DNA from: an uncultured archaeon
Lineage (GTDB): Archaea > Iainarchaeota > Iainarchaeia > Iainarchaeales > Iainarchaeaceae
Reading direction: 5' to 3'
NCBI GenBank assembly: GCA_964577555.1
Contig: CAZNZM010000001.1
Location: forward strand, 12,684-76,683
Length of the DNA: 64,000 bases
Shown here: positions 1-64,000 of the stretch, in pieces
How positions within the stretch are numbered: the first letter of the stretch is position 1
Layout: the number at the start of each line of letters is the position of its first letter
Made by a program: the position numbers and the translations under genes
Notes under the pieces: generated by a model
Databases searched by the model: none
Told to the model about the DNA's origin: nothing
What the model saw: only the letters and a program-made list of their open reading frames with translations

Positions 1-221
1 CTGGAAAGGCAAAAAAAGAAGGCGAATTTGTTGTTGTTGATGGCTCTGTTTTGGGTTTTGGAAAGGTTTTAGGCAAAGGCAAGATTTCGGCAAAAATAAA
101 ACTGGTAAATGTACAGGTTTCTGCGAGTGCATTAGAAAAAATTAAGGCTGTTGGTGGAGCAATGCAGAGTGAAGGTATTGAGGAAGGCTTTGAAGAAGAG
201 GAGGATGAGGACAAAGAATGA
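1..221 (+). CDS. rpl15: 3' end of ribosomal protein uL15 (partial, runs off window edge)
   Basis: In-frame ORF entering from the 5' edge. Gly/Lys-rich then acidic C-terminal tail. Stop overlaps the secY start (ATGA), as in the conserved L15-secY order. Confidence 0.45.
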   Translation, partial: GKAKKEGEFVVVDGSVLGFGKVLGKGKISAKIKLVNVQVSASALEKIKAVGGAMQSEGIEEGFEEEEDEDKE

Positions 222-1642
222 ACATCTTCAAGACGCTTCAGCCAATTTATTCGATGTTGCCTGAAGTAAAGGCTCCTGAAAATAAGGGTTCTTTGAAAGA
301 CAGGTTAATGTGGACAGCTGCCGTGCTCTTGATTTTTTTTGCAATGGGAAGCGTCAAGCTTTTTGGGCTTAGTGCTGCAAGCGCCGGAAGGCTTGAACAA
401 GTACAAGTAATACTTGCGTCGGATGCTGGCACTCTTATAACTGTTGGAATAGGTCCTATTGTGCTTGCTTCAATAATTTTGCAATTGCTTATTGGTGGCG
501 GATTAGTCAAGCTTGATCTTAGCAAGCCTGAAGAAAAAGCCCAATTTTCAGGAATGCAAAAATTGCTTGCAATAATATTGAGTTTTGTGGAAAGCACTGT
601 TTATACTGCAACTGGTTTTCTTACTCCCGAACCTGGAATGATGCCTTTAATAATTTTACAAGTAGCCATGGGCGCAATAATTTTGCTTTATCTTGATGAA
701 GTGGTTTCAAAATATGGAATAGGTTCTGGTGTCGGACTTTTTATTGCTGGTGGAGTTGCAAAGATCATAATGTGGAGAATTTTTTCGCCTTTGAACCTTC
801 AAAGAAATATTTCTCTGGTGGATGGCACTGGATTATTGTTTCTTTTTATTAGGGAAATGCAAAACAACATATCGGTTGCAATGATTGATGCTTTGCTTCC
901 GATAATTGTGACAATAATAGTTTTTGTTGTAGTGGTGTATACTGAAGGGATACATGTAAATATTCCAATAACCATGGGAAGAAAAGGCACTGGGGGGCGT
1001 TATCCTGTAAAGTTTTTATATGTTTCAAATATGCCTGTAATTCTTGCATCTGCGTTGTTTCTTAATATTGGGATTTGGGCTCAATTGTTCAAGAACGTGC
1101 CTTTTATAGGCGGCTTGCTCGGAGGACTTGCAACAATTGTTATTCCGCCATATGACTTAGTCAGAAATGTGCTTATGGAGGGAATAAATGCGAATTTGAT
1201 TAACCAAATGTGGCAAAGCATTACTACGTTGCAATTTGTTGGTTTGGGCGGGCAAATCATACACGCTTTTGTTTTTATTGTTATTTTAACAATTGTTTGC
1301 GTTATTTTTGGAAGGCTTTGGATTGAAGTTGGCGGCCAAGGACCTGAAAGGATTGCAGAACAACTTAATAGGGCCGGCATGTCGATTCCGGGTTTCAGAA
1401 GGGATCCAAGAATTATAAGGCAAGTGCTTGACAGGTATGTGCCAACAATAACAATTCTTGGTTCGGCATTTGTTGGACTTTTGGCTGGCTTTGCAGACAT
1501 TACCGGGGCCATTGGGTCAGGAACAGGAATTTTGCTTACTGCAGGCATAGTTTACAGGCTTTATGAAGAACTTGCAAAAATGCAATTGGCTGAAACCCAT
1601 CCATTATTAAAAGGATTTTTTGGACAAGGAGGCGGTTTTTAA
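218..1642 (+). CDS. secY: Preprotein translocase subunit SecY
   Basis: 474-aa ORF with 10 predicted TM segments and archaeal SecY/Sec61alpha signature regions. Located directly after L15. Confidence 0.95.
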   Translation: MNIFKTLQPIYSMLPEVKAPENKGSLKDRLMWTAAVLLIFFAMGSVKLFGLSAASAGRLEQVQVILASDAGTLITVGIGPIVLASIILQLLIGGGLVKLDLSKPEEKAQFSGMQKLLAIILSFVESTVYTATGFLTPEPGMMPLIILQVAMGAIILLYLDEVVSKYGIGSGVGLFIAGGVAKIIMWRIFSPLNLQRNISLVDGTGLLFLFIREMQNNISVAMIDALLPIIVTIIVFVVVVYTEGIHVNIPITMGRKGTGGRYPVKFLYVSNMPVILASALFLNIGIWAQLFKNVPFIGGLLGGLATIVIPPYDLVRNVLMEGINANLINQMWQSITTLQFVGLGGQIIHAFVFIVILTIVCVIFGRLWIEVGGQGPERIAEQLNRAGMSIPGFRRDPRIIRQVLDRYVPTITILGSAFVGLLAGFADITGAIGSGTGILLTAGIVYRLYEELAKMQLAETHPLLKGFFGQGGGF

Positions 1643-1651
1643 AAGAATCGG

Positions 1652-2215
1652 TTGAAAAGTATTAAGTCCAACTTGATTCTTTTAAGAATTCAAATTTTCA
1701 GGTGTTTTTTTATGGTTGAACCTATGTTTGAGATATTTGGCATTTCGCTTTTCCTGGCTGTTGTTTCACAAATAATTCAAAACAAGTTTATGGACAAAGA
1801 ATCTATGAAAAAGCACCAAGAAGACATGAAAGCCAAACAGAAAAGAATGAAAGAGTTGATTGGCAAGAATGATCAAAAATCAAAAAACGAACTTGAAACC
1901 CTTGAAAAAGAGCTTATGGAGTCAATGCAAAAAGTCATGGAAGGTTCAACAAAAACAATGCTATTTTCTTTGGTGATTTTCTTGCCAGCTTTTTGGTTGT
2001 TGGGACATTTTTATGAAAAAGCGGTTATTGATTTGCCTGTGCAAATTCCTTGGTTTGTGGAAGGGTTTGATTTATTAAATATTTCAACTTGGGGTATTAA
2101 AATGTACAGCCAAACAAATTGGTTGGGCTGGTATTTTTTGACATATTTGGTTATTTCAATGATAACAGGATTCATAATTTCCCAATTTAAAAAAAACAAG
2201 GCAAATAAGAAGTGA
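1652..2215 (+). CDS. DUF106/EMC3-TMCO1-like membrane protein (Oxa1 superfamily); true start probably at the Met near 1712
   Basis: 3-TM protein with a K/E-rich coiled coil after TM1. It sits in the conserved archaeal slot between secY/adk and L34e where DUF106 proteins occur. Confidence 0.55.
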   Translation: MKSIKSNLILLRIQIFRCFFMVEPMFEIFGISLFLAVVSQIIQNKFMDKESMKKHQEDMKAKQKRMKELIGKNDQKSKNELETLEKELMESMQKVMEGSTKTMLFSLVIFLPAFWLLGHFYEKAVIDLPVQIPWFVEGFDLLNISTWGIKMYSQTNWLGWYFLTYLVISMITGFIISQFKKNKANKK

Positions 2216-2559
2216 TTATCATGGTTGATCGACAAACAAGAATGAAAAAGAAAAAATACAGGAGAACACCTGGTTCAAAAACCGTTGTACATTACACAAG
2301 ACATAAGATTACAAAAGCGGAGTGCCCTGTCACTAAAAAAAGGTTGCATGGAACTGGAAACCAAACAAAAAGCAGTATAAGAAAACTTTCAAAAACACGT
2401 AAAAGACCAAGCGTAAAATTTGGCGGAGTACTTTCAGCAAAGGCAAGAAGAATAATATGGGATGAAGCGGCGTTGGTTTTGCTTGGCAAAAAAAATATTA
2501 ATGATGTTTCAATGACAATCAGAAATTATGTTAAACAAGCATTAAAGGTGAATAAATGA
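2212..2559 (+). CDS. rpl34e: Ribosomal protein eL34
   Basis: Basic 115-aa ORF with a KKYRRTPGSKTV..HY eL34 N-terminal signature. Conserved position after the DUF106 gene. Confidence 0.8.
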   Translation: MIIMVDRQTRMKKKKYRRTPGSKTVVHYTRHKITKAECPVTKKRLHGTGNQTKSSIRKLSKTRKRPSVKFGGVLSAKARRIIWDEAALVLLGKKNINDVSMTIRNYVKQALKVNK

Positions 2560-2777
2560 AGGCAATTGATGTTGGAAGTATTTGTATAAAGACAACAGGC
2601 AGGGAAGCCGGAGAAAAAGCCGTTGTGCTTGAAATACTTGGACCAACAATGGTGACAATAATAGGACCTAAAGTAAGAAAGAGAAAATGCAACATATTGC
2701 ACTTATTGCCTACTGGCAAAAAAATTGAAGTGAATTCAAAAATAACGCAAAAAGAAATTGCAAAAATGATTGAGTGA
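2556..2777 (+). CDS. rpl14e: Ribosomal protein eL14 (KOW domain)
   Basis: 73-aa ORF with a GSICIKTTGREAGEKAVV KOW motif. The 4-bp overlap with rpl34e indicates coupling. Confidence 0.8.
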   Translation: MKAIDVGSICIKTTGREAGEKAVVLEILGPTMVTIIGPKVRKRKCNILHLLPTGKKIEVNSKITQKEIAKMIE

Positions 2778-2782
2778 TGTAA

Positions 2783-3376
2783 ATGGCAAAAAAAGAAAAA
2801 CAAGAGATTGAAGGCAGGAAAGAAAACGAAAAAGAAGCAAAGTCGGATGAAAGGCTTATTGTTCGTGTAGCCGGCGTTGATCTTAATGGCAGGTTGCCAA
2901 TACAAAGGTCTCTTACAAAAATAAAAGGAATAGGAATAAGAATGGCAAAAAGCATTGCTGTAGCATTTGAAAAATTAACTGGAATATCGCCTCTACAAAA
3001 AACCGGGGCGCTTAATGAAGAACAAACAAAAAAACTTGAGGAAGTAGTGCTGCATCCTGAAAAATTTGGAGTGCCTTCTTGGCAACTCAACAGACAAAAG
3101 GATTTTTACACTGGATTATCAACGCATTTAGTAATGGCTGATTTGGACCTTGCATTAAGAGAGGACTTGTCAAGGCTTAAAGAAATAAAATCTTATAGAG
3201 GACTAAGGCATCAATGGGGTTTGCCTGTCAGAGGGCAAAGAACAAAGTCAACTCACAGAGGCAAAGGCGGAGTTGTAGGAGTAATGAAGAAAGAAGTCAA
3301 ACAAGCTGCGGCTCCTGCAAAAGCCAAAGAATCTCCAAAGCCGGCGGCAAGTCAAAAAGGCGGAGCTAAAAAGTGA
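2783..3376 (+). CDS. rps13: Ribosomal protein uS13
   Basis: RVAGVDL..IKGIG..A motif and basic C-terminal tail. Confidence 0.93.
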   Translation: MAKKEKQEIEGRKENEKEAKSDERLIVRVAGVDLNGRLPIQRSLTKIKGIGIRMAKSIAVAFEKLTGISPLQKTGALNEEQTKKLEEVVLHPEKFGVPSWQLNRQKDFYTGLSTHLVMADLDLALREDLSRLKEIKSYRGLRHQWGLPVRGQRTKSTHRGKGGVVGVMKKEVKQAAAPAKAKESPKPAASQKGGAKK

Positions 3377-3385
3377 GGTGTTTGA

Positions 3386-3973
3386 ATGGGAGACCCTGCT
3401 AAAAAAAGAAAATTGTATAAAAATCCAAGAAAACAATGGGATGCCCAACTTCTTGAAAGGGAAAGAAAACTCGTTGAATTTTACGGGTTAAAAAACAAAA
3501 GAGAGTTAAGAAGAACTGAAACTTGGTTGAGGCAAAAAAAGAAATTGGCTAGGGATTTGTTGGGCTTGCCTCTTGAAACAAGAAAGCAACGCGAAACCGA
3601 ACTTATGAATGGTTTGAAAAAAATCGGTTTGGTTAAAGAAGGATCAACAATTGATGACGTGCTTGGGCTTAAAATAGAAGAAGTTTTGGAAAGAAGGCTT
3701 CAAACTTATGTGTATAGGAAAGGTTTTGCAAATACAACAAAACAGGCAAGACAATTTATTGTGCATGGACACATAGCAATTGCTGGAAAAAAAATAAGTG
3801 CTCCGTCTTACATAGTTCCATTGACCGAAGTTGAAACAATAGGCTGGTATAGAAAACCAATTAAAATTGAAGCCCAACCAAAAAAAGACGTCAAAAAAGA
3901 GTTTGAAGAAATTGTAAAAGCCCAAGAAAATGAAGAACAAGAAAATTTTGAAAAAGAAGGTGAAATGGAATGA
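3386..3973 (+). CDS. rps4: Ribosomal protein uS4
   Basis: S4 N-terminal region plus S4 RNA-binding domain (RQFIVHGHIAIAGKKISAPSYIV). Confidence 0.93.
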   Translation: MGDPAKKRKLYKNPRKQWDAQLLERERKLVEFYGLKNKRELRRTETWLRQKKKLARDLLGLPLETRKQRETELMNGLKKIGLVKEGSTIDDVLGLKIEEVLERRLQTYVYRKGFANTTKQARQFIVHGHIAIAGKKISAPSYIVPLTEVETIGWYRKPIKIEAQPKKDVKKEFEEIVKAQENEEQENFEKEGEME

Positions 3974-4353
3974 CAAAAACAGGAATAATACATATTTACG
4001 CTTCACACAATAATACAATAATTGTACTCACAGACATAACAGGCTCTGAAACAATTGCAAAGTGCAGCGGCGGCATGGTTGTAAAATCGCAACACAAAGA
4101 AGGCTCGCCATACGCCGCAATGAAGGTTGCGGAAATAGTGGCTGAAAAAGCAAAGGAAAAAGGCATTGAAGAAGTCATTGTAAAAGTAAGAGGACAAGGC
4201 GGAATAAAACCAAAATCTCCTGGACAAGGAGCGGAAGCCGCAATACTTTCTCTCACGAGAAATAACATGAAAATCAAGGCAATTGAAAACGTTACCCCTA
4301 TACCTCATGATGGTTGCAGGCGTAAAAAAAGGCATAGAAGCAAAAAGGAGTGA
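3970..4353 (+). CDS. rps11: Ribosomal protein uS11
   Basis: GIIHIYASHNNTII.TD..G uS11 signature. ATGA overlap with rps4. Confidence 0.93.
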   Translation: MTKTGIIHIYASHNNTIIVLTDITGSETIAKCSGGMVVKSQHKEGSPYAAMKVAEIVAEKAKEKGIEEVIVKVRGQGGIKPKSPGQGAEAAILSLTRNNMKIKAIENVTPIPHDGCRRKKRHRSKKE

Positions 4354-4357
4354 AAGC

Positions 4358-5053
4358 ATGGATGTCAAAGTTCTCAAAGAAAAAGGAAATTCAATGACAA
4401 TATTAATAAAGGACACTAACAACGCATTTGTGAATGCTCTTCGCAGACAAATAATGGCTGGAACCCCAATATTTGCAATAGAAGATGTTTACATTTACGA
4501 AAATACTGGCGCAATGTATGATGAAATGCTTGCACACAGGCTTGGCTTGATTCCGCTTAAAATGGATTCAAACAAATACAAGGAAGGAGAAAAAGTCAAA
4601 TTAGTACTTGAAAAAGAAGGGCCTTGCACGGTTTACAGCAAAGACATTAAAAGCACTGATCCTTCAATAGAACCTGTTTATTTGAATATTCCGATAACAA
4701 AATTGACCGAAGGACAAAAAATAAAAATTGAAATGGATGCTGTTGCAGGGGTTGGAAAAACCCATTCAAAATACCAACCAGCAATAGTGGCTTACCAAGA
4801 ACTGCCAATAATAACATCTGAAAAAAGTGCCAAAGACAAGAGTTATAAGGCAGACATAATCGAAATGATTATAGATGAAAAGCATCGGGACCTGATGCTT
4901 AAACCCGGACAAAAAATAGAATATGACCCAACAACATTTATTTTTACAATAGAAAGCCACGGTAATCTTGATTGCAAAGAGCTTTTGGAAAGCGCTTTAA
5001 ACGGTTTAAAAGAAAGATTGGAGGGATTCAGAAAAGAGTTAAAGAATTTATAA
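4358..5053 (+). CDS. rpoD: DNA-directed RNA polymerase subunit D (Rpo3)
   Basis: The ORF runs from 4283, but a GGAG ribosome-binding site plus ATG at 4358 follows the rps11 stop. RNAP alpha-like dimerisation domain (AFVNALRRQIMAG..P). Conserved position after S11. Confidence 0.88.
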   Translation: MDVKVLKEKGNSMTILIKDTNNAFVNALRRQIMAGTPIFAIEDVYIYENTGAMYDEMLAHRLGLIPLKMDSNKYKEGEKVKLVLEKEGPCTVYSKDIKSTDPSIEPVYLNIPITKLTEGQKIKIEMDAVAGVGKTHSKYQPAIVAYQELPIITSEKSAKDKSYKADIIEMIIDEKHRDLMLKPGQKIEYDPTTFIFTIESHGNLDCKELLESALNGLKERLEGFRKELKNL

Positions 5054-5079
5054 GCTGATTGGAGAAAAAAGGCATTAGA

Positions 5080-5234
5080 GCAGGAGTACCCAAGCGGCCA
5101 ACGGGGCAGGACTTAAGAAACCTTTATGTCCGGTAAAAAAAATTCCCCGGCTTCTTCTTGCAATTAAATAGAAGAAAAGGCTGGAGTTATCCTGTGGCTT
5201 AGTGCCTTCGCAGGTTCGAATCCTGCCTCCTGCA
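5080..5234 (+). tRNA. tRNA-Leu (anticodon UAA) with a 71-nt intron after position 37
   Basis: Hand-folded. Acceptor GCAGGAG/CTCCTGC with discriminator A. D-arm CCC-AAGCGGCCAAC-GGG. Anticodon stem CAGGA/TCCTG with loop CTTAAGA. Long class-II variable arm (GGC-TTAGT-GCC). T-arm GCAGG-TTCGAAT-CCTGC. The intron (about 5118-5188) sits at the canonical 37/38 site. Confidence 0.85.
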
Positions 5235-5254
5235 TTAAAAAAAAGTGATTTTTT

Positions 5255-5614
5255 ATGAGAACCGGGCCTACAAACAGAGAAACTAAAAGTATTGCAGTAA
5301 TGTTGGAAAGACATGGAAAAAAATCGCGTAAAAAGATTTTTACCGAAATAGCTGAAAAACTTTTGAAGCCTTCAAGAAAAAGGGCATGCGTAAACATATT
5401 CAAACTTAATGAAATCGCAAAAACCTGTGGCGAAAAAGTTTTAATTGTACCTGGAAAAGTTCTTGCATCAGGAGACTTGGAGAAAAAAATAGAAGTCGCT
5501 TGCTTGAATTGTTCGGCAACCGCAAAGAGAAAAATTGAAAGCATGAAAGGAAAAGTAATAGAGCTTAAAGAAATAATCGGGATTTCTCCCAATAAAATGG
5601 TGATTGTGGAATGA
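5255..5614 (+). CDS. rpl18e: Ribosomal protein eL18
   Basis: Basic 119-aa ORF in the conserved slot between rpoD and L13. N-terminal RTGPTN..T and VLIVPGKVL..G motifs. Confidence 0.8.
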   Translation: MRTGPTNRETKSIAVMLERHGKKSRKKIFTEIAEKLLKPSRKRACVNIFKLNEIAKTCGEKVLIVPGKVLASGDLEKKIEVACLNCSATAKRKIESMKGKVIELKEIIGISPNKMVIVE

Positions 5615-6033
5615 CAATAATTGAAGGCAAAGGAATGGTTTTGGGAAGGCTGGCCTCGGTAATTGCAAAAAGGCTTTTAAAAAACGAGGTTATTGATGTT
5701 GTGAATTGTGAAAAAATAGTTGTTATAGGCGATAAAACAATTGTAGTAGAAAAATTTTCAAAATGGCTTAAAATGGCTCCAAAAGGAAACCCTCTTAAAG
5801 GACCGAAATTTTCAAGAATGCCTGACAAAATTGTCAAAAGAACTATTAGAGGAATGTTGCCTTGGAAACAACCAAAAGGAAAAAAAGCTTTCAAAAACCT
5901 CAAAATCCACATAGGTGTTCCAGAAAAGTTCGCATCAACCAAACCTGAAATAATAGAATCGGCCAAAAATCACAAGCAAAAAGGATTTGTTGAAATTGAA
6001 GAAATCAGCAAAAAATTAGGTGCAAAGTGGTGA
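5611..6033 (+). CDS. rpl13: Ribosomal protein uL13
   Basis: IDA-G-VLGRLAS-IAK-LL uL13 N-terminal signature. Overlapping start. Confidence 0.93.
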   Translation: MTIIEGKGMVLGRLASVIAKRLLKNEVIDVVNCEKIVVIGDKTIVVEKFSKWLKMAPKGNPLKGPKFSRMPDKIVKRTIRGMLPWKQPKGKKAFKNLKIHIGVPEKFASTKPEIIESAKNHKQKGFVEIEEISKKLGAKW

Positions 6034-6037
6034 GTAA

Positions 6038-6451
6038 ATGGTTTCAAAGAAAAAAAAAGGAATATTTTCAAAAGCAAAAAAGAAAGAGGCCACGGCAAGA
6101 GCAGTTGCCAAAAAAGGCAAAGGAATTGTAAGGATTAATAAAAGAAATTTAATAACGATAGAACCAAAATATGTTCAAGAATTATTAAAAGAACCGCTTG
6201 AACTGGCTGGGCCAATCTCGCAAGAAGTGGACATCAATGTTAGAACTTATGGCGGCGGCTTCATGAGTCAAATGATAGCAGCAAGAGGAGCTATTGCAAA
6301 AGCATTGCTTGAATATGCGCATGATGAAAAACTAAAAAAGAAATTTTTAGCTTACGACAGAATGCTTTTGGTTGACGATGCAAGAAGAGTTGAGCCAAAG
6401 AAACAACTTGGTCCAAAAGCAAGAAGAAAGAAACAAAAGAGCAAGAGGTGA
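6038..6451 (+). CDS. rps9: Ribosomal protein uS9
   Basis: GGG-GQ..A-R.AIA.AL and a C-terminal arginine-rich tail ending in KR. Confidence 0.93.
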
Positions 6452-6651
6452 AAAAAATGCTGGTGCCAATAAGATGCTTTAGTTGCGGAAAAGTAATAGG
6501 AGAATACTACGAACAATTCAAGGAAAGAGTGCAAAGAGGCGAATCTGCTGAAAAAGTACTTGACGACATGGGCATTAAAAGGTATTGTTGTAGAAGAATG
6601 ATTTTCTCGCACACCGACACAATTGACGAAATTAACAAATACAAGGCGTGA
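6448..6651 (+). CDS. rpoN: DNA-directed RNA polymerase subunit N (Rpo10); likely start at the Met at 6457
   Basis: [12 protein letters not shown]...CCRRM zinc-binding Rpo10 signature. Confidence 0.88.
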
Positions 6652-7445
6652 ATATTATGACTGAAAATGCAAAAGAAAAAAATGAAGAAAAAACATCTGA
6701 AATAGAGCAAAAAGGCGAAGAACAAACAGCCAAACATACTGAACTTGTTGAAACGGAAAAATACCTTAATACCGGAGCGCATATTGGTACAAAATTCAAA
6801 TCAGGTGAAATGAAACGCTACATTTACAAGATGAGAAAAGACGGCCTTTTTGTTCTTGATGTACAAACAATTGACAACAAACTAAAAGCAGCTTCAAAAA
6901 TGCTATCAGGATATGCGACAGAAAAAATTGCAGTTGTTGCAAGAAGAGCTTATGGACAAACCCCTGCAAAAGTATTTGCGGAAACAGTAGGCGCAACAGC
7001 CTTTACAGGCAGGTTTATTCCTGGAACTTTCACAAATCCGCAGAACACACGATTTTTCGAACCAAAAATAGTTGTCGTTACAGACCCTGAAACCGACAGC
7101 CAAGCTATTGAGGAAGCCACAAGAATAAGAGTGCCAGTAATTGCATTCGTTTCAACAAACAATTCACTAAAAAACATTGACTTGGCAATACCAATAAACA
7201 ACAAAGGCAAAAAAAGCCTGGCGCTGGCATTTTGGATATTAGCAAAAGAAATACTCAAAAAAAAGGGAGACATAAAAAGCGATTCGGAAATGTTGAAAAA
7301 AATCGAGGACTTTGAATACAAAATGAAAGAAGGGGAAGAAGAAGAAAAAAGCCACAAATTTGGCGACAAAAAAAAGCAATTTAACCGGCAAAGGGAAAGA
7401 AAAAACAAGCAACAAAAAAAAACCAGCAAACAGGTAATTAAATAA
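6648..7445 (+). CDS. rps2: Ribosomal protein uS2
   Basis: uS2 core ([25 protein letters not shown]) with a K/E-rich C-terminal extension. There is no rpoK or eno between rpoN and rps2. Confidence 0.93.
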
Positions 7446-7515
7446 CTGTAAAGGGTAAATATAAATACTTAATTCTTCTTAATATAATAGTTTTGGACAG
7501 AAATTAAGTGGTTAG

Positions 7516-8274
7516 ATGCAAGAATACGAAATTAATGAATTTTTGGAAAAACTTGGCTTGACTGAATACGAAGCAAAAACACTCGCTTCACTATTCAAAC
7601 TGAAAGAAGCAGAAGCACCAGAAATTTCAAGAAGCGCACAAGTACCAAAAACAAGAGTTTATGATGTACTTGACAGGCTAACGTCAAAAAAACTTGTCAT
7701 AGAAATTCATGGCAGGCCAAAAAGATACATGACTCTTGAACCGACAGAAGTTTTCAAAATACTTATTGCGGAAAAGAAAAACGAAATAGCAGAACTTGAA
7801 AAAAAATCGGAAGAATTGAAAAATGTAATAATGCTTGAAAAACAGCCAAGCAAACACGAAAAAGTAATGAAAGTAAAAGACAAAAACGATTTCATAAAAA
7901 TTCTTGGACAAGAAATAGAGACTGCAAACCAAAGCGTTCGAGCCTTAACCTCTTTGGAAAAAGAACACACAGTGCTTAAAGATTATGTGAGAAAATTGGC
8001 AGGCAAAAATGTGGATATAAAAATCATTGCAAGCATAAACGAAAGCTCAAACAAGCTTGTAAAAGATTTCACAGAAGCTGGAGCCAAAATAAAGGATTAC
8101 AACCACGGCATGAATGCTTACATAATTGATGGAAAAAAAGTTGTTTTAGCATTAAGCGATTTCCAAACAGAAAAACCTGAATACCATTTCACTATCTGGC
8201 AGGAAAACAAAGCTCTTGCAAACGCATTGATGAAATTTTTTGACCATGCATGGGAACAAGGAAAAGAAATATAA
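7516..8274 (+). CDS. TrmB-family transcriptional regulator (wHTH plus TrmB C-terminal domain)
   Basis: N-terminal LGLTEYEAK.....L...A.EIS....VP.TRVYDVLDRL..K.LV is the TrmB wHTH. A coiled-coil linker and C-terminal domain follow. A TATA-like TTAATATAAT lies about 25 bp upstream. Confidence 0.75.
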   Translation: MQEYEINEFLEKLGLTEYEAKTLASLFKLKEAEAPEISRSAQVPKTRVYDVLDRLTSKKLVIEIHGRPKRYMTLEPTEVFKILIAEKKNEIAELEKKSEELKNVIMLEKQPSKHEKVMKVKDKNDFIKILGQEIETANQSVRALTSLEKEHTVLKDYVRKLAGKNVDIKIIASINESSNKLVKDFTEAGAKIKDYNHGMNAYIIDGKKVVLALSDFQTEKPEYHFTIWQENKALANALMKFFDHAWEQGKEI

Positions 8275-8297
8275 AGTAAGAAGAAAAATATAAAAAA

Positions 8298-8605
8298 ATC
8301 ATTTTTTAGTGACTTTTTCCTCTTCAAAACGAGTTTTGCAATCATAAAAACCACAAATCCAATTATCAAAAAATTTATAAGAGACGCAAGAAAAGCACCC
8401 AAACCTATTTCTACTGGGCGATTAAAAACTTTGCAGTTTGCCAATCACCAGTGGCAAGGAAAGGTTTAATCAAAGGCATTATGTGATATTATTGACTAAA
8501 GATTGAACAAGATCGGTTGCGGCGGCGCCGATTATGAAAGCAACTGCAAGGCCTATTACCTTTATACTCTTCAAGAAAACTAAAGAATTCTTTCAAAATC
8601 TTCAC
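8298..8605 (-). pseudogene. mscL: Large-conductance mechanosensitive channel MscL relic, broken by at least 3 frameshifts and internal stops
   Basis: Minus-strand translation gives MscL-like segments in three different frames. These are VKILKEFFSFLEE (GTG start), IKVIGLAVAFIIGAAATDLVQSLVNNIT*, MPLIKPFLATGDWQTAKFLIAQ* and NCKVFNRPVEIGLGAFLASLINFLIIGFVVFMIAKLVLKRKK. The last is part of listed ORF 8118..8444. Confidence 0.55.
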
Positions 8606-8671
8606 AAAACCACTAAATGTAAATAAAGAAAATCAACAAATTAATAAGTCTTATACAAGAAGGAAATAAAT

Positions 8672-10327
8672 ATGGAAAAAGTGAAAAACGATGCTTACAG
8701 GTATGCAATAAAAAATGCTTTTGAACATGAAGGCAAAGCTGACATCGGCGCTGTGATAGGCAAACTAAAGGCGTTGCACAAAGAAATTGATGTAAAAAAT
8801 CTTGTTCAACCTGCATCGGAAGCTGTAAAAAAAGTAAATTCAATGGCATTCCATGACATAGAAATTGAATTCAAAAAATTTGAGGAAAATTATGAATTGA
8901 AGCCTAAAGAAGGCAGAACAGGGTTGCCGCAACTTGAATGGGCTGAAAAAGGCGAAGCTGTTGTTACTAGGTATGCGCCAAACCCAAATGGCCCTCCGCA
9001 TCTTGGAAACGCAAGAGCCGCATTTTTGAGTTATGCTTATGCAAAAATGTATAATGGAAAATTCATTTTGAGGTTTGAAGACACTGACCCGAAAGTAAAA
9101 AAACCTATGAAAAATCCTGAAGAAGAATTCAGAAATGACCTTGAATGGTTCGGAATAAAAATAGATGAAGTGTACTTTGCATCAGATAGACTTCAAATTT
9201 ATTACAATTATATGAAAAAACTCATTGAAATGGGTAAAGCTTATGTTTGCGAATGCAAAACCCAAGAGTGGAAAAAAGCTGTTGATGCAAAAAAACCATG
9301 CCCTTGCAGAAACAAGCCTGCAACTTTCCATACTGAAAAATTTGAAAAAATGCTAAAACATGAAATCAAAGAAGGCGAAGCAGTATTAAGAATAAAAACC
9401 GATTTGGATCACCCAGACCCAAGCGTAAGGGATTGGTGGATAGCAAGAATTGTTGACAAACCAGAACATCCAAGAGCAACAGGAAAAGATCATGTTTGGC
9501 CAAGCTTCATGTTCCAAAGCGCCATTGACGATCACGAAATGGGAATCACTTTGATAATGCGCGGGCAAGAACACGCACAAAACTCGACAAAACAAAAATA
9601 CTTGTATGATTATTTTGGTTGGAAACAACCTCACGCAATACATTTTGGCAGAATTTCATTGGGAAGCATGGTGTTAAGCACTTCCAAAATCAAAGCCGGG
9701 ATTGAAAAAGGCGAATACATTGGCTGGGACGACATAAGACTTGGAACTTTAAGGGCATTAAAAAGAAGGGGTTTTTTGCCGGAAGCTCTGCAAAAAATAA
9801 TTGTTGATTGCGGCCTTACCACGAGCGATGCTCGCATTTCGTTTTCAAAAATGGCGGCATATAACAGGGAATTAATAAAAGACAAAGCAGAAAAATCGGT
9901 GTTTATAGAAGAAGGGGTTCAAGTTGAAGTGCCAATGATGGACAGCATGGAGATTAAAAAAGACAATTTGACAATAAAACTTCCAAGAGGCATACATAAA
10001 TTCATTGTGCCTGCAAAAGAAATTCCATTAAAAAAAGGCGAAATAGTCAGGCTTAGAAACGCTTATAACATAAAAATAGAAAAAAACGATGGTTACGGTG
10101 TGGAAGCTAAATTTGTGGGAAACGATCCAAAACAAAAACAAATAATTCCATGGATACATGAACCTATTGATTTGGAATTGATAATAGAAAATGGTTCAAG
10201 GGTTGTTGGTGCAATTGAAAATATGAAGCTAGAAAAAGGGAAAAGACTTTACCTTGAAAAAATTGGTTTTTGCATAATTGATTCAATTGAGGGTAAAAGG
10301 CCAATAGCGTATTTTACGCATGAATGA
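8672..10327 (+). CDS. gltX: Glutamyl-tRNA synthetase, archaeal/eukaryal type
   Basis: Class I HIGH variant (PNGPPHLGNARAA) and KMSKS-like VLSTSK. Archaeal zinc-binding insertion CECK..x13..CPC. C-terminal anticodon-binding beta-barrel. Confidence 0.9.
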   Translation: MEKVKNDAYRYAIKNAFEHEGKADIGAVIGKLKALHKEIDVKNLVQPASEAVKKVNSMAFHDIEIEFKKFEENYELKPKEGRTGLPQLEWAEKGEAVVTRYAPNPNGPPHLGNARAAFLSYAYAKMYNGKFILRFEDTDPKVKKPMKNPEEEFRNDLEWFGIKIDEVYFASDRLQIYYNYMKKLIEMGKAYVCECKTQEWKKAVDAKKPCPCRNKPATFHTEKFEKMLKHEIKEGEAVLRIKTDLDHPDPSVRDWWIARIVDKPEHPRATGKDHVWPSFMFQSAIDDHEMGITLIMRGQEHAQNSTKQKYLYDYFGWKQPHAIHFGRISLGSMVLSTSKIKAGIEKGEYIGWDDIRLGTLRALKRRGFLPEALQKIIVDCGLTTSDARISFSKMAAYNRELIKDKAEKSVFIEEGVQVEVPMMDSMEIKKDNLTIKLPRGIHKFIVPAKEIPLKKGEIVRLRNAYNIKIEKNDGYGVEAKFVGNDPKQKQIIPWIHEPIDLELIIENGSRVVGAIENMKLEKGKRLYLEKIGFCIIDSIEGKRPIAYFTHE

Positions 10328-10354
10328 AAAATTTATTTTCAATAGCCAGATCTT

Positions 10355-10600
10355 TTACATATTTTTTTTAACTCCGGTATTACTTAATAAATAATCCTCA
10401 TTTTCAGACAATTTAGCGATCATATAATCTATTATTTTATCTTTCAATTCTTTTCTTTTTTTTATAAATTCATCACGTTTTTCATTTAATATATCTTTTA
10501 CAATATTATGAATCTTGTGCGCCTGATATTTTTGTGATAAATCATTATTCTTCCTAAAAATTGCTTGGGATATTTGATAAGAAGTATGATCAATTCCCAC
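10355..10600 (-). CDS. Hypothetical small K/E-rich helical protein
   Basis: 81-aa ORF with no recognisable family. AT-rich promoter-like region upstream. Confidence 0.3.
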   Translation of the reverse strand: MGIDHTSYQISQAIFRKNNDLSQKYQAHKIHNIVKDILNEKRDEFIKKRKELKDKIIDYMIAKLSENEDYLLSNTGVKKNM

Positions 10601-10780
10601 ATAATTAGATAAATTAAAATCTTGCCGTAATTAAATTGTCTGATTTTCCTTAAAAGTCGATTTTCTGGTTAAAAAAATATAATTTACTGCTTACAAAATA
10701 AAATATAAAAGTTAGGACAAAACTATGCTGAAGAAACATTTTTATACTACAAATACGTTGTTTCTAATTACAAAAATTGT

Positions 10781-11074
10781 TTGGAGGTGCGAGTTTTGAA
10801 TGCGATAAAAGTTGAAATAACACCTGAGGAAAAGGCAAGCAGAATTGAGTTAGTAATAAGGTTTTTTTATATGATTCCTTTGTTTATAGTAATGTACATA
10901 TTAGCATTAATTATGCAAATAGCAGTAGTGTTGAATTTTATTACTTCTCTTTTGCTTGGAAAAAGAATTCCAGTGCTTAATAATCTGGTCGTACTATACA
11001 TAAAATATTTGAATAAGTTTTTAACTTACTTGTTCCTTAGCGATGAAAGGCCTGAAATCGTGCCAAAACCTTAA
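10781..11074 (+). CDS. DUF4389-like small membrane protein
   Basis: R.EL..RFFYMIPLFIV........IA....W...L..GKRIP.L..........YLTYLFLSDERPEI resembles the DUF4389 consensus ending in TD-YPPF. 2 TM segments. Confidence 0.45.
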   Translation: MEVRVLNAIKVEITPEEKASRIELVIRFFYMIPLFIVMYILALIMQIAVVLNFITSLLLGKRIPVLNNLVVLYIKYLNKFLTYLFLSDERPEIVPKP

Positions 11075-11090
11075 ATTGAAAATTAATTGT

Positions 11091-11165
11091 TTTTATGGCA
11101 AAGTTTTTTCTTTGTCTTTTTTTAATTTTTGATTTTTTGTTGATTTTTGGCAAAGTGTTTTTGCA
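11091..11165 (+). terminator. Oligo-T tract cluster with a TTTTGGCAAAG direct repeat downstream of the DUF4389 gene
   Basis: Several T5-T8 runs on the coding strand, which is the archaeal intrinsic termination signal. TTGGCAAAG appears twice. Confidence 0.35.
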
Positions 11166-11400
11166 AACTGATTTTTTCAATCGATTTTTGTATAAATTTA
11201 TTAAAAAACTTTTATTTTGAGTTGTTTTTTAAAAATAAAGTTTTATTAAAGCTTTTAATTCTGATAAGCCTATCCTTTTAAACCCTTCCAAATTATAAAT
11301 AATTATATTTTGTTTTGCAACTGGCTATTTGGCTTGTAGCTTGTTGTATTATTAGCCAATGACGATGATTCCCAAAAAGGGATAAGGAGGTGTGTGTAGC

Positions 11401-11766
11401 ATGGCTAATTATGTAAAATTTGTCGTGCCTGAGGAGATCAAGGCAAAGCAAGGGATTATTCTTGAAAAAATTAGGAAGACTGGAAAGATTAAAATAGGCA
11501 GTAATGAAACTACCAAAGCGGCTGAAAGGGGTACTGCAAAGTTGGTGGTTATTGCCGAGGATGTTAATCCGCCTGAAATTGTAATGCATTTGCCTTTGAT
11601 TTGCAAGGAGAAGAATATTCCTTTTTCGTTTGTTTCAACGAAGAAAGGTTTGGGTCAATATGTTGGTATTGATGTCGGAACCGCGGCAATAGCTGTTCTT
11701 GACGAGGGCGATCAAAAGAAAGAGTTTGCGGATCTTGTGAAAAAAATACAGGAATTGTCTAAATGA
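11401..11766 (+). CDS. rpl7ae: Ribosomal protein L7Ae (eL8; K-turn binding)
   Basis: L7Ae/L30e fold signature ([32 protein letters not shown]). AAGGAGGTG ribosome-binding site 8 nt upstream of the ATG. Heads the conserved L7Ae-S28e-L24e-ndk-infB cluster. Confidence 0.9.
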
Positions 11767-11767
11767 G

Positions 11768-11986
11768 GTGGCTTTGATGGAGAAAGGCACGCCGGCTGAA
11801 GTTGTTGAAGTCCTTGGCAGGACAGGGGTTTATGGTGAAATAATTCAGGTCTTATGCAGAATACTTGAAGGACCTGAACAAGGCAGGGTTAAGAGAAGGA
11901 ACATTAAAGGGAATGTGAAAAAGGGAGACGTGATTATTTTGCTTTCAACAGAAAGGGAAGCAAAGGAAATCAAGGCTAATAGGTGA
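11768..11986 (+). CDS. rps28e: Ribosomal protein eS28
   Basis: [28 protein letters not shown]...GRV.RRN.KG.V..GD.I.L..EREA is a near-consensus eS28. Confidence 0.9.
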
Positions 11987-12237
11987 TTTTAATGCCGAAA
12001 GATTCTTTTACTGGAGAGGAAATACCAAAAGGTAAGGGGCACATGTATGTCTTGAAGGATGGCACAGTATATTGGTTTTTGAATCAAAAATCGGAAAAAA
12101 ATTTTTTAAAGTTGAGAAGAATTCCTTCAAAAACCAAGTGGACTTCAATTTATCATAGGGAAAAAACTACTCGTATCAAGGCAATGAAAAAAGAGGTGGC
12201 CAAGCATGGAAAGAACTCTGATAATAATAAAGCCTGA
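11983..12237 (+). CDS. rpl24e: Ribosomal protein eL24, lacking the zinc-finger cysteines; likely start at the Met at 11992
   Basis: Core ..[14 protein letters not shown]...K.EKNF with a basic tail in the conserved slot. All four canonical Cys positions are replaced (S/T..N.KS). Confidence 0.8.
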
Positions 12238-12670
12238 TGCGATTAACAGAGGCTTGATTGGAGAGGTTATACACCGCTTTGAGAGAAAGGGGCTTAAAAT
12301 TGTTGGCATGAAAATGGTTCATCTTAGTGAGAAAATTCTTGAAGAACATTATTCACACCTTGTTTCAAAACCTTTTTTTTTAAGCATAAAAAAATTCATG
12401 AGGTCTGCGCCGAGTGTTTTAATGGTTCTTGAGGGTAGGAAAGTTGTTGATGTTGTGAGAAAAATGGCTGGTGTCACTGAAGGTACTGAAGCTTTGCCAG
12501 GCACAATAAGAGGGGATTTTTCTTTAAGCCTTCAAAACACGATTATTCATGCTTCGGACAGCGTTGAAACTGCTAAAAAAGAGATAAAGAGGTTTTTTGC
12601 CGATAGCGAATTGTTTGAGTATACAAAAGTTGATTCTGAAATGATTTATTCGGATTCTGAAAAGGTGTGA
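12206..12670 (+). CDS. ndk: Nucleoside diphosphate kinase
   Basis: [19 protein letters not shown] (active-site His) and LPGTIRGDF motifs. Confidence 0.93.
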   Translation: MERTLIIIKPDAINRGLIGEVIHRFERKGLKIVGMKMVHLSEKILEEHYSHLVSKPFFLSIKKFMRSAPSVLMVLEGRKVVDVVRKMAGVTEGTEALPGTIRGDFSLSLQNTIIHASDSVETAKKEIKRFFADSELFEYTKVDSEMIYSDSEKV

Positions 12671-12679
12671 GGTGTTTGG

Positions 12680-13108
12680 TTGATTGTAAAGGTCAAAAGG
12701 CTTTCGCCTGAAGCCAAAATGCCGAAATTGGAGCATGAGGGCGATGCTGGTTTTGATCTTTATAGTGTTGAAGATGCTGTTTTGAAGCCAATGCAGAGAA
12801 AACTTGTTGGCACTGGCATAAGTATTGAAATTGAAAAGGGTTATGAGGCTCAAGTAAGGCCAAAAAGCGGGCTTGCAATTGAAAATGGAATAACCATGCT
12901 TAATACTCCCGGCACTATTGATGCTGGTTATCGCGGCGAAATAAAGGTTATTGTAATAAATTTGGGGGAAAAGGAGTACAGGATTGAGAAAGGCAAAAAA
13001 ATTGCTCAAATTGTTTTTTCAAAAGTTGAAACTCCAAAGCTTTTGGAGGTTAACGAGCTTGAACCGAGTTCGCGTTCAAATCGCGGTTTTGGTTCAACGG
13101 GGTTGTAG
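12680..13108 (+). CDS. dut: dUTP diphosphatase (trimeric dUTPase)
   Basis: dUTPase motifs AGFDLYS, RPKSGLA, GTIDAGYRGE and the C-terminal RGFGSTG. Confidence 0.9.
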   Translation: MIVKVKRLSPEAKMPKLEHEGDAGFDLYSVEDAVLKPMQRKLVGTGISIEIEKGYEAQVRPKSGLAIENGITMLNTPGTIDAGYRGEIKVIVINLGEKEYRIEKGKKIAQIVFSKVETPKLLEVNELEPSSRSNRGFGSTGL

Positions 13109-13116
13109 GGATAATT

Positions 13117-14859
13117 ATGATGAGAAAGCCCATAATTACTGTGCTTGGGCATGTGGATGCCGGAAAAACTAAAATGTTGGATGCTATCAGAGGCACGGCT
13201 ATTGCTGAAAAGGAAGCCGGAGGAATAACTCAACATATTGGAGCCACTGAAGTGCCAATAAATGTAATAACCAAAATTGCAAAGCCGATAGCTGAAAAAT
13301 ACAAGTTTAACATAAAAATTCCTGGGTTGCTTTTTATTGACACGCCAGGGCATGAAGCTTTCACCAACCTTCGTAAAAGAGGGGGCAGCATTGCGGATTT
13401 GTCGGTCTTAGTAGTTGATATACATAACGGCTTGCAGGAGCAAACAATAGAAGCAATTGAAATTCTGAAAACTTATAAGTGCCCTTTTGTTGTTGCCGTC
13501 AACAAGATTGATACTATTCAAGGTTGGATTGGAAAAGAGGGTTCTTTTTCGGAATCAATTGAAATGCAGAGGAAAGAAGTTGTTGAAGCTCTTGACGTTA
13601 AAATATATTCTATAGTGGGCCAATTGCATTCAAAGGGTTTTGCAAGCGAACGTTTTGACAGGGTGAAGGATTTTACAAAAGAAATAGCTATATTGCCTAT
13701 TTCGGCAAAGGGAAGAATAGGGATTCAAGAACTTTTGGTTTTTCTTGCGGCTCTTTCGCAACGTTATCTTGAAAAAAAACTTGAAATTCATGAAAAAGGA
13801 AATTGCAAGGGAACAGTACTTGAGGTAAAGGAGGGGAAGGGGCTTGGGACTACGATTGATGTAATACTTTATGAAGGCAGGATAAGTGTTGGAGAAAAAA
13901 TAATTGTAGGCGGAAGGAATGGAATAATAAGAACCAAAATAAGGGCTTTGCTTGAACCTAAACCAGTAGGAGACAAGAGTAATGAGAAGTATAATTGTGT
14001 GAAAGAGGTTCATGCTGCCGCAGGAGTAAAAATTTCTGCGCCAAGTCTTGATGATGCAATTTCCGGTTCTCCTTTGAGGCACGAATCTGAAGAAGCTGAA
14101 AAGGAAATAATGGATGAAATAAAAAAGGTAAAGTTTGAATCTGATGCTGTTGGGCCTATTGTGCGAAGCAATACCCTTGGAAGTCTTGAAGCTCTTGTAA
14201 AGTTGCTTCATGACAAGGGCATCAAAGTGAAAAAAGCTGATATTGGCGAAATTCAAAGGGTTGATGTGCTTGAGGTTCTTCCAGTAAGGGAAAAAGACAA
14301 GTTCAAAGGAGTGATATTTGCTTTTCACACTGGCATATCAGAACAAGCAGAAGTTGAAGCAAAGAAAAGAGGGGTTAAGATATTCAAAAATGATGTGGTG
14401 TATAGGTTGCTTGAAGAGTACGATGCATGGATTTCTGCGGAAAAGGCAAATGAAAAAATGCAGAAGCTTTCAAACATTACTTTGCCAGCAAAGTTTGAAG
14501 TCCTCAGGGGTTTTGTATTCAGAAGAAGCAATCCTGCAATTGTTGGAATAAAAGTTCTTGAAGGAAAACTGCGTAAAGGGGTTGAAGTAATAAATAAAGG
14601 CAAAATAGTTGGCAGGGTACAGTCATTACAAAGCGAGGGAAAAAATATTGAAGAAGCGGTAAAAGGCATGGAAATAGCCGTTTCTATTGAAGGAGGGGTT
14701 GTTGATAAAGGCTTTTCGGAAGGCGATATATTGTATAGTTTTATTCCATTAAGACAATTTTCCGAAATAGAAGACATTGTTGATGTTTTCTCAAAAGAAG
14801 AATTGCAGTTGCTTGGTGAAATCAAGATTATGAGCCAGGAAATTGAAGGGTATACATAA
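13117..14859 (+). CDS. infB: Translation initiation factor aIF5B (IF2 homologue)
   Basis: G domain (VLGHVDAGKT, DTPGHEAF, NKID), beta-barrel domain II and C-terminal domains over 580 aa. Conserved position after ndk. Confidence 0.93.
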   Translation: MMRKPIITVLGHVDAGKTKMLDAIRGTAIAEKEAGGITQHIGATEVPINVITKIAKPIAEKYKFNIKIPGLLFIDTPGHEAFTNLRKRGGSIADLSVLVVDIHNGLQEQTIEAIEILKTYKCPFVVAVNKIDTIQGWIGKEGSFSESIEMQRKEVVEALDVKIYSIVGQLHSKGFASERFDRVKDFTKEIAILPISAKGRIGIQELLVFLAALSQRYLEKKLEIHEKGNCKGTVLEVKEGKGLGTTIDVILYEGRISVGEKIIVGGRNGIIRTKIRALLEPKPVGDKSNEKYNCVKEVHAAAGVKISAPSLDDAISGSPLRHESEEAEKEIMDEIKKVKFESDAVGPIVRSNTLGSLEALVKLLHDKGIKVKKADIGEIQRVDVLEVLPVREKDKFKGVIFAFHTGISEQAEVEAKKRGVKIFKNDVVYRLLEEYDAWISAEKANEKMQKLSNITLPAKFEVLRGFVFRRSNPAIVGIKVLEGKLRKGVEVINKGKIVGRVQSLQSEGKNIEEAVKGMEIAVSIEGGVVDKGFSEGDILYSFIPLRQFSEIEDIVDVFSKEELQLLGEIKIMSQEIEGYT

Positions 14860-14872
14860 AGGAGGTTATGTG

Positions 14873-15268
14873 ATGAAATTAGTTGTTTCAGATCCGAAGT
14901 CAAGACAGGCTTATACAAAGACCGTGGAAAACGCTCAAATGTTTTTTGGCAAGAAAGTTGGCCAGGAGGTTGAGCTTGGCATTATAGGGCTTGAGGGTTA
15001 TTCTGCAAAAATAACCGGCGGCTCTGACAAGCAGGGTTTTCCAATAAAACCTGATTTGGAGGGAGGCGCAAGAAAGAAAGTCCTTGTAACGTTAGATGCA
15101 AAAAAAGGTCAAAAAAAGAAAATTTCAAGGAGGGGCAATCTAGTGACTGATGAGATAGCTCAATTGAACCTTAAAATAGTTAAGTATGGGCCTAAACCGA
15201 TTGAAGAGATTTTGGGCGGAGCCAATAAAGAGGTTTCAAAAAAGAAAGAAAGTGCAAAACCAAGTTGA
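14873..15268 (+). CDS. rps6e: Ribosomal protein eS6
   Basis: Start after a GGAGG ribosome-binding site (the ORF is listed from 14843). MKLVVSDP..Q......E........G.E..G..LEGY..KITGGSDKQGFPIK is a canonical eS6. Confidence 0.85.
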   Translation: MKLVVSDPKSRQAYTKTVENAQMFFGKKVGQEVELGIIGLEGYSAKITGGSDKQGFPIKPDLEGGARKKVLVTLDAKKGQKKKISRRGNLVTDEIAQLNLKIVKYGPKPIEEILGGANKEVSKKKESAKPS

Positions 15269-15282
15269 ATGGAGTTGAATAA

Positions 15283-16482
15283 ATGAAAAAACAAGGACAG
15301 CAAGCCGAAGTAAATATTGGAATGATAGGGCATGTTGACCATGGAAAGACTTCTTTGGTCAAGGCGTTGACTGGGAAGTGGACAGATACCCATAGTGAAG
15401 AAGTAAAAAAAGGAATTTCTATTAGACTTGGTTATGCTGATGCCACATTTTACAAGTGTGATAAAGCGGTTGGGCCTGAAGGGTACAATTCAACAGGCAA
15501 TTGTGATGGAATGGGAAAGGCAGTACCACTTAGAAGAGTATCATTCGTGGATGCTCCTGGGCATGAAACCCTCATGGCTACAATGCTTTCTGGTGCGGCT
15601 CTCATGCATGGCGCTGTGCTTGTGGTTGCCGCCAATGAAAAATGCCCACAACCAAGAACTGAAGAGCATTTAATGGCTCTCAAAATAGGCGGCATAAAAA
15701 ATATAGTTGTTGCACAAAACAAAATAGACTTGGTGGATGAAAGCAGGGCAAAAGAAAGTTTTAATGAAATAAGGGCTTTTTTGAAACAATATGGTTATGA
15801 TGATGCTCCAATAATTCCAATTTCTGCAAATCTTAACGTGAATATTGATTTGTTGATTGAAGCTATTGAAAAACACATTCCCACTCCAAAGCTTGACAAG
15901 GAAAAAAATTTCAAAATGTTTGTCGCAAGGAGTTTTGATGTCAACAAGCCAGGCACAAAACCGGAAGACATTAAAGGCGGTGTCATAGGTGGTTCAATAA
16001 TTTGCGGAAAACTCAAAGTAGGCGATGAAATAGAAATTTCTCCCGGCATTGGAAATGGGCCAATAAAAACAAAAGTTAATAGTCTTGGCGTGGATAATGG
16101 ATTTATAGAAGAAGCAACTCCCGGCGGTTTGATTGCAATAGGAACTGATTTGGATCCTTTTTACACTAAAAATGATGAAATGCGGGGCCAAGTTGCCGGC
16201 AAGCCAGGAACTTTGCCAAAACCTGTTTCAAATATCAAACTTGAAGTGCATGAAATAGAAAGGTTGATTGAAAAAAAAGGCGAAGGTTTCAAAGTGAATG
16301 ATTATGTCGTGCTTGCAATTGGAACAGCTACAATCATAGGGCAAATTTCAAGACAGGCTGGCAAAAACGAATTTGAATTTGTTCTTCGCAACCCGGCGAT
16401 TGTAGAAAAAGGGGAAAAAGTAGCAATAAGCAAAAGAGAACAGAGTGGTTGGAGATTAAGAGGATACGGGATTTGCAAATAA
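15283..16482 (+). CDS. eif2g: Translation initiation factor 2 gamma subunit (aIF2gamma)
   Basis: GTPase motifs GHVDHGKT, DAPGHE and NKID. Zinc-ribbon cysteines (CDKAV...C). EF-Tu-like domains II and III. Confidence 0.93.
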   Translation: MKKQGQQAEVNIGMIGHVDHGKTSLVKALTGKWTDTHSEEVKKGISIRLGYADATFYKCDKAVGPEGYNSTGNCDGMGKAVPLRRVSFVDAPGHETLMATMLSGAALMHGAVLVVAANEKCPQPRTEEHLMALKIGGIKNIVVAQNKIDLVDESRAKESFNEIRAFLKQYGYDDAPIIPISANLNVNIDLLIEAIEKHIPTPKLDKEKNFKMFVARSFDVNKPGTKPEDIKGGVIGGSIICGKLKVGDEIEISPGIGNGPIKTKVNSLGVDNGFIEEATPGGLIAIGTDLDPFYTKNDEMRGQVAGKPGTLPKPVSNIKLEVHEIERLIEKKGEGFKVNDYVVLAIGTATIIGQISRQAGKNEFEFVLRNPAIVEKGEKVAISKREQSGWRLRGYGICK

Positions 16483-16496
16483 ACGAGGTGTGATTT

Positions 16497-16910
16497 TTGA
16501 AAGCGACTCAAACACAGGTTCAGAGCCAAGGCAATAAAACCATTATAGCTGTTGATACCAATATGTTGCTTAACATAGCCAGATTCAAAGTGGATTTTTT
16601 TAATGAAGCAAAAAAATTGATTGGCAAAGCGGATTTTGTTTTACCAAACCAGATTGTTGAAGAATTGCAAAAATTGGCTCTTAAAAAAGGAAAAATAGGG
16701 GTTGAAGCCAAGATTGCGCTCCAAATTTTAGCAAAAAAAGGCATTAAAACGCGCCAAATCAACGATTTAAGCGCAGACGATGCCCTTTTAAAACTCGCGG
16801 AGCAATGCATAATAGCTACCAATGATAGAAAATTAATGGCTTCTGTCAAAAGAATTGGGGGCAAAGTCTTGTTTTTAAGGCAACGTAAATTTTTACAATT
16901 AAAGGATTAG
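16497..16910 (+). CDS. PIN-domain protein (COG1412/Fcf1-like) conserved downstream of aIF2gamma
   Basis: IAVDTNMLL, acidic PIN residues (ATND) and a C-terminal FLRQRK. Canonical archaeal gene order. Confidence 0.72.
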   Translation: MKATQTQVQSQGNKTIIAVDTNMLLNIARFKVDFFNEAKKLIGKADFVLPNQIVEELQKLALKKGKIGVEAKIALQILAKKGIKTRQINDLSADDALLKLAEQCIIATNDRKLMASVKRIGGKVLFLRQRKFLQLKD

Positions 16911-16921
16911 AGGTGAGCGGC

Positions 16922-17527
16922 ATGTACATGATTTACACAATTATGGATACAATAAGGGTTCCTCCTGCTGAATTGGGTGGAAATATAAATGAAGTTTTGT
17001 TAAAGCAAGCAAAATCGGTTTATGAGGGAGTGCTTGACGAAGACATGGGCATAATTATTGCAGTAACAGGAATTGAAAACGTTGGTGATGGAAGAATAGT
17101 GCCAGGCGACGGAGCCGCGTACTACGAAACAAACATTTCAATGCTGACTTACAAGCCGAAACTACAAGAGCTTATTGAGGGGGAAGTAACCGATGTCACA
17201 GAATTTGGAGCATTTGTAAAAACAGGGCCTATTGAAGGCCTAGTTCATGTAAGCCAAATAATGGATGATTACATAAACTACGATGCAAAGCTGCCTGGTT
17301 TTATAGGAAAAGAATCCAAAAAAAGGCTTGTAAAGAAAGACGTTGTCTTGGCAAGAGTTGCAACAGTAAGCCTGAAAGGCACAATAGCAAACTCCAAAGT
17401 AGGGCTTACTATGAGACAATTAGGATTAGGAAAACCTGAATGGTTAAAAATTGATTTAAAAGAAAAAGCAAAGAAAAAAGAAAAAACAGACAAAACTGAA
17501 AAAAAGGAAAAACAAAAAAAGGAGTGA
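16922..17527 (+). CDS. rpoE: DNA-directed RNA polymerase subunit E' (Rpo7, S1 domain)
   Basis: GAGGTGA ribosome-binding site then ATG. VRVPP..L N-terminus, S1 domain (GEVTDVTEFGAFVKTGPIEGLVHVSQI) and a K/E-rich tail. Confidence 0.88.
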   Translation: MYMIYTIMDTIRVPPAELGGNINEVLLKQAKSVYEGVLDEDMGIIIAVTGIENVGDGRIVPGDGAAYYETNISMLTYKPKLQELIEGEVTDVTEFGAFVKTGPIEGLVHVSQIMDDYINYDAKLPGFIGKESKKRLVKKDVVLARVATVSLKGTIANSKVGLTMRQLGLGKPEWLKIDLKEKAKKKEKTDKTEKKEKQKKE

Positions 17528-17530
17528 AAA

Positions 17531-17731
17531 ATGATGAGACAGGAAAAAGCATGCAGGAGTTGCAGATACGTGCTTGAAGATAACAGTAATGTTTGCCCTG
17601 TTTGCGGCTCCAACCAATTCACAACTTTTTGGAGAGGATACACTATAATACTAAACCCTGAAAAGTCCGAAATAGGACAAAAAATGGGAATAACAAAAGC
17701 AGGAAAATATGCATTAAGACTGAGCAGGTGA
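17531..17731 (+). CDS. spt4: Transcription elongation factor Spt4 (RpoE'')
   Basis: CRSCRYV....CPVCGS zinc ribbon plus WRGYTIILNPEKSEI...GI...G.YAL. Confidence 0.85.
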   Translation: MMRQEKACRSCRYVLEDNSNVCPVCGSNQFTTFWRGYTIILNPEKSEIGQKMGITKAGKYALRLSR

Positions 17732-17737
17732 AAAAAA

Positions 17738-18052
17738 ATGGATGTTGAAATAATTTCAAGAAAAGAAAACAAAATATTAAACAGGCAAGAAGTTGGATTT
17801 TTGGTAAAAGGCGCAGGTGCGACGCCTTCAAGAAAAGAATTAAGAGAAAAAATCGCGGCGCTACTCAATGCCGACGAAAAAACAATTATTGTAGACGTGC
17901 TCAAAACAAGTTATGGTTCAACCGAATTAAAAGGAATTGCAAGAATATACAAAAACAAAAAAGATTTGGAAAGACTTGAACTTTCATACGTGATTGCAAG
18001 AAATTTTCCTGAAGAAAAGAAAACAACCGCAACCACGGCTCCAAACAAGTAA
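17738..18052 (+). CDS. rps24e: Ribosomal protein eS24
   Basis: [36 protein letters not shown] eS24 signature. Confidence 0.88.
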
Positions 18053-18066
18053 AGGCGGTAATTGGC

Positions 18067-18249
18067 ATGGCTGAAAAAACAAAAACACAAAAAGAATCAA
18101 CCAAACAAAAAAAAGCGGATTATTATAAAATTGAAGGCGAAAAACTGGCAAGAAAAAAATATTGTCCTAAATGTGGCCCCGGCGTTTTCATGGCAGAACA
18201 TGAAAAACGCAACCACTGCGGAAAATGCGGTTATACGGAATTCAAGTGA
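18067..18249 (+). CDS. rps27ae: Ribosomal protein eS31 (S27ae)
   Basis: [25 protein letters not shown] zinc ribbon. Confidence 0.88.
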
Positions 18250-18258
18250 GGAACGCCA

Positions 18259-18816
18259 ATGCAATGGTGGCTTCAATTCCTGATTTTAGACTTTTTGCTT
18301 ATAGCCACTCCTTTGGCTTACATTACATTTTTTGAAAGAAAAAAAATTTCAATAAAAAATATTAAAAAAGAATTCGGCTTGGAAAAAGGAGACATAAAAA
18401 AAGATTTGATTTTGTCAATGCAAATATTCCTAAGCTTGATTGTCTTTTCAGCCGCCATATCATTTATTTTAAATCTTGCAGGATTCAACGACTTCAACCC
18501 TGTTAAAGATGCCATTACAAACATAGTGCAATCAGAAAATTGGTTTTGGCTCACAAGTTATATTTTTACTATAAGGGTTTTTGGAGAAGAGTTTTTTTTC
18601 AGGGCGTTTTTAGTTCCAAGAATGGGGTTTTTTATCCCTGCATTGCTTTTCGGGGCAATGCACATAACGTACGGCTCCATTGCTGAATTCATAGGCGCTA
18701 CTTTATTGGGCTTGATTCTTGGAATAGCATATGCTGAAAAAAAAAGACTTTTGTCAAATTTTGTGGCACACACAATTTACAACCTCGTAGTATTTTTTAT
18801 TGTCCTGAAAATATGA
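18259..18816 (+). CDS. CPBP-family intramembrane metalloprotease (CAAX protease/Abi)
   Basis: Signature motifs EEFFFRAF (EExxxR), FGAMH (FxxxH) and HTIYN (HxxxN) in a polytopic membrane protein. Confidence 0.8.
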   Translation: MQWWLQFLILDFLLIATPLAYITFFERKKISIKNIKKEFGLEKGDIKKDLILSMQIFLSLIVFSAAISFILNLAGFNDFNPVKDAITNIVQSENWFWLTSYIFTIRVFGEEFFFRAFLVPRMGFFIPALLFGAMHITYGSIAEFIGATLLGLILGIAYAEKKRLLSNFVAHTIYNLVVFFIVLKI

Positions 18817-18889
18817 GCCAAACTAAAAAAAAAATTTAATCTTATAAAAAAAACAATTATTTTAAAATTGAAAAATTCGCGGCGATAAA

Positions 18890-19906
18890 ATGAAAACAAT
18901 AATAATCAGAATGAAAAAAAACAAGCCTGACAAAGAAAAAATAAAAATTGCGGCAAAAATAATCGCAAAAGGCGGGATAGTGGCTTTTCCAACGGAAACT
19001 GTTTATGGGCTTGGAGCAAATGCATTAAACGAAAAATCTGTGGCAAAAATATTCAAAGTAAAAGGCCGGCCTGCCGACAATCCTATAATAGTTCATGTTT
19101 CTTCAATTGAAGAAGCTGAAAAACTTGCTATGGAAATTAATCCAACAGCAAAAAAACTCGTAAAAAAGTTTTGGCCTGGTCCACTCACCATAATAGTAAA
19201 AGGCTCTGGAATTTTGCCGAAAAATGTTACTGCAGGACTAACAACAGTTGCTTTAAGAATGCCTTCAAACAAAATAGCGCTTGAATTGATAAAAGAAAGC
19301 AATTGTCCTATTGCTGCTCCTTCTGCAAACATTTCTGGAAAGCCAAGTGCAACAAACGGAAGCCATGCAATCAAAGATTTTAACGGAAAAATTGATGCGA
19401 TAATAGACGCTGGAACAACCGATATAGGAATAGAATCAACAGTAGTTGATGTAACAGGAAAAACCCCGATTATTTTGAGACCGGGAAAAATAACTTTGGA
19501 ACAAATAACCAAAGTTTGCGGTTTTGCAATTGCTAACTCAGAAAATTCAAAAAACAAAAAACCGAAATCGCCAGGAATGAAATACAGACATTATGCTCCT
19601 GAAGCTAATGTAATAATTTTAGAACCGAAAATCAAAAATTTGAAAGAAATGATCAAGGAAATTGAAAAAAAAGCCGAAGGAAAGACCGCAATAATAACTT
19701 GCAACAAAAAATTCGCAAAAAAACTGAAAAAAAAATATTATTGCATTTATGCAGGCAGAATTGCAAAAGACCTTGCAAAAATAATGTTCAACGAATTTAG
19801 GAAATTGGATGAAGAAAATTATAAAACAATAATAGTTCAAGGATTTGAAGAAAAAGGCTTTGGAGCTGCTGTAATGAACAGGCTTAAAAAAGCAAGTTTG
19901 AAATAA
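18890..19906 (+). CDS. sua5: Threonylcarbamoyl-AMP synthase Sua5/TsaC (YrdC domain plus Sua5 C-terminal domain)
   Basis: YrdC motifs (GGIVAFPTETVYGLGANA, KGRP..NPII.HV, PGPLT, SAN.SG.PS) followed by a roughly 120-aa Sua5 domain. Confidence 0.9.
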   Translation: MKTIIIRMKKNKPDKEKIKIAAKIIAKGGIVAFPTETVYGLGANALNEKSVAKIFKVKGRPADNPIIVHVSSIEEAEKLAMEINPTAKKLVKKFWPGPLTIIVKGSGILPKNVTAGLTTVALRMPSNKIALELIKESNCPIAAPSANISGKPSATNGSHAIKDFNGKIDAIIDAGTTDIGIESTVVDVTGKTPIILRPGKITLEQITKVCGFAIANSENSKNKKPKSPGMKYRHYAPEANVIILEPKIKNLKEMIKEIEKKAEGKTAIITCNKKFAKKLKKKYYCIYAGRIAKDLAKIMFNEFRKLDEENYKTIIVQGFEEKGFGAAVMNRLKKASLK

Positions 19907-20005
19907 TAATTTGGTTTTGAGCGGAAAACAAAAAAGAGAGCATTAAAAAAAATTAATTTTGGATTGTTATTTATATATTAATTTATTCGGATTATATGGT
20001 TTTTT

Positions 20006-20989
20006 ATGAAAAAAATTTGCCTTGGGCTTGAAGGAACTGCCCATACTGCTGGAGCAGGCATTGTTGATGAAAACTGCAAAGTGCTTGCCAATGTTAAACA
20101 TTCACATACAACAAAAAAAGGCGGGCTAATTCCAAGGGAATTGGCAGACCATCATTCGGAAAAATTTCCAGAAATCGTAAAAGAAGCGATTGAAAATGCC
20201 GGAATAAAATTGAATGACGTTGATTGCATTGCTTATAGCAAAGGGCCTGGCATAGGCAATGCTTTAAGCGTTACAGCCACTGCTGCAAGAATGATCAGTC
20301 TTTTGCATGATAAGCCGATAGTGCCTGTCAATCATTCTGTTGCACACATTGAAATTGCAAAAAAAATGTGTGCAAGCAAAGACCCGTTGATACTTTATGT
20401 TTCTGGCGGAAACACACAAATAATAGGATATGAAGCAGGAAAGTACAGGGTTTATGGAGAGACTCTCGACATAGGCGTGGGAAACCTTATTGATTCTTTT
20501 GGCAGGGATTTGGGCTTTGGTTTTCCACAGGGTCCGAAACTTGATGAAATGTATTTTATGAAAAAAAAATATATTGAATTGCCATACACTGTAAAAGGCA
20601 TGGATGTACAATTTTCAGGGCTTTTGACTGCCGCGGAGAGAAAAATAGGCAAAGAACCACAAGAAGATTTGGTGTATAGCTTGATGCATAATGCTTTTGC
20701 CATGATTGTAGAGGTTGCAGAAAGAGCCCTTGCACAAACCGGAAAAAAAGAGCTTTTGCTTACTGGCGGGGTTGCGGCTTCAAATGCTTTGCGGGAAATG
20801 TGCAAAAAAATGTGCAAAAAAAGAAAAATTGCATTCAAGATTTGTCCAGAAGAGTATGCAACAGATAATGGCGCAATGATTGCTTGGGCTGGATTGTTGA
20901 AATTCAAATCAGGTGTTTTTGTCAAGCCTGAAAACGCTGAAATAGAACAGGATTTTAGAGTGGATTTGGAAGAAGTTACTTGGACTTGA
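20006..20989 (+). CDS. kae1: tRNA threonylcarbamoyladenosine transferase Kae1 (KEOPS catalytic subunit), not fused to Bud32
   Basis: ASKHA fold. LGLEGTAHTAGAGIV, metal-binding HSVAHIE and SGGNTQ motifs. 327 aa. Confidence 0.93.
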   Translation: MKKICLGLEGTAHTAGAGIVDENCKVLANVKHSHTTKKGGLIPRELADHHSEKFPEIVKEAIENAGIKLNDVDCIAYSKGPGIGNALSVTATAARMISLLHDKPIVPVNHSVAHIEIAKKMCASKDPLILYVSGGNTQIIGYEAGKYRVYGETLDIGVGNLIDSFGRDLGFGFPQGPKLDEMYFMKKKYIELPYTVKGMDVQFSGLLTAAERKIGKEPQEDLVYSLMHNAFAMIVEVAERALAQTGKKELLLTGGVAASNALREMCKKMCKKRKIAFKICPEEYATDNGAMIAWAGLLKFKSGVFVKPENAEIEQDFRVDLEEVTWT

Positions 20990-20997
20990 TTAAATGC

Positions 20998-22347
20998 TTA
21001 ATTTTTTCTTGAAAAAAACAGGTGAATTGGAAAAGATGCAAGGCTTAATATTAACCCGTAAAAAATCAAAGGCAAAGAAATACCAAACAAAACCAAGGTT
21101 TCAGTCATTTGAAGTAACATTATCAAACAAGAAATAAAGCCAAACATGGAAAGCAATGGTATCTTTCCTATGTTGAAAGGCATTCTGAAATGTTCTTTTG
21201 AAGTAACATGTTTAAACCTGCAAGCTATTGCTGAAAGATTAACCAATGCAAACATCGTGAATATGAAATAATTTGAAAGCAAAGCTATTTTCTTTATGTC
21301 ATCAATAAAAAGAAGGAAAATTGAAACTGACATTATGAATAATATTGCAATGTAAGGAGAATTGGTTTTTGTTTCCAGTGCTTGAAAATTTTCCGGCAAT
21401 TCGTGTTGCTTTGATAAACCATAAAGCATTCTGCTGGCTACAAGAACAAGGACAAGAACAGTATTTGATGTAGCAAATATTCCTATTAGGCTTAACAATA
21501 CTCCGGCATTTGCTCCAAAAGATTGTTCAGCAACCGCTGCAAGTGGATTGGCTTTTTTGGAAAGCTCTTGCCATGGCATTATATTTACCACTGAAATTGC
21601 CGCTAGACAGTAAAGCAAAGTAGAGAATGCAAGGGAAAAAAGAACTGCTTTTGGAATGTTTCTGGAAGCGTTTTTTGTTTCTTCTGAAATATTTGCTATT
21701 TGTTCAAACCCTACAAATGCAAAGAAAATGAGCGAAGCGGCGGACAATATTGATGTAATGAAATCAGTGTTTGGCGGAATTTCCAGCAAATCCGCTTTTC
21801 CGATATAACCTAAACCGAAAAATATTATTAGGATTATTCCTAAAGATTCTATGAGTGTGGCAAAAAAATTGAATTTTGCCGATTCTTTTATGCCAAGGTA
21901 ATTTATAAAACTGACTAGCATAATAAGCGCTATTGCAGAGCCAATTATTGGAAATCTGAAAAGGCCGTTAAGGTATCCTGCAAAGCCAAGTGCAACAACC
22001 GAGATAGAAAAAATGTTAGCCAATATTGCCGAGTAAGAAGTAAAAAAAGCCAAAAAATTTGAACCAAAAGCGTGTTTTACGAATACGAATTCAGCAGCAG
22101 TTTTTGGAAAAACTGATGAAAGTTCGGCATAGCTCATGGCAGTAAAACCTGCAATTATTGCGGCTATCACAAATGATAACCATGTAGCATTGCCTGCTAT
22201 TCCTGATGCTTCGCCTATAAGAGCATAAATTCCAGCTCCTATTATTACGCCAACTCCGTAAAACATTGCATCAAAAAATGAGAGGGATTTTTTCAAATGC
22301 ACCGGATTTTTGAATTTTAAAGCCATTAAATCACACGAATTTTTCAT
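20998..22347 (-). CDS. APC-superfamily amino-acid permease (12 TM); likely start at the Met at 22323
   Basis: GVGVIIGAGIYALIGEA... followed by 12 hydrophobic segments. Typical of the APC/AAT family. Confidence 0.82.
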   Translation of the reverse strand: MKNSCDLMALKFKNPVHLKKSLSFFDAMFYGVGVIIGAGIYALIGEASGIAGNATWLSFVIAAIIAGFTAMSYAELSSVFPKTAAEFVFVKHAFGSNFLAFFTSYSAILANIFSISVVALGFAGYLNGLFRFPIIGSAIALIMLVSFINYLGIKESAKFNFFATLIESLGIILIIFFGLGYIGKADLLEIPPNTDFITSILSAASLIFFAFVGFEQIANISEETKNASRNIPKAVLFSLAFSTLLYCLAAISVVNIMPWQELSKKANPLAAVAEQSFGANAGVLLSLIGIFATSNTVLVLVLVASRMLYGLSKQHELPENFQALETKTNSPYIAILFIMSVSIFLLFIDDIKKIALLSNYFIFTMFALVNLSAIACRFKHVTSKEHFRMPFNIGKIPLLSMFGFISCLIMLLQMTETLVLFGISLPLIFYGLILSLASFPIHLFFSRKN

Positions 22348-22804
22348 TTATATAAAAATAAAGCGGTATTGAAAGTATAGCTAAAAAAAGAATAAAATTG
22401 AATGGATAAGGCAAAGTGTTTATTGACTTGTTTTGGTAAATATAAGCTGAAACAACTATTATTGCAAAAATAAATAACTCAAAAAAAACTATTTTAAGGG
22501 ACGATTTTCTTTTTGCAACTTTTAATTTTCTGAAGTTGCTGGTGTAATTGTAGAAATGAAGTGCCGCGAATATTATTGCTCCGGTGATAATAAAATTGAA
22601 AGGCGGGTCAATCTTGTTAGTGGCAGGATCTATGTAAACCAAAAAAGCGAAAAGAACCGCCATTGCAAGAATAAATTCCAAGATTATAAGGGCAGTGTAT
22701 TGTAAATCTTTTAGCTTGGACAATTTTTGTATTGCCTTTTCAATAATCAAATTAGTAGCATCCCACCCAATTAAAATGTCAAATTTTTTTCCCATAATAA
22801 TCAA
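22331..22804 (-). CDS. Hypothetical 4-TM membrane protein overlapping the permease start
   Basis: 157-aa ORF. Hydrophobic. No recognisable family. Confidence 0.35.
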   Translation of the reverse strand: MIIMGKKFDILIGWDATNLIIEKAIQKLSKLKDLQYTALIILEFILAMAVLFAFLVYIDPATNKIDPPFNFIITGAIIFAALHFYNYTSNFRKLKVAKRKSSLKIVFFELFIFAIIVVSAYIYQNKSINTLPYPFNFILFLAILSIPLYFYINEKFV

Positions 22805-23400
22805 TTTAGTTTATACTGGCATATATTTATTTTGGTGACAATTTTTGGGAATTTTTTATTAATAAAAAAAGTAAAAGCAAAATTAATGTAAACAATTAAA
22901 AACAATAAAATTGCATAAAAACGGCTCACAAAAAACAACATAGACAACGCCTAAAAAAAAACCAAAAAAACTTGGCTCGCCAAAAAAAACGCCAAACAAA
23001 ACAAAAGACTGCTCAAAATAAAAAAAATACAAAAAAATGGCCAAACACAAAAAACTATAAAATCAAAAAAAAACGGCTCACAAAACAAACAACAAAAAAA
23101 ATAAATTCCAAATAAAAAACAAATCACTCTACAAAAAAAATGACAAAAAAACGGCTCGGAAAAAACAATTCAAAAAAAAATGACAAAAAAAACTTGACTC
23201 GCCAAAAAAAACAAACAAAAAAAACAAATTCAAATTTTAGAACAAAAAAAACCTGTCAAAAAAATAACAGCCAAAACAAAGACAAAAAAAATTAAAAATC
23301 ACAAAATAAAAAAAACAAATTGTCAAAAAAACAAGTAAGCCCTAAACAAAATCAAGCATACAAAAAGGCGAAAAAATTAAGGATGAATTGTCTTAAAAAA
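22805..23400 (+). repeat. 596-bp A-rich low-complexity spacer with a repeated aaaaaCGGCTCRC / CTTGGCTCGCC-aaaaaaaacaaaca unit
   Basis: No ORF. At least 6 copies of the GGCTC(A/G)(C/G) island in a poly-A/ACAAACA context. Two tandem units of about 45 bp lie at 23137-23240. Related spacers occur at 27640, 45704 and 63855. Confidence 0.7.
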
Positions 23401-23401
23401 A

Positions 23402-23857
23402 TTATTTTTGGTTGCTTGATTCTATGCCGAGTTGTTCGTCAAGTTCTTGCGCTACTTTTTTCATTCTTGAAAATATTCTGTCAATGTCATCCTCTAATTC
23501 CTCAATTATCCTATAAACGGATTTTGATCTGGATTGATAATATCTTCCATTCTTTACTATAAGGCCAGAGCGAATAAGATTATTCAAATGGTTAACAACC
23601 GCGCCCCTGCTCATGCCAATTTTCTGCACTATTTCGGCTGAGGTAATAGGCCTTCCTTCTTCAGTGGCTTTGAAAATTTCCCTGAAAATTGCTGCTGCAG
23701 TCCTTTCGCGGTCTATTGGTTCAAAAAACCCGAGAGATTGACAAATCCATTCAAATTCAGCTACAGGGTCGTTAGAAAAAGGGCGTTCAACACGTTTCAC
23801 TACAATTCTGAAAGATTCTCGCCTCAAAGTCATAAAAATGCAAATAAGCAAAAACAT
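23402..23857 (-). CDS. Winged-HTH transcriptional regulator divergent from grpE (putative heat-shock operon regulator); likely start at the Met at 23833
   Basis: Predicted wHTH (ITSAEIVQKIGMSRGAVVNHLNNLIRSGLIVKNGRYY) plus a C-terminal acidic helix. Shares a palindrome-containing intergenic region with grpE. Confidence 0.55.
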   Translation of the reverse strand: MFLLICIFMTLRRESFRIVVKRVERPFSNDPVAEFEWICQSLGFFEPIDRERTAAAIFREIFKATEEGRPITSAEIVQKIGMSRGAVVNHLNNLIRSGLIVKNGRYYQSRSKSVYRIIEELEDDIDRIFSRMKKVAQELDEQLGIESSNQK

Positions 23858-23878
23858 TTAAAAAAGTTTTGATTAAAA

Positions 23879-23914
23879 ATTTTAGTTATTAACTAAAAAA
23901 TTTAGTTAATTTTT
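23879..23914. promoter_or_regulatory. Candidate operator: imperfect palindrome TTTAGTTATTAACTAAA plus a second TTTAGTTAAT copy 20 bp downstream, in the regulator/grpE divergent promoter region
   Basis: Inverted repeat read directly from the sequence. Two copies spaced by about two helical turns, immediately upstream of the grpE start (23920). Confidence 0.4.
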
Positions 23915-23919
23915 AAGGA

Positions 23920-24459
23920 TTGGTGGTTGAATTGGAAAATAAAAACAATGGGCGCAAAGAAAATAAAATTAATGAAGAAAAACAGGAAAACCCGTTGAAT
24001 GAACGCGATAAAGAATTGGAAGAACTTAGGCAAAAAAGCAATGAATACAAGGAAACCTTGCAAAGGTTGCAAGCAGACTTTGAAAATTTCAGAAAAAGGC
24101 TTGACAAAGAAAGGGATGATTATAGAAAATTAGCTGGTGCAAAAGTAATAAGCGATTTCCTGCCACTGTATGACACTCTTAACGAAGCGGTCAAACAGGC
24201 TGAAAAATCCAAAAATGAAGAGTTGAAATCGGGAATGCAAAAAGTACTTGCCCAGTTTTTGCAAATATTGCGTTCAAACGGAGTTGAAGAAATAAACACT
24301 GAAGGAAAAAAATTTGATTTGGAAATGCACGAATGCATAATGACTGGAAATGACAAGGACAAAGAGGACGGAATAGTTTTGGAAGAATTCCAAAAAGGAT
24401 TTACAATTAACGGCTTTGTATTAAGGCCTGCAAAAGTGAAAATCAACAAAAAAGGGTGA
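23920..24459 (+). CDS. grpE: Nucleotide exchange factor GrpE
   Basis: Coiled-coil N-terminus (RLQADFENFRKR) and C-terminal beta domain (GF..NG.VLRPAKV). Confidence 0.9.
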   Translation: MVVELENKNNGRKENKINEEKQENPLNERDKELEELRQKSNEYKETLQRLQADFENFRKRLDKERDDYRKLAGAKVISDFLPLYDTLNEAVKQAEKSKNEELKSGMQKVLAQFLQILRSNGVEEINTEGKKFDLEMHECIMTGNDKDKEDGIVLEEFQKGFTINGFVLRPAKVKINKKG

Positions 24460-24567
24460 AGAAATGAAAAAAATAGAATGCAAAAAAGAAACAAAGGAAG
24501 AAAAGGAAACATATCAACACATTCCCAAAGCAAGGGAAAAAATAAATTTTTTTGACGTTTATGAGGG

Positions 24568-26424
24568 GTGGTGAAAATGACTAAAATAATAGGCATAGAC
24601 CTTGGAACATCAAACTCGGCAGCGGCTTTTTTGGAGGCCGGAAAGCCAAGAATAATACCAAGTGCTGAGGGAAACACAATGTACGGAAAAGCTTTCCCAA
24701 GCGTTGTGGCGTTTACAAAAGACGGCCAGGTTCTTGTCGGAGAGCCGGCAAGAAGGCAGGCGATATCAAACCCAGAAATGACTTTTACCGGTTTCAAAAG
24801 AAAAATGGGAACAAATTACAAATATAAAGTCGGGGAAAAAGAATATACGCCTCAACAATTATCAGCATACGTGCTTCAAAAAATCAAAAAAGACGCTGAA
24901 GCATTTTTGGGGGAAAAAATAGAAAAAGCGGTTATCACGGTTCCGGCTTATTTTGATGACAACCAAAGACAAGCCACGAAAGATGCTGGAAAAATCGCGG
25001 GGTTGGAAGTGATAAGGATAATAAACGAGCCAACAGCTGCATCTTTAGCTTATGGTCTTGACAAAATGAAAAAGAACTTCAAAATACTGGTATTTGACTT
25101 GGGCGGAGGAACCCTTGACGTTACTGTAATGGATTATGAGGAAGGAGTATTTGAAGTAAAAAGTACTTCTGGAGACACGCAACTTGGCGGCAGAGACATG
25201 GATGAAGCAATTATAAATTACATTGTAAAAGACTTCAAAGCAAAAGAAGGCATAGACCTTACAAAAGACGCAACGGCAATGCAACGTGTCAGAGAAGCGG
25301 CTGAAAAAGCCAAAATAGAGCTTTCAAGCGTCCTTGAAACCGAAATAAATTTGCCATACATTACAGCCACAAACGAAGGACCTAAACACTTAATCATGAA
25401 AATGAACAGAGCAAAACTCGAAGAGCTTGTTGACCCTATTGTGAAAAGATGCTTGAAGCCTGTGCAACAAGCGCTTGCGGACGCAAAAATGACTCCTTCT
25501 GATATAGACAAAATAATTCTTGTTGGCGGGCCGACAAGAATGCCAATAATCCAAAAGTTCATTGAAAAAGAAATAGGCACCAAAGTTGAAAGGGGAATTG
25601 ATCCGATGGAATGCGTTGCGGCTGGAGCCGCAATACAAGGTGGGGTCCTGGCTGGAGAAATAAAAGACGTATTGCTGTTGGATGTTACCCCGTTGAGTTT
25701 GGGCATTGAAACTCTTGGCGGAGTTTTCACAAAACTTATTGAAAGAAATACAACAATCCCGACCAAAAAAAGCCAAATTTTTTCAACGGCATCAGACAAC
25801 CAACCAGCAGTTGATATACATGTTTTGCAAGGCGAAAGGCCTCTTGCAAAAGACAACAAAGAGTTGGGAAGATTCCAATTAGTTGGAATACCGCCTGCAC
25901 CAAGAGGAGTGCCACAAATAGAAGTCACTTTTGACATAGATGCAAATGGTATAGTCAATGTCAGTGCAAAAGACCTTGGCACCGGCAAGGAACAAAGCAT
26001 AAAAATAATAGCTTCCCAAAAGCTATCAGATGAAGAAATAAAAAGAATGCAAAAAGAAGCAGAAGAAAACTTTGAAGCTGACAGGAAGAAAATGGAAGAA
26101 ATAGAAACCATAAATAACGCGGATGCCGCGACATACAGCACTAATAAAATGCTCAACGATTTAAAGGACAAAATATCCGAATCAACTGCAAAGAAAATAA
26201 GGGAAAAAAACGAGTCTCTCAAAGGCTTGTTGAAAGAAGAGAAAAAAGACATAAGCAAAATCAAATCTGCATTAGAAGAATTGAACAAGGTTGTTCAAGA
26301 AGCTTCAACAGAGCTCTACACCAAAGGAAAACAAAGTCAAGATAATTCGGAACAGGAAAAAAAGGATAAAGACAAAAAAGACGAAAAGGTGGTAGACGCG
26401 GATTTCACCGAAGAAGAAAAATAA
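24568..26424 (+). CDS. dnaK: Chaperone DnaK (Hsp70)
   Basis: [19 protein letters not shown] and the full NBD/SBD/lid architecture. Bacterial-type Hsp70. Confidence 0.97.
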
Positions 26425-26445
26425 AATTGAATGGCAGAGGCAAAA

Positions 26446-26466
26446 CTAACTTTTATAACAAGTTAG
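26446..26466 (+). other. Intercistronic stem-loop between dnaK and dnaJ (CTAACTT-N7-AAGTTAG)
   Basis: 7-bp perfect inverted repeat in the 57-bp dnaK-dnaJ spacer. Confidence 0.4.
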
Positions 26467-26481
26467 CAAAAGGGTTGTTAC

Positions 26482-27639
26482 ATGACAAAAGACTATTATG
26501 AAATTCTTGGAGTGCCGAGAAATGCCTCTGCCGAAGAAATAAGAAAAGCTTACAAAAGGCTTGCAAAAAAATACCACCCTGACATAAACAAGGAAAAAGG
26601 CGCTGAAGAAAAATTCAAGGAAATACAACACGCATATTCAATACTGAGTGATGAACAAAAACGTAGAAACTACGACCAATTTGGGGAACAATCTGAAAAG
26701 TTTTCGGGTTTCGGAGGGTTCAGCGCAGGAGGCTTTGAAAGCAATGAATTCAACTTTGAGGATATTTTTGAATCAATGGGCTTTGGCTCTGGATTTGCTG
26801 ATTTTTTCGGAGAAAATATTTTTGGCGGAAGGCAAAGCAGAAAAAGCAGGGGAACAGACATATTAATAAGACTAAACATATCATTTGAGGAAGCCGCGTT
26901 TGGAACAAAAAAAGACATAGAAATAGAAAGAATAGAAGAATGCGAATTATGTAAAGGGAGTGGGGCAAAACCAGGCACAAAAATTTTAACATGCAAAATA
27001 TGCAACGGCACCGGTTTTGAAAGAACAGTGCGTAGAACATTTATCGGAACCATATCAACCCAAACTACTTGCAGAACATGCAAAGGAACTGGAACTTCAT
27101 ACGAAGAAACTTGCCATAATTGCCATGGCGATGGAAAAGTAAATAAACGGAAAAAAATCACGGTTGAAATTCCTGCAGGTGTTGATACAGGCACAAAACT
27201 CAGAATTTCAGGCCAAGGCAATGCAGGAAGCCAAGGAATGAAAAGAGGAGACCTTATTATACTTATTTACGTTGAACCGCACGAAATATTCAAGCGCGAC
27301 GAACAAGACATTTACATGGAAGCCCCTATTTCCTTCAGCGAAGCAGCGCTTGGCGGAGAAATTGAAGTGCCAACATTAAAAGGAAAAGCAAAAATCAAGA
27401 TTCCGCCTGGAACGCAAAGCGGAACAATTTTCAAAATGCATGGTAAAGGAATAAAAGTTTTAAACAGAAACGAATACGGCGACCAGTTTGTCAAAGTGAT
27501 TGTTAGAACCCCAGAAAAACTTTCAAAGCGCCAAAGAGAATTGTTTGAACAGCTCGCTAAAGAAGAAGAAATTGCAAAGTCAAGAAAAGGATTTTTTGAC
27601 AGATTCAAAGACATTTTCAACGAGAAAAAAGACAAATAA
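26482..27639 (+). CDS. dnaJ: Co-chaperone DnaJ (type I: J domain, G/F region, 4x CxxCxGxG zinc finger, C-terminal domain)
   Basis: DYYEILGV...HPD J domain, G/F-rich linker and four CxxCxGxG repeats. Confidence 0.95.
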
Positions 27640-27910
27640 AAGCTTGCTGAAAAAAAAGCTGCAATGGCCAAAAAAATAATCCGTTTCTATTGCCAAAAAA
27701 AAATCGACTGGTAAAAACAAAAAAATTTCAAATATAAAAAAACAACAAAAAAATAAAACAAAAAATGACTAAAAAAATAAATGAAAAAACAAAGCGAACT
27801 AAAAGCAAACAAAAAACCGCCAAAAAATTTTTTGCAGGTTGAAGAAGCAAAATTGTGTTTAAACAAAAAAACTAGTTTTTTAAGGCGATTAGCGTTTTAA
27901 GTAAAAATTA
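27640..27910 (+). repeat. A-rich low-complexity spacer related to 22805-23400 (GGCCAAAAAAA / TTGCCAAAAAAAAA / CCGCCAAAAAA islands)
   Basis: No ORF. Same compositional style and GC-island motifs. Forms the right border of the Hsp70 cassette. Confidence 0.6.
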
Positions 27911-27952
27911 TTGTTTTTAAGCTTTTTTAATGGTGAATTATTAAAGTTAATT

Positions 27953-30379
27953 ATGAGAAATCAAAATTTACAAGAAAGCAAAAACGAAAAAAACGAATTT
28001 CTATCCATAGAAAAAAAGTGGCAAGCTTATTGGGAAGCGAATAAAATATACAAATTTGACATAAACAAGCCAGACCCTGTTTTTGCGATTGATACGCCTC
28101 CGCCAACCGTTTCAGGCAGAATGCATTTAGGGCATGCATTTTCATATGCGCAAGCAGATTTCATTGCAAGGTATAAAAGAATGTGCGGTTTCAACGTCTT
28201 TTACCCTTTTGGCTTGGATGATAACGGCCTTGCCACTGAAAGGCTTGTTGAAAAAAGCAGGAATATAAGAGCAAAAGATTTTACAAGAGAAAAATTCATA
28301 GAAATTTGTTTGGAAGAAACAAAAAAGTACGAAGACTTGATGATTTCGGATTTCAAAAGCCTTGGTTTGAGCGTTGATTGGGATTTGATTTACAGGACAA
28401 TTGACAATTTGGCAAGAAGAATCAGCCAAAGAAGCTTTATTGAGCTTTACAAAAAAGGCAGGGTTTATAGAAAAGAGGCTCCTTCAATGTGGTGCCCTGA
28501 ATGTGAAACCGCTGTTGCGCAAGCGGAACTTGAAGACATAGAACTTGACAGCACTTTTAATGATATAGTGTTCAAGCTTGAATCTGGCGAAGACTTGATA
28601 ATTGCAACAACCAGACCTGAACTGCTTTCAAGTTGTGTGGCGATTTTTGTAAATCCGGAAGATGAAAGGGCAAAAAAATTGAAAGGCAGAAAAGCCAAAG
28701 TGCCTCTCTTTGATTATTGGGTTCCAATACTAGAAGACAAAAGAGTTGATATGAAAAAAGGCACCGGAATTGTAATGTGCTGCACTTTCGGAGACCAAAC
28801 TGACATGGAATGGTATTTCGCGTACAACCTTCCATTGAGAATAAGTTTTACTTTTGATGGAAAAATGACTGCTTTGGCAAAAGAATTTGCCGGCAAAAGC
28901 ATTAAAGACGCTAGAAAAGAAATAATAAATTCTCTCAAAGCAAAAGGATTGTTGGTTTCACAAAAACCTATACGCCATGCAGTAAAGGTTCATGAAAGAT
29001 GCAAAACAGAAATCGAAATAATGAATACAAAGCAATGGTTCTTAAAATACCTTGACATTAAAAACGAGTTTTTAAAAATGGGAGATCAACTCAATTGGTA
29101 TCCTTACCACATGAAAGTCAGGTACGAGAATTGGATTAAAGGTCTTCAATGGGATTGGAGTCTTTCAAGACAAAGATTTTTCGGAGTGCCTTTTCCAGTA
29201 TGGTATTGCGCAAAATGCGGAGAAACAATAATAGCTGACGAAAGCCAATTGCCTGTTGACCCGCTACAAGACAAACCGCCTTCAAGATGCTTAAGATGCA
29301 AATCAAACGAATACGTTCCTGAAAAGGACGTCCTTGACACGTGGGCTACTTCTTCTCTTACACCACAAATAAACGCCAAGTGGAGAGAAGACCCAGAACT
29401 TTACCGAAAAATATTTCCTATGTCTTTAAGGCCTCAAGCCCATGACATAATAACCTTATGGGCTTTCAACACCATAGTGAAAGCATATTTCCATGCTGGC
29501 AAACTGCCTTGGAATGATATAATGATTTCAGGGCACGCGCTGGACCAAAAAGGCAGAAAAATGTCCAAAAGTCTTGGAAACGTGATTAATCCTGTTGAAA
29601 TGATTGAAAAATACTCGGCCGACATATTGAGATATTGGGCAGGCTCCGGAACACTTGGAGACGACCTGCCATTCCAAGAAAAGGAATTTGTCGCTGGAAA
29701 AAAATTTTTGACAAAAATACGCAATGCAGGAAAATTTGTTTCACAAAATACAAGCGAAGCCAAACTTGAAGATTTTGAAAAAGAAAGAAAAAATCTAAGG
29801 GTTTTGGATAAATGGATTTTAAGCAGGTTTGAAAAAGTAAAAAAAGAAGTGACAGATGCGCTTGAAGTGTACGAGTTTTCCAAAGCACTCTCTGTTTTGA
29901 GAAATTTTTTTTGGCTTGAATTTGCGGATTATTATATAGAAGAAGTAAAACACAGAGTTTATGGAGAAAATAAAAACAAATCATGCAAAATAGTGCTTGC
30001 AAAAATTTTCACGGAATTGCTCAAAATGCTGGCTCCTTTTATTCCTCACACTGCTGAAGAAGTTTTCCAATCAAATTTCAAGGCATTTGCAAAAGAAAAA
30101 TCAATTCATCTTGAACAATGGCCAAACCACGAACCGGAATTAGTTGATTCGGAATCTGAAGCGGCTGGCGAATTGGCAAAAGAAATAATTGGCGAAATCA
30201 GAAAATACAAATCAGAAAAAAACATGGCAATGAACGCGGAAATCCATGAATTCACGCTTGAAAAAAAACCGGATGAAAAATTGTTCAAGCTAATAGAAGA
30301 AGACATAATGGCTGCAATGAATGTCAAAAAAATAATGGTTTTAAATAAAAGTACTGAAAACAAGCCTAAACAAAATTAA
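27953..30379 (+). CDS. valS: Valyl-tRNA synthetase (class I, Ile/Val/Leu subfamily)
   Basis: PPPTVSGRMHLGHAF (HIGH), editing-domain TTRPEL and GTG..M, and KMSKSLGN. The ValRS call rests on the TTRPE and GTG-V motifs. Start taken at the ATG at 27953 (the ORF is listed from a TTG at 27911). Confidence 0.78.
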   Translation: MRNQNLQESKNEKNEFLSIEKKWQAYWEANKIYKFDINKPDPVFAIDTPPPTVSGRMHLGHAFSYAQADFIARYKRMCGFNVFYPFGLDDNGLATERLVEKSRNIRAKDFTREKFIEICLEETKKYEDLMISDFKSLGLSVDWDLIYRTIDNLARRISQRSFIELYKKGRVYRKEAPSMWCPECETAVAQAELEDIELDSTFNDIVFKLESGEDLIIATTRPELLSSCVAIFVNPEDERAKKLKGRKAKVPLFDYWVPILEDKRVDMKKGTGIVMCCTFGDQTDMEWYFAYNLPLRISFTFDGKMTALAKEFAGKSIKDARKEIINSLKAKGLLVSQKPIRHAVKVHERCKTEIEIMNTKQWFLKYLDIKNEFLKMGDQLNWYPYHMKVRYENWIKGLQWDWSLSRQRFFGVPFPVWYCAKCGETIIADESQLPVDPLQDKPPSRCLRCKSNEYVPEKDVLDTWATSSLTPQINAKWREDPELYRKIFPMSLRPQAHDIITLWAFNTIVKAYFHAGKLPWNDIMISGHALDQKGRKMSKSLGNVINPVEMIEKYSADILRYWAGSGTLGDDLPFQEKEFVAGKKFLTKIRNAGKFVSQNTSEAKLEDFEKERKNLRVLDKWILSRFEKVKKEVTDALEVYEFSKALSVLRNFFWLEFADYYIEEVKHRVYGENKNKSCKIVLAKIFTELLKMLAPFIPHTAEEVFQSNFKAFAKEKSIHLEQWPNHEPELVDSESEAAGELAKEIIGEIRKYKSEKNMAMNAEIHEFTLEKKPDEKLFKLIEEDIMAAMNVKKIMVLNKSTENKPKQN

Positions 30380-30533
30380 ATAAAAAAAAGATCGCGGAAA
30401 AGCCCAAAAACAGAGCTTCATAAAAACTATTTTTGTGAAAAAAATAGAGATTGACATTATTCTAACAATTTACACAGACAATTTACAATTTATTAATTTT
30501 ATATATAAATAACAATAACATTACTAACATATT

Positions 30534-31016
30534 ATGCCTATACCAACTCCAGGACACAAACTTATAAAACCTAAACCTAACCCAAAAACAAGGCAACAAA
30601 TGTTAAGAATTTTGTTTGGGGAAGTAATGGACCTTATACCTAGACGACAGACTCCATATGGAGATTACGCACATTTAAGGTGGGATCTTAATAAACTTAT
30701 TTTTTTAATGAATGAACAATTAGCAAAAAGAGGCACCAAACCGTCCGAATTATCACCAAGACAATTGGCTGACCTAGTTGGCGAAATTCTGGATGGCTTT
30801 AATCGTCTTGTTAAGCCTAGACGTAGAGTAAAAATTCTGACTATTACAGAAAATATTTTTAAGATAAGAAAAGCGATGGAAGTAATAAAGCGCAGCCGAA
30901 GAACGCCACAAGAATTGTCTGAGGAGCAGCATAAAGCATTGTCTAAATTAAAAAATGAACTGCGTGAAGAACAAAAAAAATTTCTTGATATTATTGGAAG
31001 TTGGAATAAGTCTTAA
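30534..31016 (+). CDS. Hypothetical basic protein with atypical Arg-codon usage
   Basis: 160-aa ORF. Uses CGT/CGA/CGC Arg codons that are rare elsewhere in the window. Flanked by short direct repeats. No family recognised. Confidence 0.35.
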   Translation: MPIPTPGHKLIKPKPNPKTRQQMLRILFGEVMDLIPRRQTPYGDYAHLRWDLNKLIFLMNEQLAKRGTKPSELSPRQLADLVGEILDGFNRLVKPRRRVKILTITENIFKIRKAMEVIKRSRRTPQELSEEQHKALSKLKNELREEQKKFLDIIGSWNKS

Positions 31017-31131
31017 CAAGCTTTTATACTTTTATACTTTATTTGTCTGAGTGGAATTTAAATAATAAAATTCAAATGCTGCAACACAACAACCCATTCA
31101 ATTTAAATTATTTCAAAATAATAAATTATAG

Positions 31132-31662
31132 ATGAAAAAACTAGCCAATATTCCGGTTTTGATTGGAATTGTAATAATAGCGTTTTTTCTAATGAATTAT
31201 TTTGGAATTTTACAATTTGGCAATTCGGCTCTTGAAAAAATAGACAAAAAATACGGGATAGGAGTTGGACGGCTTGCTCCTGCAACAGAATCGGAAATTT
31301 TGTCTTATAAAAAAGAAATAAAATCGGTTTTTACGCTGACGTCTGAAGAAAAAGAATTGCAAAAAATAAAGCTTTTGCTTGCTGACATGCAATTGTCTCT
31401 CTTATTTTTTGCAGAACACAGGAAAAACTTTAACCCTATTGATGTGCCTTGTGGAACTTATACTGAATATGGCAAGGCAAAAACCGAACTTGAAAAAGCC
31501 ATTAATTATGCTTCTGCAATAAAAAATAGCAGTGCAAAAATAAAGCAACAAAAAATAGGGGTTTTGGATTCAGCATATCTTGAAGACACTGTTTCCCAAG
31601 CGATTTCAGACCTTGAAAAAAGATACGAATCACTTAAAAAAATTTGCAACACAAAAGCATGA
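31132..31662 (+). CDS. Hypothetical protein with an N-terminal membrane anchor
   Basis: 176-aa ORF with one N-terminal TM then a helical domain. Stop lies 4 nt before the bud32 start. Confidence 0.4.
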   Translation: MKKLANIPVLIGIVIIAFFLMNYFGILQFGNSALEKIDKKYGIGVGRLAPATESEILSYKKEIKSVFTLTSEEKELQKIKLLLADMQLSLLFFAEHRKNFNPIDVPCGTYTEYGKAKTELEKAINYASAIKNSSAKIKQQKIGVLDSAYLEDTVSQAISDLEKRYESLKKICNTKA

Positions 31663-31666
31663 TTCT

Positions 31667-32278
31667 ATGAACGTAATAAAAGAAGGAGCAGAAGCCAAAA
31701 TTTTTAAAATCGATTTTTTTGGTTTCAAAGCAGTGAATAAATTGCGAGTAAGCAAAGAGTACAGGGAAAAAACGCTTGATTGCAAAATTCTTTTGGAACG
31801 GCTTCGCACAGAATGTTCATTGATTCATAAGGCTAAAAAAGCTGGGGTTAGAACGCCTTTGATTTTTGATATAAACAAAAAAAAACTTTCAATTACAATG
31901 GAATTTATCAAAGGAAAAACAATGAAAGAAATGCTTTTGGAAAATCCGGAAAATTCTGGAATTTTTTGTGCAGAAGCTGGGAAAATTATTTCAAAACTGC
32001 ATTGTTTTGGCATTATACATGGCGATTTGACTACAAGCAATTTTATATGTTCAAGCCATGGGCTCGTTCTTTCGGATTTTGGCTTGGGTTATTTTTCAAA
32101 AAAAACGGAAGACATGGCTGCTGATTTGGTTTGCTTCAAAAAAAGTTTTATGTCAACCCATTATAATTTGGTTGAAAATTGGTTTTTGATTGAAAAAGAG
32201 TATGAAAAATTTTTTCCGATGGCAAAAGAGGTTTTTAACAGAATGAAAAATATTGAAGCAAGGGCAAGATACTACTAA
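31667..32278 (+). CDS. bud32: Bud32/PRPK atypical kinase (KEOPS subunit)
   Basis: IKEGAEAKIF, catalytic HGDLTTSNF, DFGL and truncated RIO-like kinase length. Start taken at the MNVIKEG Met. Confidence 0.78.
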   Translation: MNVIKEGAEAKIFKIDFFGFKAVNKLRVSKEYREKTLDCKILLERLRTECSLIHKAKKAGVRTPLIFDINKKKLSITMEFIKGKTMKEMLLENPENSGIFCAEAGKIISKLHCFGIIHGDLTTSNFICSSHGLVLSDFGLGYFSKKTEDMAADLVCFKKSFMSTHYNLVENWFLIEKEYEKFFPMAKEVFNRMKNIEARARYY

Positions 32279-32621
32279 AAAATATGACATTGACAGAACC
32301 AATTTAAAGAATAAAAAAACAATGGTGCAAAAACAAAAAATGTTTTTACTACTTTATTAAAAAATCCTTTTTAGAAGTGTGGCTTGAAAATCATGGCATT
32401 TTAAACAAACAAAAAAATGCAAATTGGCTTGGTCTTTCAAGATTTCTTGAAGCTTATCCTAATTTGCGACAAAAACGCTTTTCTGCAAATTCTGGTATTT
32501 AAAATAAAAAACCAATGTTTTTAATTGTTTCTGTGGAATGCTAAATAATCCTAATATTTTTATTTCTGGCTTTTTCGCACCGTTAGGGCGGAACGGCAAA
32601 AAGAATTGGGTTGGATATTTC

Positions 32622-33068
32622 ATGGTTAAAGAAGTGAAAGACAAGAAAAAGGAAAACAGCAAATCAAAAGGTAAAGCAGGTAATCTTGTTGAACATTCGC
32701 CTGATGAAATCATAAAAACAATTGTAGAACTTTCCAAGTCAGGAATGACTGCAGCGGAAATAGGCATGGTATTGAGAGATAGTTATGGCGTGCCAAGTGT
32801 GAAAAAAGTTGTTGGAAAGAGAATAGAACAAATTTTGGGTGAAAAGGGGCTTTTGCCTGATATGCCGAGGGATTTGCTTAATCTTATCAGAAAGTCGGTG
32901 TTTTTGTATAGGCATATGAAAGCAAACAAGCATGATGCTACTGCCAAAAGGGGTTATATACTTACTGTGAGTAAGATAAGAAGGCTTACCAATTATTATA
33001 TCAAAGCCGGCAAATTGAACAAGGATTGGAGATATACTCCTGAAGCTGCAGAGCTTTTAGTGAAGTGA
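32622..33068 (+). CDS. rps15: Ribosomal protein uS15 (S13e)
   Basis: Archaeal uS15 with an N-terminal extension (HSPDEI...SGMTAAEIG) and C-terminal S15 helices (YIKAGKL..DWRY). Start taken at the Met at 32622. Confidence 0.82.
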   Translation: MVKEVKDKKKENSKSKGKAGNLVEHSPDEIIKTIVELSKSGMTAAEIGMVLRDSYGVPSVKKVVGKRIEQILGEKGLLPDMPRDLLNLIRKSVFLYRHMKANKHDATAKRGYILTVSKIRRLTNYYIKAGKLNKDWRYTPEAAELLVK

Positions 33069-33074
33069 TGTTTA

Positions 33075-33707
33075 ATGGCAAAAGAAGTAAAGGAACAGAA
33101 AAAAGAAGGAGCTGTTGCAAAGCCTCAACAGAAGACAAGAAAAAAAAGTGTGGATAAGTGGAAAAAGAAAAGTTGGTACACTATTATAGCTCCTGAAGAG
33201 TTTGAAAGAAAGGAGTTAGGAGAAACTATTTCCGAAAAGCCTGAAAATGTTGTAGGCAGAGTAGTTAATATTACTGCTGGGGAACTTGCAAACCAACCTA
33301 AAAAGAGCCATATTCACATAAAATTCAAGGTTGTGAATGTAACCGCAAATAAAGCGCACGCCGAGGCTGTTGGGCACATTATTAAAGACACTTATTTAAA
33401 GAGAATTATAAGGAGAAGGTCAAGCAAAATAATGATTGTTGGCAATTATGCGTCAAAAGATAAAAAGAATTTTTCTGTAAAAACGATAATTGTAACGGAA
33501 AAAAAGGCTTCTAACAGACAAAAAGCAAGTATTTTAAAGAAAGCCAACAAGATAGTTGCAAAATTCGTGAGTAACCTTGAATCAAGAAAAGTTGTAGAAG
33601 AGCTTGTCTTTGGCAATTTGCCGAACAAAATTTTTCCGGAAATCAAAAAAATCGTGCCTATTAAAAGAATTGAAATAGTCAATTCGGCTTTGATCAAGGC
33701 AAAGTGA
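33075..33707 (+). CDS. rps3ae: Ribosomal protein eS1 (S3Ae)
   Basis: VDKWKKKSWYTIIAPEEF N-terminal signature of S3Ae. Confidence 0.88.
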   Translation: MAKEVKEQKKEGAVAKPQQKTRKKSVDKWKKKSWYTIIAPEEFERKELGETISEKPENVVGRVVNITAGELANQPKKSHIHIKFKVVNVTANKAHAEAVGHIIKDTYLKRIIRRRSSKIMIVGNYASKDKKNFSVKTIIVTEKKASNRQKASILKKANKIVAKFVSNLESRKVVEELVFGNLPNKIFPEIKKIVPIKRIEIVNSALIKAK

Positions 33708-33711
33708 TTCA

Positions 33712-34389
33712 ATGCTTTCATTGAACCCTGAATTTTTTTTGGTAATAGTAATAATAGCGACTTTTGCTTTTTTTGCAACAATAAAAAAACTTTTGGATGG
33801 CACTGGAATTATTTTCTCTGCCATGATCGGGCTTGCAGCATATTTCAAAGGAGGCCTCGTGGCTTTCGGGGTTCTTCTTATAATTTATGCAATTGCAGAA
33901 GCTGCAACCAGCATTGCAAAAGCGAAAGGAAAGCATCATCAACAAAGAGAAGTTGGAAATATTTTTGGAAATACAGTTCCTGCAATAGTCGGATTGTTGG
34001 CCGGTAGCCCTTTGGCTTTTTTTGGGGCTTCGGCGTCTGCCCTTTCAGACACTGTTTCTTCGGAAATTGGTTCAGCTTCAACGAAAAAACCGGTTTTAAT
34101 AACCACTTTTAAGCCTGTTGATTTTGGAACTGACGGTGGAATAACTCTTATAGGGACAATTGCGGGTGTCGTTGCTTCTTTTGCAATAGCTTTTATTTAT
34201 TTTATAACAGTTTCCAATTCCTTGAAGCATTTTGGAATAATATTTGCTTCAGGTGTTTTGGGAAATATTATTGACAGCATTATTGGAGCCACATTGCAAC
34301 GCAACGGCTTTTTAACCAATAATCAGGTTAATTTCATTGCGAATTCAATTGCAGGAATAATCGCGTTTATAATTCAAAGCACTATTTAG
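33712..34389 (+). CDS. DUF92/TMEM19-family integral membrane protein
   Basis: Polytopic. SDTVSSEIGS and GNIIDSIIGATLQ motifs typical of DUF92. Confidence 0.55.
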   Translation: MLSLNPEFFLVIVIIATFAFFATIKKLLDGTGIIFSAMIGLAAYFKGGLVAFGVLLIIYAIAEAATSIAKAKGKHHQQREVGNIFGNTVPAIVGLLAGSPLAFFGASASALSDTVSSEIGSASTKKPVLITTFKPVDFGTDGGITLIGTIAGVVASFAIAFIYFITVSNSLKHFGIIFASGVLGNIIDSIIGATLQRNGFLTNNQVNFIANSIAGIIAFIIQSTI

Positions 34390-34392
34390 CAG

Positions 34393-35382
34393 TCATTTAA
34401 ATTGTATTGAATGGCTTGATTTGATTGAAGATATTATGCCTGAACCGAATGCCTTTCCTGAAGAGAAAAGCAGGTCAGCAAAGCTGAATTTCTTTTCGCC
34501 GTAATAAACAGGGTTTGGGTCTTCAAGCCCTGCAAGTTCACCCACCCTTTTAATGGAATGATTTTTCTGCACTAGTTCGTCAACGAGTTTGGCTGAAAAT
34601 GCCTGTCTTCCGCTTAATATTCTTCCGTCTGCAACCTTGTCAAAATCTATTTCATTCATTTTGCCTTTTCTGAAAGAAAGCACATCAGCCTTGAATTTTT
34701 CGTAGGTTTCGCTTAATATTTTTTGAATCATGGCTTTTTCCTTGTCGTCAGGGTCTTTAAATGGGCTCATGATGTCTTTGTAATTCCCTTCTTTGATTAC
34801 ATTGAATTTTACTCCGATGTTTTCAAGCAGTTTTTGGAAGTTTGGAAAAATTGATATTACTCCTATGCTTCCTGTTATTGAATCCTCGTCAGCCATTATG
34901 TGGTTGGTTGCTGAAGCCACATAATAGCCTCCTGAAGCACCAATAGAGTTTATGTAAGAGTAAACAGGTTTTTTTGATTCTCTTATTTTGTAAACTATTT
35001 GTTTTGTTGCAACAACTTCCCCGCCGGGACTGTCAATATCAATGAGTATTGCCCCAATGGATGGGTCGTTGTTTGCTTTGTCTATCAAATCGCCTATTTC
35101 TTCTGCAGAAAGCCTTCCATCGTAATCATCCCTGCCACTGAATATTTCTCCATACAAAGGAATGACTGCTATATTATTGGGTTTCAAGCCCAGTTGTGGC
35201 AAACTAGAAAAGAGTATAGAAATCAATAAAATGAAAAGTATGAAAAGCGCTGCAATGCCAACAATGCTGGCAACCAATATTTTCCAATTGAATTTTTTGT
35301 CACAGACCAAGTCTTGATTGGCTTGTTGGATTTTGGTTTTTATTGCCATGATTATACTTCCCAAAAAAAACTTTTTAATCAA
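34393..35382 (-). CDS. sppA: Signal peptide peptidase SppA (S49 family), membrane-anchored
   Basis: N-terminal TM. ClpP/crotonase fold. IAVIPLYGEI, DSPGG, SGGYYVA and SIGVIS motifs. Confidence 0.85.
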   Translation of the reverse strand: MIKKFFLGSIIMAIKTKIQQANQDLVCDKKFNWKILVASIVGIAALFILFILLISILFSSLPQLGLKPNNIAVIPLYGEIFSGRDDYDGRLSAEEIGDLIDKANNDPSIGAILIDIDSPGGEVVATKQIVYKIRESKKPVYSYINSIGASGGYYVASATNHIMADEDSITGSIGVISIFPNFQKLLENIGVKFNVIKEGNYKDIMSPFKDPDDKEKAMIQKILSETYEKFKADVLSFRKGKMNEIDFDKVADGRILSGRQAFSAKLVDELVQKNHSIKRVGELAGLEDPNPVYYGEKKFSFADLLFSSGKAFGSGIISSIKSSHSIQFK

Positions 35383-35448
35383 TTATTAATCAAATTATTA
35401 AATTATTGACTCATAATAGTTTATAATACATGCCAAAGAAATTTTTAA

Positions 35449-35967
35449 TTGAGAAACATGATTGATTTTGTCAAATTGATTTTTTATGTTGCGCCAATGT
35501 ATTTTGCAAACAGCACTGCAATGCTTTTTGGAGGCAAAACCCCGATAGATTTTGGGGTAAAATTTATTGATAAAAAACCTTTGTTCGGCAAAGGAAAAAC
35601 AATAAAAGGAACTTTAATTGGAATTGTTTGCGGCTCGTTCGCTGGACTGATTATTTCAATTTTTTATAAAAACGAAATTAGCATGTTGTTCACGAATTAT
35701 TTTTTGTTTTCAATATTAACGTCCATTGGAGCCATTATCGGAGACATTATCGGGAGTTTTATTAAGAGAAGGCTTGGAATTGATTCTGGAAAAGAGGCGT
35801 TTATACTTGACCAACTTGATTTTATAATTGGCGGAATTGTATTTGGTTTGGCTGTCTATTCGCCGAGCGCTTTGGAAATTGCTTTTATTTGCGTAGCTAC
35901 AATTATAATACACAAAGTTTCAAATTGGATAGCATACAAAGCCAATTTAAAAAAGGTGCCATGGTGA
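35449..35967 (+). CDS. carS: CDP-archaeol synthase CarS (DUF46)
   Basis: About 170-aa 5-TM protein. GDIIGSFIKRRLG and LDQLDF motifs match the CarS cytidylyltransferase family. Confidence 0.62.
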   Translation: MRNMIDFVKLIFYVAPMYFANSTAMLFGGKTPIDFGVKFIDKKPLFGKGKTIKGTLIGIVCGSFAGLIISIFYKNEISMLFTNYFLFSILTSIGAIIGDIIGSFIKRRLGIDSGKEAFILDQLDFIIGGIVFGLAVYSPSALEIAFICVATIIIHKVSNWIAYKANLKKVPW

Positions 35968-36551
35968 CAGAAAAAAAAATGCGATGGGCTGTGAAAATAG
36001 ATGAGCCAGAAACAAAAAAAGAAAAAGAATTCTCGGAATTTTTGGACAAATACACTAAAAATTATTTTTGGATTGAAAAAAGAGAGGCTTTTTTTATTCT
36101 AAAATTTTTTGCAATATTTTTGATTTTGGAATTGGCTTTGCACATTATCGGTTTTGAACAGTTGCAAAACATGATTGCAAAAAGTCAAGCCAAAGTATTT
36201 AATCTCGTGTCTGAAGGAAATAATATTTTTCTTGATGCAGGAGTTTTTGAAATAAATCCTTCATGCACCGGGCTTGTAAGCGGAATAATATTGGCTGCAA
36301 TAATTTTTTCTTTGAAGAAGCCTGATTTGCCAAAAAAAATTTTTATATTGATTTCTGGTTCTTTGGTTCTTTTCGTGATTAATTATTTCAGAGTATTGAT
36401 TGTTATTTGGGCTGGAATTGAATTTGGCATGCAGGCAGCTGAAGCTGTTCATGTAGTTTCCTGGTTTTCAACGACTTTTTTCGTTTTTGGGGCATGGTAT
36501 TACTTCACAAAGCTTGTAAGCGGTGCAAAGAATTTTGACGATTTTATTTAA
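35961..36551 (+). CDS. Exosortase/archaeosortase-like membrane protein (putative, short)
   Basis: Polytopic protein with a Cys in an INPSCTGLVSG context, reminiscent of the exosortase CSG active-site motif. Weak call. Confidence 0.3.
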   Translation: MVTEKKMRWAVKIDEPETKKEKEFSEFLDKYTKNYFWIEKREAFFILKFFAIFLILELALHIIGFEQLQNMIAKSQAKVFNLVSEGNNIFLDAGVFEINPSCTGLVSGIILAAIIFSLKKPDLPKKIFILISGSLVLFVINYFRVLIVIWAGIEFGMQAAEAVHVVSWFSTTFFVFGAWYYFTKLVSGAKNFDDFI

Positions 36552-36578
36552 ACAACAAATAATCTGGATTAGTTGTTT

Positions 36579-38210
36579 TTATTTTCTTGTTTTTAATATG
36601 TGTTCAGCCACTACTGAAAATGCTGGCCTGCTTATTAGTACTCCTACAAGAATTCCAAGCATTTCAGTAATGGCAAAGCCTGCTAATTTGCCAAAGCCTT
36701 GAGAAGAAAAAATTATTAATGGAAACAGAGCTGCTCCTGTTGTCATTGCAGCAGCTACTACTATGAAAAACGCTTTTTTTATCCTGTTGGTATAAGTTAT
36801 TTCCGAGGTTGCTGTGCCTCCTTTGAGAAGCTCATCAAGTATGACTATTTGGTCGTTAAGCCCTGTTCCTACAGCGGCTATTATGCCTGTAACACTTGAA
36901 AGATCAAATCTCACTTTAATAAGAATGGCTACTCCAACAGTGATTATGACTTCGCTTATGCCAATAAATATTATTGGCAAGGCAAGGTATGGTTTTTTGT
37001 ACCTTAAGAAAATTAACAGTGCAACAGAGATAATCGCAACTATTCCTATTAAAAAACTGGTTTTCAAAAATTCTTGTCCTAAAGTCGGCGATATTGTTTC
37101 TTTTGAAATGCTTTCTATTCCTATTGGCAATGAACCTGTTTCAAGTAAAATATTGAGTTCTTTGAGTTCTTTTTCTGCTCCTTCCGAGGTTTCCGAAAAG
37201 CCTCTTATGTAAATTTGTGCATTAATGCGGGCGTCTTTTACATTTTCTATATAAGGTTCAAACCCTGTTATTTCCGGAGTTAGAGCAATTATTTGTCGTG
37301 CTCCTAGCGCTGTCCAAACCCATGGCACTTTGTCTTTTTCATCAACAGGTTCTACAATTTTGTAGCCGAATTCGGCTAATTTTTTCTTGATTTCTGGTGA
37401 TATTGAAGGGTGAACCACTGCTTTTTTCTTTTTTGTTGCAAGTTCTTTTATTTCCTCAATTTGGGAACCTGCAAATGTGTTTGAGTCAGGAATTATGAAA
37501 TAAGGCACTCCAGAGTTTTGCAACAAAAGATCAACGCTTTGTTCTTTGGGGATGTTTTCTGAAGGATTGCCTTCTGCCATCAATGCCGAATCTGATGAAA
37601 AAACGCTTTGGGTAATTATTATTATGCCATCAAAAGGCCTGTCAATGAAAAAGTAAGTGTCTTCACAATCATAAGTAGAACCTGAATTTGGGTCGTATCC
37701 TGTTGGAGTACATTTGTGGAAGATTTTTTTTGAAAAGTTTTCAGCGGCTTGTTGGCTAAGCGTAAAAGGCAATCTCCATTCGTATCCTCCTTGAACTTTT
37801 AAAAGCCCGTACCCTGTTGCAGGATCTTTTGATATTTGTTTTATATCGGAACCTGCAAAAAGTACGTTGCCGTCAAGCATTGCTTCGAACTTGGCTTGGG
37901 TTTTTAAAATGGATTCTATTTCTGCAACATTCTTTGGATCTGTTTCGGCTATTTGCACTCCGACCAAATCAGGCCCAAGCGAATTTACTCTTGAATCCTT
38001 GAGGCCGAATTTATCAACTCTGTTGGAAATAAGAGAGGTAACGCGAGCCATGTCGTCAGGTGAAACTTTTTCTTCAAGTTTTATCGTGAAATATGTTCCG
38101 CCTGTGAATTCTATTCCATAATCTGGACCTTGAAAATTTATAAGGAAAAACGAAAAGAAAAGAGCTAATATAAAAAGTACTATTCTCCAATTTGAAATAA
38201 GCTGTTTCAT
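36579..38210 (-). CDS. secD: Protein-export membrane protein SecD
   Basis: 543 aa. N-terminal TM, a large periplasmic-type domain and C-terminal 5-TM RND-like bundle. Follows secF with a 4-bp overlap. Confidence 0.85.
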   Translation of the reverse strand: MKQLISNWRIVLFILALFFSFFLINFQGPDYGIEFTGGTYFTIKLEEKVSPDDMARVTSLISNRVDKFGLKDSRVNSLGPDLVGVQIAETDPKNVAEIESILKTQAKFEAMLDGNVLFAGSDIKQISKDPATGYGLLKVQGGYEWRLPFTLSQQAAENFSKKIFHKCTPTGYDPNSGSTYDCEDTYFFIDRPFDGIIIITQSVFSSDSALMAEGNPSENIPKEQSVDLLLQNSGVPYFIIPDSNTFAGSQIEEIKELATKKKKAVVHPSISPEIKKKLAEFGYKIVEPVDEKDKVPWVWTALGARQIIALTPEITGFEPYIENVKDARINAQIYIRGFSETSEGAEKELKELNILLETGSLPIGIESISKETISPTLGQEFLKTSFLIGIVAIISVALLIFLRYKKPYLALPIIFIGISEVIITVGVAILIKVRFDLSSVTGIIAAVGTGLNDQIVILDELLKGGTATSEITYTNRIKKAFFIVVAAAMTTGAALFPLIIFSSQGFGKLAGFAITEMLGILVGVLISRPAFSVVAEHILKTRK

Positions 38211-39286
38211 GCTTTTTGCTCCTCCTTTTCAGCATGGGAAAGTATTAGTGGTGCGTTGAACATTGTGCTGGAAATTACATCTGCAACAAGGCCGAAGAAC
38301 AAGACAACAGAAATTTCGAAGATTACTCCTATTTGGGAAAAATATGCAAGCAAAGCCATTATACCTGTTGCTGTTAACGCTGTCGAACTCATTGTAAGAA
38401 TTGTCAGCAAAGATTCGTTCATTCTTTGTTTTGGGCTTTCTTCTTTTCTTTTTAATACTCTTGAACTCATTACAATTTCTGTGTCAACGCTGTAACCTAT
38501 GAGCATGAGCAATGCTGGAATTGTTGTAAGGGAAACAGGAATTGAAAGCACGGCCATGAATGCCAAAGCGCCTATTATGTTAAACATTGAAGCACCTATG
38601 ACAGTCATGGATGTCAAGAGCTCCCTGAAATAAATGAAAACAACCAATGACAACAAAATTATTCCAAGCAACATTACAAGCAAGCCAGTGCTATAAAATG
38701 TTTGGCTGAGCGTGGGACCTATTACTGTTTTTTGCATTTTTATGTCTTTGTCAAGCCCGTAAGTTTCGGAAATTAGTTTTTGCATTTTGATTTCAAATTG
38801 TTCTTCGGCTTTTATTAAAGCTTCTTCTGCGGCAGCTATTGTTTCTTGTGGCGATTGATTCGGGTTTAATTGGAAGGGAGCGAATTTTGAGAATTCTGCA
38901 ATTGACTGTTCGGCCAACAAAACCGCGTTGGTTGGATTTGAATCCAAAGAATTTTTTGCTTGTGTTAAAAGCGAATTGGCTTTTGCAAGGTCTTGGTTTT
39001 CAGAGAATTGAATGTAAAGCCCGTAACCTGTAGGAGAAGAAATGGAACCGACCTGCAAGTCTGTCAAATTGAATTCTGATTTGAGTTTTGGCAACAACAA
39101 CTTTGCATCAAGCGGCTTTTCTGCTCTTATTACGATATTGGTTCCTCCTTTAAGGTCTATTCCTTGTTTTATGCCTGGAAAAACGATTATTGCAAATAAA
39201 AACAAAAAAAATAGGGTTGTTGGCAATAGCATATACCTTTTATAGTTCCCTGAATAGAAATTGTTCAAGTCAAATAATTTAGCCAT
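38207..39286 (-). CDS. secF: Protein-export membrane protein SecF
   Basis: 359 aa. TM, a small extracytoplasmic domain and C-terminal 5-TM bundle (SecD/SecF family). Confidence 0.85.
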   Translation of the reverse strand: MAKLFDLNNFYSGNYKRYMLLPTTLFFLFLFAIIVFPGIKQGIDLKGGTNIVIRAEKPLDAKLLLPKLKSEFNLTDLQVGSISSPTGYGLYIQFSENQDLAKANSLLTQAKNSLDSNPTNAVLLAEQSIAEFSKFAPFQLNPNQSPQETIAAAEEALIKAEEQFEIKMQKLISETYGLDKDIKMQKTVIGPTLSQTFYSTGLLVMLLGIILLSLVVFIYFRELLTSMTVIGASMFNIIGALAFMAVLSIPVSLTTIPALLMLIGYSVDTEIVMSSRVLKRKEESPKQRMNESLLTILTMSSTALTATGIMALLAYFSQIGVIFEISVVLFFGLVADVISSTMFNAPLILSHAEKEEQKA

Positions 39287-39311
39287 AATATCCCTTAATG
39301 GTGTTATACAG

Positions 39312-40337
39312 ATGAAAAAGAGTGGAAAACATTTAAATAAAGGTAAGGAAAACTTTGAAACTTATTTTCCTACAACAACCGAATTGATTAGTTCGGCTTA
39401 TGCGGCTGCAAGAAAAGAGTTTGCCTCAAAAAGAAGAGGCAAGGTTCTTGACAGGAAAAAATCTCTTTATGCACTCAAATCAAAAGTTTTTGCTGAGACG
39501 TTAGCTAAAAAAATAAATGCAATGTCAAAACAATTCCCTGAAATCGACAAATTGAACCCTTTTTATATTGATTTGCTTGGCTTGGTTGTGGATGTCCAAG
39601 GATTGAAACAGAAGCTTTCAATGCTCAAAACATCATCAGATATTATAAGAAAAATAAGGTTGGAAGGTGTTTCACGTCAATATGCTGCAAAAAGCGAATA
39701 TGAGCTTAGGAAAGCACAAATTGAAATGGAGGGCAGAATTTGTTCAGTCGTGAAAAGACTTGAAAAGACAATAATTGATTTGAAAATTTATTCAAAAAAA
39801 ATAATTGAAATGCCTTTAATTGACTTTGATGCCAAAACAATTGTTTTGGCTGGCAGTCCTAACGTTGGAAAAAGCACTTTATTGAAAAGGCTTACAGGTG
39901 CAAAACCTGAAATCGCGCCTTATCAATTCACGACCAAAGCTATAAACCTTGGTTATTACGAGCACGATTACGAAAAAATACAAGTATTAGACACGCCTGG
40001 CTTGCTTGAAAGGGAAAACCACAATAACATTGAGAAAAAAGCAATTGTTGCACTGAATCATCTTGCACAAATAATTGTTTTTGTGGCTGATCCTACCGAA
40101 ACCTGCGGAACAAAAATAATAGGACAGTTGAAACTTTTTGAAAAAATTTCCTCGGAATTCTGCGGAAGAAAATTTATTGTAGTGCTGAATAAATGTGACA
40201 TTGCAACTGAAAAGCAAATTTGGGTTGCAAAAAAAGGCTTTGGCATAGTGGAAATAATTGAAGACGGGGAAGGCTTTAATGGAATTGAAAAGCTCAAAAA
40301 AGCGATTGGAAATGCTTTCAACGAGACAACAAGCTAG
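39312..40337 (+). CDS. NOG1-family GTPase (archaeal Nog1/HSR1-like)
   Basis: N-terminal helical NOG1 domain followed by a G domain (GSPNVGKST, DTPG, NKCD). Start taken at the Met at 39312 to avoid overlap with the secF start. Confidence 0.7.
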   Translation: MKKSGKHLNKGKENFETYFPTTTELISSAYAAARKEFASKRRGKVLDRKKSLYALKSKVFAETLAKKINAMSKQFPEIDKLNPFYIDLLGLVVDVQGLKQKLSMLKTSSDIIRKIRLEGVSRQYAAKSEYELRKAQIEMEGRICSVVKRLEKTIIDLKIYSKKIIEMPLIDFDAKTIVLAGSPNVGKSTLLKRLTGAKPEIAPYQFTTKAINLGYYEHDYEKIQVLDTPGLLERENHNNIEKKAIVALNHLAQIIVFVADPTETCGTKIIGQLKLFEKISSEFCGRKFIVVLNKCDIATEKQIWVAKKGFGIVEIIEDGEGFNGIEKLKKAIGNAFNETTS

Positions 40338-40380
40338 AAAAAGTGAGGTACAAAATCCAAACAAAAAAAACGTAAAAAAA

Positions 40381-40407
40381 ACGGGTTTTTTTGAACGGGA
40401 TTTTTTG
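40381..40407 (+). terminator. T-tract direct repeat (ACGGGTTTTTTTG AACGGGATTTTTTG) after the GTPase gene
   Basis: Two oligo-T runs on the coding strand, each preceded by CGGG. Confidence 0.35.
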
Positions 40408-40526
40408 TTAAAACGTTTAAAGACTGGATTAGTTCTATTTATATAATTTGTGAGCCAATATTCATTTTAAGCAACTTGAAATAGTTGCGGTTTTATGGCG
40501 GAATAACTGATTATGGAGGGGTATTT

Positions 40527-40811
40527 ATGGCTTCAAAAATCGAAAACAAGTTGAAAGAGCAAATTGAAACTACGCAAGCTAAAATGGAAGAGATAATGGA
40601 AGATACCGCCGTGCCAAGGAATATTAGAAAGGCTATTGAGGAAGCCATGCAAAAGATTTCATGTGATGGTAATCTTGATGTCAATATTAGTACTGCAATA
40701 TATTTGATGCAGGATATTAGCAATGATATTAACATGCCCGCGCACACCAGAACCGAGATTTGGCAAATAATTTCGGAGCTTGAAGCAATCAGGGAAAAGT
40801 GCAAGGGATAG
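40527..40811 (+). CDS. UPF0147-family small helical protein
   Basis: DTAVPRNIRKA..EA and ISNDINMPAHTRT.IW match the UPF0147 consensus (..D.SVPRNIRR... and ...D.N.P.H.RT.IW). Confidence 0.55.
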   Translation: MASKIENKLKEQIETTQAKMEEIMEDTAVPRNIRKAIEEAMQKISCDGNLDVNISTAIYLMQDISNDINMPAHTRTEIWQIISELEAIREKCKG

Positions 40812-42324
40812 CGTGGAAACAGCAATACAAACAGACAGGAAAACTCTTATTCGGGAAAAATGTTCAGCCCTCGGCAAAATAATTGAAATGGAGGCTGTTG
40901 AATTACTTTCAAAGGAAGAACATTGGGAAAAAATTCTTGAAAAGGACGATTCAAAGTTTATTACTGCAGAAAAAATCAAAGAACTTTTGATAAAGCACGA
41001 ATCGAAAGTAAGCATGGCGGCTCAAGAAGTCATGGTTATTAAAAGCGGGATCAAAAGGCTTGCCCAAGAACATTCTGCAAATTTCAAAATACTTGATGAC
41101 TGGGAAGCAACGCATCAAAGTTCAAGCGAGGGAAAAGTGAAAGATTTTCTCGCTTATTTCAGGGACAAATATGATTTTTTGAGTTCTTTGTTGAAAAACA
41201 GAACGGGTTTTTCTCCAAAATCGATTAACAAAATCAAGGAATTGCAAAGAAACGAGGAAGTTGACATAGTTGGCATGGTTGTAAAAAAGTGGATTAGCAA
41301 AAATGGAAATCTTACAATAGAACTTGACAGCCCGGAAGGCAGGTGCATCGCAATTGTTTCAAAAGACGATGTTTTGCAAAACAACGAAGCAAAAAAAATA
41401 CTTTTAGACGATGTGATTGGAATTAAAGGAAAAAAATTTTCCGACGAAGTTTTAATTGTCAAGTCTTTTGTTTGGCCAGACATTAAACATAAGCCAATTA
41501 AAATGGCTGATATTGATTTGTCTATATGCGTTATTAGCGATATTCATGTAGGCAGCAAACTTTTTATGCAAAAAGAGTTTTCAAAGTTTGTGGGTTGGAT
41601 AAGCGGGGACATTATTTCTGAAAAAGAAGCCATGAGGGCTGGAAAAATAAAGTATTTGATGATTGCAGGAGACAATGTTGATGGAGTAGGAATTTATCCT
41701 GACCAATACGACGAACTTGAGATAAAGGATATTTATGAACAATACAAAAGATTTGCTGAAATAATACAAAGCATACCTGAACACATAGAAATTTTTATAT
41801 GTCCTGGACAGCACGATGCTACCAGAAGGGCGGATCCGCAACCGCCAATATACAAGGAGTATGTTCAAGACCTTTTAAAGCTTGGCAATGTTCATTTAAT
41901 CGGAAGCCCGAGCTGGGTGGAAATCGAAGGTTTGAAATGTGTTGTTTATCATGGAGGTTCATTTCATGATATGTATGCTTCAATGGGAAATTTGAATAAT
42001 ACTGAACCTGAAAAAGCCATGATTGAAATTTTGAGGAGAAGGGATTTTTCAACAGGTTTTGGGTTGAACCAGCCGTACGTGCCTATGCAAAAAGATTTGA
42101 TGGTAATAAGAGATGAACCGGATTTTTACTTTGGCGGAGACATGCATCATAAAGGATATATAAATTACAGGGGCTGTACCTGTATAAATGCGGGTTGTTG
42201 GCAAAGCAGGACAGAGTTTCAAATAAAAGAAGGCCACATTCCAACCCCAGGAATTGCAATTGACATAAATTTGAAAACTAGAAGAATTACTGAAAACAAT
42301 TTTTTGGGTGGTCCAAATGTCTGA
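40780..42324 (+). CDS. dp1: DNA polymerase II (PolD) small subunit DP1 (Mre11-like phosphoesterase); true start possibly the Met at 40888
   Basis: OB-fold region then calcineurin-like phosphoesterase motifs (VISDIHVGS, IAGDNVDG, GQHD, GGDMHH). Confidence 0.88.
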   Translation: MKQSGKSARDSVETAIQTDRKTLIREKCSALGKIIEMEAVELLSKEEHWEKILEKDDSKFITAEKIKELLIKHESKVSMAAQEVMVIKSGIKRLAQEHSANFKILDDWEATHQSSSEGKVKDFLAYFRDKYDFLSSLLKNRTGFSPKSINKIKELQRNEEVDIVGMVVKKWISKNGNLTIELDSPEGRCIAIVSKDDVLQNNEAKKILLDDVIGIKGKKFSDEVLIVKSFVWPDIKHKPIKMADIDLSICVISDIHVGSKLFMQKEFSKFVGWISGDIISEKEAMRAGKIKYLMIAGDNVDGVGIYPDQYDELEIKDIYEQYKRFAEIIQSIPEHIEIFICPGQHDATRRADPQPPIYKEYVQDLLKLGNVHLIGSPSWVEIEGLKCVVYHGGSFHDMYASMGNLNNTEPEKAMIEILRRRDFSTGFGLNQPYVPMQKDLMVIRDEPDFYFGGDMHHKGYINYRGCTCINAGCWQSRTEFQIKEGHIPTPGIAIDINLKTRRITENNFLGGPNV

Positions 42325-45300
42325 AGCTTTGGAAAAGCAGGTAAACAATTATTTTTCCCGCATTTCCAAGAGGGCAATGGAGCAATTTTCAATTGCCAAA
42401 TCAGCCAGAGAAAGGGGCAAGGATGTTTCACTTGAAGTTGAATGTCCTCCAACAGTTGACCTTGCAGACAGGACTGAAAATATTATTGGGCCCCCTGGAA
42501 TTGCAAAAAGATACAGGGAACTTTTTTCAGAGCATAACAAAGACAGAAACGCCACTATTTTTCAGCTCTTCAAGGAAATCATAGAAGGAAAACTTGGTGA
42601 AATACCTGACCCTGAAAAGAGGCTTGAACAAGCGGTTAGAACATCTCTGGTGCTTGTTACCGAAGGAGTTGTTGTTGCACCGCTTGATGGCGTGCCAAAA
42701 GTAAAAATAAGCACCAACCCTGATGGCTCAAAGTATGTTGATATTTACTTTGCAGGCCCTATAAGAGCGGCAGGCGGCACTGCCACGGTTTTCCCGTTGA
42801 TACTTGGGGATTATGCGAGGCAACTCATGCAACTTGACAGATACAAGCCAATAGATGACGAAGTTGAAAGGTATGTTGAAGAAATCAATATTTACGACGA
42901 AATAATCACGCGGCAATACAAGTTGAAAGATGATGAAATAAGAAAAATAATAAGAGGTTGTCCTGTCTGCGTGAATGGCGAACCAACCGAAGACAGAGAA
43001 GTTGTTGCACATCGCGATTTGCAAAGAATACCTTCAAATAGAATCAGAGGCGGAATGTGCCTTGTTATTTCAGAAGGAATTGGATTAAAAGCAATGAAAA
43101 TAATGAAGCTTGCAAAAATGCTTGGATTGAATTGGAATTGGCTTGAATCAATCGCAAAAATAAGCAAAAGCGGTGGAAGTGAAAGCGAAATAAAACCAAA
43201 TTATTCTTATCTTTCAAGAATCGCGGCAGGCCGGCCAATATTTTCATACCCTTCAAGGCTTGGCGGTTTTAGGTTGAGGTATGGCAGAGCCAGAAATACT
43301 TGTGTAATGGCAAAAGGAATACACCCTGCAACAATGGTGTTGCTTGATGGTTTTATTGCTGTTGGAACCCAAATAAAAATAGAAAGACCTGGAAAAAGTG
43401 CGGAAATGTTTCCTGTTGATTCAATTGACGGCCCAATAGTCAAGTTATTCTCCGGCGAAGTGAAAAAAATAAATAATGCAAATGAAGCAGAGCAAATAAA
43501 GGAAAAAGTAAAAGAAATACTTTTTCTAGGAGACATGCTTGTGAATGTAGGCGATTTCAGAAAAACTGCACACCCGCTAATGCCGGCTGGCTACTGCCAC
43601 GAATGGTGGGGCCTTGAAGTGGAAAAAGCGGTTTTTGAAAAAAAAAGCGATGAAAAATGGCTTGAAACAGCAAAAAACTCCAACAATGTAAGCGAAGAAA
43701 TTGCATTAAAAGCATGTGAAGAACTTGGGGTTCCATTGCACCCTGAATACATTCATTATTATTCTGCCCTTTCAATTGAAGAAGCTTGCGAAATAGTAAT
43801 AGCGGTAAGAAGCGGGAGCAAAATTGAAAGCAACGGAAAAATAAACGCACTTGAAATTCAAAACTTGCCTAAAATCAAGGAAGCACTTGAAAAAGCAGGA
43901 ATACCTCATAAAGTCGCAGGAGAAAAAATAATTATAAGCAATAGCGCGCATTCCTTTTTCAAGACTTTTGGAGGCGAAAATTCAAAAGAGCCTGACAAAT
44001 CATTGAACGTACTTGAATTGCTTTCAAACCTTTCAGGAATGAAAATCCGGGACAAAGCTGGAACATTTATAGGCTGCAGAATGGGAAGGCCTGAAGCATC
44101 AAGGCCGAGAAAAATGGTTGGAGACCCAATGGTGCTTTTTCCAATAGGTATTGCAGGAGGAAACACAAGGTCAATAAACAAAGCTGCTGAAACCCAAGGA
44201 ATAATAGAAGCCGAAATAGCTTATTTTATTGATCCTGAAACAGGCAAGATTGAAGAGCAACCATTTTCGCTTACAACCGGAAAAAGGCTTGAGTTAATGA
44301 GAAAATGCAAAAAATGCAACAAATTTTCAAAAATGGAAAAGTGCCCCAATTGCAAATCGGAAACAGAAGCTTTTAATGCAAGAAAATTCAACATTGCCGA
44401 ACTCGTCAGGCAAGCCTCATCAAAGTTGAATGTGCCAACACCTCAATTAATAAAAGGTGTTAAAGGGCTTATAAACGCGGAAAAAATTCCAGAGCCTATA
44501 GAAAAGGGAATTTTGAGGGCAAGGCAAAACTTGCACATATTTAGAGATGGAACAATCAGATTTGAAATGCTCAACGCACCACTCACGCATTTTAAGCCTT
44601 CAGAAATAGGTCTTTCTGTTGAAAAAGCCAAAGAATTGGGTTACTTGTTTGATAAAAACGGCAAGGAACTCGTATCTGAAAACCAAATATGCGAATTGTT
44701 TCCACAAGACATAATAGTAAATGAAACTGCCGGAGACTTTTTTGTAAGAGTGTCAAAATTTCTGGACGAAGAACTTGAAAAATTTTATGGATTGCCAAAA
44801 TACTTTAATTATGATTCAAAAAACCAGTTGATTGGAGAATTATTTCTTGGTCTTGCACCGCATACATCCGCCGGAGTGCTTTGCAGATTGATAGGTTACT
44901 CCAAGGCAAAACTGAATTTTGCCCACCCGTATTTTCATCTTGCAAAAAGAAGAAATGCCGACGGAGACCAGGATTCTGTCATGATGTTGATGGATGCCTT
45001 ATTGAATTTCTCAAAAAACTATTTGCCTTCCACAAGAGGAGGCAGAATGGACGCCCCACTTGTCTTCACAGTCAACATAAATCCTTTGGAAATAGATGAC
45101 GAAGCATACGAAGTTGAAGTATGCTCCAAATACCCTTTAGAATTATATGAAAAAAGCCTTATTCATGCTGATCCAAAAATAGATTCCATACCTATTGTTG
45201 GCGACAGAATAGGAAAACCTGAACAATTTTATGGATTGGAGTATACGCACGAAACCTCAATATTTGATGCCGGACCAAAAGCATCAACATATGTAACATT

Positions 45301-45703
45301 CAAATCAATGGAAGAAAAAATGAAAGCCCAAGCCGCGATACAAGAAAAAATCAGGGCTATTGACAAAAAAGACTCTTTAGAAAGAGTTCTTGTAAGCCAC
45401 TTTCTGCCTGATATAATAGGAAATACAAGGGCTTTCGCAAGACAGGAATTCAGGTGCTCAAAATGCAATACAAAGTATAGAAGAATTCCTCTTGTCGGGA
45501 AATGCACAAAATGCGGAGAAGAAAAACTTATTTTGACAATAGCACAGGGCTCGGTAAGAAAATACATGATAATAGCAAAAGAACTAATAGCAAAACACAA
45601 TTTAAGCAATTACTTAAAGCAAAGAATAGAATTGATAGAAAAAGAAATAGATTCAGTTTTTGCAACGGAAACAAAGCAAAAAAGCCTTTTGCAATTCGTA
45701 TAA
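42308..45703 (+). CDS. dp2: DNA polymerase II (PolD) large subunit DP2, no intein
   Basis: 1131-aa ORF with DP2 signature regions (GCRMGRPEASRPRKM, HTSAGVLCRLIGY, the C-terminal Zn-binding CSKCNTKY..CTKCG). Translationally coupled to dp1. Confidence 0.95.
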   Translation: MVQMSEALEKQVNNYFSRISKRAMEQFSIAKSARERGKDVSLEVECPPTVDLADRTENIIGPPGIAKRYRELFSEHNKDRNATIFQLFKEIIEGKLGEIPDPEKRLEQAVRTSLVLVTEGVVVAPLDGVPKVKISTNPDGSKYVDIYFAGPIRAAGGTATVFPLILGDYARQLMQLDRYKPIDDEVERYVEEINIYDEIITRQYKLKDDEIRKIIRGCPVCVNGEPTEDREVVAHRDLQRIPSNRIRGGMCLVISEGIGLKAMKIMKLAKMLGLNWNWLESIAKISKSGGSESEIKPNYSYLSRIAAGRPIFSYPSRLGGFRLRYGRARNTCVMAKGIHPATMVLLDGFIAVGTQIKIERPGKSAEMFPVDSIDGPIVKLFSGEVKKINNANEAEQIKEKVKEILFLGDMLVNVGDFRKTAHPLMPAGYCHEWWGLEVEKAVFEKKSDEKWLETAKNSNNVSEEIALKACEELGVPLHPEYIHYYSALSIEEACEIVIAVRSGSKIESNGKINALEIQNLPKIKEALEKAGIPHKVAGEKIIISNSAHSFFKTFGGENSKEPDKSLNVLELLSNLSGMKIRDKAGTFIGCRMGRPEASRPRKMVGDPMVLFPIGIAGGNTRSINKAAETQGIIEAEIAYFIDPETGKIEEQPFSLTTGKRLELMRKCKKCNKFSKMEKCPNCKSETEAFNARKFNIAELVRQASSKLNVPTPQLIKGVKGLINAEKIPEPIEKGILRARQNLHIFRDGTIRFEMLNAPLTHFKPSEIGLSVEKAKELGYLFDKNGKELVSENQICELFPQDIIVNETAGDFFVRVSKFLDEELEKFYGLPKYFNYDSKNQLIGELFLGLAPHTSAGVLCRLIGYSKAKLNFAHPYFHLAKRRNADGDQDSVMMLMDALLNFSKNYLPSTRGGRMDAPLVFTVNINPLEIDDEAYEVEVCSKYPLELYEKSLIHADPKIDSIPIVGDRIGKPEQFYGLEYTHETSIFDAGPKASTYVTFKSMEEKMKAQAAIQEKIRAIDKKDSLERVLVSHFLPDIIGNTRAFARQEFRCSKCNTKYRRIPLVGKCTKCGEEKLILTIAQGSVRKYMIIAKELIAKHNLSNYLKQRIELIEKEIDSVFATETKQKSLLQFV

Positions 45704-46021
45704 AAAATAAAATGTCTAAACGGCTCGCCAAAACAAACGACAAAAAAACAGCTTGGCACAAAAAAACTACTTGCAAAAAAAACAAATTCCAATTAAAAAA
45801 ATGACAAAAAAAATAATTGACAAAAAAACTTGGCTAGCAATATCAAAAAAAACAAAAACTAATTATAAAATTAAAAAAAATAAAATTGGCTCACAAAAAA
45901 CAAACAACAAAAAAAAACAAAATTGACCAAAAAAAAAGGCTAGGCAAAAACAACCCAACAAAAAATAAAAAATTCGCTAGAAAAGAACACAAAAAAAACT
46001 AGTCATAAGAAAAGAAAAAAA
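45704..46021 (+). repeat. A-rich low-complexity spacer with GGCTCGCC / TTGGCTAGC / TTGGCTCAC / GGCTAGGC islands (same family as 22805-23400)
   Basis: 318 bp without an ORF between convergent dp2 and a minus-strand gene. The motif aaaCGGCTCGCCaaaacaaacgacaaaaaaa and others recur. Confidence 0.65.
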
Positions 46022-46789
46022 TTAAAGCTTATAAACAAGAAAAAAAACCACAATTATTGCTATTATTGCAATTACAATAACTTTAAAATCGTCGTTCAGC
46101 AAATTTTGTTCGGCGTGTTTGTTGTTGTGCTTTGAATTCCTGTTTGGCAAAAAAAAATCAGTGATTGAACTTATAAAACTTGATATATACTTAAACCATG
46201 TCCTTAAATTGAACATTTCAACATAAGCTTCGCGAAGCAATTCTCGTTTGGTTTTTTCACGCAATGGTGGATTGCCGTCATCAATCAATTCTTTTGTAAC
46301 TGCATTCATTGTTGCAACATAGTTTATTTCATCAAGAGTGTATTCCAATACCCAAAATGGAACAAAAACCAATTCTATTCCAGAAATTATTACATTATTT
46401 TTTGAAGCATTTTTTTCAGCGGAGAGTGCAACCAAAATTATTTTTTTTACATCGCGTTCTGAAATTCTCGGGCTGACAACTTCATATTTGTAGTCATGCG
46501 TTATTTCGGGAGACTTGATTCCGGATTCCAATACAGCCAAGTCGGAAAGTTCATGCGCTATTTCGTTGGTGAAAGCGTTGAAGGCCGAGTGTCCTTTGGC
46601 AATTATTTTGGTTTTTCCTGAAGATTCATCGTATATGTCGTATGAAAAAAAATAATATGGCAGGTACTTTATGTAAACTCTTCCAAATTGGTAATTATTA
46701 TAGCCTTTTGAATCCAATATGCGAGAAACTGTTTCTTCTGCGGTGATTATTTCAACATTTACGGAAAAAGCTGGTTTCTCGAGAAGCAT
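46022..46789 (-). CDS. Hypothetical tail-anchored protein (cytoplasmic domain plus C-terminal TM) co-transcribed downstream of sepF
   Basis: 255-aa ORF with a single C-terminal hydrophobic helix. No family recognised. The 13-bp gap to sepF suggests an operon. Confidence 0.4.
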   Translation of the reverse strand: MLLEKPAFSVNVEIITAEETVSRILDSKGYNNYQFGRVYIKYLPYYFFSYDIYDESSGKTKIIAKGHSAFNAFTNEIAHELSDLAVLESGIKSPEITHDYKYEVVSPRISERDVKKIILVALSAEKNASKNNVIISGIELVFVPFWVLEYTLDEINYVATMNAVTKELIDDGNPPLREKTKRELLREAYVEMFNLRTWFKYISSFISSITDFFLPNRNSKHNNKHAEQNLLNDDFKVIVIAIIAIIVVFFLVYKL

Positions 46790-46802
46790 TTTTTTTCCTC
46801 AA

Positions 46803-47159
46803 TTACTCCCTTCTCTTAATGATTTTTACTCTGCTAGGAGTAACAAGGACTTTTTCTTGGCTTACCCTTGCAATGTCACCGTTTATGCTTTGGACTCCTG
46901 CTTTTATGCTATTCACCAATTCTTTGAGTTTTTGCGCGTTTCTTTTGCTCAAATCAGCAATATTTACTAACACTATGTTGCCTTTTTTTGCTTCTTCAAG
47001 CACCAAATCCCTGTCGGATTCATTGTTAAGTGTTATAGGCTTAACAAAGGCATCAGCGTCTTCGTAAGGATCTTCTTGTTCAGTGTCCATTTTATTCAAA
47101 AATTCTTCTACATCAAACTCATCCTTTTTTCTTCCAATGAGTTTTTCCATGAAAGCCAT
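46803..47159 (-). CDS. sepF: Cell-division protein SepF (DUF552), FtsZ membrane anchor
   Basis: N-terminal amphipathic helix (MAFMEKLIGRK) and SepF core (GNIVLVNIADL...KLKELVNSIKAGVQSINGDIARVSQEKVLVTP). Confidence 0.7.
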   Translation of the reverse strand: MAFMEKLIGRKKDEFDVEEFLNKMDTEQEDPYEDADAFVKPITLNNESDRDLVLEEAKKGNIVLVNIADLSKRNAQKLKELVNSIKAGVQSINGDIARVSQEKVLVTPSRVKIIKRRE

Positions 47160-47180
47160 TCAATAACCACCCCTCCAAAT

Positions 47181-47400
47181 GAAAAAATTCTTATAGAAAT
47201 TTGTATGAAGCCTATTTTAACCTTTTGTTTAAAAGAAAAAATTGAAAAAAATGCTGAAAAAAACTAAAAAAATGCCAAAAATAACGGCTTGAAATCAATT
47301 CGTGTTTTTTTGCCGTGTGAAAAATTAGAAATCCGAACTTAATACCGGAATTGGTTTAATTCCACAACTCAATTTTTTTTTATTAAGTTGCATTTATTTT
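47181..47400. promoter_or_regulatory. AT-rich divergent intergenic region between sepF and orc1: divergent promoters and a candidate replication-origin unwinding element
   Basis: About 220 bp, above 80 % AT, with A/T tracts and a TTCCACAACTC element. Bounded by the two genes' GGAGG/GGGGG ribosome-binding sites. Lies next to orc1/cdc6 and the PolD genes. Confidence 0.3.
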
Positions 47401-47415
47401 GAATAGGGGGTTTTT

Positions 47416-48618
47416 GTGGAGAATATTTTTGAAAAAGAATTTGCTAAAGAAACTATTTTTGTTGACCGCAATTTGATGACTCCGCATTATACTCCGAAAG
47501 TGTTGCCTTTCAGGGAGCCTTTTATTGAAAGCACTTCAAAAATATTGAGTGCCACCTTGAAAGGCGCGAAAGCCGACAATATTTTCATTTATGGCAAAAC
47601 AGGAACAGGCAAAACCAGTGTGACAAAGCATGTCATGAATCAATTGCTTGAATTTGCTTCTTCTAAAAATGTGCCGGTTGAAGGCAATTATGTAAATTGC
47701 AGAAATCACAACAGCAAATACAGAGTCATGATTAAAATAGTGAAAGACCTTTATCCGGAAGAAAATTTCCTTGGTTTTTCCGCTGCTTTTATTTATGAAA
47801 AACTCTTGGCTTACGCGAGAAAGGGCAAACAATTGGTAATTGTCTTGGACGAAATTGACAAAGTCAAGGATCTTGATGAACTTGTTTACGGGCTTACCAG
47901 GGCAAATGATGAATTGGATAAAGGCAGCATAACTTTGATTGGAATCTCAAACAATTTAATGTTCAAAGAAAGACTTGACCCTCGAACAAAAAGCAGTTTA
48001 TGCCAACATGAAATGGTTTTCCCGCCTTACAATGCACAAGAATTAGTAGAAATTTTAAAACAAAGAACCGCAATAGCGTTCAAGCCTAATACTGTTGACG
48101 AATCAGCAATAAATTTGGCCGCGGCAATTGCGGCGCAGGAATCCGGGGATGCAAGAACTGCAGTAATGCTTTTGCTTCGCGCTGGAGAACTTGCAGACAT
48201 GAAAGGAGGCATAGTCACTGACAAAGAAGTGCAAAAAGCAAAAAAACAGGTAGAGGAAGAGCTTATAATTAACATGGTTTCAACATTGCCTGAACAACAA
48301 CAGCTTGTATTGTATTCAATAGCGTGCTTGTCATTGCAAAAAAAACCGATGCAAAAAATTACTGGGGAAAAAGAAACAGGAGTATTATTTTCAGGAGAAA
48401 TTTATGACGAGTATTGCAAAATTTCAAAAAAATTCAAAGAGCAAACAGTCAGTGCTCGTTGGTATAGGGAATATATAACAGAACTTGAAATGTATGGCTT
48501 GATTTACACCGCAAATTCGGGCAAAGGGATTAAAGGGCAAACAACCCTAATAAAACTGGATTTTGAAGCTGAAAAAATAAAAAATTTGATAGAGAAGCAA
48601 TTATTGGAAGTGAATTGA
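47416..48618 (+). CDS. orc1: Orc1/Cdc6 origin-recognition/replication initiator
   Basis: GTG start after an AGGGGG ribosome-binding site. AAA+ Walker A (GKTGTGKT), Walker B (VLDEID), sensor motifs and a C-terminal winged helix. Confidence 0.93.
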   Translation: MENIFEKEFAKETIFVDRNLMTPHYTPKVLPFREPFIESTSKILSATLKGAKADNIFIYGKTGTGKTSVTKHVMNQLLEFASSKNVPVEGNYVNCRNHNSKYRVMIKIVKDLYPEENFLGFSAAFIYEKLLAYARKGKQLVIVLDEIDKVKDLDELVYGLTRANDELDKGSITLIGISNNLMFKERLDPRTKSSLCQHEMVFPPYNAQELVEILKQRTAIAFKPNTVDESAINLAAAIAAQESGDARTAVMLLLRAGELADMKGGIVTDKEVQKAKKQVEEELIINMVSTLPEQQQLVLYSIACLSLQKKPMQKITGEKETGVLFSGEIYDEYCKISKKFKEQTVSARWYREYITELEMYGLIYTANSGKGIKGQTTLIKLDFEAEKIKNLIEKQLLEVN

Positions 48619-48824
48619 ACTTTGTTTTATGATGTTTGTAATAAAAAATTAAAATTTGCATGTGCCTTGGCATTCAAATGCGACACTTATTGAGTGACCA
48701 GCCACTTATTTGTTTTTTTGCCGCGAAAAAAAGTTCTTCATCAATTCCTTAAAAGACAAGGATTTTTCTTGCAAGTATCAAATTTGAATTTGCGGTTTGG
48801 CATCAAAATTTACTCTGACAAAAA

Positions 48825-50927
48825 TTATTTTTTTATCTCTAATTGTTTCTTTACTTTCAAAGCTGTTTTCTCGCCAAGAACCTTTTGAAGGTCTTTTATG
48901 TCGGTTTTTTTCACGTCAGAAATTGTTTTAACGCCTGCGTTGAAAAGTCTTCTCGCCCTTACGCGCCCAATGCCATTAAACTCGCAAAGATGTATCAACT
49001 CCTCTCTTATGCCTTTTTTAATCCTTTTGTGCAACTTTTTAAGTCTTGGCAAATGTTCTTTAATGTCCAAAATTCTTGCAATTTCATGCAAAGAATATAC
49101 AAGCCAATCTGCATTTTCAACCATTGACATTAAAAAACCTGGCTTGATTCCGTAAGTGTCGCAAATAGCCTGCTCTTTGACTTCTGAAATCCAATCATTA
49201 AGAATACTGGCAGTCCAAACTCTTGAAACAAGCAACTCTTCCTCAGACATTTCATCGCCATTTACTGGAATGAATTCTCGGTATTCCTCTAACAAAGATA
49301 GTGCTTGCAAGTATTCTGATTGGAGGAGTTGAATTTGAGAATGGTCTAATTCAAAATATTCAGCAACTATGAAAAGATAAGAAAAATCGTGTAAATTTTT
49401 CTTTTTCAAATAAGATATTATTTTATGGGCCGCAATCGGATCAAGGTACAATTCTGCAATTCTTGCGCCCAAAACAGTGGCTTCTATTCTTGCATCATTG
49501 GTTTTAATAAAACCAATTTTTTCCAAATCAAATAACAATGATTTTATTTTCTCATAAAGAAGGGAAATGTCGCGGTATTGATGCGCATAAAATGTTTTTG
49601 AAAAAAATTTTTCCGCTGAATAAATGTCAAAAATAAAACCTGATGAAATTGCTGCAAGCAAATGAAATGATAAATCGTCTTTCTGGGCAATACTTGAATT
49701 TACTGGTTCAACCTCTCCGTTGACAAAGTATTCTGAATAATTTTCTTTTTCAGTTTCGTTTTTTGCAATTATTATTGACTCGCCACTTAAATCATATTTG
49801 GGTCTTCCAGCCCTGCCGGCCATTTGTTTGTACTCGAATACAGGAATAGTATACCTGCCTTTAGACCCATAACGATAAAGGCTTTGTATAATAACCCTGA
49901 AAGCAGGAAGATTTACTCCTGCTGCCAAAGTCGGGGTTGAAGAAATGAATTTCAAATGATTTTCTTTGAACAAATTTTCTATTATGATGCGTTGCTTCTG
50001 CAACAATCCAGCATGATGAAAACAAGAACCTTGTTTTATCAAGGATGCAATCAAATTGCATTGTTCTGTTGGTTCTTCAAGTACTGAAAGAATTTCTTTT
50101 GCAGCTTTGCTCAAAGCGACACGATCATCTTCAGTAAGATATTTTTCAGATATTCTTGCAAGCTTTTTGGAATTGCTTTCCGACATCTTGCGGCTGTTGG
50201 CAAAAATCAAAGCCTGTTTTCCTTTCTTCAAAGTGTCTAACGCTAATGATGATATTTCGTCTTCTTCAAGTTTTATTTCTTCAACGGAATTTGGAAAAAT
50301 TATTTTTCCATCCAAAAAAATTCCTTCTAATAATTTTACCGGCCTATAATTGCTTTGAACGGGCTTTGCTTCAAGCCATTGAGCTATTTCAAAAGCGTTC
50401 GGAATTGTGGCAGAAAGCCCTATAATTTGAATACTTGGATTAGAGATAATTATTTTCACTATCAACATTTCAAGAGTTGAACCACGGTCTGTGCCAAGGC
50501 AGTGAATTTCGTCAATGATTAGGCAACCTATATTTGAAATCCAATTGGCTTTGTGCGTTATCAAAGAATCTAGCTTTTCATAAGTAGTAAAAATAACGTC
50601 GTTTCTGCCCAGGTTTTCGCCTTTAGAGTCAAAGTCGCCAGTGCTTAATGCTGTGTGTATTGAAAACTTTTCAGAATACTTTCTTTTAAAATCGTGGGCG
50701 TGTTCTGCCGCCAAGGCACGCAAAGGACAAGTATAAACCGCTTTTTTTCTTTTATTAAGCACTGATTGCAAAATCCCTATTTCCGCAATAATTGTTTTTC
50801 CGGAAGCCGTAGGAGAACTCACTATAATGCTGTTTTCAAGCAAACCTTCTTCTATTGCTTTTTTCTGCATTGGATTAAAAGACTCAAAATTGTTGGCTTC
50901 CTTGACAATCTTCAAAACATCCATCAA
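48825..50927 (-). CDS. hel308: Hel308/Hjm Ski2-like DNA helicase
   Basis: SF2 motifs (PTASGKT, DEIH, SAT, QMAGRAGR), WH and ratchet domains, and a C-terminal HhH (GIGRVRARRL). 700 aa. Confidence 0.9.
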   Translation of the reverse strand: MMDVLKIVKEANNFESFNPMQKKAIEEGLLENSIIVSSPTASGKTIIAEIGILQSVLNKRKKAVYTCPLRALAAEHAHDFKRKYSEKFSIHTALSTGDFDSKGENLGRNDVIFTTYEKLDSLITHKANWISNIGCLIIDEIHCLGTDRGSTLEMLIVKIIISNPSIQIIGLSATIPNAFEIAQWLEAKPVQSNYRPVKLLEGIFLDGKIIFPNSVEEIKLEEDEISSLALDTLKKGKQALIFANSRKMSESNSKKLARISEKYLTEDDRVALSKAAKEILSVLEEPTEQCNLIASLIKQGSCFHHAGLLQKQRIIIENLFKENHLKFISSTPTLAAGVNLPAFRVIIQSLYRYGSKGRYTIPVFEYKQMAGRAGRPKYDLSGESIIIAKNETEKENYSEYFVNGEVEPVNSSIAQKDDLSFHLLAAISSGFIFDIYSAEKFFSKTFYAHQYRDISLLYEKIKSLLFDLEKIGFIKTNDARIEATVLGARIAELYLDPIAAHKIISYLKKKNLHDFSYLFIVAEYFELDHSQIQLLQSEYLQALSLLEEYREFIPVNGDEMSEEELLVSRVWTASILNDWISEVKEQAICDTYGIKPGFLMSMVENADWLVYSLHEIARILDIKEHLPRLKKLHKRIKKGIREELIHLCEFNGIGRVRARRLFNAGVKTISDVKKTDIKDLQKVLGEKTALKVKKQLEIKK

Positions 50928-51013
50928 ATCAAAAAAAAAGCTTTTATTGAAAGAATTTAATATATTAATGTCTATTCTTATAACAAAACTTATAACAAAA
51001 AAGGTGCTTTCCT

Positions 51014-54000
51014 TTGAAAAACCTGTATCAAATCTTGCAAAAATTGATTTTATTGATTTTTTTAACTGTTTTGCCTAGCGTGGCCCATGCAGGAATAAGT
51101 TGTGGCGATACAAATTTTGTGTGCGTTGTTACAGGCACCAACACTACCTCGGCAAAGTTTGTGGATGGCAATACTTACGTTATAAATGGCGCAGTTATAT
51201 TTCAAAACAGCGGAGTGGATTTAAACATAGAACCGGGCGCAGTAATAAAGTTTGTTCCTAGTTCAAGTTCCTTGACAATTACGTCATCTGCAAGAATTAA
51301 TGCCAATGGCAATGCAACAAAAAGAATCGTTTTTACATCTTGCAGAGACCAAACAGTAGGAGCAAATACTTCAACCATTCCGTCATGTTCTGGTAATCCT
51401 TTGGACCAGGATTATTCTACTGCAATATCCATAAGCAGCACTGCACAAATGCTTCCTTCTGATTCGCTTAGTTTTATGAGCATAAAATTTGCAACAACAG
51501 GGATTTCTTTGGCAAAATACATTGGAAGTATTCATGACATCAATTTCAGCAGGTTTGGAAGAAGAACTGGTTCTGGAAATGCAATAGCAATTTCAACGCA
51601 AACAGGCACTGAAATATACAATAATTCCTTTGATATAAATTCAAATAATACTAGTGGAGGAGTAAATGCAATACAAATAAGTTCTGATTACAATGGCAGT
51701 ATTCATGACAACAACTTTAATTCAAGGCTGGCATCATACGGGGTTTATGTAAGCTCAGGAAATTTTACTGGGAGTTTCCACGATAATAATGTCACAGCAC
51801 TTGCTTCGCATGGAATGGTTGTAACAACTTCCAATGATTTTAATTCTTCGATTTATAAAAACAAATTTGATATCAATGGAAACGGCGGGAATTATACAGG
51901 GGTTTATAGAAGCGGTTCTTTTTATGGGAACATATATGACAACAATTTTGACATTAAAATGAACGCCTTTGGATTTTATACTCTTGGCACGGGAAATTTT
52001 GACGCAAACATTTACCAAAATTCATTTACGGGTTTAAATTTGCCAAGAGGAATAATATTAACCAATTCAGGATATTCAAAAGCAAAAATTTATTCAAACA
52101 TATTTGACATGAATGGTTTTACAACTTCTTATGGTTATGCAATACAAATCTCTAACGATTTCAACGGAATTATAAACGACAACAATTTTCACTTGAAACA
52201 ATTCATGTATGGAATTTATCATAACGGCGCATCTTTTTACGGAAACGTTGTTGACAACAATTTCGGCTTGGACAGGGCTTATGCAATTTACCACAACTCC
52301 CCAATAATATATTACAGCGATATTAACCGAAATATTTTCTATTCGAAAACACCGAAATATGCGACTTATGTGAGAACAAATTATGGTTATTCACTTTATC
52401 AATATAGTACTGGAGGAACATTTCCAGGAAGCTTTTGTGAAAATACTTTCCAGAATTTTTTCAATAATGGGATAGTATATACCAATGGAACTTTTTCAGG
52501 GAGTTTTTGCAAAAACAAAATAACTGACGCAAATATGACAATTCCTTATTTGTTTTATGTTGGAAGCAATTTTTCTGGTTCAATAATTGACAACAATTTT
52601 TCCAATATGATTGGAAACTATACCAATGCATCATACTTTCTTTTTGGGGAGTCTTACTCTGGAGAAATAAGAAAAAACATTGTATTTGATTTTAACAATT
52701 TACTTACCACAAGCTATTTTATAAGATTGTCTGGAACTCCTACAACCGGCAACATAACAGACAATAACTTTACCAAAATAGTGGGAACCAGCAGTTTGTA
52801 TCTTATAGCATATACAGGCATTGGAACAACTTATACCAATATACAAGACAATAATATGACAAACTTTAGACTGAACGTAACACCATATTATCAATCAAGC
52901 GGAACAATGGCGGGAACCTTCAGAAGAAATAAAATCAATGACCTTAACACTCTGAACAATGCAGTAATTAACACTAGCGGGGTTTTTTCCGGCGCTGTTT
53001 ACGACAATAATTTTTCCAATTTATATAACACAAGAGTTTTTTACCAGTATTTAACCGGTTCTTTTACTGGAGATTTTAACGCAAATATTATTGACAATCT
53101 TTATTTTTCCACTGGTGGCATTGAAACCATGTCAATTGCAGGCTTTTTTTCTGGAAAGATTTATAGCAACAAAATATCAAATATTACTAATTCAAACATA
53201 ATCTATTCCACAGCAAATTTTTCAGGAAGCATATACAACAACAAGATTTCAAACATTACTGGTTCAAACGCAATTTATTCTAACGCTGCTTTTTCAGGAA
53301 ATATTTACAATAACTTGTTTGTTAAAAACAACAGCGCCGCGCATTTTATATACCATGCAAGTTCAAACGCTTTTTCCGGAAGCATTTACAATAATACATT
53401 TACAAACTTCAGAACTGGAACATCTTACGGAGTAAGAAACACAGGCAGTTTTACAGGCAATATATTAAGGAACGTTTTTACTCATGGAAGTGTTGCTCTT
53501 TCAGGAACTTTTTCAGGACAAGTAGGTTATAATGCGTTTTTTTCAATAACAACTATTGGCGGTTCGGCAAACCAACATGTTGGAGACCAAAACACCCAAA
53601 CTGGTTTTTCAAACGACCCTTTTTTGGCTGATAATAGCGACAGAAATTTCTTGTTGAACACTGACAATAATGGAGGACAAAAGCTTGTTAATACAGGAAA
53701 TATTGATTCAACCGAATTCTTCATGAAACGCACAACTTTGAGAAGCAACAAGCTTGACACAGGCATAATTGATTTGGGTTATCACTACGACCAAAATGCG
53801 TTATATGTTATAGTGCAATCGCCTAATGGCGGAGAAATAATTTCAGGAACAGAAAACATAGATTTCAACGTTGAATCCGGCTTTGGTTCAAGCAATGAAA
53901 TATTTGTTACACTTTCATATTCGCCATTCACTTCTGGCGGGACGCAAATAACGAGCAATTCTTTGAATGCATTTGTTTGTTCTTCAGGACCTGTTTATGT

Positions 54001-57000
54001 GTGTTCTTATTCTTGGGATTCTTCTGATATTACTGATGGAAATTATTACATAATTCTGTCGGCAATGTATCAGGATAATAATACAAGCGACTCGTCAGAT
54101 CAAAATTTTACTTTGCTTTCAATACCTAAATTTGCCTTGAGAACATATCTTGGTTCAAAGCCGAGAGGATTCTTTACAAAAGGGCAGGACGTGAATATAG
54201 TAGTTTATACTACTACTGCAAATCCTTTGATAAACATAATAGAAGCAAGAACGGGCAATATTTTGGTTTCAAATGCATCTATGTCACCAACATCTCCATC
54301 TTCGGACATGAATGGTTATGCTTATTCATATAAAGTTGATGGAAATGAAGGGTGGTATGATGCAAGAATTTCAGGCAAGACATTTGAACATATATTTTAT
54401 GTTACAAATGCATGGCAGAACAGGTATGTTGACAATAATGGCATAGTAGTGCCTTTCAGTATACCTGTTGATGTCACAGAACCTGGAAAAGTGCAAAGAT
54501 GGTTTGCGCCAATACAATTAAACTTGGATTTTAATTACCTGTCAAACCCAAATGGTGTTAGGGTAATAGATTATAATGGCGACACTTACGTAGAGATACC
54601 AAGCCAAACTTATGATTTGAATTATTCTGGAACTAAAGCTTCTTCAGGCAAAGTCGCTTTCATGGCTTCGTTTGATTTGGGCGAAACAAGGAATTTTTTT
54701 GCCAATTATTCAAGGCAACAAAACCCAAAAACATATTACCCTGACATGAATCTTTCTTTTATTGACTCAAATTACATTGTGGAAAATTCCTCACTGAAAG
54801 TTGAAATAGATTTGAACCTTGGAGGAAATGTCACAAGAATATTCAACAAAAAAGGGACTAACACCAACTTGGGCGGAGCCACGCCTTCGGTCCTTTCGCC
54901 TGAATCAAAATCTGGAATATATACTTATACATCATACTCTGTTTCAAATCCAAATTATTCGCTTGATGTGAATGGCGGAATATTCAGCAAAATAAGGGTT
55001 TGGGCAAGAACTGGACAAATGGATTATAACACTACTTACTACTTTTATGCTAAGCAACCTTATTATGAAACAGACATAAATTCAAAGCCTGTGAGCACGC
55101 AAAATTGGAGTTATTATTATGATGATTACAAAGTAATGGATTCGAACAAATTTTTGGTGTTCAGTTATAATTCTGGCGGTTCAGTGACAAATTACGATTT
55201 GAATAGTAATGGCTCTGGAAGTACTCTTACTTTTGGGGATGCTAATTATTGGGGTGTTTACAACCGGAATACGAGCGATGCATTTGGCACTATGTTTATT
55301 AACAGATACAGCACTACTGGAGAATCAATCAGTTCCAAATTTTATGATGAAACGGATTACGATTATTGGACAAGACAGATGTATTCAGGAATAGTAACTG
55401 AAGCTGATAGATTCAATTCAAGAATAGGACACAACCTTTTCAACCCTTGGAATCGTCTCGGTGACCTTAACTCTGACTTCATTAGCGCAAAATACGGCTT
55501 GGCAAAAAGCATTGGAACAACGCAAACCAATGATTTGAATGCGCCTGTTTTCGTTGATTGGAATTCAACTCCTTATGATGCAAACGATTCAGCTGACTTG
55601 AATGTTTGGGCTGTTATAAACGACAATTTGCAAGTTGATTATGTTGACATAAATATTTCAGGGCCTAACATAAATATACAAACAAGGCAACAATACAACG
55701 ACGCAAACATAGTTGCTTATTATGTAATTGACTCAAATACTTTAAATGCGGGCACAATAGACGTAAATTTTAGGGCAACCGACATAGCAAAAAATTCAAC
55801 AATAAAATCTTGGCAAATAAGTGTCAGTGATTTGAAAGCTCCAAAAGTTTGGAAAATTACTCTTACGCCTGACGACAACGCAAGCATAGATCCTGATTCA
55901 AACATAACGTTTGATGCAAACATCAATGAATACACTGGAGTTTCACAAGTAAAATTGTTCATAAGATATTATAACGAAACAACACAAGGATGGAGCGATT
56001 GGAATGCTATAAGTATGAATTTTTCAAGCCAGCCTTCCGATTACAATTACAATTACACTTTGACATATAACATCCCAGCAGATCTGAACAAGCATTTCCA
56101 ATACAAAATATATACAAAAGACACGCAAGGAAACGATGCCAATTCTGATACAAACAACTTTTATGCTTACATAGATTATACTTGGGGGTTAGCTCCGACA
56201 AACTTTGGAACAAAAACAGAAGCTTTGGACGCCAACATAACAATAGGAGACATAAACATAACAAATACTGGTGATGCGCCAATCACATTTTCCATAACAT
56301 CAAATTGGGATCCTGGAAAAAACGTGTTTTTCAATTTACAACCTGGATCAACTCCTTATGAAATAACAGTAAATGCTGGACAAACAGCTTCAGTAAATAC
56401 TAAAGTAACCACAAAAACCACTGAAAGGTCAGATTCATTGACAATAACTTTTACTCCAAAAATTTCATCTGCACAGCCTCAGAATGCAACAAGTTCTGGA
56501 ACCATAATAAGTTTGGCTGGCGGGCCTTTTATGTTTGTGGAAATACCTACTTACAACCAATCAGTATTGCAAGGAGACACTGGCAAAAGTTACGTTGCAA
56601 AAGTGACAAACAAAGGAAATGAAGACGCTAATAATGTGGTGCTTGCTTGGACTTTGCCGGAAGGTTGGACCATAACTTCTGGAAGTTCTTCTGTTTCAAT
56701 ATCTACTTTGGGAATAGACGAATACTTATTCAATTCAATTGTTGTAAGCATAAGCGAAAGCGCGCAATCTGGAACAGTGACATTGACTGCTACGGCAACG
56801 CCTGATGGGAACGAATTAAAAACAAGGTCCGAATCTGTTAATGTGGTGGTGGTTTCAACACAAACAAGCCAAGCACCCACATGTAGCGATGGAATTCAAA
56901 ATCATGGGGAAACCGGCATTGACTGCGGAGGCCCTTGTCCGCCATGTGGCGGGGGAGTAGTAGGAACAAGCAGTGCATCAAGCTCGTCAAGCAGTTCTGG

Positions 57001-58333
57001 CGGAGGCGGCGGTGGAAGCATTTTTACAACAGAGGAACAAGTAAGAACTTTTTTCCAAACAGTTGAAAAATTCGAACTTGTAAGGGGAAAAGACCAGGAA
57101 TTCAAAGTAAGAATAAAGAATCCTTTCCCTGACAAAGAATTGAGAAACATAACTGCTGAAGTAACAGGGTTATTGTCAAAATACTTGAACATTGAAAACC
57201 CTGAAATACCATCGCTAAAACCCGACGAAGAAAGCTTTCTAAAAGTGAAAATAGTGGCGCCAAAATACTTTGAACCTGGAAGGCACGAATTGACTTTCAC
57301 AATAAAAGGCGTATTGTCGGTAAAAAAAAGAAACTCGATTGTTGACACTCCATTTACATTCAAAACAAATGTAACTTTATTCATAAGAGACATAACAAAA
57401 AAAGAGGCTGCGGAAATAATTTCAAAAGCAAAATCAGAAATAGCTGAATTGGTTTCAATGGGTTTGAATGTTTCGGAAATGCGAAATATTCTTGAAGAGG
57501 CGGAAATAAATATAGATGCAAACGAATACGACTTGGCGGCCAACAATGCAAACACCATATTAGCATTGGGCAAAATAGCAAAGGAAGCCGTACAAGAAAT
57601 GAAAAAACTTGACGAACTAATCAGCAAAAGCGAAGAAGAAAGGATTGACATTCCAAAAACAAAAAAAATGAGGGAATTGGCAAAACTTGCGCTTGACAGG
57701 GGAGACTTCCAAAATGCGTTGGATGTGCTTAAAGAAGCTCACCTAACACACAGCCTTGAAACAAAAGGCGCTTTCAATTATGGTTATTTCATAATGCAAA
57801 ACAGCTTTGCCATATCAACAGGCGCGATTGCAGGAATACTGTTCTTTATAGTTTCACTAATAAGTTTGAAGAGATTCTCGCTTAAAAACAAAATAAAAAC
57901 ACTCAAAGCCGAAGAAAAATTGCTGATTGAACTAATAAAAGAAACCCAACATCAATGCTTTGTTGCTGGAAAAATAAGTATGAACGAGTACCAAGATGCG
58001 TTAAACCATTATGAAAAAAAATTCACGGAAGCAATAGAAAAAATGATTGAAGCTGAAAATGAACTTATAAACCAATTAAACATCAAATCAAAAAGAACAA
58101 AACTGGCTGAAGAAAGGGAAAGAATCTTAAACGAATTGAAAGAAACCCAAAAACAATACTTCAAAGAAGGGTTGATTGAAACAAGAATGTATCAGGCAAA
58201 AATTGAAAATTTGACAAAAAGGCTGAATGAAATAGAAAAAAACATAACATATGAAGAAGCTATAAGTTCAATAAGAAAAAACAGTGGTTGGTTAAGCATC
58301 TTCTGGAGGGTTTATTATAAAATCTTCAAATAA
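51014..58333 (+). CDS. Giant (2439 aa) secreted surface protein: signal peptide, about 28 degenerate beta-helix repeats, beta-sandwich/CARDB-like domains, Cys-rich knot, Ser/Gly linker, helical stalk, TM helix, cytoplasmic coiled-coil tail
   Basis: Single uninterrupted ORF. N-terminal signal peptide (LLIFLTVLPSVAHA). N/G/S/T-rich with about 25-aa GSIxDNNF-type periodicity. CARDB-like V.N.GNEDANNV.L.W.LPEGW. CSDGIQNHGETGIDCGGPCPPC. S8G6 linker. TM FAISTGAIAGILFFIVSLISL near residue 2275, then a roughly 155-aa helical tail. Confidence 0.85.
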   Translation: MKNLYQILQKLILLIFLTVLPSVAHAGISCGDTNFVCVVTGTNTTSAKFVDGNTYVINGAVIFQNSGVDLNIEPGAVIKFVPSSSSLTITSSARINANGNATKRIVFTSCRDQTVGANTSTIPSCSGNPLDQDYSTAISISSTAQMLPSDSLSFMSIKFATTGISLAKYIGSIHDINFSRFGRRTGSGNAIAISTQTGTEIYNNSFDINSNNTSGGVNAIQISSDYNGSIHDNNFNSRLASYGVYVSSGNFTGSFHDNNVTALASHGMVVTTSNDFNSSIYKNKFDINGNGGNYTGVYRSGSFYGNIYDNNFDIKMNAFGFYTLGTGNFDANIYQNSFTGLNLPRGIILTNSGYSKAKIYSNIFDMNGFTTSYGYAIQISNDFNGIINDNNFHLKQFMYGIYHNGASFYGNVVDNNFGLDRAYAIYHNSPIIYYSDINRNIFYSKTPKYATYVRTNYGYSLYQYSTGGTFPGSFCENTFQNFFNNGIVYTNGTFSGSFCKNKITDANMTIPYLFYVGSNFSGSIIDNNFSNMIGNYTNASYFLFGESYSGEIRKNIVFDFNNLLTTSYFIRLSGTPTTGNITDNNFTKIVGTSSLYLIAYTGIGTTYTNIQDNNMTNFRLNVTPYYQSSGTMAGTFRRNKINDLNTLNNAVINTSGVFSGAVYDNNFSNLYNTRVFYQYLTGSFTGDFNANIIDNLYFSTGGIETMSIAGFFSGKIYSNKISNITNSNIIYSTANFSGSIYNNKISNITGSNAIYSNAAFSGNIYNNLFVKNNSAAHFIYHASSNAFSGSIYNNTFTNFRTGTSYGVRNTGSFTGNILRNVFTHGSVALSGTFSGQVGYNAFFSITTIGGSANQHVGDQNTQTGFSNDPFLADNSDRNFLLNTDNNGGQKLVNTGNIDSTEFFMKRTTLRSNKLDTGIIDLGYHYDQNALYVIVQSPNGGEIISGTENIDFNVESGFGSSNEIFVTLSYSPFTSGGTQITSNSLNAFVCSSGPVYVCSYSWDSSDITDGNYYIILSAMYQDNNTSDSSDQNFTLLSIPKFALRTYLGSKPRGFFTKGQDVNIVVYTTTANPLINIIEARTGNILVSNASMSPTSPSSDMNGYAYSYKVDGNEGWYDARISGKTFEHIFYVTNAWQNRYVDNNGIVVPFSIPVDVTEPGKVQRWFAPIQLNLDFNYLSNPNGVRVIDYNGDTYVEIPSQTYDLNYSGTKASSGKVAFMASFDLGETRNFFANYSRQQNPKTYYPDMNLSFIDSNYIVENSSLKVEIDLNLGGNVTRIFNKKGTNTNLGGATPSVLSPESKSGIYTYTSYSVSNPNYSLDVNGGIFSKIRVWARTGQMDYNTTYYFYAKQPYYETDINSKPVSTQNWSYYYDDYKVMDSNKFLVFSYNSGGSVTNYDLNSNGSGSTLTFGDANYWGVYNRNTSDAFGTMFINRYSTTGESISSKFYDETDYDYWTRQMYSGIVTEADRFNSRIGHNLFNPWNRLGDLNSDFISAKYGLAKSIGTTQTNDLNAPVFVDWNSTPYDANDSADLNVWAVINDNLQVDYVDINISGPNINIQTRQQYNDANIVAYYVIDSNTLNAGTIDVNFRATDIAKNSTIKSWQISVSDLKAPKVWKITLTPDDNASIDPDSNITFDANINEYTGVSQVKLFIRYYNETTQGWSDWNAISMNFSSQPSDYNYNYTLTYNIPADLNKHFQYKIYTKDTQGNDANSDTNNFYAYIDYTWGLAPTNFGTKTEALDANITIGDINITNTGDAPITFSITSNWDPGKNVFFNLQPGSTPYEITVNAGQTASVNTKVTTKTTERSDSLTITFTPKISSAQPQNATSSGTIISLAGGPFMFVEIPTYNQSVLQGDTGKSYVAKVTNKGNEDANNVVLAWTLPEGWTITSGSSSVSISTLGIDEYLFNSIVVSISESAQSGTVTLTATATPDGNELKTRSESVNVVVVSTQTSQAPTCSDGIQNHGETGIDCGGPCPPCGGGVVGTSSASSSSSSSGGGGGGSIFTTEEQVRTFFQTVEKFELVRGKDQEFKVRIKNPFPDKELRNITAEVTGLLSKYLNIENPEIPSLKPDEESFLKVKIVAPKYFEPGRHELTFTIKGVLSVKKRNSIVDTPFTFKTNVTLFIRDITKKEAAEIISKAKSEIAELVSMGLNVSEMRNILEEAEINIDANEYDLAANNANTILALGKIAKEAVQEMKKLDELISKSEEERIDIPKTKKMRELAKLALDRGDFQNALDVLKEAHLTHSLETKGAFNYGYFIMQNSFAISTGAIAGILFFIVSLISLKRFSLKNKIKTLKAEEKLLIELIKETQHQCFVAGKISMNEYQDALNHYEKKFTEAIEKMIEAENELINQLNIKSKRTKLAEERERILNELKETQKQYFKEGLIETRMYQAKIENLTKRLNEIEKNITYEEAISSIRKNSGWLSIFWRVYYKIFK
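51490..53560 (+). repeat. Degenerate roughly 75-bp tandem repeats inside the giant CDS, encoding parallel beta-helix-like G(S/N)I(Y/H)DNNF units
   Basis: A repeated peptide pattern (GSIHDNNFNSR.., GSFHDNNVTA.., GNIYDNNFDIK.., ANIYQNSFTG.., GIINDNNFHLK.., GNVVDNNFGLD.., ...) is visible in translation. Confidence 0.6.
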
Positions 58334-58349
58334 ACAAAAAGCCAGAAAT

Positions 58350-59276
58350 TTGCTTTTAATAATCGCGTTTATCGCAATTCAAATACTAATCATTAACATT
58401 ATAACTGCTGAAAAAACTGAATTGCAAGACAATAATTCCGAAACGGTTCCAGATTTTAATGCAGAAGAATTGGGAATAGTAAAGTCGGCAAAACAAGAAA
58501 TCTTTAATGCTGAAAACAAAATAAGAGACATGAAAAGAAAAGGATTGCCTACAGGCAGGGCTTTAGACTTGTTGACTATAGCTAAATTAAACCTTGATTT
58601 TGCAATTGAAAAATCCAATTTGACAAAACAAAACCCTGATCTTTTCCAATACAGGGAAAAAATGAAAGACTTTAAAAAAGTAAGCGAAATGGCTTATAAA
58701 GTCAAAGACGAATTAGTGTCTCTTAGAAAAAGGATTGATGAATCAAAAAATCTTCCTCAAATAGAAAGCGTGGAAAATCTTTACAAGCAAGCCGAATCGG
58801 AGTTTTTTGACGAAAGATTTGAAAGAACAATTGATATTATTTCTGAAGCTGACAAAAAATTGGTTGAATTATCCTCCCTGCAAACAAGAATTGAAGCAAT
58901 TTATGAAGCGGCGTCAGCCAATATAATCGCGATTGCAAAAAAATATCAAACTGAAATACTGATAGGTATAATACTGCCTCTTATTATTGGAATAATTTTT
59001 AGGCAACAAATAAAAATGATCCAAATACAACAAAAAATCAAAAGCCTTGAATTGGAAAAGAAAATTTTGAACGAGGAAAAAAAGAAAGCCCAAAACAACT
59101 ACTTTGTCAAAGGTTCTATACCTGAAAATGTTTATAAAAGCAAAATGCAGGTTTATAGCGATATGGAAAGGGAGATTACAAGAGAATTAGCAGTATTAAA
59201 AGAAGAAGAGCATAAATTAAATATTAAAAAAGATAATAATAAAGGCCAAAAACTACTAATAAAAAAAGTGAAGTGA
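58350..59276 (+). CDS. Bitopic coiled-coil membrane protein, paralogous to the stalk/TM/tail module of the upstream giant protein
   Basis: N-terminal signal/TM, helical ectodomain, TM (ILIGIILPLIIGIIF) and a cytoplasmic tail containing LEKKILNEEKKKAQNNYFVKGSIPENVYKSKMQVYSDMEREI. This aligns with the giant protein's AEERERILNELKETQKQYFKEGLIETRMYQAKIENLTKRLNEI. 17-bp gap to the upstream gene. Confidence 0.5.
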   Translation: MLLIIAFIAIQILIINIITAEKTELQDNNSETVPDFNAEELGIVKSAKQEIFNAENKIRDMKRKGLPTGRALDLLTIAKLNLDFAIEKSNLTKQNPDLFQYREKMKDFKKVSEMAYKVKDELVSLRKRIDESKNLPQIESVENLYKQAESEFFDERFERTIDIISEADKKLVELSSLQTRIEAIYEAASANIIAIAKKYQTEILIGIILPLIIGIIFRQQIKMIQIQQKIKSLELEKKILNEEKKKAQNNYFVKGSIPENVYKSKMQVYSDMEREITRELAVLKEEEHKLNIKKDNNKGQKLLIKKVK

Positions 59277-60193
59277 GTATGATAGATATAAAAAAACTTT
59301 TGTTCGGCGGCAATAAAAACAATGATAAAAACGTGCAAAATAAAGCCGACAAGAAAGAAAATAATAATGTTAAAACAAATAATGCGGGAGAAAATAAGAG
59401 TGAAAATAAGCAGGAAATCGAATCAAAGCGGGAAAAATATTTTAAAACTGGAATTCCGGGCATGGATGAATTGATGACAAGAGGTATACCTTGGGGTTCT
59501 GCGGTTATAGTTGAAGGTGGTCCTGGTTCAGGAAAAACGCTTTTTTGCCTTCAAGCAGGAATGAATGCGTGCAAAAGAGGGCTTAAAGTTCTTTATATGA
59601 GTTTTGAAGAAAAGGAGGAAAGTTTGAGAGACCACATGAGAATGTTCGGGCACAACCCTGAAGAGTATGAAAAAAAAGGTTTGTTAATGATAAAAAGGTT
59701 TAATGCTCTCGATATTGCAAGAAGCGTGGAAGCTTTGTTGAGCGAAGCCAAAAAAGAATTGCTTATAGACGTGGAAGTTGTTTTGATACCCCAAAATTAC
59801 AAGCCTGATTTGGTTTTGATAGACTCTTTGACTTCTATATCCTCCGCTTTCAGTGGGGAAGAATACAGGTTCAGGATATACATGGAACAAATGTTCAGGT
59901 ATTTGGAAAAAAACAACATAACTTCATTACTAATAAGGGAAACCCCTAAACCTACCCATACTGGCACTGATGGAACTGCCGAAGGTGGAGAAGCAATAAG
60001 CTTTCTTTCAGATGGAATAATAGTTATTTACAATGTGCTTTACAGCAATGGGGAAAGAGGCAGGGCTCTTGAAATTTTTAAATTGAGAGGGGAAAACTTC
60101 AAAAGACGCTTAGTGGAACTCACAATAACAGATAAAGAAGGCATCAGGGTTTATCCTGACAAAGTAATAAAAGGAAAATATACCTTAACATAA
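59273..60193 (+). CDS. KaiC/RadA-like RecA-superfamily ATPase (COG0467) with a roughly 55-aa K/N-rich N-terminal extension
   Basis: GIPGMDELMTRGIPWGSAVIVEGGPGSGKTLFCLQ (Walker A), Walker B LVLIDSL, single RecA domain. 4-bp overlap with the upstream gene. Confidence 0.8.
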   Translation: MSMIDIKKLLFGGNKNNDKNVQNKADKKENNNVKTNNAGENKSENKQEIESKREKYFKTGIPGMDELMTRGIPWGSAVIVEGGPGSGKTLFCLQAGMNACKRGLKVLYMSFEEKEESLRDHMRMFGHNPEEYEKKGLLMIKRFNALDIARSVEALLSEAKKELLIDVEVVLIPQNYKPDLVLIDSLTSISSAFSGEEYRFRIYMEQMFRYLEKNNITSLLIRETPKPTHTGTDGTAEGGEAISFLSDGIIVIYNVLYSNGERGRALEIFKLRGENFKRRLVELTITDKEGIRVYPDKVIKGKYTLT

Positions 60194-60231
60194 AATAAAT
60201 AGGTTGCCCAAAAGGGCAAAAAATCGAATTA

Positions 60232-60495
60232 TTAGCTGTTTTGTTCGCTATTATTTTCTTGGCTGGCAAAATGTTCGTTTGCCTGTTGAAGAACCGAAAT
60301 CAACTTGGACAATTCGTTTGGCCTGAAAGATTTAAGCGATTTCCATTCTTCGCCTGATTTATATCTTTTTTCAATTGTTATTGTATTGTAAATTTCGCCA
60401 GTTTCCTTGGCAACATTTTCCCACACAGCCAAATGTATTTGGCCTGAAGAAAATTTTGCAACAGGTTTTGAACTGCTTTTTTGCTTGCTTTCCAT
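60232..60495 (-). CDS. Small hypothetical protein, possibly a PC4/YdbC-like ssDNA-binding fold
   Basis: Start taken at the MESKQ Met. The beta-beta-beta-alpha pattern (GQIHLAVWEN...EIYNTITIEKRYKSGEEWKSLKSF.PNELSKLISVL) loosely matches the PC4 C-terminal domain. Weak. Confidence 0.3.
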   Translation of the reverse strand: MESKQKSSSKPVAKFSSGQIHLAVWENVAKETGEIYNTITIEKRYKSGEEWKSLKSFRPNELSKLISVLQQANEHFASQENNSEQNS

Positions 60496-60612
60496 AAAAT
60501 TCACCCCTTGATGAAAGCAGAACCGAAGACTCGCACGAATAACTACTGGCACAAAATTTTTAAAATTTTCAAGAGTTGGTTGCCGGTAAAAAAAAGTTTA
60601 TTGTTGGAAAAA

Positions 60613-61254
60613 TTATTCGCTTGAAGCCCATGATTTTATTATTTCAAGTGATTTTATTTGTTCGTCCAAATCCTTTATTTTCGCTTCAATATCCTTTAAT
60701 TGGGCTTCCGACACGTCAATTCTGAAGTCTTGAAGAATGTTTGCGTAATTTCCTACTTTTTTGTTTTTGTAAACAAAACTTTTTTGCACTGTTTCAACAA
60801 GGTTTTTTCTGTATTCAATGTCTTCAAGAAACATTTTTACAAGCGGTTTGTATCTTGGATCTGCTGCAAGGTGAGCTGGCAAGCCTACTGCTTCAGCATC
60901 GGCCTTGTATTCTTTGTCGGTAAGCATTTTGGAGACATGCTTCCAATAAATTGGCTCGGACAATTTCAAAACATGGTGCTTCAGGTGATAGTTTTTGGCT
61001 TCGTTTAGCTTTTTTCTCCAATCGGCTTCCTTTTTCAAAAAAAGTTTTCTCCTGTTCTTTAATTCTTCTATTTGAGTTTGGATTCGCAATGGAGAAGGGT
61101 ATATCAAGCGAGGCCAAGGTTTTTTTGAAGGCAAAGCCGATATTACCCCGCCTCGTTCAAAGTATTTTTTCAATGCATTGATTCTTTCATCGTTCTTTGG
61201 AAAATCAAACCTTTTTTGGAATTCTTCAAAAGAACTTATTATATTTGATGTCAT
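60613..61254 (-). CDS. Hypothetical cytoplasmic protein with a C-terminal coiled coil
   Basis: 213-aa ORF. No recognisable family. Confidence 0.4.
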   Translation of the reverse strand: MTSNIISSFEEFQKRFDFPKNDERINALKKYFERGGVISALPSKKPWPRLIYPSPLRIQTQIEELKNRRKLFLKKEADWRKKLNEAKNYHLKHHVLKLSEPIYWKHVSKMLTDKEYKADAEAVGLPAHLAADPRYKPLVKMFLEDIEYRKNLVETVQKSFVYKNKKVGNYANILQDFRIDVSEAQLKDIEAKIKDLDEQIKSLEIIKSWASSE

Positions 61255-61316
61255 GAAAAAAAAATGTTGATTCAGTTAATAAGCTTTTTTAAGTAGTAAA
61301 TTGTTGGTGATTTTTT

Positions 61317-61658
61317 ATGTTTCCTGGTTTTGGTGGAATGGATCCAAGGCAAATGAAGATGATGTTGAAACAATTTGGCATAAAGTCTGAAGAAATTCAT
61401 GCAAAAAGGGTTGTTTTTGAGTTTGAAGAAAAGAAAATAATTATTGAAGAACCGCAGGTTACTGCAATGGATATGCACGGGAATAAAATTTATAGTGTAA
61501 TGGGCAAAGAGATTGAAGAAAAAGCGAAAACGGAAATCCCTGAATCTGACATTTTAATGGTTTCTGAAAAGGCAAAAGTTTCAAGGGAAGAAGCTTTTAA
61601 TGCATTAAAGGAAACAAAAGGGGATATTGCGGAAGCTATTCAAAAATTGACAAAATAA
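61317..61658 (+). CDS. nac: Nascent polypeptide-associated complex protein (archaeal NAC alpha: NAC domain plus C-terminal UBA)
   Basis: MFPGFGGMDPRQMKMMLKQFGI N-terminus, NAC beta-barrel and C-terminal UBA-like SREEAFNALKETKGDIAEAIQKL. Confidence 0.85.
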   Translation: MFPGFGGMDPRQMKMMLKQFGIKSEEIHAKRVVFEFEEKKIIIEEPQVTAMDMHGNKIYSVMGKEIEEKAKTEIPESDILMVSEKAKVSREEAFNALKETKGDIAEAIQKLTK

Positions 61659-61742
61659 TAATTATTAATTAATATTTGATGACATAAAAAAAAATTTCGG
61701 GAAAAGAGGCTTTATAATGAATCAACAAAACCAGGATATGCT

Positions 61743-63086
61743 TTAATTTTGTTTAATTATTTCCTGGGCTTGTATAAGCCTTATTCCGTTTCTTTTTGAA
61801 GCTATTATAAGCATGTTCATTTCTATTTCGTCTCCGTTTTTATGAATTGGTTTTACATATGCGTTGAAATAACCTTCGCGAATTGTGAAATCATAGTTGG
61901 CATCTGGAACATATATTGAATTAGCTTCTATTTTTGCTTTTCTGAAAACCGTGAATTTCAATTCATAATTTTTTTCCGTTGAATTAATGGTTTTTAAAAT
62001 TTTTTCTGAGTCGCTATTTGAAATTGTTCCTTCCAAAAAAACTTTTGGCTCTTTGATGCTTGATATTTTAAAGCCAAAAGCTTCCAATTCTTCTTTTAGT
62101 TTTTCTGCGAATTGGTTTATGTTTTCGTCTTTGGCTGTGACAATTGCTTTGTTGGAGTCCAATTGCAAGGTGAAAGAACTTATGCTTTGGTGTCCTGACA
62201 GGTAAAAGTTAAGGTCATTAATAGATATTTTTTCAGGTTCTGAAAATAAAATTGTGAAATTGAGTGATTGTGGATAGACTTTTAAGTTGGAGTTTTCGTC
62301 CAATTTTGCGAGTTCCAGTTTTGCTTTTTCAAGATCGTTTATTTTTTTTGGGGTTGATTCCGAATTTATTAAGTATTCGTTTTCTAAGCTTGAAATCGTT
62401 GATTTTTGGATTAATGAAAAAATTTCCTCTTTGGCGTCAAGGTTTGATGTTTCAACAGCATATGCAGAGACTAATTGTTGACCTGCAAATTCGGTTTGCA
62501 AGGAAATTTCTATCAAATCACCTTTTTGGGTTTCGGGAGTTACAAGTGCTTGGATTTGCGAGCCTTTGAATTGGTATTCCTGGGTTAGTCCAAGCGTTTC
62601 GTTCTTGAGTTCAATCTTTTGTGGAAGGTTTACAAGAGAATATTTCATAAATTCCAAATCTTGAAGAAAAGGAAGTTGTTTGATTTCTTCCATTAATTCT
62701 TCTATTTGGCTGGTTGATTGTAAGCGCAAGTCTGCAATGTAGTATTCGCCATTTTGTCCTGAAAACTGGGAATTTTCTACTCTAAGTACTTTGCCAGTGG
62801 AAAGTAAGGCTTTGTCTATGCTTGAAACTTCCGATTCTGAAGTCTTGGCTCCAAGCCTTATTCTTGGAAAAATATCAATTACTTTTGATTTAATGTTGGA
62901 AGCCGAATATTTTATTGTAGTGGGTTTTTGATTATTGGAAGGGGGTTGTGGTGGCGGCTTGTATTCGTCTTGGTATTGCATAAGGGCAAATATTGAACCA
63001 ACCATTAAAAGTGCAACCAAAAGTGCCACAAATTGTTCTTTAGTTATTTTCAAGATTTTACACCTTTCATCAATCTTTATATTCAA
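61743..63086 (-). CDS. Hypothetical membrane-anchored extracytoplasmic protein (N-terminal TM, Pro-rich linker, roughly 380-aa ectodomain)
   Basis: 447-aa ORF with one TM (FVALLVALLMVGSIFAL) then a KPPPQPPSNNQKP linker. No family recognised. Confidence 0.45.
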   Translation of the reverse strand: MNIKIDERCKILKITKEQFVALLVALLMVGSIFALMQYQDEYKPPPQPPSNNQKPTTIKYSASNIKSKVIDIFPRIRLGAKTSESEVSSIDKALLSTGKVLRVENSQFSGQNGEYYIADLRLQSTSQIEELMEEIKQLPFLQDLEFMKYSLVNLPQKIELKNETLGLTQEYQFKGSQIQALVTPETQKGDLIEISLQTEFAGQQLVSAYAVETSNLDAKEEIFSLIQKSTISSLENEYLINSESTPKKINDLEKAKLELAKLDENSNLKVYPQSLNFTILFSEPEKISINDLNFYLSGHQSISSFTLQLDSNKAIVTAKDENINQFAEKLKEELEAFGFKISSIKEPKVFLEGTISNSDSEKILKTINSTEKNYELKFTVFRKAKIEANSIYVPDANYDFTIREGYFNAYVKPIHKNGDEIEMNMLIIASKRNGIRLIQAQEIIKQN

Positions 63087-63134
63087 TTTTCCAAACCAAT
63101 TCTTATAAATAACAATCTCTTTTAAGGTATTATT

Positions 63135-63854
63135 TTGGTGATAAATTTGAAAGAAAAAAGCCTTGTATTGGTTGAATTTACAGGCAAAGAATTAGTTACT
63201 GGAAAGATTTTTGATACCACTTCGGAAGCTGTTGCCAAAGAAGTTGGCTTGTACAAAGAAAACGCGATTTTCAAGCCAGTGCCTGTAATAGTTGGAAACG
63301 GGGATGTTATAAAAGGCATTGATGAGGCTCTCAAAGAAATGAAGGAAGGCGAAGAGAAGGTTATCAAGCTTGGACCTGAAAAGGCTTTTGGAGAAAGGCG
63401 AAAAGACCTGGTTGTGCTTGTGCCATTGGCTGAATTTACAAACAGAAAAATCAAGCCAGTTAATGGTTTGATTGTTGAGATGAATGGAATGTATGGAAAG
63501 GTTACAACAGTTTCTGGTGGCAGAGTAAGAGTTGATATGAACAACGACCTTGCTGGAAAAGAAGTTGAATATAAATTGAAAGTTATAAAAGAAATCAAGG
63601 ATTCCTCGGAAAAAGCACAAGTTATTGCTGAAAAGTTTTTCCCGCTTAAAGAAAAAGTCCAGACAAAAATAGAGGCCGACGTAATTAAAGTTAAAATTCC
63701 TAAAGAGATTGGGAAACAGCTTGCTCCTCTTGTTCCTGCTTTTACAAAAACAGTTAAAGAAATTATTCCTGAACTCAAGAGTGTTGAAATAGTGGAATCT
63801 TTTGATGCAAAACCAGAAAGCGAAAAAAATGAAAAAAAGCAATTTGAAATTTAA
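63135..63854 (+). CDS. Long-type archaeal FKBP peptidyl-prolyl isomerase (FKBP plus IF domain plus C-terminal domain)
   Basis: FKBP core (GKIFDTT, VIVGNGDVIKGIDEAL..MK.GEEK, LVVLVPLAEF), an insert-in-flap region and a roughly 90-aa C-terminal domain as in MjFKBP26. Confidence 0.82.
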   Translation: MVINLKEKSLVLVEFTGKELVTGKIFDTTSEAVAKEVGLYKENAIFKPVPVIVGNGDVIKGIDEALKEMKEGEEKVIKLGPEKAFGERRKDLVVLVPLAEFTNRKIKPVNGLIVEMNGMYGKVTTVSGGRVRVDMNNDLAGKEVEYKLKVIKEIKDSSEKAQVIAEKFFPLKEKVQTKIEADVIKVKIPKEIGKQLAPLVPAFTKTVKEIIPELKSVEIVESFDAKPESEKNEKKQFEI

Positions 63855-64000
63855 AAAAATAAAAAGTTGGCCCAACAAAAGATAGACCTGCAAAAAACAA
63901 AAAAACAAAACTTCAAACCAAAAAAAATAAAAACAAAAATTGTCTAAAAAAAACGGCTCACAAAACAAACACAAAAAAAACAAAAAAAACAACCAACAAA
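63855..64000 (+). repeat. A-rich low-complexity spacer (same family). Contains aaaaaaaaCGGCTCACaaaacaaaca, identical over 26 nt to 23065-23090. Runs off the window edge.
   Basis: Direct comparison of the two sequences. No ORF. Confidence 0.65.

Follow-up and report, generated by a model that had tools for sequence, protein, structure and literature searches.

The 64-kb window (the whole stretch of 64,000 nucleotides that was analysed) contains a real and statistically robust interspersed repeat family, consisting of long A-rich arrays in which a short GC-containing island recurs between runs of A. Comparison of related genomes shows that these arrays are minisatellite-like and that slippage and duplication drive their evolution. 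We tentatively propose that they are lineage-specific, hypervariable and strand-polar oligo(dA).oligo(dT) arrays, minisatellite-like in their evolution, which may act as one-way terminator stacks, and we give this reading as a whole a probability of about 0.45. The family is new in detail, yet it is built on known kinds of sequence, namely minisatellite-like intergenic repeats and the archaeal oligo-T terminator sequence.

DPANN archaea have very small genomes and, to our knowledge, almost nothing is known about their non-coding DNA. The arrays are an unexpected form of such DNA: stretches of low-complexity repeat as long as 700 bp stay at fixed sites from one species to another, while nothing of their sequence is retained.

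Location and composition of the arrays

The window encodes PolD DP1 and DP2, Orc1/Cdc6, SepF, archaeal ribosomal proteins and aIF2, and the nearest homologues of its DnaJ and HTH proteins are labelled Diapherotrites, ainarchaeum or AR10. This gene content and these labels identify the host as a DPANN archaeon, Iainarchaeota/Diapherotrites-like. The arrays, their repeated 26-mer and the neighbouring genes are as follows.

10796-11074, + strand: DUF4389 gene, with its own T/G-rich array directly past the stop
11075-11200, + strand T/G-rich: small array of inverse polarity past the DUF4389 stop; 9 runs of T5+, islands GGCAAAG
22331-22804, - strand: 157-aa gene (157-aa/permease operon), whose conserved promoter is the left bound of array 1
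22861-23375, + strand: array 1, core of the flagged spacer 22805-23400; A/C-rich, 29 runs of A5+ (T5+ on the - strand), islands CGGCTCAC (twice), CTTGGCTCGCC, CGGCTCGG and CTTGACTCGCC
23066-23091, + strand: 26-mer AAAAAAAACGGCTCACAAAACAAACA, copy 1, identical to copy 2
23402-23857, - strand: winged-helix (HTH) regulator gene; its stop adjoins array 1, and T runs then follow in the sense direction
26482-27639, + strand: dnaJ; 189 nt without a T5+ run past the stop
27640-27850, + strand: array 2, from the dnaJ stop to the conserved LeuRS promoter; 14 runs of A5+, first + strand T6 at 27828
42308-45703, + strand: PolD large subunit DP2; first sense-strand T5+ run 549 nt beyond the stop
45704-46021, + strand: array 3, between the convergent PolD DP2 (+) and 255-aa (-) genes; 17 runs of A5+, no T5+
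46022-46789, - strand: 255-aa gene, with array 3 past its stop, read in sense as T runs
47224-47292, + strand: mini A-rich array (69 bp) in the divergent SepF/Cdc6 gap; island CGGCTTG
47416-48618: cdc6, 1.4 to 24 kb distant from the large arrays
63855-64000, + strand: array 4, past the FKBP gene (+); leaves the window and reaches at least 64056, at least 10 runs of A5+
63946-63971, + strand: 26-mer AAAAAAAACGGCTCACAAAACAAACA, copy 2, identical to copy 1 and 41 kb away from it

A 100-nt sliding window reaches at least 65-70% A on the + strand at exactly four sites, and these are the four loci named in an earlier note on this DNA, which had described them correctly as long non-coding A-rich tracts (about 22861-23375, 27640-27850, 45704-46021 and 63855 to at least 64056). 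The same procedure gives one T-rich site, at about 11090-11204. With the inverse array at 11075-11200 and the mini-array at 47224-47292, six array loci are counted in the 64-kb window. The figure of above 75% A first put forward was too high, as the A content is 54-66% across the intervals originally delimited (100-nt maximum 70-73). The pooled cores of the four large arrays contain 63% A, 16% C, 13% T and 8% G. Their local excess of C over G is the reverse of the G>C skew found on the remaining + strand, and their A runs are broken by C and T, not by G. The arrays occupy gaps between the end of a gene and the next promoter; array 1 is flanked on both sides by minus-strand genes. The extreme compactness attributed to the genome is not uniform, since other spacers of 100-400 bp are present.

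The repeat unit

Alignment of the arrays on GGCT gives a repeat unit composed of an optional TTGAC, A7-9, a YGGCTYRC island, A5-8 and CAAA or, base by base, (TTGAC), A7-9, C or CTT, GGCT, C or T, A or G, C, A5-8, C and AAA. About 40 nt of this unit can be aligned among arrays 1, 3 and 4. The 26-mer AAAAAAAACGGCTCACAAAACAAACA, whose identity between 23066 and 63946 had already been noticed, is part of that stretch. The same unit is found at loci 18-41 kb apart. Islands had been described as occurring every 30-50 bp; the spacing of GGCT islands lies mostly between 36 and 105 bp, with a mode of 48-51 bp. A tandem unit of about 45 bp, also reported earlier, is present at 23042-23127 (1.9 copies, 79% matches with Tandem Repeats Finder); the same program detects other periods of 16 (6.2 copies), 26 and 29, all with degenerate units, and the periodogram of the arrays displays only weak peaks at about 16 and 32 bp. 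Dyad symmetry is present in some of the islands (TTGGC-TC-GCCAA, CGGC-TC-GCCG and GTTGG-C-CCAAC) and absent from most.

The arrays were compared with 500 dinucleotide-preserving shuffles of the four large loci. GGCT occurs 9 times against 1.5 expected, a count that 0 of the 500 shuffles reach. GGCTYRC has 6 occurrences where 0.1 would be expected, 12-mers that contain 5 or more non-A bases are shared between loci 19 times against 0.4, and A7+ runs number 42 against 31.6, again with 0/500 shuffles in each case. The enrichment of motif and islands over shuffled sequence that the earlier note had proposed to verify is thus borne out. The GGCTCRC-type islands that it described are equally genuine: of the 11 GGCTCRC matches in the window, 6 fall inside the approximately 1.2 kb of arrays, which make up some 2% of the sequence, and all 6 are on the + strand. 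The reverse-complement word AGCC was not enriched in the four arrays relative to the 500 shuffles, which indicates that the motif itself is polar. In the array of the relative L048, described below, GGCT is found 9 times against 0.9 expected (0/500 shuffles).

Array sequences in independent assemblies

Low-complexity DNA is open to suspicion as an assembly artefact, and several assemblies do break in or at the arrays (at 23071, 45887, about 45661 and 64056), as fits repeats that confuse assemblers. The source samples are SRR12686701 and the JGI samples 3300037501, 3300043177 and 3300043267. A Logan contig (SRR12686701) matches positions 23071-32057 of the window at 100% identity, a stretch that takes in the whole of array 2 and a portion of array 1. 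Two JGI samples and the Logan assembly give array 3 with 100% identity, and no variation is seen across these three samples of the window's own strain. Array 4 was recovered in another JGI sample and extends at least 56 bp beyond the end of the window; past it, every contig retrieved stops at about 64056. Related genomes from other samples carry homologous arrays. Independent assemblers and samples thus reproduce the same sequence exactly, and we consider an artefact practically excluded; this answers the suspicion of assembly artefacts raised earlier. The arrays are nonetheless a practical cause of assembly breaks in metagenome-assembled genomes of this type, since contigs of several assemblies end there.

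Comparison with related genomes

The relative L048 (a JGI contig) is syntenic with the window, with 87-90% nucleotide identity in genes and differences at 37% of dnaJ fourfold-degenerate sites. Arrays 1 and 2 are located at the same sites in L048, with the same polarity relative to genes. Array 1 measures about 600 bp in the window and 732 bp in L048; for array 2 the lengths are 270 and 228 bp. The composition of the L048 array 1 (62% A, 14% C, 8.5% G) is close to that of the pooled window arrays, and the L048 island types CTTGGCTCAC, CTCGGCTCAC, CGGCTTGC, TGGCTCGCC and CCGGCTCGCC match those of the window. No colinear alignment of the array interiors was obtained between the two genomes, and the L048 array 2 carries CCGGCTCGCC though it cannot be aligned with array 2 of the window. 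Conservation is found at the edges of array 1, at 22805-22855 (the promoter of the 157-aa gene) and at 23376-23401 (the HTH stop and the first T run). At 37% neutral divergence any given 7-mer would survive with a probability of about 4%, so that the motif copies must have been regenerated by duplication or kept by selection. Island variants are lineage-specific, GGCTTGC being common in L048, and such lineage-specific variant spectra are a signature of concerted evolution. In another relative, L054 (88% identical), the start of array 3 is likewise A-rich.

L048 and a second strain of the same relative, L049, are close enough for individual changes to be read, with differences at 1.3% of fourfold sites. 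Over 200 bp of array 1 the two strains are separated by four changes in A-run length, about 7 substitutions and a 90-bp indel flanked by the direct repeat AAAAAACGCCAAGCCAAAAAAA. These differences directly show slippage and unequal exchange. Array substitutions are as frequent as synonymous ones or more so, which is what DNA free of constraint would show. Both features by which minisatellites (VNTRs) are recognized, head-to-tail units and length polymorphism between close genomes (here L048 and L049), are present. The arrays grow, shrink and are homogenised by slippage in homopolymers, by tandem duplication, by deletions between direct repeats and, to some extent, by exchange from one locus to another, and their sites have persisted in two species-level lineages while the array sequence turned over completely.

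More distant relatives have no arrays at the corresponding positions. At the array 1 site, a relative with 77% identity in the HTH protein possesses an ordinary spacer of 181 bp, and at the array 3 site a relative whose 255-aa protein is 59% identical has an equally ordinary one of 108 bp. In a family-level relative with 68% DnaJ identity, dnaJ and LeuRS are separated by a 253-aa gene, at the position of array 2, and the position of array 1 is taken by a PemK/RHH toxin-antitoxin pair, a GNAT gene and other DNA. Beyond these loci, the full motif was not found in the other DPANN and outgroup loci fetched (752 kb searched, including the window and close relatives). The exact pattern AAACGGCTCRC N0-1 AAAACAAAC had 9 matches in a metagenome collection, none in an A-rich context and therefore due to chance, and the 7 matches of the exact pattern AAAAACGGCTCACAAAA in a viral collection were all chance matches. 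In a search of species-representative genomes via DnaJ, the best relative had 51% identity, and the A-rich windows there were Lys-rich coding segments.

Locus occupancy, which the earlier note had suggested comparing between strains, therefore distinguishes close relatives, where arrays 1 and 2 (L048) and the start of array 3 (L054) are present, from more distant ones, where arrays are lacking. Taken with the shuffles, the spacers of the relatives uphold its view of a genuine, interspersed and lineage-specific family. The family is young and, among the genomes compared, confined to one narrow clade.

Orientation of the arrays and transcription

The earlier note stated that the A-rich strand is always the + strand. 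This is the case for all four large arrays, an agreement that has a probability of 0.125 by chance, and it does not extend to the small array at 11075-11200, which is inverted. The sole candidate for a replication origin is the gap that precedes cdc6, at about 47.3 kb. An origin there would place array 4 on the other replichore from arrays 1-3, with which it shares its polarity, so that the available data lend no support to a replication-linked bias.

Transcription direction gives a clearer pattern. The minus strand contains 29, 14, 17 and at least 10 T5+ runs in arrays 1, 2, 3 and 4, respectively, and the + strand only 0-2. Operon-final genes in the window normally have 1-2 T5+ runs at most 100 nt past the stop. 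The HTH (-), 255-aa (-) and DUF4389 (+) genes each have 8-9 sense T5+ runs within 150 nt past the stop, and dnaJ, DP2 and FKBP have none over the same distance; the FKBP gene is followed by more than 200 nt without a T5+ run. Three loci (those of dnaJ, DP2 and FKBP) follow + strand genes, and not two as initially counted. It was on the strength of such loci that simple termination had been dismissed. The objection holds for array 2, for the DP2 side of array 3 and for array 4, but the dismissal was too quick for two large arrays and for the array at 11075-11200.

Oligo-U is a known termination signal in Archaea. In Methanococcus, termination efficiency and aCPSF1 binding both increase with the number of U4 tracts (PMC8716108). 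In RNA, the T/G-rich strand of each array would be a stack of 10-29 oligo-U tracts. An RNA polymerase moving in the minus direction should be halted by the array, and one moving in the plus direction should meet no T run inside it. From the stacking of tracts and the rise of efficiency with tract number, the arrays are predicted to be very strong stops, and we infer that their most plausible effect is on transcription, as very strong one-directional stops. Several observations run counter to this. No minus-strand gene feeds into array 2; the arrays present their A-rich side to dnaJ, DP2 and FKBP and so are no terminators for these genes; 1-2 T runs suffice elsewhere, and 300-700 bp looks excessive for termination alone. 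In addition, T-run termination does not need the GGCTYRC island and leaves the bias towards A/C over A/G unexplained. The recurrence of one unit at loci 18-41 kb apart is not accounted for by slippage at each locus, and the array substitution rate, equal to the synonymous one or higher, is that of unconstrained DNA. If the arrays are indeed polar terminator stacks, they would show a compact archaeal genome insulating its transcription units and blocking antisense transcription. If they are products of slippage only, they would mark weak repair. Either way, they are hypervariable loci that could be used for strain typing in the lineage.

Alternative explanations

A serious rival to the terminator stacks, which we hold to be unlikely but deserving of real attention, is a functionless mutational origin, in which uncorrected slippage and unequal recombination would have let a homopolymer-rich spacer run away in a repair-poor, reduced genome, with the motif as a passenger. 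Indels and A-run length changes dominate between near-identical strains, substitutions reach or exceed the synonymous rate, sequence conservation between species is zero, motif variants are lineage-specific as under concerted evolution, and slightly more distant relatives lack the arrays; all this is as a by-product of mutation would have it. The main weakness of this explanation is the persistence of the arrays at fixed sites, sizes and polarity: over 37% synonymous divergence the same three sites have kept them, similar in size and unchanged in polarity, and this in a genome that is compact. Compact genomes normally delete useless DNA. The occurrence of the same unit at distant loci also counts against it, as does the breaking of A runs by C and T, the expected transition product being G. 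Selection could instead bear on unit number and orientation. As a speculation that we consider improbable, the arrays would be polar chromosomal elements of this DPANN clade, in which the number and orientation of YGGCTYRC/A-run units are selected and not their sequence. Such elements would serve as one-way barriers or anchors (insulators of transcription or replication, or else centromere-like or loop-anchoring sites to which a lineage-specific protein binds), approximately regularly spaced round the replication gene cluster, and they would form a class previously undescribed. A narrower proposal of the same sort, which we find quite improbable, takes the arrays for iteron-like groups of binding sites (YGGCTYRC or TTGGC/GCCAA half-sites) for a lineage-specific protein involved in chromosome organisation, segregation (centromere-like) or replication near the Cdc6/PolD cluster. 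The motif has been kept despite full turnover of the surrounding sequence, some islands are dyadic, the arrays are at most 25 kb from orc1/cdc6 with the mini-array in the gap upstream of cdc6, and arrays 2, 3 and 4 are spaced by about 18.1 kb, twice over, although statistics on this spacing rest on three points. However, the majority of islands are not dyads, the operator-like palindrome TTAGTTATTAACTAA of the adjacent HTH regulator is unrelated to them, neither an ORB-like consensus nor a G-string is present, loci numbering four or more are too many for each to be an origin, and no candidate for the binding protein was found.

None of the four identities suggested in the earlier note, protein-binding arrays included, gained positive support, and the remaining families of explanation on its list fare less well. 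A role as functional RNA is in our view very unlikely, whether as A/C-rich, unstructured 3' UTRs of dnaJ, DP2 and FKBP acting in mRNA decay or factor-dependent termination, or as small non-coding RNAs. It is true that three + strand genes enter arrays directly, with no T-run terminator, and that the A-rich strand is C-rich, G-poor and unstructured (z = -0.8 in RNA folding against shuffles). Folding of the T-rich strand is somewhat stronger than that of shuffles (z = -3.3), an effect that apparently comes from a small number of short dyad islands. Yet there is no Rfam match at the gathering score across the whole window, and none at E-values up to 1 in 22700-23500; both sequence and structure are unconserved between relatives, no promoter-like unit was defined, and array 1 sits between two minus-strand genes. 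More doubtful still is an origin from a small mobile element (MITE, REP or BOX-like), as its relics or clusters, or from hotspots where repeated insertion and recombination left scars. Copies of the unit are scattered, the two identical 26-mers lying 41 kb from each other, the make-up is modular and mosaic, and the family-level relative has accessory genes (PemK/RHH toxin-antitoxin, GNAT and the 253-aa gene) at the positions of arrays 1 and 2. Against this, no terminal inverted repeats, target-site duplications or transposase were seen, the sites are syntenically fixed in two lineages, and the exact-pattern scans of the metagenome and viral collections gave chance matches only. For a hotspot, moreover, gene content should differ at the array sites, and it is identical there between the window and L048, whose sole gene indel is elsewhere; only the more distant relatives differ, at two sites.

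A number of specific identities were considered separately. No tRNA was found, and no C or D boxes were seen by eye in the units of about 50 bp, which speaks against C/D-box sRNAs. A Lys/Asn-rich protein-coding reading was rejected, as either strand offers only unconserved ORFs of 51-59 codons, about the length expected by chance at this composition. With respect to REP/BIME, MITE or BOX elements, no inverted-repeat pair frames any array, and the A-rich strand is unfolded. The units are too degenerate and irregularly spaced for a CRISPR array. An archaeal oriC was discarded because the large arrays are 1.4 to 24 kb from cdc6, with only the 69-bp mini-array in the cdc6 gap, and the islands are without ORB dyad and G-string. 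Helical phasing of A-tracts (DNA curvature) does not apply either, the periodogram peaks being at about 16 and 32 bp and not at 10.5 bp. In a scan for bacterial-type promoters and hairpin terminators, matches were no commoner than in shuffles. Finally, the arrays do not look like decoy sites for the neighbouring HTH regulator, whose likely operator, the palindrome TTAGTTATTAACTAA, is unrelated to the islands.

Likeness to known systems

The arrays resemble archaeal U-tract terminators (aCPSF1/FttA) in that sense T4-5+ runs follow right past the stops of the HTH, 255-aa and DUF4389 genes, and stronger termination with more tracts has been published (PMC8716108). They depart from them in scale, with 10-29 tracts that extend over 200-700 bp where terminators have 1-3 in about 30-100 nt, in the recurrence of the GGCTYRC island, and in the three + strand genes that face their A-rich, non-terminating side. 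With prokaryotic minisatellites or VNTRs and cryptically simple sequence they share tandem degenerate units, homopolymer and repeat-bounded indels between strains, complete turnover between species and concerted evolution of variants. In contrast to these, the units are very degenerate, are embedded in homopolymer runs and are dispersed over at least four loci, in one polarity and at positions conserved across species.

Bacterial REP/BIME, pneumococcal BOX and Correia/ERIC-type elements are likewise short, intergenic and often located just past stops, and like the arrays they are mosaic or modular, variable in internal unit number and lineage-restricted. The arrays, however, have no consistent stem-loop or terminal inverted repeat, are low-complexity and A-rich rather than GC-rich and palindromic, and belong to an archaeal host, with no associated transposase seen. 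Archaeal origins, in which an AT-rich unwinding element and ORB repeats are found by orc1/cdc6, are similar in being AT-rich, in their short repeated GC-containing elements and in their PolD/orc1/cdc6 neighbourhood; they differ in that there are at least four array loci, that no large array adjoins cdc6 and that neither ORB dyad nor G-string is present. Eukaryotic intergenic poly(dA:dT) of Plasmodium and yeast also consists of long homopolymer tracts between genes, strand-asymmetric and fast-evolving, for which a role in nucleosome exclusion is proposed (PMC4194402), whereas the arrays described here are few, discrete and provided with a common GC motif.

Genomic context of the arrays

The block made up of a winged-helix (HTH) regulator gene (23402-23857, minus strand), grpE, dnaK and dnaJ (23920-27639) is bordered by arrays 1 and 2, two of the A-rich non-coding repeat arrays; in relatives without arrays the block is found at the same position. 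The divergent HTH/grpE gap (23858-23919 in the window; 9913-10000 in L048, a contig from a species-level relative) contains a perfect palindrome, TTAGTTAtTAACTAA, and an additional half-site, TTAGTTAA. Both are unchanged between the window and L048 despite 37% divergence at synonymous sites. The palindrome is probably the operator through which the regulator would act on grpE-dnaK-dnaJ. The next-best matches of DnaJ, just behind its archaeal homologues, come from bacteria, namely Tepidibacter and further members of the Firmicutes, and their identities are close to 50%. The dnaK operons of Archaea are of bacterial origin, and these matches fit such an origin.

In L037, a contig from a family-level relative whose DnaJ is 68% identical, non-array content (3930-7332 and 11184-11945) occurs where the window has arrays. 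Genes for a GNAT acetyltransferase and a toxin-antitoxin pair (PemK/RHH) occupy the position of array 1, together with some 930 bp of further DNA, and a gene for a 253-aa protein, between dnaJ and the LeuRS gene, occupies that of array 2. Gene content also differs between close relatives: L048 carries a 584-aa gene (14175-15929) between Sua5 and TsaD/Kae1, for which no Pfam match was found, whereas the same interval in the window is only a 99-bp spacer (19907-20005), a difference of gene presence or absence.

Several assemblies made independently of one another (Logan, JGI 3300043177 and JGI 3300037501) have contigs that end in or beside arrays, at window positions 23071, 45887, about 45661 and about 64056. 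The array repeats fragment metagenome-assembled genomes of the host lineage. Arrays 2, 3 and 4 are centred at 27745, 45862 and about 63955, so that successive centres lie about 18.1 kb apart both times, three points being too few to judge this regularity.

Replication genes and candidate origin

A replication gene cluster occupies 39261-50927 of the window, with the following members:

within 39261-50927: NOG1-type GTPase
40780-42324: PolD DP1
42308-45703: PolD DP2
minus strand: 255-aa protein
minus strand: SepF
47416-48618: Orc1/Cdc6
48825-50927, minus strand: Hel308-like helicase

A candidate replication origin is the divergent SepF/Cdc6 gap (256 bp, 47160-47415). In it lie a mini A-rich array and an inverted repeat, GGAATTggtttAATTCC, after which comes ACA.

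After the NOG1-type GTPase gene, A8-CGT-A8-CGGG-T7-GAACGGGA-T6 (40363-40407) forms a palindromic A-run/T-run element that has the appearance of a bidirectional terminator in compact form. Similar to this element is AAAAAATTTTTT (27822-27833). An isolated exact TTGGCTCAC (40449-40457, minus strand) lies upstream of the DP1 operon and directly downstream of a TATA-like TTTATATAA. This occurrence could be due to chance, about 0.5 such 9-mers being expected in the window.

A giant repetitive ORF

An ORF of 2439 aa with an NPCBM_assoc match spans 51014-58333. It contains a 72-bp tandem repeat (53146-53314) and blocks of about 37 nt recurring at distances of 315-650 bp, and its predicted product is probably a repetitive surface protein.

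Follow-up and report, generated by a model that had tools for sequence, protein, structure and literature searches.

In the cyanobacterial clock protein KaiC, KaiB and SasA dock on the B-loop of the CI domain. Archaeal KaiC-like proteins, GvpD and CirA included, were reportedly presented as 'signal transduction hubs' by Makarova, Galperin and Koonin (mBio, 2017). In Mycoplasma mobile, giant surface 'legs' are driven by internal F1-like RecA-fold ATPases. Most DPANN archaea live as obligate episymbionts and have a minimal genome, and the host-recognition candidates proposed for the group so far are lists of unrelated 'large surface proteins'. In the archaellum, ArlH attaches to the ring that ArlX forms in the cytosol; it autophosphorylates and changes its oligomeric state (PMC8978795). 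In Nanoarchaeum equitans, the third most abundant protein, alongside the S-layer protein, is NEQ174, a KaiC-domain protein of 256 aa; its abundant 'companion' NEQ236 (336 aa) is flagged for a signal peptide and a transmembrane (TM) segment (PMC3149612).

The locus described here lies in a stretch of 64,000 nucleotides (the window) from an uncultured archaeon of the Iainarchaeota. It comprises the genes of a giant surface protein (G1), of a 'headless' paralogue (G2) and of a KaiC-like ATPase (G3). A sequence-only reading had proposed that they form a coupled surface apparatus. The co-localization of the genes, the paralogy of G2 and an ATPase clade without assigned function speak for this interpretation, which is partly supported overall.

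Gene layout and the giant surface protein

The three genes are tightly packed on the + strand according to the list of open reading frames, the coordinates of which match those initially read, and the observation as a whole is borne out (Table 1). The finer figures differ. The gap between G1 and G2 had been given as 17 bp; 16 nt separate the stop from the next start. An overlap of 4 bp had been read between G2 and G3, and this exists only if the GTG at 59273 is used. The true start of G3 is probably the ATG at 59279, 2 nt past the G2 stop, as an independent gene call yields a protein of 304 aa and the closest orthologue starts with M-ID. With either start, the spacing of the genes is close. 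In the region upstream of G1 there are TATA-like boxes rich in A and T, and a GGTG ribosome-binding site precedes the TTG start by about 9 nt. Within the trio, such signals are found upstream of G1 only, and this region is the one obvious candidate promoter for all three genes. The hairpin that follows G3 likely marks the end of the transcription unit.

Table 1. Positions of the features of the locus in the window
Feature	Position	Strand	Evidence or remark
Upstream intergenic region of G1	50928..51013	+	Sequence reading; Hel308 gene divergent (Pfam)
G1, secreted type-I membrane glycoprotein, 2439 aa	51014..58333	+	ORF, TTG start
G1 signal peptide, aa 1-27, ...LPSVAHA/G	51014..51094	+	Sequence; hydrophobic segment by Kyte-Doolittle scan
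G1, 25 tandem units of ~26 aa, GxIxxNxF motif, aa 199-847	51608..53554	+	Self-profile
G1 NEW3/CARDB-like β-sandwich domain, aa 1859-1929	56588..56800	+	PF10633 E 1e-12, DUF11 E 1.7e-4
G1 Cys-rich knot CSDGIQNHGETGIDCGGPCPPC, aa 1957-1978, then Ser/Gly hinge, aa 1979-2002	56882..57019	+	Regular expression and sequence
G1 module homologous to G2, aa 2129-2327	57398..57994	+	G2-family HMM i-E 5e-15; hhalign
G1 TM helix, aa 2263-2285	57800-57868	+	Within the G2-homologous module
G1 second cytoplasmic hairpin copy, aa 2352-2422	58067..58279	+	HMM second domain; alignment of 16 giant tails
G2, 'headless' paralogue, 308 aa	58350..59276	+	ORF, TTG start
G2 TM helix, aa 199-221	58944-59012	+	Alignment of 60 family members
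G2 conserved cytoplasmic helical hairpin, aa 222-292	59013-59225	+	Alignment of 60 members
G3, single-domain KaiC-like RecA-superfamily ATPase, 306 aa	59273..60193	+	ORF, GTG start
G3 clade-specific near-invariant segment, aa 141-175, KRFNALDIARSVEALLSEAKKELLIDVEVVLIP	59693..59797	+	Pairwise identity
GC-rich hairpin TTGCCC-AAAA-GGGCAA	60204..60219	.	Sequence reading; between KaiC stop and convergent downstream gene

The head of G1 is variable; its anchor and tail are conserved. The description of G1 as a secreted type-I membrane protein holds, with a signal peptide, a C-terminal TM helix and a cytoplasmic tail of 154 aa. Of its 61 N-x-S/T sequons, 59 are extracellular. Tandem repeats are present in the head, where the GxIxxNxF motif recurs every 24–29 aa; 25 units were counted, compared with the 28 or so β-helix-like repeats read at first. 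The parallel β-helix fold was not confirmed and is presumed from the sequence: no Pfam β-helix family matched the whole protein or pieces of it, and a single-sequence AlphaFold model had a pLDDT of 38 and was unusable. One of the several β-sandwich or CARDB-like domains previously read is above threshold (PF10633, 48.5 bits for a cut-off of 24.4), and was also found with a 360-aa piece (PF10633 E 1.6e-11, DUF11 E 1e-5). The other Ig-like matches are sub-threshold; the same 360-aa piece gave a weak match to DUF4625 (E 1.5e-4) at aa 1606-1712. The disulfide-rich knot followed by a poly-Ser/Gly hinge was retrieved as read. An aromatic and basic C-terminal peptide, GWLSIFWRVYYKIFK, closes the protein after the second hairpin copy. 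Homologues of G1 in other DPANN loci have 28–43% identity, and wide conservation is restricted to aa 1000-2439, being strongest over aa 1600-2439.

Shared anchor module and KaiC-like ATPase

G2 starts with a signal peptide or N-terminal TM segment, according to its translation and the alignment of 60 family members. It continues with an ectodomain of about 160 aa forming a helical bundle, the TM helix, the cytoplasmic hairpin, and a Lys-rich C-terminal end. The AlphaFold model is all helical with a pLDDT of 86. It predicts a compact bundle of about five helices where a helical 'stalk' had been read, not an extended coiled coil. Fold searches with this model returned only generic helical bundles, and G2 has no Pfam or NCBIfam match.

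That G2 reproduces only the membrane-proximal domain, TM helix and cytoplasmic module of G1 was settled by profiles, which identify a true paralogue. BLASTP of G2 against the G1 tail gave a weak match (E 9e-4). With hhalign, G2 and the G1 anchor align over 207 columns with a probability of 99.4% and an E-value of 3e-21. The G2-family HMM scores E 7e-80 with G2 and 8e-19 with the G1 tail, and matches the C-termini of 34 giants. In G1, the homologous module encompasses the membrane-proximal helical domain, the TM helix and the first cytoplasmic hairpin motif. G1 has two copies of the hairpin and G2 one; in the family to which G2 and the giant tails belong, the hairpin is characterized by the motif TQxxYF..G....Y..R. 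A SHOCT domain (PF09851), which the YF..G.I....Y hairpin presumably resembles, was rejected, with no match at E up to 10 for isolated tails and for the family consensus. The G2 family is unannotated and large, with no fewer than 1414 clusters when grouped at 50% identity. G1 and G2 form a single ORF in loci of Aenigmatarchaeota (L025) and Nanohaloarchaeota (L043), and fusions were also found in P0184, P0189, P0193, P0206 and P0242. None of the long G2-family members tested is fused to KaiC.

The assignment of G3 to the KaiC/RadA family is confirmed by PF06745 (159.8 bits for a cut-off of 26.6, E 9.3e-47), which covers 230 of 231 profile positions, and by the alignment of the G3 profile, residue by residue, to KaiC structures of the PDB (E 2e-48). 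The sequence comprises a Walker A motif GGPGSGKT (aa 82-89), the catalytic pair E112-E113, the Walker B residue D184 and a KxRG motif (aa 270-273). In 21 orthologues, GGPGSGKT, E112-E113, D184 and K270/R272/G273 do not vary, and they line up with the motifs of KaiC; judged by these residues, the catalytic site is intact. Ser243, also invariant, aligns with the phosphosite S431 of KaiC, and the position of T432 is occupied by the invariant Phe244. The aligned serine and the invariant catalytic site were counted in favour of a complex. The segment aa 141-175 is about 8–10 residues longer than its counterpart in CI, which we take to be the B-loop site, and is a candidate partner-binding surface.

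The ATPase was found in no clade of known, unrelated function, in agreement with the initial reading; it belongs to a DPANN-wide KaiC-like clade of unassigned function, with 60–88% identity between orthologues across phyla. A clock KaiC is excluded by the single domain and by scores of 105.5 bits against 408 and 59.3 against 546 for the equivalogs TIGR02655 and NF006799. KaiA and KaiB Pfam domains are absent from the neighbours of the trio in the window, and neither protein is a conserved neighbour across 80 loci. ArlH/FlaH is likewise excluded (NF052589, 35.4 bits against 215; PRK06067, 54.8 against 194), and no arl genes (ArlI, ArlJ, archaellins) were found among neighbours in the window or in the other loci. 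GvpD was rejected, its match being restricted to positions 10-86 of 189 (25.7 bits for a cut-off of 24), and the window contains no gvp genes.

Linkage and conservation across DPANN archaea

Linkage was examined in 80 fetched loci, 78 of which have a called KaiC orthologue. A G2-family gene lies within three genes of the latter in 62 of the 78 loci, and a giant with a G2-like tail within four genes in at least 31 of them. Contig ends cut most of the loci where partners were not seen. As anticipated, the trio is found together in relatives, and also in distant DPANN genomes, covering at least six lineages: Iain-, Woese-, Pace-, Aenigm-, Micr- and Nanohaloarchaeota. Gene order and orientation shift between loci and the linkage stays. 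Despite full 10-kb flanks, G2 and KaiC occur without a giant in L015, L016, L022, L035 and L065, and neither partner is near KaiC in L017, L063 and L076. The conserved core consists of G2 and KaiC, with the giant adjacent often, not always. The linkage of the trio exceeds local chance, and its retention across DPANN lineages suggests a machine joining the cell interior to the surface.

The synteny might be inherited without functional link, since compact DPANN genomes pack unrelated genes and the trio is flanked in the window by housekeeping genes. However, G2 and a 150-aa two-TM protein, which recurs near KaiC in 15 loci, are the only conserved neighbours across the 80 loci; the adjacency persists through the rearrangements of the trio, and several lineages have G1 and G2 as one fused protein. 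Hitch-hiking is already disfavoured and is hardly credible. Alternatively, a RecA-type hexamer could secrete the giant, insert it into the membrane or extract it, G2 being a membrane adaptor. The catalytic site is complete, and many giant adhesins are exported by a system of their own. Against such a motor, which we consider very unlikely, the signal peptides of G1 and G2 are of the ordinary Sec type, and genes for SecY and SecDF are present elsewhere in the window. The two-TM protein is the sole recurrent membrane neighbour, with no conserved channel-forming polytopic partner, and we know of no KaiC-family member that translocates polypeptides.

Mean pairwise identity is 69% for the KaiC core and 86% for the clade-specific segment of G3. 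In the G2 family, it is 41% for the hairpin versus 28% for the ectodomain bundle; in the giants, the tails reach 41–44% versus 31%, and the heads are unalignable across lineages. Conservation thus declines from the cytoplasm outward, in the order KaiC, hairpins, ectodomain bundle and heads. Together with the G1-G2 fusions, this gradient favours a physical complex organized around the cytoplasmic side of the membrane.

Co-transcription does not in itself imply binding, as KaiC-like ATPases such as GvpD and CirA also act as soluble regulators. G3 could be a regulator only, controlling how the surface proteins are expressed, glycosylated or turned over without binding the tails, and co-transcription would reflect co-regulation. 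KaiC-like ATPases have been proposed as general archaeal signalling hubs, and both gas vesicles and T4P/archaella are under their control (PMC4858521; PMC5847659), and the marginal match to the GvpD P-loop goes in the same direction. This alternative is nevertheless improbable. No DNA-binding or output domain was found in G3 or as a conserved neighbour. The hairpins are the most conserved part of G1 and G2, implying a conserved cytoplasmic ligand, and each of the three proteins has basic or amphipathic termini, which points to a location close to the membrane.

The locus could also encode an S-layer-type pair, with G2 as an abundant SlaB-like stalk, G1 as a headed variant or envelope glycoprotein, and the KaiC-like protein organizing general envelope assembly instead of host attachment. 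G1 resembles archaeal envelope proteins by its signal peptide, many sequons, Ig-like domains and C-terminal TM helix, and the occurrence of G2 and KaiC without giant would be compatible with this role. A TM 'stalk' partner has been posited for DPANN S-layers (bioRxiv 10.1101/2021.04.28.441871; 10.1101/2023.10.27.564410), and in N. equitans NEQ174 and NEQ236 roughly match the S-layer protein in abundance (PMC3149612). Measured against SlaB-like proteins, G2 has the signal peptide, the helical ectodomain and the TM helix, together with a predicted compact bundle and an extra conserved cytoplasmic domain. In contrast, the proposed DPANN S-layer proteins NEQ300, Micr_00292 and MJ1_0160 have no C-terminal TM helix and contain other domains (10.1101/2021.04.28.441871; 10.1101/2023.10.27.564410). 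Moreover, the G1 heads are too variable to be aligned across lineages, which suits an adhesin better than a lattice protein. An S-layer-type pair is possible, if on the unlikely side.

Possible function and known systems

The reading to which we give about even credence is that of a conserved DPANN envelope module, in which KaiC-like rings on the hairpins couple a nucleotide or phosphorylation state to the surface protein. G1 and G2 are both type-I membrane proteins with a homologous anchor, G1 being a glycoprotein whose large head evolves fast and G2 lacking a head. Their anchors would co-assemble in the membrane. The conserved hairpins would dock on oligomeric, probably hexameric, KaiC-like rings just below the membrane. 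The state of the ATPase with respect to ATP binding, hydrolysis or Ser autophosphorylation would determine the oligomerization or conformation of the anchors, and through them the ATPase would control how the surface protein is displayed, clusters or signals. We infer a direct contact between tails and ATPase, as we do its stoichiometry, the direction of coupling and a biological role in surface attachment or envelope organization. Host attachment, over an S-layer-like envelope role, may be the purpose. The abundance of NEQ174 and NEQ236, possible counterparts of G3 and G2, is a lead in the direction of such a module.

A bolder proposal, which we regard as doubtful, is a hitherto unrecognised trans-envelope machine common to DPANN archaea. 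Rings of a dedicated KaiC-type ATPase beneath the membrane would grip the hairpins of headed and headless anchors. By cycles of ATP or phosphorylation, they would sense or bring about changes in the conformation, clustering or turnover of the adhesins, and these would mediate host attachment. Such a machine would be an archaeal analogue of the inside-out coupling of integrin type or Mycoplasma-leg type, and it might rank among the most abundant assemblies of the cells.

The trio offers a concrete, testable unit for how DPANN archaea recognise, hold and exploit hosts. It brings to attention an uncharacterised family of membrane proteins, with the same anchor on hypervariable giants, and an ATPase that is among the best-conserved non-housekeeping proteins of DPANN. 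If the trio forms a complex, it would be the first trans-membrane input or output for archaeal 'KaiC hubs' and could account for the high abundance of a KaiC-domain protein in N. equitans; mutants of the tail motif and of the ATPase would be handles in the few cultivated DPANN systems.

As initially stated, no described system has this composition in the literature searched, the 2017 survey of KaiC neighbourhoods being outside its scope. SlaA/SlaB S-layers are similar in architecture, with adjacent genes for a large glycosylated surface protein and a smaller membrane-anchored helical 'stalk' protein, whereas G1 and G2 share a homologous membrane anchor, each with conserved domains in the cytoplasm, and an ATPase is linked to them. 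The archaeal secretion/S-layer complex predicted by Makarova et al. in 2015 also associates membrane-anchored Ig-domain and S-layer-like proteins with a cytoplasmic ATPase (PMC5898192); the latter is an AAA+ MoxR protein, accompanied by vWA and DUF4350 proteins that are absent from the trio locus. The gliding machinery of M. mobile is alike in concept alone, in that giant adhesins on the surface have a mechanical link through the membrane with a RecA-superfamily ATPase inside the cell (bioRxiv 10.1101/2021.01.28.428740). It is built of unrelated proteins, with an ATPase of another family, in a bacterium, and there is no evidence of motility or force for the trio.

Cyanobacterial KaiC belongs to the same family as G3 (PF06745) and shares with it the Walker A and B motifs, the EE pair, the KxRG motif and the Ser at the S431 position; in the alignment, the invariant segment of G3 falls where CI presumably has its partner-binding loop. 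G3 differs by having a single domain where KaiC has CI and CII, a Phe in place of T432, no KaiA/KaiB neighbours, and membrane proteins as partners. As in the archaeal KaiC hubs, a KaiC-family ATPase is genomically tied to lineage-specific input or output partners, but the partner family consisting of G2 and the giant tails is without a Pfam or NCBIfam model and was not encountered in the literature searched. The crenarchaeal archaellum motor likewise pairs a single-domain KaiC-like protein with a single-TM partner, as ArlH-ArlX (FlaH-FlaX) (PMC8978795). The large extracellular parts of G1 and G2 are absent from ArlX, the catalytic Glu pair is intact in G3 whereas ArlH is reported as not hydrolysing ATP, and ArlI, ArlJ and archaellin genes are not linked to the trio. 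The cytosolic helical domain of ArlX oligomerises and holds ArlH (PMC8978795), which by analogy would provide a precedent for the docking of the KaiC-like protein on G1 and G2.

Locus organization and conservation across DPANN archaea

The three open reading frames lie exactly where the sequence-only reading had placed them (see table): G1, a 2439-aa giant surface protein; G2, a 308-aa protein; and G3, a 306-aa single-domain KaiC-like ATPase (KaiC in other genomes). The window, with a GC content of about 35%, is a low-GC archaeal chromosome segment in which this module is surrounded by housekeeping genes (SecY, RNA polymerase subunit D, ribosomal protein S2, GluRS, aIF5B, aIF2-gamma, Sua5, Kae1, DnaK, and DnaJ). 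To the same surroundings belong a tRNA synthetase of class I (I/L/M/V type), SecD, SecF, both PolD subunits (small and large), Orc1/Cdc6, Hel308, and NAC. Searches across the window returned no tRNA gene and no Rfam RNA. The nearest relatives of the locus genes belong to the Iainarchaeota/Diapherotrites, a DPANN lineage.

The stop of G1 and the start of G2 are separated by 16 nt. The 4-bp overlap reported between G2 and G3 holds if G3 starts at GTG 59273, but not if it starts at ATG 59279, 2 nt past G2. The latter is more likely, because an independent gene call yields 304 aa and the nearest orthologue begins with M-ID. Ahead of G1 are a ribosome-binding site (GGTG) and A/T-rich boxes, and behind the G3 stop, before a convergent gene, is a GC-rich hairpin. 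With these promoter-like boxes, the tight spacing and the terminal hairpin, co-transcription of the three genes is plausible. An archaeosortase-like gene elsewhere in the window implies PGF-CTERM or lipid anchoring of other surface proteins in this organism. No such signal is present in G1 or G2.

Orthologues of G3 that are 58–88% identical occur in Diapherotrites and in Woese-, Pace-, Aenigm-, Micr-, Nano-, and Nanohaloarchaeota. Linkage was examined in 80 of 167 KaiC loci (one genome per species), using crude gene calls from a custom script that recovered the KaiC gene in 78. A G2-family gene was within three genes of KaiC in 62 of these 78 loci, and a giant (a large protein with a G2-like tail) was additionally within four genes in 31, so that the predicted co-localization was borne out. 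Most remaining loci are cut by contig ends; among those with full flanks, five had G2 and KaiC without a giant and three had neither partner. In an all-against-all clustering of neighbours from the 80 loci, only KaiC, G2 (65 loci), and a 150-aa protein with two TM helices (15 loci) recurred, no other cluster exceeding six loci. The five window ORFs without a Pfam family are probably outside the module, since none is a recurrent neighbour among the 80 loci; one of them, of 213 aa, was found again in three related loci.

The arrangement is variable. Over 79 loci, window included, G2 is directly upstream of KaiC on the same strand in 27, upstream with a spacer gene in 13, downstream on the same strand in 11, downstream on the opposite strand in 11, upstream on the opposite strand (spaced) in one, and absent nearby in 16. 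That adjacency outlasts rearrangement of the two genes argues for a functional linkage rather than an inherited gene order, and hitch-hiking of neighbouring genes is most improbable.

Several side observations were made. The 150-aa protein, with a cytoplasmic helical N-terminus, is encoded by a gene that separates G2 from KaiC in some 15 Woese/Pacearchaeota loci (among them L013, L014, L022, L023, L029, L030, L037, L044, L057, L058, L075, L079, and L080) and has no counterpart in the window. The gene after KaiC resembles by eye a polyprenyl (GGPP) synthase in L006, L010, L020, and L033, and a gene near the module in L008 a type-2 IPP isomerase; these would be isoprenoid lipid genes, too few for a conserved link. 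DPANN-type KaiC genes were also found on contigs filed as 'Methanosarcinales' (L034, L050, L056, L061, and L067), 'Gracilibacteria' (L040), and 'Babeliales' (L078), names that likely result from mis-binning or mislabelling. Most of these contigs carry G2 too; L040 has neither partner nearby.

Coordinates of features in the window and in the fetched loci of KaiC orthologues (L handles); TM, transmembrane
Feature	Location	Strand	Remark
G1	51014-58333	+	N-terminal signal peptide ending VAHA, before G
G1 tandem units	aa 199-847		25 units of ~26 aa, ladder motif GxIxxNxF
G1 S/N/T-rich region	C-terminal to tandem units		~1000 aa
G1 NEW3/CARDB-like domain	aa 1859-1929		E 1e-12
G1 knot	aa 1957-1978		CSDGIQNHGETGIDCGGPCPPC, then Ser/Gly run
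G1 pre-TM region	between Ser/Gly run and TM		second weak NEW3-like stretch, then helical region
G1 match to G2 HMM	aa 2129-2327		i-E 5e-15
G1 TM helix	aa 2263-2285		154-aa cytoplasmic tail behind it
G1 second post-TM motif	aa 2352-2422		found with G2 HMM
G1 C-terminal end	58289-58330	+	GWLSIFWRVYYKIFK
G2	58350-59276	+	N-terminal hydrophobic helix, predicted signal peptide or TM
G2 ectodomain	aa 42-198		five predicted helices, the last continuing into TM helix
G2 cytoplasmic hairpin	aa 218-307		predicted helical
G3	59273-60193	+	probable start ATG 59279
G3 N-terminal extension	59273-59440	+	Lys-rich, low complexity
G3 clade-specific segment	aa 141-175		KRFNALDIARSVEALLSEAKKELLIDV...
Archaeosortase/exosortase-family membrane protein	35889-36551	+	PF09721, E 2e-10
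ORF without Pfam family	46022-46789	-	
ORF without Pfam family	60232-60552	-	
ORF without Pfam family	60613-61254	-	213 aa
ORF without Pfam family	61743-63086	-	
ORF without Pfam family	63122-63778	-	
150-aa two-TM protein	L075:994-1458		
GGPP synthase-like	L010:10844-11929		
IPP isomerase-like	L008:2930-3979		
G2 with Lys-rich cytoplasmic extension	L010:8618-9913		
G2 with Lys-rich cytoplasmic extension	L036:1303-2565		
G2 with Lys-rich cytoplasmic extension	L041:1498-2679		
G1-G2 fusion	L025:1-10140		Aenigmatarchaeota, 3378 aa
G1-G2 fusion	L043:1-6200		Nanohaloarchaeota

The giant protein G1 and headless G2

The head of G1 does contain tandem units, fewer than the approximately 28 counted previously. 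Their regular pattern makes the proposed beta-helix fold plausible, but the fold itself found no match in Pfam, with the whole protein or seven pieces, and the AlphaFold model from a single sequence was unusable (pLDDT 38). Ig-like matches other than the NEW3/CARDB-like domain were sub-threshold. Of 61 N-x-S/T sequons, 59 are extracellular.

G2 has no family match in Pfam or NCBIfam. Its AlphaFold model, based on a 12-sequence alignment, is all-helical and confident (pLDDT 86), and the region formerly described as a stalk is predicted to be a helical bundle. The similarity between the G1 tail and G2 was marginal by BLASTP (E 9e-4). An HMM derived from 58 G2-like proteins encoded near KaiC orthologues matched the G1 anchor and, G1 counted in, the C-termini of 34 giants. 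When the G2 family was compared, profile against profile, with the tails of 16 giants, the probability was 99.4% (E 3e-21, 207 columns), and the match takes in the ectodomain helices, the TM helix, and the first of the cytoplasmic motifs. G2 is therefore a paralogue of the G1 anchor, correctly described as headless. The common module includes the cytoplasmic hairpin, with the consensus LIKxTQxxYFEKGxISExxYxIRxKKFxExIRDIxRQIPLLKEEL in G2, and this motif is present twice in giants. An assignment of the motif to the SHOCT domain found no support by hmmscan.

The G2 family is large and unannotated: an index-free search with an E limit of 1e-3 yielded at least 1414 clusters, of which 917 remain at a limit of 1e-10. 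A 60-sequence G2 alignment searched against a 5.8-billion-protein set, with scoring limited to the 8000 candidates that had most words in common with it, returned 13 proteins. Identity with the DPANN 'dark matter' proteins NEQ255 and NEQ484 was ruled out by length (178 and 153 aa, compared to about 300).

G1 and G2 are joined in a single ORF in two loci and in the database proteins P0184, P0189, P0193, P0206, and P0242. These fusions have three TM helices: that of the tail, the G2 N-terminal segment, which as the second of the three gives a consistent topology, and that of G2. They show that G1 and G2 act jointly and that what looks like a signal peptide in G2 is able to span the membrane. In a Rosetta-stone search for G2-KaiC fusions, none of 10 long G2-family proteins contained a KaiC domain.

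The ATPase and the distribution of constraint

G3 belongs to the KaiC family of ATPases and has a single domain (PF06745, E 9e-47); its 21-orthologue profile finds KaiC among solved structures at E 2e-48. By scores below the NCBIfam cut-offs it is not a clock KaiC, ArlH, RadA, or RadB, and no known, unrelated function of its clade came to light. The orthologues do not vary in their Walker A and B motifs, their catalytic Glu pair, or their KxRG motif. Ser243 aligns with the KaiC phosphosite S431, and an invariant Phe replaces T432. The invariant, clade-specific segment of G3 is elongated relative to KaiC CI, at a position that we take to be the KaiB-binding loop (B-loop). Association with a type IV pilus or archaellum was ruled out, no such genes being found in the neighbourhood.

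Mean pairwise identity reaches 69% in the KaiC core and 86% in its clade-specific segment. It is 41% in the G2 cytoplasmic hairpin and 28% in the G2 ectodomain, and 41–44% in the cytoplasmic motifs of giant tails and 31% in their helical ectodomain. The first 1000 residues of G1 match one to three of 60 related proteins, and residues 1600–2439 match 33–50. Conservation therefore climbs from outside in. Such a gradient would be expected from tails that bind a highly constrained partner in the cytoplasm, under a rapidly evolving head.

Basic or aromatic-amphipathic termini are a tendency of all three module proteins. The peptide KKKGFF[SG][KR][IL]F occurs in 6 of 183 module proteins versus 1 of 851 others, at KaiC N-termini (L009, L019, and L036), giant C-termini (L007 and L014), and a G2 tail (L041); the C-terminal end of G1 is related to it. 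Such cytoplasmic termini hint at a membrane-proximal location, and the peptide might serve for docking or, as an amphipathic helix, for membrane binding. As to other roles of the ATPase, a soluble regulator resembling GvpD or CirA is unlikely, and an export motor very improbable. Long Lys-rich low-complexity extensions are found on the cytoplasmic end of G2 in many loci and on ATPase N-termini, their length differing widely among lineages; binding of anionic lipid or nucleic acid is conceivable.

Proposed coupling and comparison with known systems

In the best-supported model, which we hold with about even confidence, headed (G1) and headless (G2) anchors would co-assemble in the membrane, their cytoplasmic hairpins would dock on oligomers of the KaiC-like ATPase, and the nucleotide or phosphorylation state of the ATPase and the state of the surface protein would be coupled. 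The analysis shows linkage, paralogy, fusion, the conservation gradient, and the intact active site. We infer that the tails touch the ATPase and that it forms hexamers, as well as the direction in which coupling runs and the biological role. The sequence-only reading is confirmed, with minor corrections, in its observation of the three-gene set, and partly supported in its interpretation as a whole, in which host attachment and a physical coupling are hypotheses.

A role in an S-layer-type envelope, in which G2 would be a SlaB-like stalk, would be compatible with this model and is a possibility to which we give rather less credence. It is favoured by two abundant Nanoarchaeum equitans proteins found alongside the S-layer protein: NEQ174, a 256-aa KaiC-domain protein that is the third most abundant in the cell, and NEQ236 (336 aa, flagged for a signal peptide and TM), an abundant 'companion' of the S-layer protein (PMC3149612, where NEQ300 is also listed). 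NEQ174 and NEQ236 may be scattered orthologues of G3 and G2.

The closest precedent for a coupled membrane anchor and ATPase is ArlH-ArlX, where a KaiC-like protein is held by a single-TM membrane protein: ArlH is a KaiC-like autokinase inside the cytosolic ring of ArlX (PMC8978795). The literature search found no description of a giant surface protein, a headless paralogue of it, and a KaiC-like ATPase linked together, in agreement with the earlier claim of novelty; the 2017 survey of archaeal KaiC neighbourhoods lay outside this search and may contain a prior mention. Studies of DPANN surfaces list pectin-lyase-like, Ig-like, and lectin-like proteins, and no such module. Identity with the MoxR/vWA 'secretion complex' (Makarova 2015) was ruled out by its different components, and T4P-linked KaiC paralogues occupy other genomic contexts. 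A KaiC-family hub with lineage-specific partners is known; the undescribed family of membrane partners is new.

Follow-up and report, generated by a model that had tools for sequence, protein, structure and literature searches.

The window (the whole 64,000-nucleotide stretch of archaeal DNA analysed here) carries three consecutive genes on its forward strand, encoding a 2439-aa surface protein (the giant), a 308-aa membrane protein (the partner) and a KaiC-family ATPase, in that order.

51014..58333, + strand: giant surface protein gene, 2439 aa (open reading frame; Pfam PF10633, E 1e-12)
57350..58018, + strand: anchor module of the giant, residues 2113-2335 (partner-family HMM, hmmsearch iE 2.3e-21)
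58067..58273, + strand: second cytoplasmic tail motif of the giant, residues 2352-2420 (hmmsearch iE 2.8e-06, HMM positions 213-282)
58350..59276, + strand: partner membrane protein gene, 308 aa (open reading frame; no Pfam or NCBIfam match)
59067..59219, + strand: cytoplasmic tail motif of the partner, residues 240-290 (best-conserved part of the partner family)
59273..60193, + strand: ATPase gene read from the alternative start GTG 59273, 306 aa (GTGA overlap with the partner stop)
59279..60193, + strand: KaiC-family single-domain ATPase gene, 304 aa from ATG 59279

The giant combines a signal-peptide-like N-terminus, a repeat-rich ectodomain, an NPCBM_assoc/DUF11 Ig-like domain, a Cys-rich segment, a Ser/Gly linker and an anchor module, the last made of a helical ecto-stalk, a transmembrane helix and the first of two cytoplasmic tail motifs. 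The partner is paralogous to the C-terminal ~230 residues of the giant (BLASTP 26% identity, E 1e-12). It starts with a hydrophobic helix (residues 2-18, signal peptide or anchor) and continues through an all-alpha ectodomain (~42-198) and a transmembrane helix (~200-216) to a cytoplasmic helical hairpin (218-307); its AlphaFold2 model has a pLDDT of 92.5, and a PDB fold search with this model returned nothing beyond generic helical hairpins. An exhaustive profile search found at least 1176 representatives of the partner family at 50% identity, against only 5 relatives in a word-indexed search.

Conservation in this family is highest in the tail motif, which has the consensus LIKK.Q..YF..G..SE..Y.I..KKF.E.IRDI.RQIPLL.EEL. 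Across 44 partners, per-column information reached 2.3-2.9 bits in the tail versus 1.3-2.2 bits over most of the ectodomain, and among 60 sequences Q248 and F252 were invariant and Y251, E259, Y262, R274 and E285 at least 90% conserved. A SHOCT identity for the motif (YF..G.I....Y..K) was considered and rejected, as neither isolated tails nor whole proteins gave a Pfam match up to E 10.

The partner ends with TGA 59274-59276, and ATG 59279 follows 2 nt after this stop. ATG 59279 is most likely the true start of the ATPase because homologues P0001 and P0003 open with M-[IV]-D-[IL], which corresponds to this codon; the exact 304-aa product is already present in public collections. The preliminary description had the two genes joined by an ATGA-type overlap. 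Tight coupling stands, given the 2-nt spacing here and a genuine ATGA overlap in the closest relative (L004), whereas the literal ATGA overlap does not occur in the window. The open reading frame, KaiC domain and K/N/E-rich N-terminus described there are all present, with the string NKNNDKNVQNKADKKENNNVKTNNAGENKSENK preceding TGIPGMDEL. Counts from a promoter and terminator scan, which used bacterial-type signals and is uninformative for an archaeon, equalled the shuffled expectation.

A single-domain KaiC-type ATPase

The ATPase domain and its catalytic residues are located as follows, with residues numbered in the 306-aa frame.

59444..60163, + strand: KaiC/RecA-like ATPase domain, residues 58-297 (Pfam PF06745)
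59516..59539, + strand: Walker A motif GGPGSGKT, residues 82-89 (read from the sequence)
59606..59611, + strand: catalytic Glu pair E112-E113 in MSFEE (HMMER alignment to KaiC chains; invariant in 39 homologues)
59822..59824, + strand: Walker B aspartate D184 in LVLIDSL (KaiC alignment; invariant in 39 homologues)
59999..60001, + strand: S243, aligned with the KaiC CII phosphosite S431 (query 'aisflsdg' versus KaiC CII 'histitdt')
60080..60088, + strand: Lys/Arg finger K270-L-R272 in KLRG (equivalent of KaiC K-x-R-G; invariant in 39 homologues)

The match to PF06745 ('KaiC') has an E-value of 9.3e-47 and 159.8 bits against a cut-off of 26.6, and spans profile positions 2-230 of 231. Pfam identified a single KaiC domain in this protein of ~250 aa, not two in tandem. 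In an alignment of 39 sequences, in which homologues are 56-89% identical to the window protein, Walker A residues G82-G85, G87 and K88 are invariant, as are K270, R272 and G273 of the finger, across several DPANN phyla. HMMER aligned E112-E113 with the paired-Glu ('EE') motif of both the CI and CII domains of KaiC. The protein is thus the single-domain KaiC homologue of the preliminary description, with its catalytic set intact, and apparently a catalytically active KaiC-type enzyme. AlphaFold2 modelled it with a RecA-like core at a pLDDT mostly above 90, for which the best Foldseek matches were PH0284 (2dr3) and then KaiC chains, including CI-only entries (E 1e-17 to 4e-19). The family also has a strictly conserved helix at residues ~141-166, KRFNALDIARSVEALLSEAKKELLI, and a conserved G-x-Y-x-L-T end at its C-terminus.

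The phosphosites, which the preliminary description had proposed to check, are partly retained. S243, the equivalent of S431, is kept in all 39 homologues, whereas T432 is replaced by an equally invariant phenylalanine (F244) and the T426-equivalent position varies (G/V/T/A). The circadian KaiC models NF006799 and TIGR02655 scored 105.5 against a cut-off of 408 and 59.3 against 546, respectively. Searches for KaiB, KaiA and thioredoxin-like families found none among the Pfam-annotated genes within 10 kb in L004 and L001 or among the window neighbours scanned. A circadian clock identity was therefore rejected, and the public label 'circadian clock protein KaiC' is an over-annotation, because the protein has one domain, lacks the T432 and T426 phosphosites and kaiA/kaiB neighbours, and scores low against the equivalog models.

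Curated archaeal groups fitted no better: TIGR03877 (thermo_KaiC_1) gave 86.9 against 307, TIGR03880 (KaiC_arch_3) 83.3 against 249, TIGR03881 (KaiC_arch_4) 75.5 against 248 and TIGR03878 45.3 against 232. Judged by sequence, the ATPase is a member of a distinct, tightly conserved DPANN clade. A RadA/RadB recombinase identity was also rejected (RadB 27.7 against 172, RadA 18.9 against 259), as was a role in anti-phage defence, for which PADLOC returned weak matches at the P-loop level only (mad8, E 1.8e-4; GajB, E 5.5e-3). The PADLOC search of the partner gave zero matches.

A conserved three-gene neighbourhood and its interpretation

The neighbourhood was compared over 84 non-redundant loci, obtained from a metagenome scan with alignment; a single-protein scan of genome contigs had given 5 loci. 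Giant, partner and ATPase occur together in L001-L006, even in a relative of 68% identity that has different genes around them. Where at least 1 kb of upstream sequence was available, the partner lay directly upstream of the ATPase in 41 of 54 non-redundant loci, and it adjoined the ATPase in 32 of the 38 with flank on both sides, which upholds the earlier claim of coupling to surface- and membrane-protein genes. Conservation of the gene in isolation was not found in the close relatives, as L001-L004 and L008 all retain giant, partner and ATPase. The linkage is also kept in permuted orders, namely giant-KaiC-partner (L010) and KaiC-giant-partner (L058, L059), in a convergent arrangement (L064) and with partners flanking both sides (L072, L080).

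The giants share their anchor and differ elsewhere. All 23 of 23 non-redundant neighbouring giants end in the anchor module and a second tail motif, while their sizes (~1100-3500 aa) and domains (NPCBM_assoc, LamG, DUF2341, FG-GAP) differ; the syntenic 2415-2723-aa genes of L004 and L005 bear NPCBM_assoc or Laminin_G_3. In L088, L093 and L094 giant and partner are fused into one polypeptide.

Because the three proteins are nearly always neighbours across DPANN and the partner copies the membrane anchor of the giant, they probably form one cell-envelope device, as yet uncharacterised. Our preferred reading, to which we give a probability of roughly 45%, is that the ATPase is the cytoplasmic component of a conserved three-gene DPANN cell-envelope module and acts as a switch on surface-protein tails. 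The first component would be a giant, lineage-variable, secreted adhesin- or S-layer-like protein with a C-terminal stalk-TM-tail anchor bearing two tail motifs; the second, a ~300-aa protein consisting of the anchor module alone, with one tail motif; and the third, the single-domain KaiC/RecA-type ATPase. By homology with KaiC and the hexameric PH0284, the ATPase would form a hexameric ring beneath the membrane, and this ring would bind the conserved helical-hairpin tails. ATP binding and hydrolysis, possibly with autophosphorylation of S243, would then serve as a switch that links the state of the surface proteins (for example, host or substrate contact) to the cytoplasm or, conversely, sets the assembly state of the surface complex. 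A precedent is ArlH, a KaiC-like protein that binds ArlX, a single-pass membrane protein, through the cytosolic domain of the latter and whose oligomeric state changes on autophosphorylation (PMC8978795).

A bolder version, which we hold to be speculative and rather unlikely as worded, is that DPANN share a transmembrane device, new to the literature, in which a giant and rapidly evolving adhesin and its paralogous anchor present three copies of the tail motif to a ring of the highly conserved KaiC-type ATPase that reads or sets the state of the surface protein, such as contact with a host. If true, these attachment-dependent organisms would sense or control attachment through a KaiC-based system. 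DPANN live attached to other cells, and the module is a concrete candidate for coupling between surface and cytoplasm. Its membrane parts belong to no Pfam family, have no relative of known structure and number at least 1176 clusters at 50% identity, its ATPase is unusually conserved for fast-evolving DPANN genomes, and it would give one branch of the archaeal KaiC 'signalling hub' family, whose partners are mostly unknown, a defined client. We found no description of the module in the searchable literature, although an earlier mention may exist.

A possible but doubtful alternative is that the ATPase is an assembly, anchoring or structural factor, that is, a near-stoichiometric ATP-driven envelope scaffold and not a signalling switch; its role would be to organise, insert, extract or recycle giant and partner. 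The same synteny and the same giant-partner fusions fit this alternative. The combination of one large protein with one small protein made of stalk and anchor is reminiscent of SlaA/SlaB in the S-layers of Sulfolobales. Constraint on the ATPase across phyla is extreme (57-89% identity to the window protein among 39 sequences), as one would sooner expect of core machinery than of an accessory regulator. To our knowledge, however, the KaiC-family proteins characterised so far are regulators or switches, not translocases, and the giants vary in size and domain content and therefore look more like adhesins than like a lattice protein. In Nanoarchaeum equitans, NEQ174 (a KaiC-domain protein of 256 aa) ranks third in protein abundance, directly after the S-layer protein (PMC3149612). 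If NEQ174 is orthologous, the ATPase could form a stoichiometric, ATP-dependent layer under the envelope, and such abundance would speak for a scaffold; but NEQ174, the only KaiC-domain gene reported from that organism, is only a candidate orthologue and has unrelated neighbours.

Adjacency might instead reflect co-expression only, with the ATPase a general KaiC-type signalling or housekeeping protein acting in the cell cycle, in stress or in a RadB-like DNA function. We consider this unlikely, since the linkage survives at least five gene orders across phyla with differing other neighbours and also holds in the reverse direction, as P0159 and P0183, two partner-family members picked for their unusual architecture, each adjoin a PF06745 gene. 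In addition, the partner is most strongly constrained in its cytoplasmic tail, implying that a conserved ligand exists in the cytoplasm. Several observations nevertheless agree with mere co-expression. No fusion of the ATPase to partner or giant was found among 120 homologues or 92 loci, and ~16% of informative loci (L036, L044, L046, L050, L060 and L069; under looser flank criteria also L075 and L037) have no adjacent partner. The ATPase has also diverged far less than its neighbours, with a median identity to the window of 67% for its core versus 29% for the partner over the same 42 loci, as expected of a protein with conserved cytoplasmic clients. The nearest non-DPANN relative found (44% identity, Methanosarcinales) sits in a chemotaxis operon.

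The N-terminal extension and pilus-type contexts

The preliminary description suggested that the Lys/Asn-rich N-terminus of the ATPase could be a flexible tether reaching towards the membrane-protein tails.

59279..59434, + strand: N-terminal extension, 52 aa (hydrophobic patch MIDIKKLLFGG, then a K/N/E-rich disordered linker)

The extension is real, disordered and long enough for a flexible linker. It contains 21% K, 23% N and 12% E, a K+N+E fraction of 0.56 compared with 0.22 in a proxy proteome of 12,471 aa taken from the window, and none of the 12,419 segments of 52 aa in this proxy proteome attains its value. AlphaFold2 gave a pLDDT below 50 at residues 12-51, with a short helix at 7-10. 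Among the nearest relatives, P0001 and P0003, conservation is limited to the first ~11 residues (MIDIKKLLFGG), and the linker drifts freely.

The coupling role attributed to this segment fared poorly and is, in our judgement, quite improbable. Across 120 homologues the extension measures 0-158 aa (median 18), and the majority of the orthologues that keep the synteny are nearly devoid of it, many having fewer than 15 aa. In L002, with the same synteny and a core 88-90% identical, in-frame stop codons stand where the extension would be; the extension is therefore not the element that ties the ATPase to the membrane proteins. If there is a trend, long extensions are more frequent at loci without an adjacent partner (median length 189 aa in 5 such loci versus 16.5 aa in 32 others, p 0.008).

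The patches at the start of the extensions speak for such a role. Most long extensions open with comparable short hydrophobic patches (KKGLFSKLFKRK, IFTSIFG), in 17 of 20 long extensions the best hydrophobic cluster falls within the first 25 residues, and a patch motif defined post hoc occurs in 12 of 37 against a mean of ~1 in shuffles. The cluster in the window extension itself had P = 0.05 versus shuffles, whereas unbiased tests over the whole family were not significant for either hydrophobic clustering (Fisher p 0.15) or amphipathic moment (Fisher p 0.91). Together, the homologue comparisons largely refute the tether as a requirement, and by the same comparisons the extension is a lineage-specific disordered linker, real yet dispensable to the module. 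Its K/N-rich tail is low-complexity drift of the kind usual in AT-rich genomes; the short N-terminal patch, the sole conserved feature of the extension, may add membrane or partner affinity.

Least probable of all is a reading in which the ATPase, like ArlH, regulates a type IV pilus or archaellum-type filament, and the large surface proteins encoded next to it have no connection with this role. In its favour, KaiC-family ATPases (arCOG01171, arCOG01174, arCOG01175) frequently accompany the type IV pilus loci of archaea (PMC4858521), nanohaloarchaeal MAGs carry kaiC copies in pilus clusters (PMC9563170) and the orthologue comes after small genes with pilin-like N-termini in L036 and L050. Such a context occurs in only 2 of 84 loci, however. 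Genes for ArlI, ArlJ, TadC or a prepilin peptidase were not found within 10 kb in L001, L004, L005, L092, L093 or L094, archaellin genes are likewise absent from the neighbourhood, and the NCBIfam ArlH/FlaH models NF052589, NF004723 and NF006320 scored 35.4 against 215, 54.8 against 194 and 23.4 against 215. The archaellum regulation invoked in the preliminary description thus serves as an analogy only, with no arl or pilus genes within 10 kb in L004 and 35 bits against 215 for the ArlH model.

Comparison with known systems

The best structural match to the ATPase is PH0284 of Pyrococcus horikoshii (PDB 2DR3), which has the same single RecA-like domain of ~250 aa (Foldseek E 4e-19, TM 0.81 on target, ~30% identity; sequence match E 2e-26). 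PH0284 was deposited with six chains (A-F), and PH0186 and SSO2452 are related single-domain archaeal ATPases of the KaiC/RecA superfamily. The solved proteins of the PH0284 type have no known membrane partner, whereas the family described here has the helix at 141-166, the G-x-Y-x-L-T end and the giant/partner neighbourhood. Cyanobacterial KaiC belongs to the same Pfam family, and its Walker A and B motifs, Glu pair and Lys/Arg finger align in both CI and CII. It differs in having two domains instead of one, in T432, which is Phe here, in T426, which is not conserved here, and in its kaiA and kaiB, of which no counterpart was found near the ATPase gene.

For the extension, the comparison is with amphipathic membrane-targeting sequences of the MinD/FtsA type, which the short N-terminal patches of long extensions (KKGLFSKLFKRK; MIDIKKLLFGG) resemble. 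The C-terminal sequence of Escherichia coli MinD, KGFLKRLFGG, is similar to these patches. The targeting sequence is C-terminal in MinD, however, whereas the patch here is N-terminal and present in a minority of orthologues only. As the unbiased family-wide tests were not significant, a MinD-like membrane-targeting helix in the extension is a lead only.

At the level of the module, the SPEARE giants of Nanohaloarchaeota offer a parallel, as they too are DPANN surface proteins anchored in the membrane and show genetic coupling to a P-loop ATPase of the cytoplasm (PMC10266531). Their ATPase is of the FtsK/HerA-VirB4 class (VirB4/TraG-like) and not of the RecA/KaiC class, the proteins reach 8900-9400 aa as compared with 1100-3500 aa here, and the anchor module is different; a separate paralogous partner protein is a feature of the present locus, unlike SPEARE.

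The best functional analogy for the proposed ATPase ring on helical membrane-protein tails is the ArlH-ArlX pair of the crenarchaeal archaellum, in which a single-domain KaiC-like protein docks on the cytosolic domain of a single-pass membrane protein and the oligomeric state of ArlH is controlled by nucleotide state and autophosphorylation (PMC8978795). The ATPase here is not an ArlH orthologue and has no arl operon nearby, and the partner, which possesses a large ectodomain, is a paralogue of the giant's anchor. ArlH does not hydrolyse ATP, whereas the ATPase of the window keeps both catalytic glutamates.

The ATPase and its family placement

The AT-rich window (35.6% G+C) is archaeal, with NAC and an FKBP26-type isomerase among the products of neighbouring genes; its closest public relatives are MAGs of 'Candidatus Iainarchaeum'/Diapherotrites. 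The product of the ATPase gene matched the Pfam model PF06745 ('KaiC') at residues 58–297 (E = 9.3e-47; 159.8 bits versus a cut-off of 26.6). Alignment of 39 homologues, all 56–89% identical to the window protein, revealed four invariant elements (residue numbers follow the product from GTG 59273).

59273–60193, + strand: ATPase ORF, 306 aa from GTG (ORF calling)
Residues 82–89: Walker A motif, GGPGSGKT
E112 and E113: glutamate pair of MSFEE
D184: Walker B Asp
K270-x-R272-G273: K-x-R-G motif

In HMMER alignments these elements coincide with the matching motifs of both KaiC domains, and judged by these residues the ATPase is catalytically complete and of KaiC type. S243, an invariant Ser, aligns with phosphosite S431, while T432 is replaced throughout by Phe and the residue at T426 varies; on this alignment, therefore, the cyanobacterial dual phosphosite is not conserved, and the phosphosite check suggested in the preliminary description succeeded for the S431 equivalent only.

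The AlphaFold2 (AF2) core of the ATPase is confident. Its best structural neighbour is the P. horikoshii RecA-superfamily ATPase PH0284 (2DR3; TM 0.81 on target, 30% identity); KaiC chains, some of them CI-only entries, likewise rank among the best neighbours. Curated NCBIfam models (circadian KaiC, ArlH/FlaH, thermo_KaiC_1/2, KaiC_arch_3/4, RadA/RadB) all scored far below cut-off, and assignment to circadian KaiC, ArlH or the curated archaeal KaiC groups was rejected. By sequence, the protein is thus a KaiC/RecA-superfamily member outside every named subfamily. The 304-aa product from ATG 59279 is already public as an identical protein, which JGI names 'circadian clock protein KaiC'; that label claims more than the sequence supports.

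Sequence constraint on the ATPase family is striking. Across DPANN phyla (homologues annotated as Diapherotrites, Aenigmatarchaeota, Woesearchaeota, Nanoarchaeota and Nanohaloarchaeota), the 26-residue segment KRFNALDIARSVEALLSEAKKELLI (residues 141–166; window 59693–59770) is almost invariant, as is the C-terminal G-x-Y-x-L-T. The segment is conserved more than the Walker B strand next in the chain, a pattern suggestive of a conserved interaction surface. The adjoining loop, residues 162–179, is modelled at low confidence.

Linkage to a giant surface protein and its paralogous partner

Upstream of the ATPase gene lie two genes for membrane proteins.

51014–58333, + strand: giant ORF, 2439 aa; signal-peptide-like N-terminus, NPCBM_assoc/DUF11 Ig-like domains
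58350–59276, + strand: partner, 308 aa; by AF2, a hydrophobic helix at the N-terminus, an ectodomain of five helices, a TM helix at ~200–216 and a cytoplasmic helical hairpin at 218–307

The partner has no Pfam or NCBIfam family match, and an identical protein in public collections is labelled 'hypothetical protein'. Its AF2 model, of very high confidence (pLDDT 92.5), is all-alpha, and the protein is a paralogue of the giant's C-terminal region (BLASTP 26% identity, E = 1e-12): a partner HMM built from 44 sequences matched the giant at residues 2113–2335 and, with the tail motif only, at 2352–2420. Both proteins thereby share an anchor module of helical ecto-stalk, TM helix and cytoplasmic tail motif. 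Within its first ~800 residues the giant ORF also carries long repeats of the 'NNxF/IYDNNF' type; it further has a Cys-rich segment, CSDGIQNHGETGIDCGGPCPPC, and a poly-Ser/Gly linker, and its C-terminus is the anchor with two tail motifs. This double-tail ending was present in 23/23 non-redundant giant ORFs. In three loci (L088 1–6198, L093 3947–9946 and L094 2–9082) the giant and a complete partner form one ORF, in the order module, second tail motif and full partner copy (HMM positions 1–285, iE about 1e-89 to 1e-90). Exhaustive profile search recovered 1176 partner-family representatives at 50% identity with E up to 1e-3 (490 with E up to 1e-10), mostly of 270–350 aa, some giant and some with the module N-terminal. 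The cytoplasmic tail (residues 240–290) is the best-conserved segment of the family and thus the most strongly constrained part of the module. The ATPase is under much stronger constraint than the giant and partner; at the same 42 loci, median identity to the window was 67% for the ATPase core versus 29% for the partner.

Because the partner stop codon is TGA 59274–59276 and the nearest homologues begin M-[IV]-D-[IL]-x-K, matching ATG 59279, the two window genes lie 2 nt apart, or overlap as GTGA if the GTG start is used. The ATGA-type overlap of the preliminary description occurs literally in the closest relative, L004, not in the window.

Neighbourhood comparison showed that the trio is kept on annotated contigs of close relatives (L001–L004) and in a 68%-identical relative (L005/L006) whose other neighbours are unrelated. 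A metagenome scan contributed 80 further loci, and the linkage counts rest on 84 non-redundant loci, whose ORFs were called and then searched by jackhmmer seeded with the window's partner. A partner-family gene lies directly upstream on the same strand in 41/54 loci with at least 1 kb of upstream sequence, and adjacent in 32/38 loci where both flanks are available, bearing out the proposed coupling to membrane and surface-protein genes. Likewise, two partner proteins with the module at the N-terminus, picked regardless of neighbours, each adjoin a PF06745 gene. Gene order is not fixed: it is giant–ATPase–partner in L010 and ATPase–giant–partner in L058 and L059, convergent in L064, and partners flank the ATPase on both sides in L072 and L080. 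Such variability points to selection acting on linkage, not to an order simply inherited.

An adjacent partner is missing from the other six two-sided loci (L036, L044, L046, L050, L060 and L069) and, under looser flank criteria, from L075 and L037; several such loci have another large secreted ORF nearby. In L036 (568–1675) and L050 (153–1363) two or three small genes precede the ATPase orthologue, and their N-termini resemble the signal sequences of archaeal type IV pilins (MKNKKAAEMTIGTIVVIILAIIVLVV is one example). Among relatives outside DPANN, the nearest found, from Methanosarcinales (44% identity, 430 aa), occupies the end of a chemotaxis-type operon (L011 5076–8249), with two more single-domain KaiC-like genes after it. 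Downstream of the window ATPase, two convergent conserved hypothetical genes (60232–60552, − strand, 106 aa; 60613–61254, − strand, 213 aa) match no family in Pfam or NCBIfam. Synteny extends to L004 for both (87 aa and 213 aa there) and also to L001 for the 213-aa gene; in the window, a GC-rich hairpin (TTGCCC-AAAA-GGGCAA, 60204–60219) lies between the convergent gene ends.

The N-terminal extension

The 52 residues ahead of the KYFKTGIPG block are 56% K+N+E, versus 22% in a 12.5-kaa window proxy proteome in which 0/12,419 windows were equally rich. With the PF06745 match and the presence of the string it quoted, this upholds the preliminary description of a KaiC-like ATPase with a Lys/Asn-rich N-terminus. 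AF2 predicts residues 12–51 to be disordered (pLDDT <50), with a four-residue helix at 7–10. The first ~11 residues are kept in the nearest relatives (MIDLKKILFGL, MVDIGKLLFGK) and the linkers differ; among 120 homologues, extension length ranges from 0 to 158 aa (median 18). In L002, with synteny intact and a core 88–90% identical, the gene begins just before the KYFKT block, and a degenerate K/N-rich in-frame stretch broken by two stop codons (2656–2810) appears to be the remnant of a lost extension. On these sequences the extension is dispensable for the module and the eye-catching tail is ordinary, so its proposed role as a tether toward the membrane-protein tails was not borne out. The observation behind that proposal was confirmed, and of its interpretation the coupling to membrane genes stood; what is of interest is the conserved module to which the gene belongs, not the K/N-rich tail.

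In most long extensions the first residues form a short hydrophobic patch, such as KKGLFSKLFKRK or IFTSIFG, similar to membrane-targeting helices of the MinD type. A patch motif defined post hoc occurred in 12/37 long extensions versus a mean of 1 in shuffles, and the strongest hydrophobic cluster fell inside the first 25 residues in 17/20; unbiased clustering and hydrophobic-moment tests of the extensions were not significant (Fisher p = 0.15 and 0.91). MinD-like membrane targeting by the patch is only a lead. Extensions are longer at loci without an adjacent partner than with one (median 189 versus 16.5 aa; Mann–Whitney p = 0.008; n = 5 versus 32 loci, ORF-based start codons). In L037, L046 and L075, which lack the adjacent partner, they measure 189–222 aa and open with a G-hydrophobic-F patch.

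Proposed role and known systems

The ATPase is persistently linked to two membrane proteins that both have the anchor module and are sometimes fused. We suggest that an ATPase ring beneath the membrane may bind the helical-hairpin tails, with the giant contributing two motifs and the partner one, and could connect the surface protein with the cytoplasm as a switch that depends on nucleotide and possibly on phosphorylation. No ATPase–membrane-protein fusion was found among the homologues and loci examined, and we therefore infer physical contact only from gene context. The leading alternative is that the ATPase serves in structure or assembly, as proteomics hints: NEQ174 (arCOG01171, 256 aa), a KaiC-domain protein and candidate orthologue, is the third most abundant N. 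equitans protein, after a histone and the S-layer protein (PMC3149612), although its neighbours are unrelated. Regulation of a pilus is a weaker explanation: members of the KaiC family are known to occur close to type IV pilus loci in archaea (PMC4858521; PMC9563170), but no pilus genes lie near the window-type locus in the annotated syntenic loci examined. Mere co-expression of the adjacent ATPase and partner genes is also a weaker explanation.

For the proposed ring on membrane-protein tails, the closest functional precedent is ArlH, a KaiC-like protein that binds ArlX, a single-pass membrane protein, at its cytosolic domain; autophosphorylation of ArlH alters its oligomeric state (PMC8978795). 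The ATPase family and the idea of KaiC-type hubs are already known. We found no description of a giant–partner–KaiC module in the searchable literature, where an earlier mention is possible, and the conserved client module, lacking both a Pfam family and a structural relative, appears undescribed. The ATPase belongs to none of circadian KaiC, ArlH and the curated archaeal KaiC groups, though it is of the KaiC/RecA superfamily. SPEARE-type giant DPANN surface proteins are coupled to VirB4-like ATPases (PMC10266531) without a paralogous partner, whereas here the giant protein is joined by a KaiC-type ATPase and a paralogous partner.
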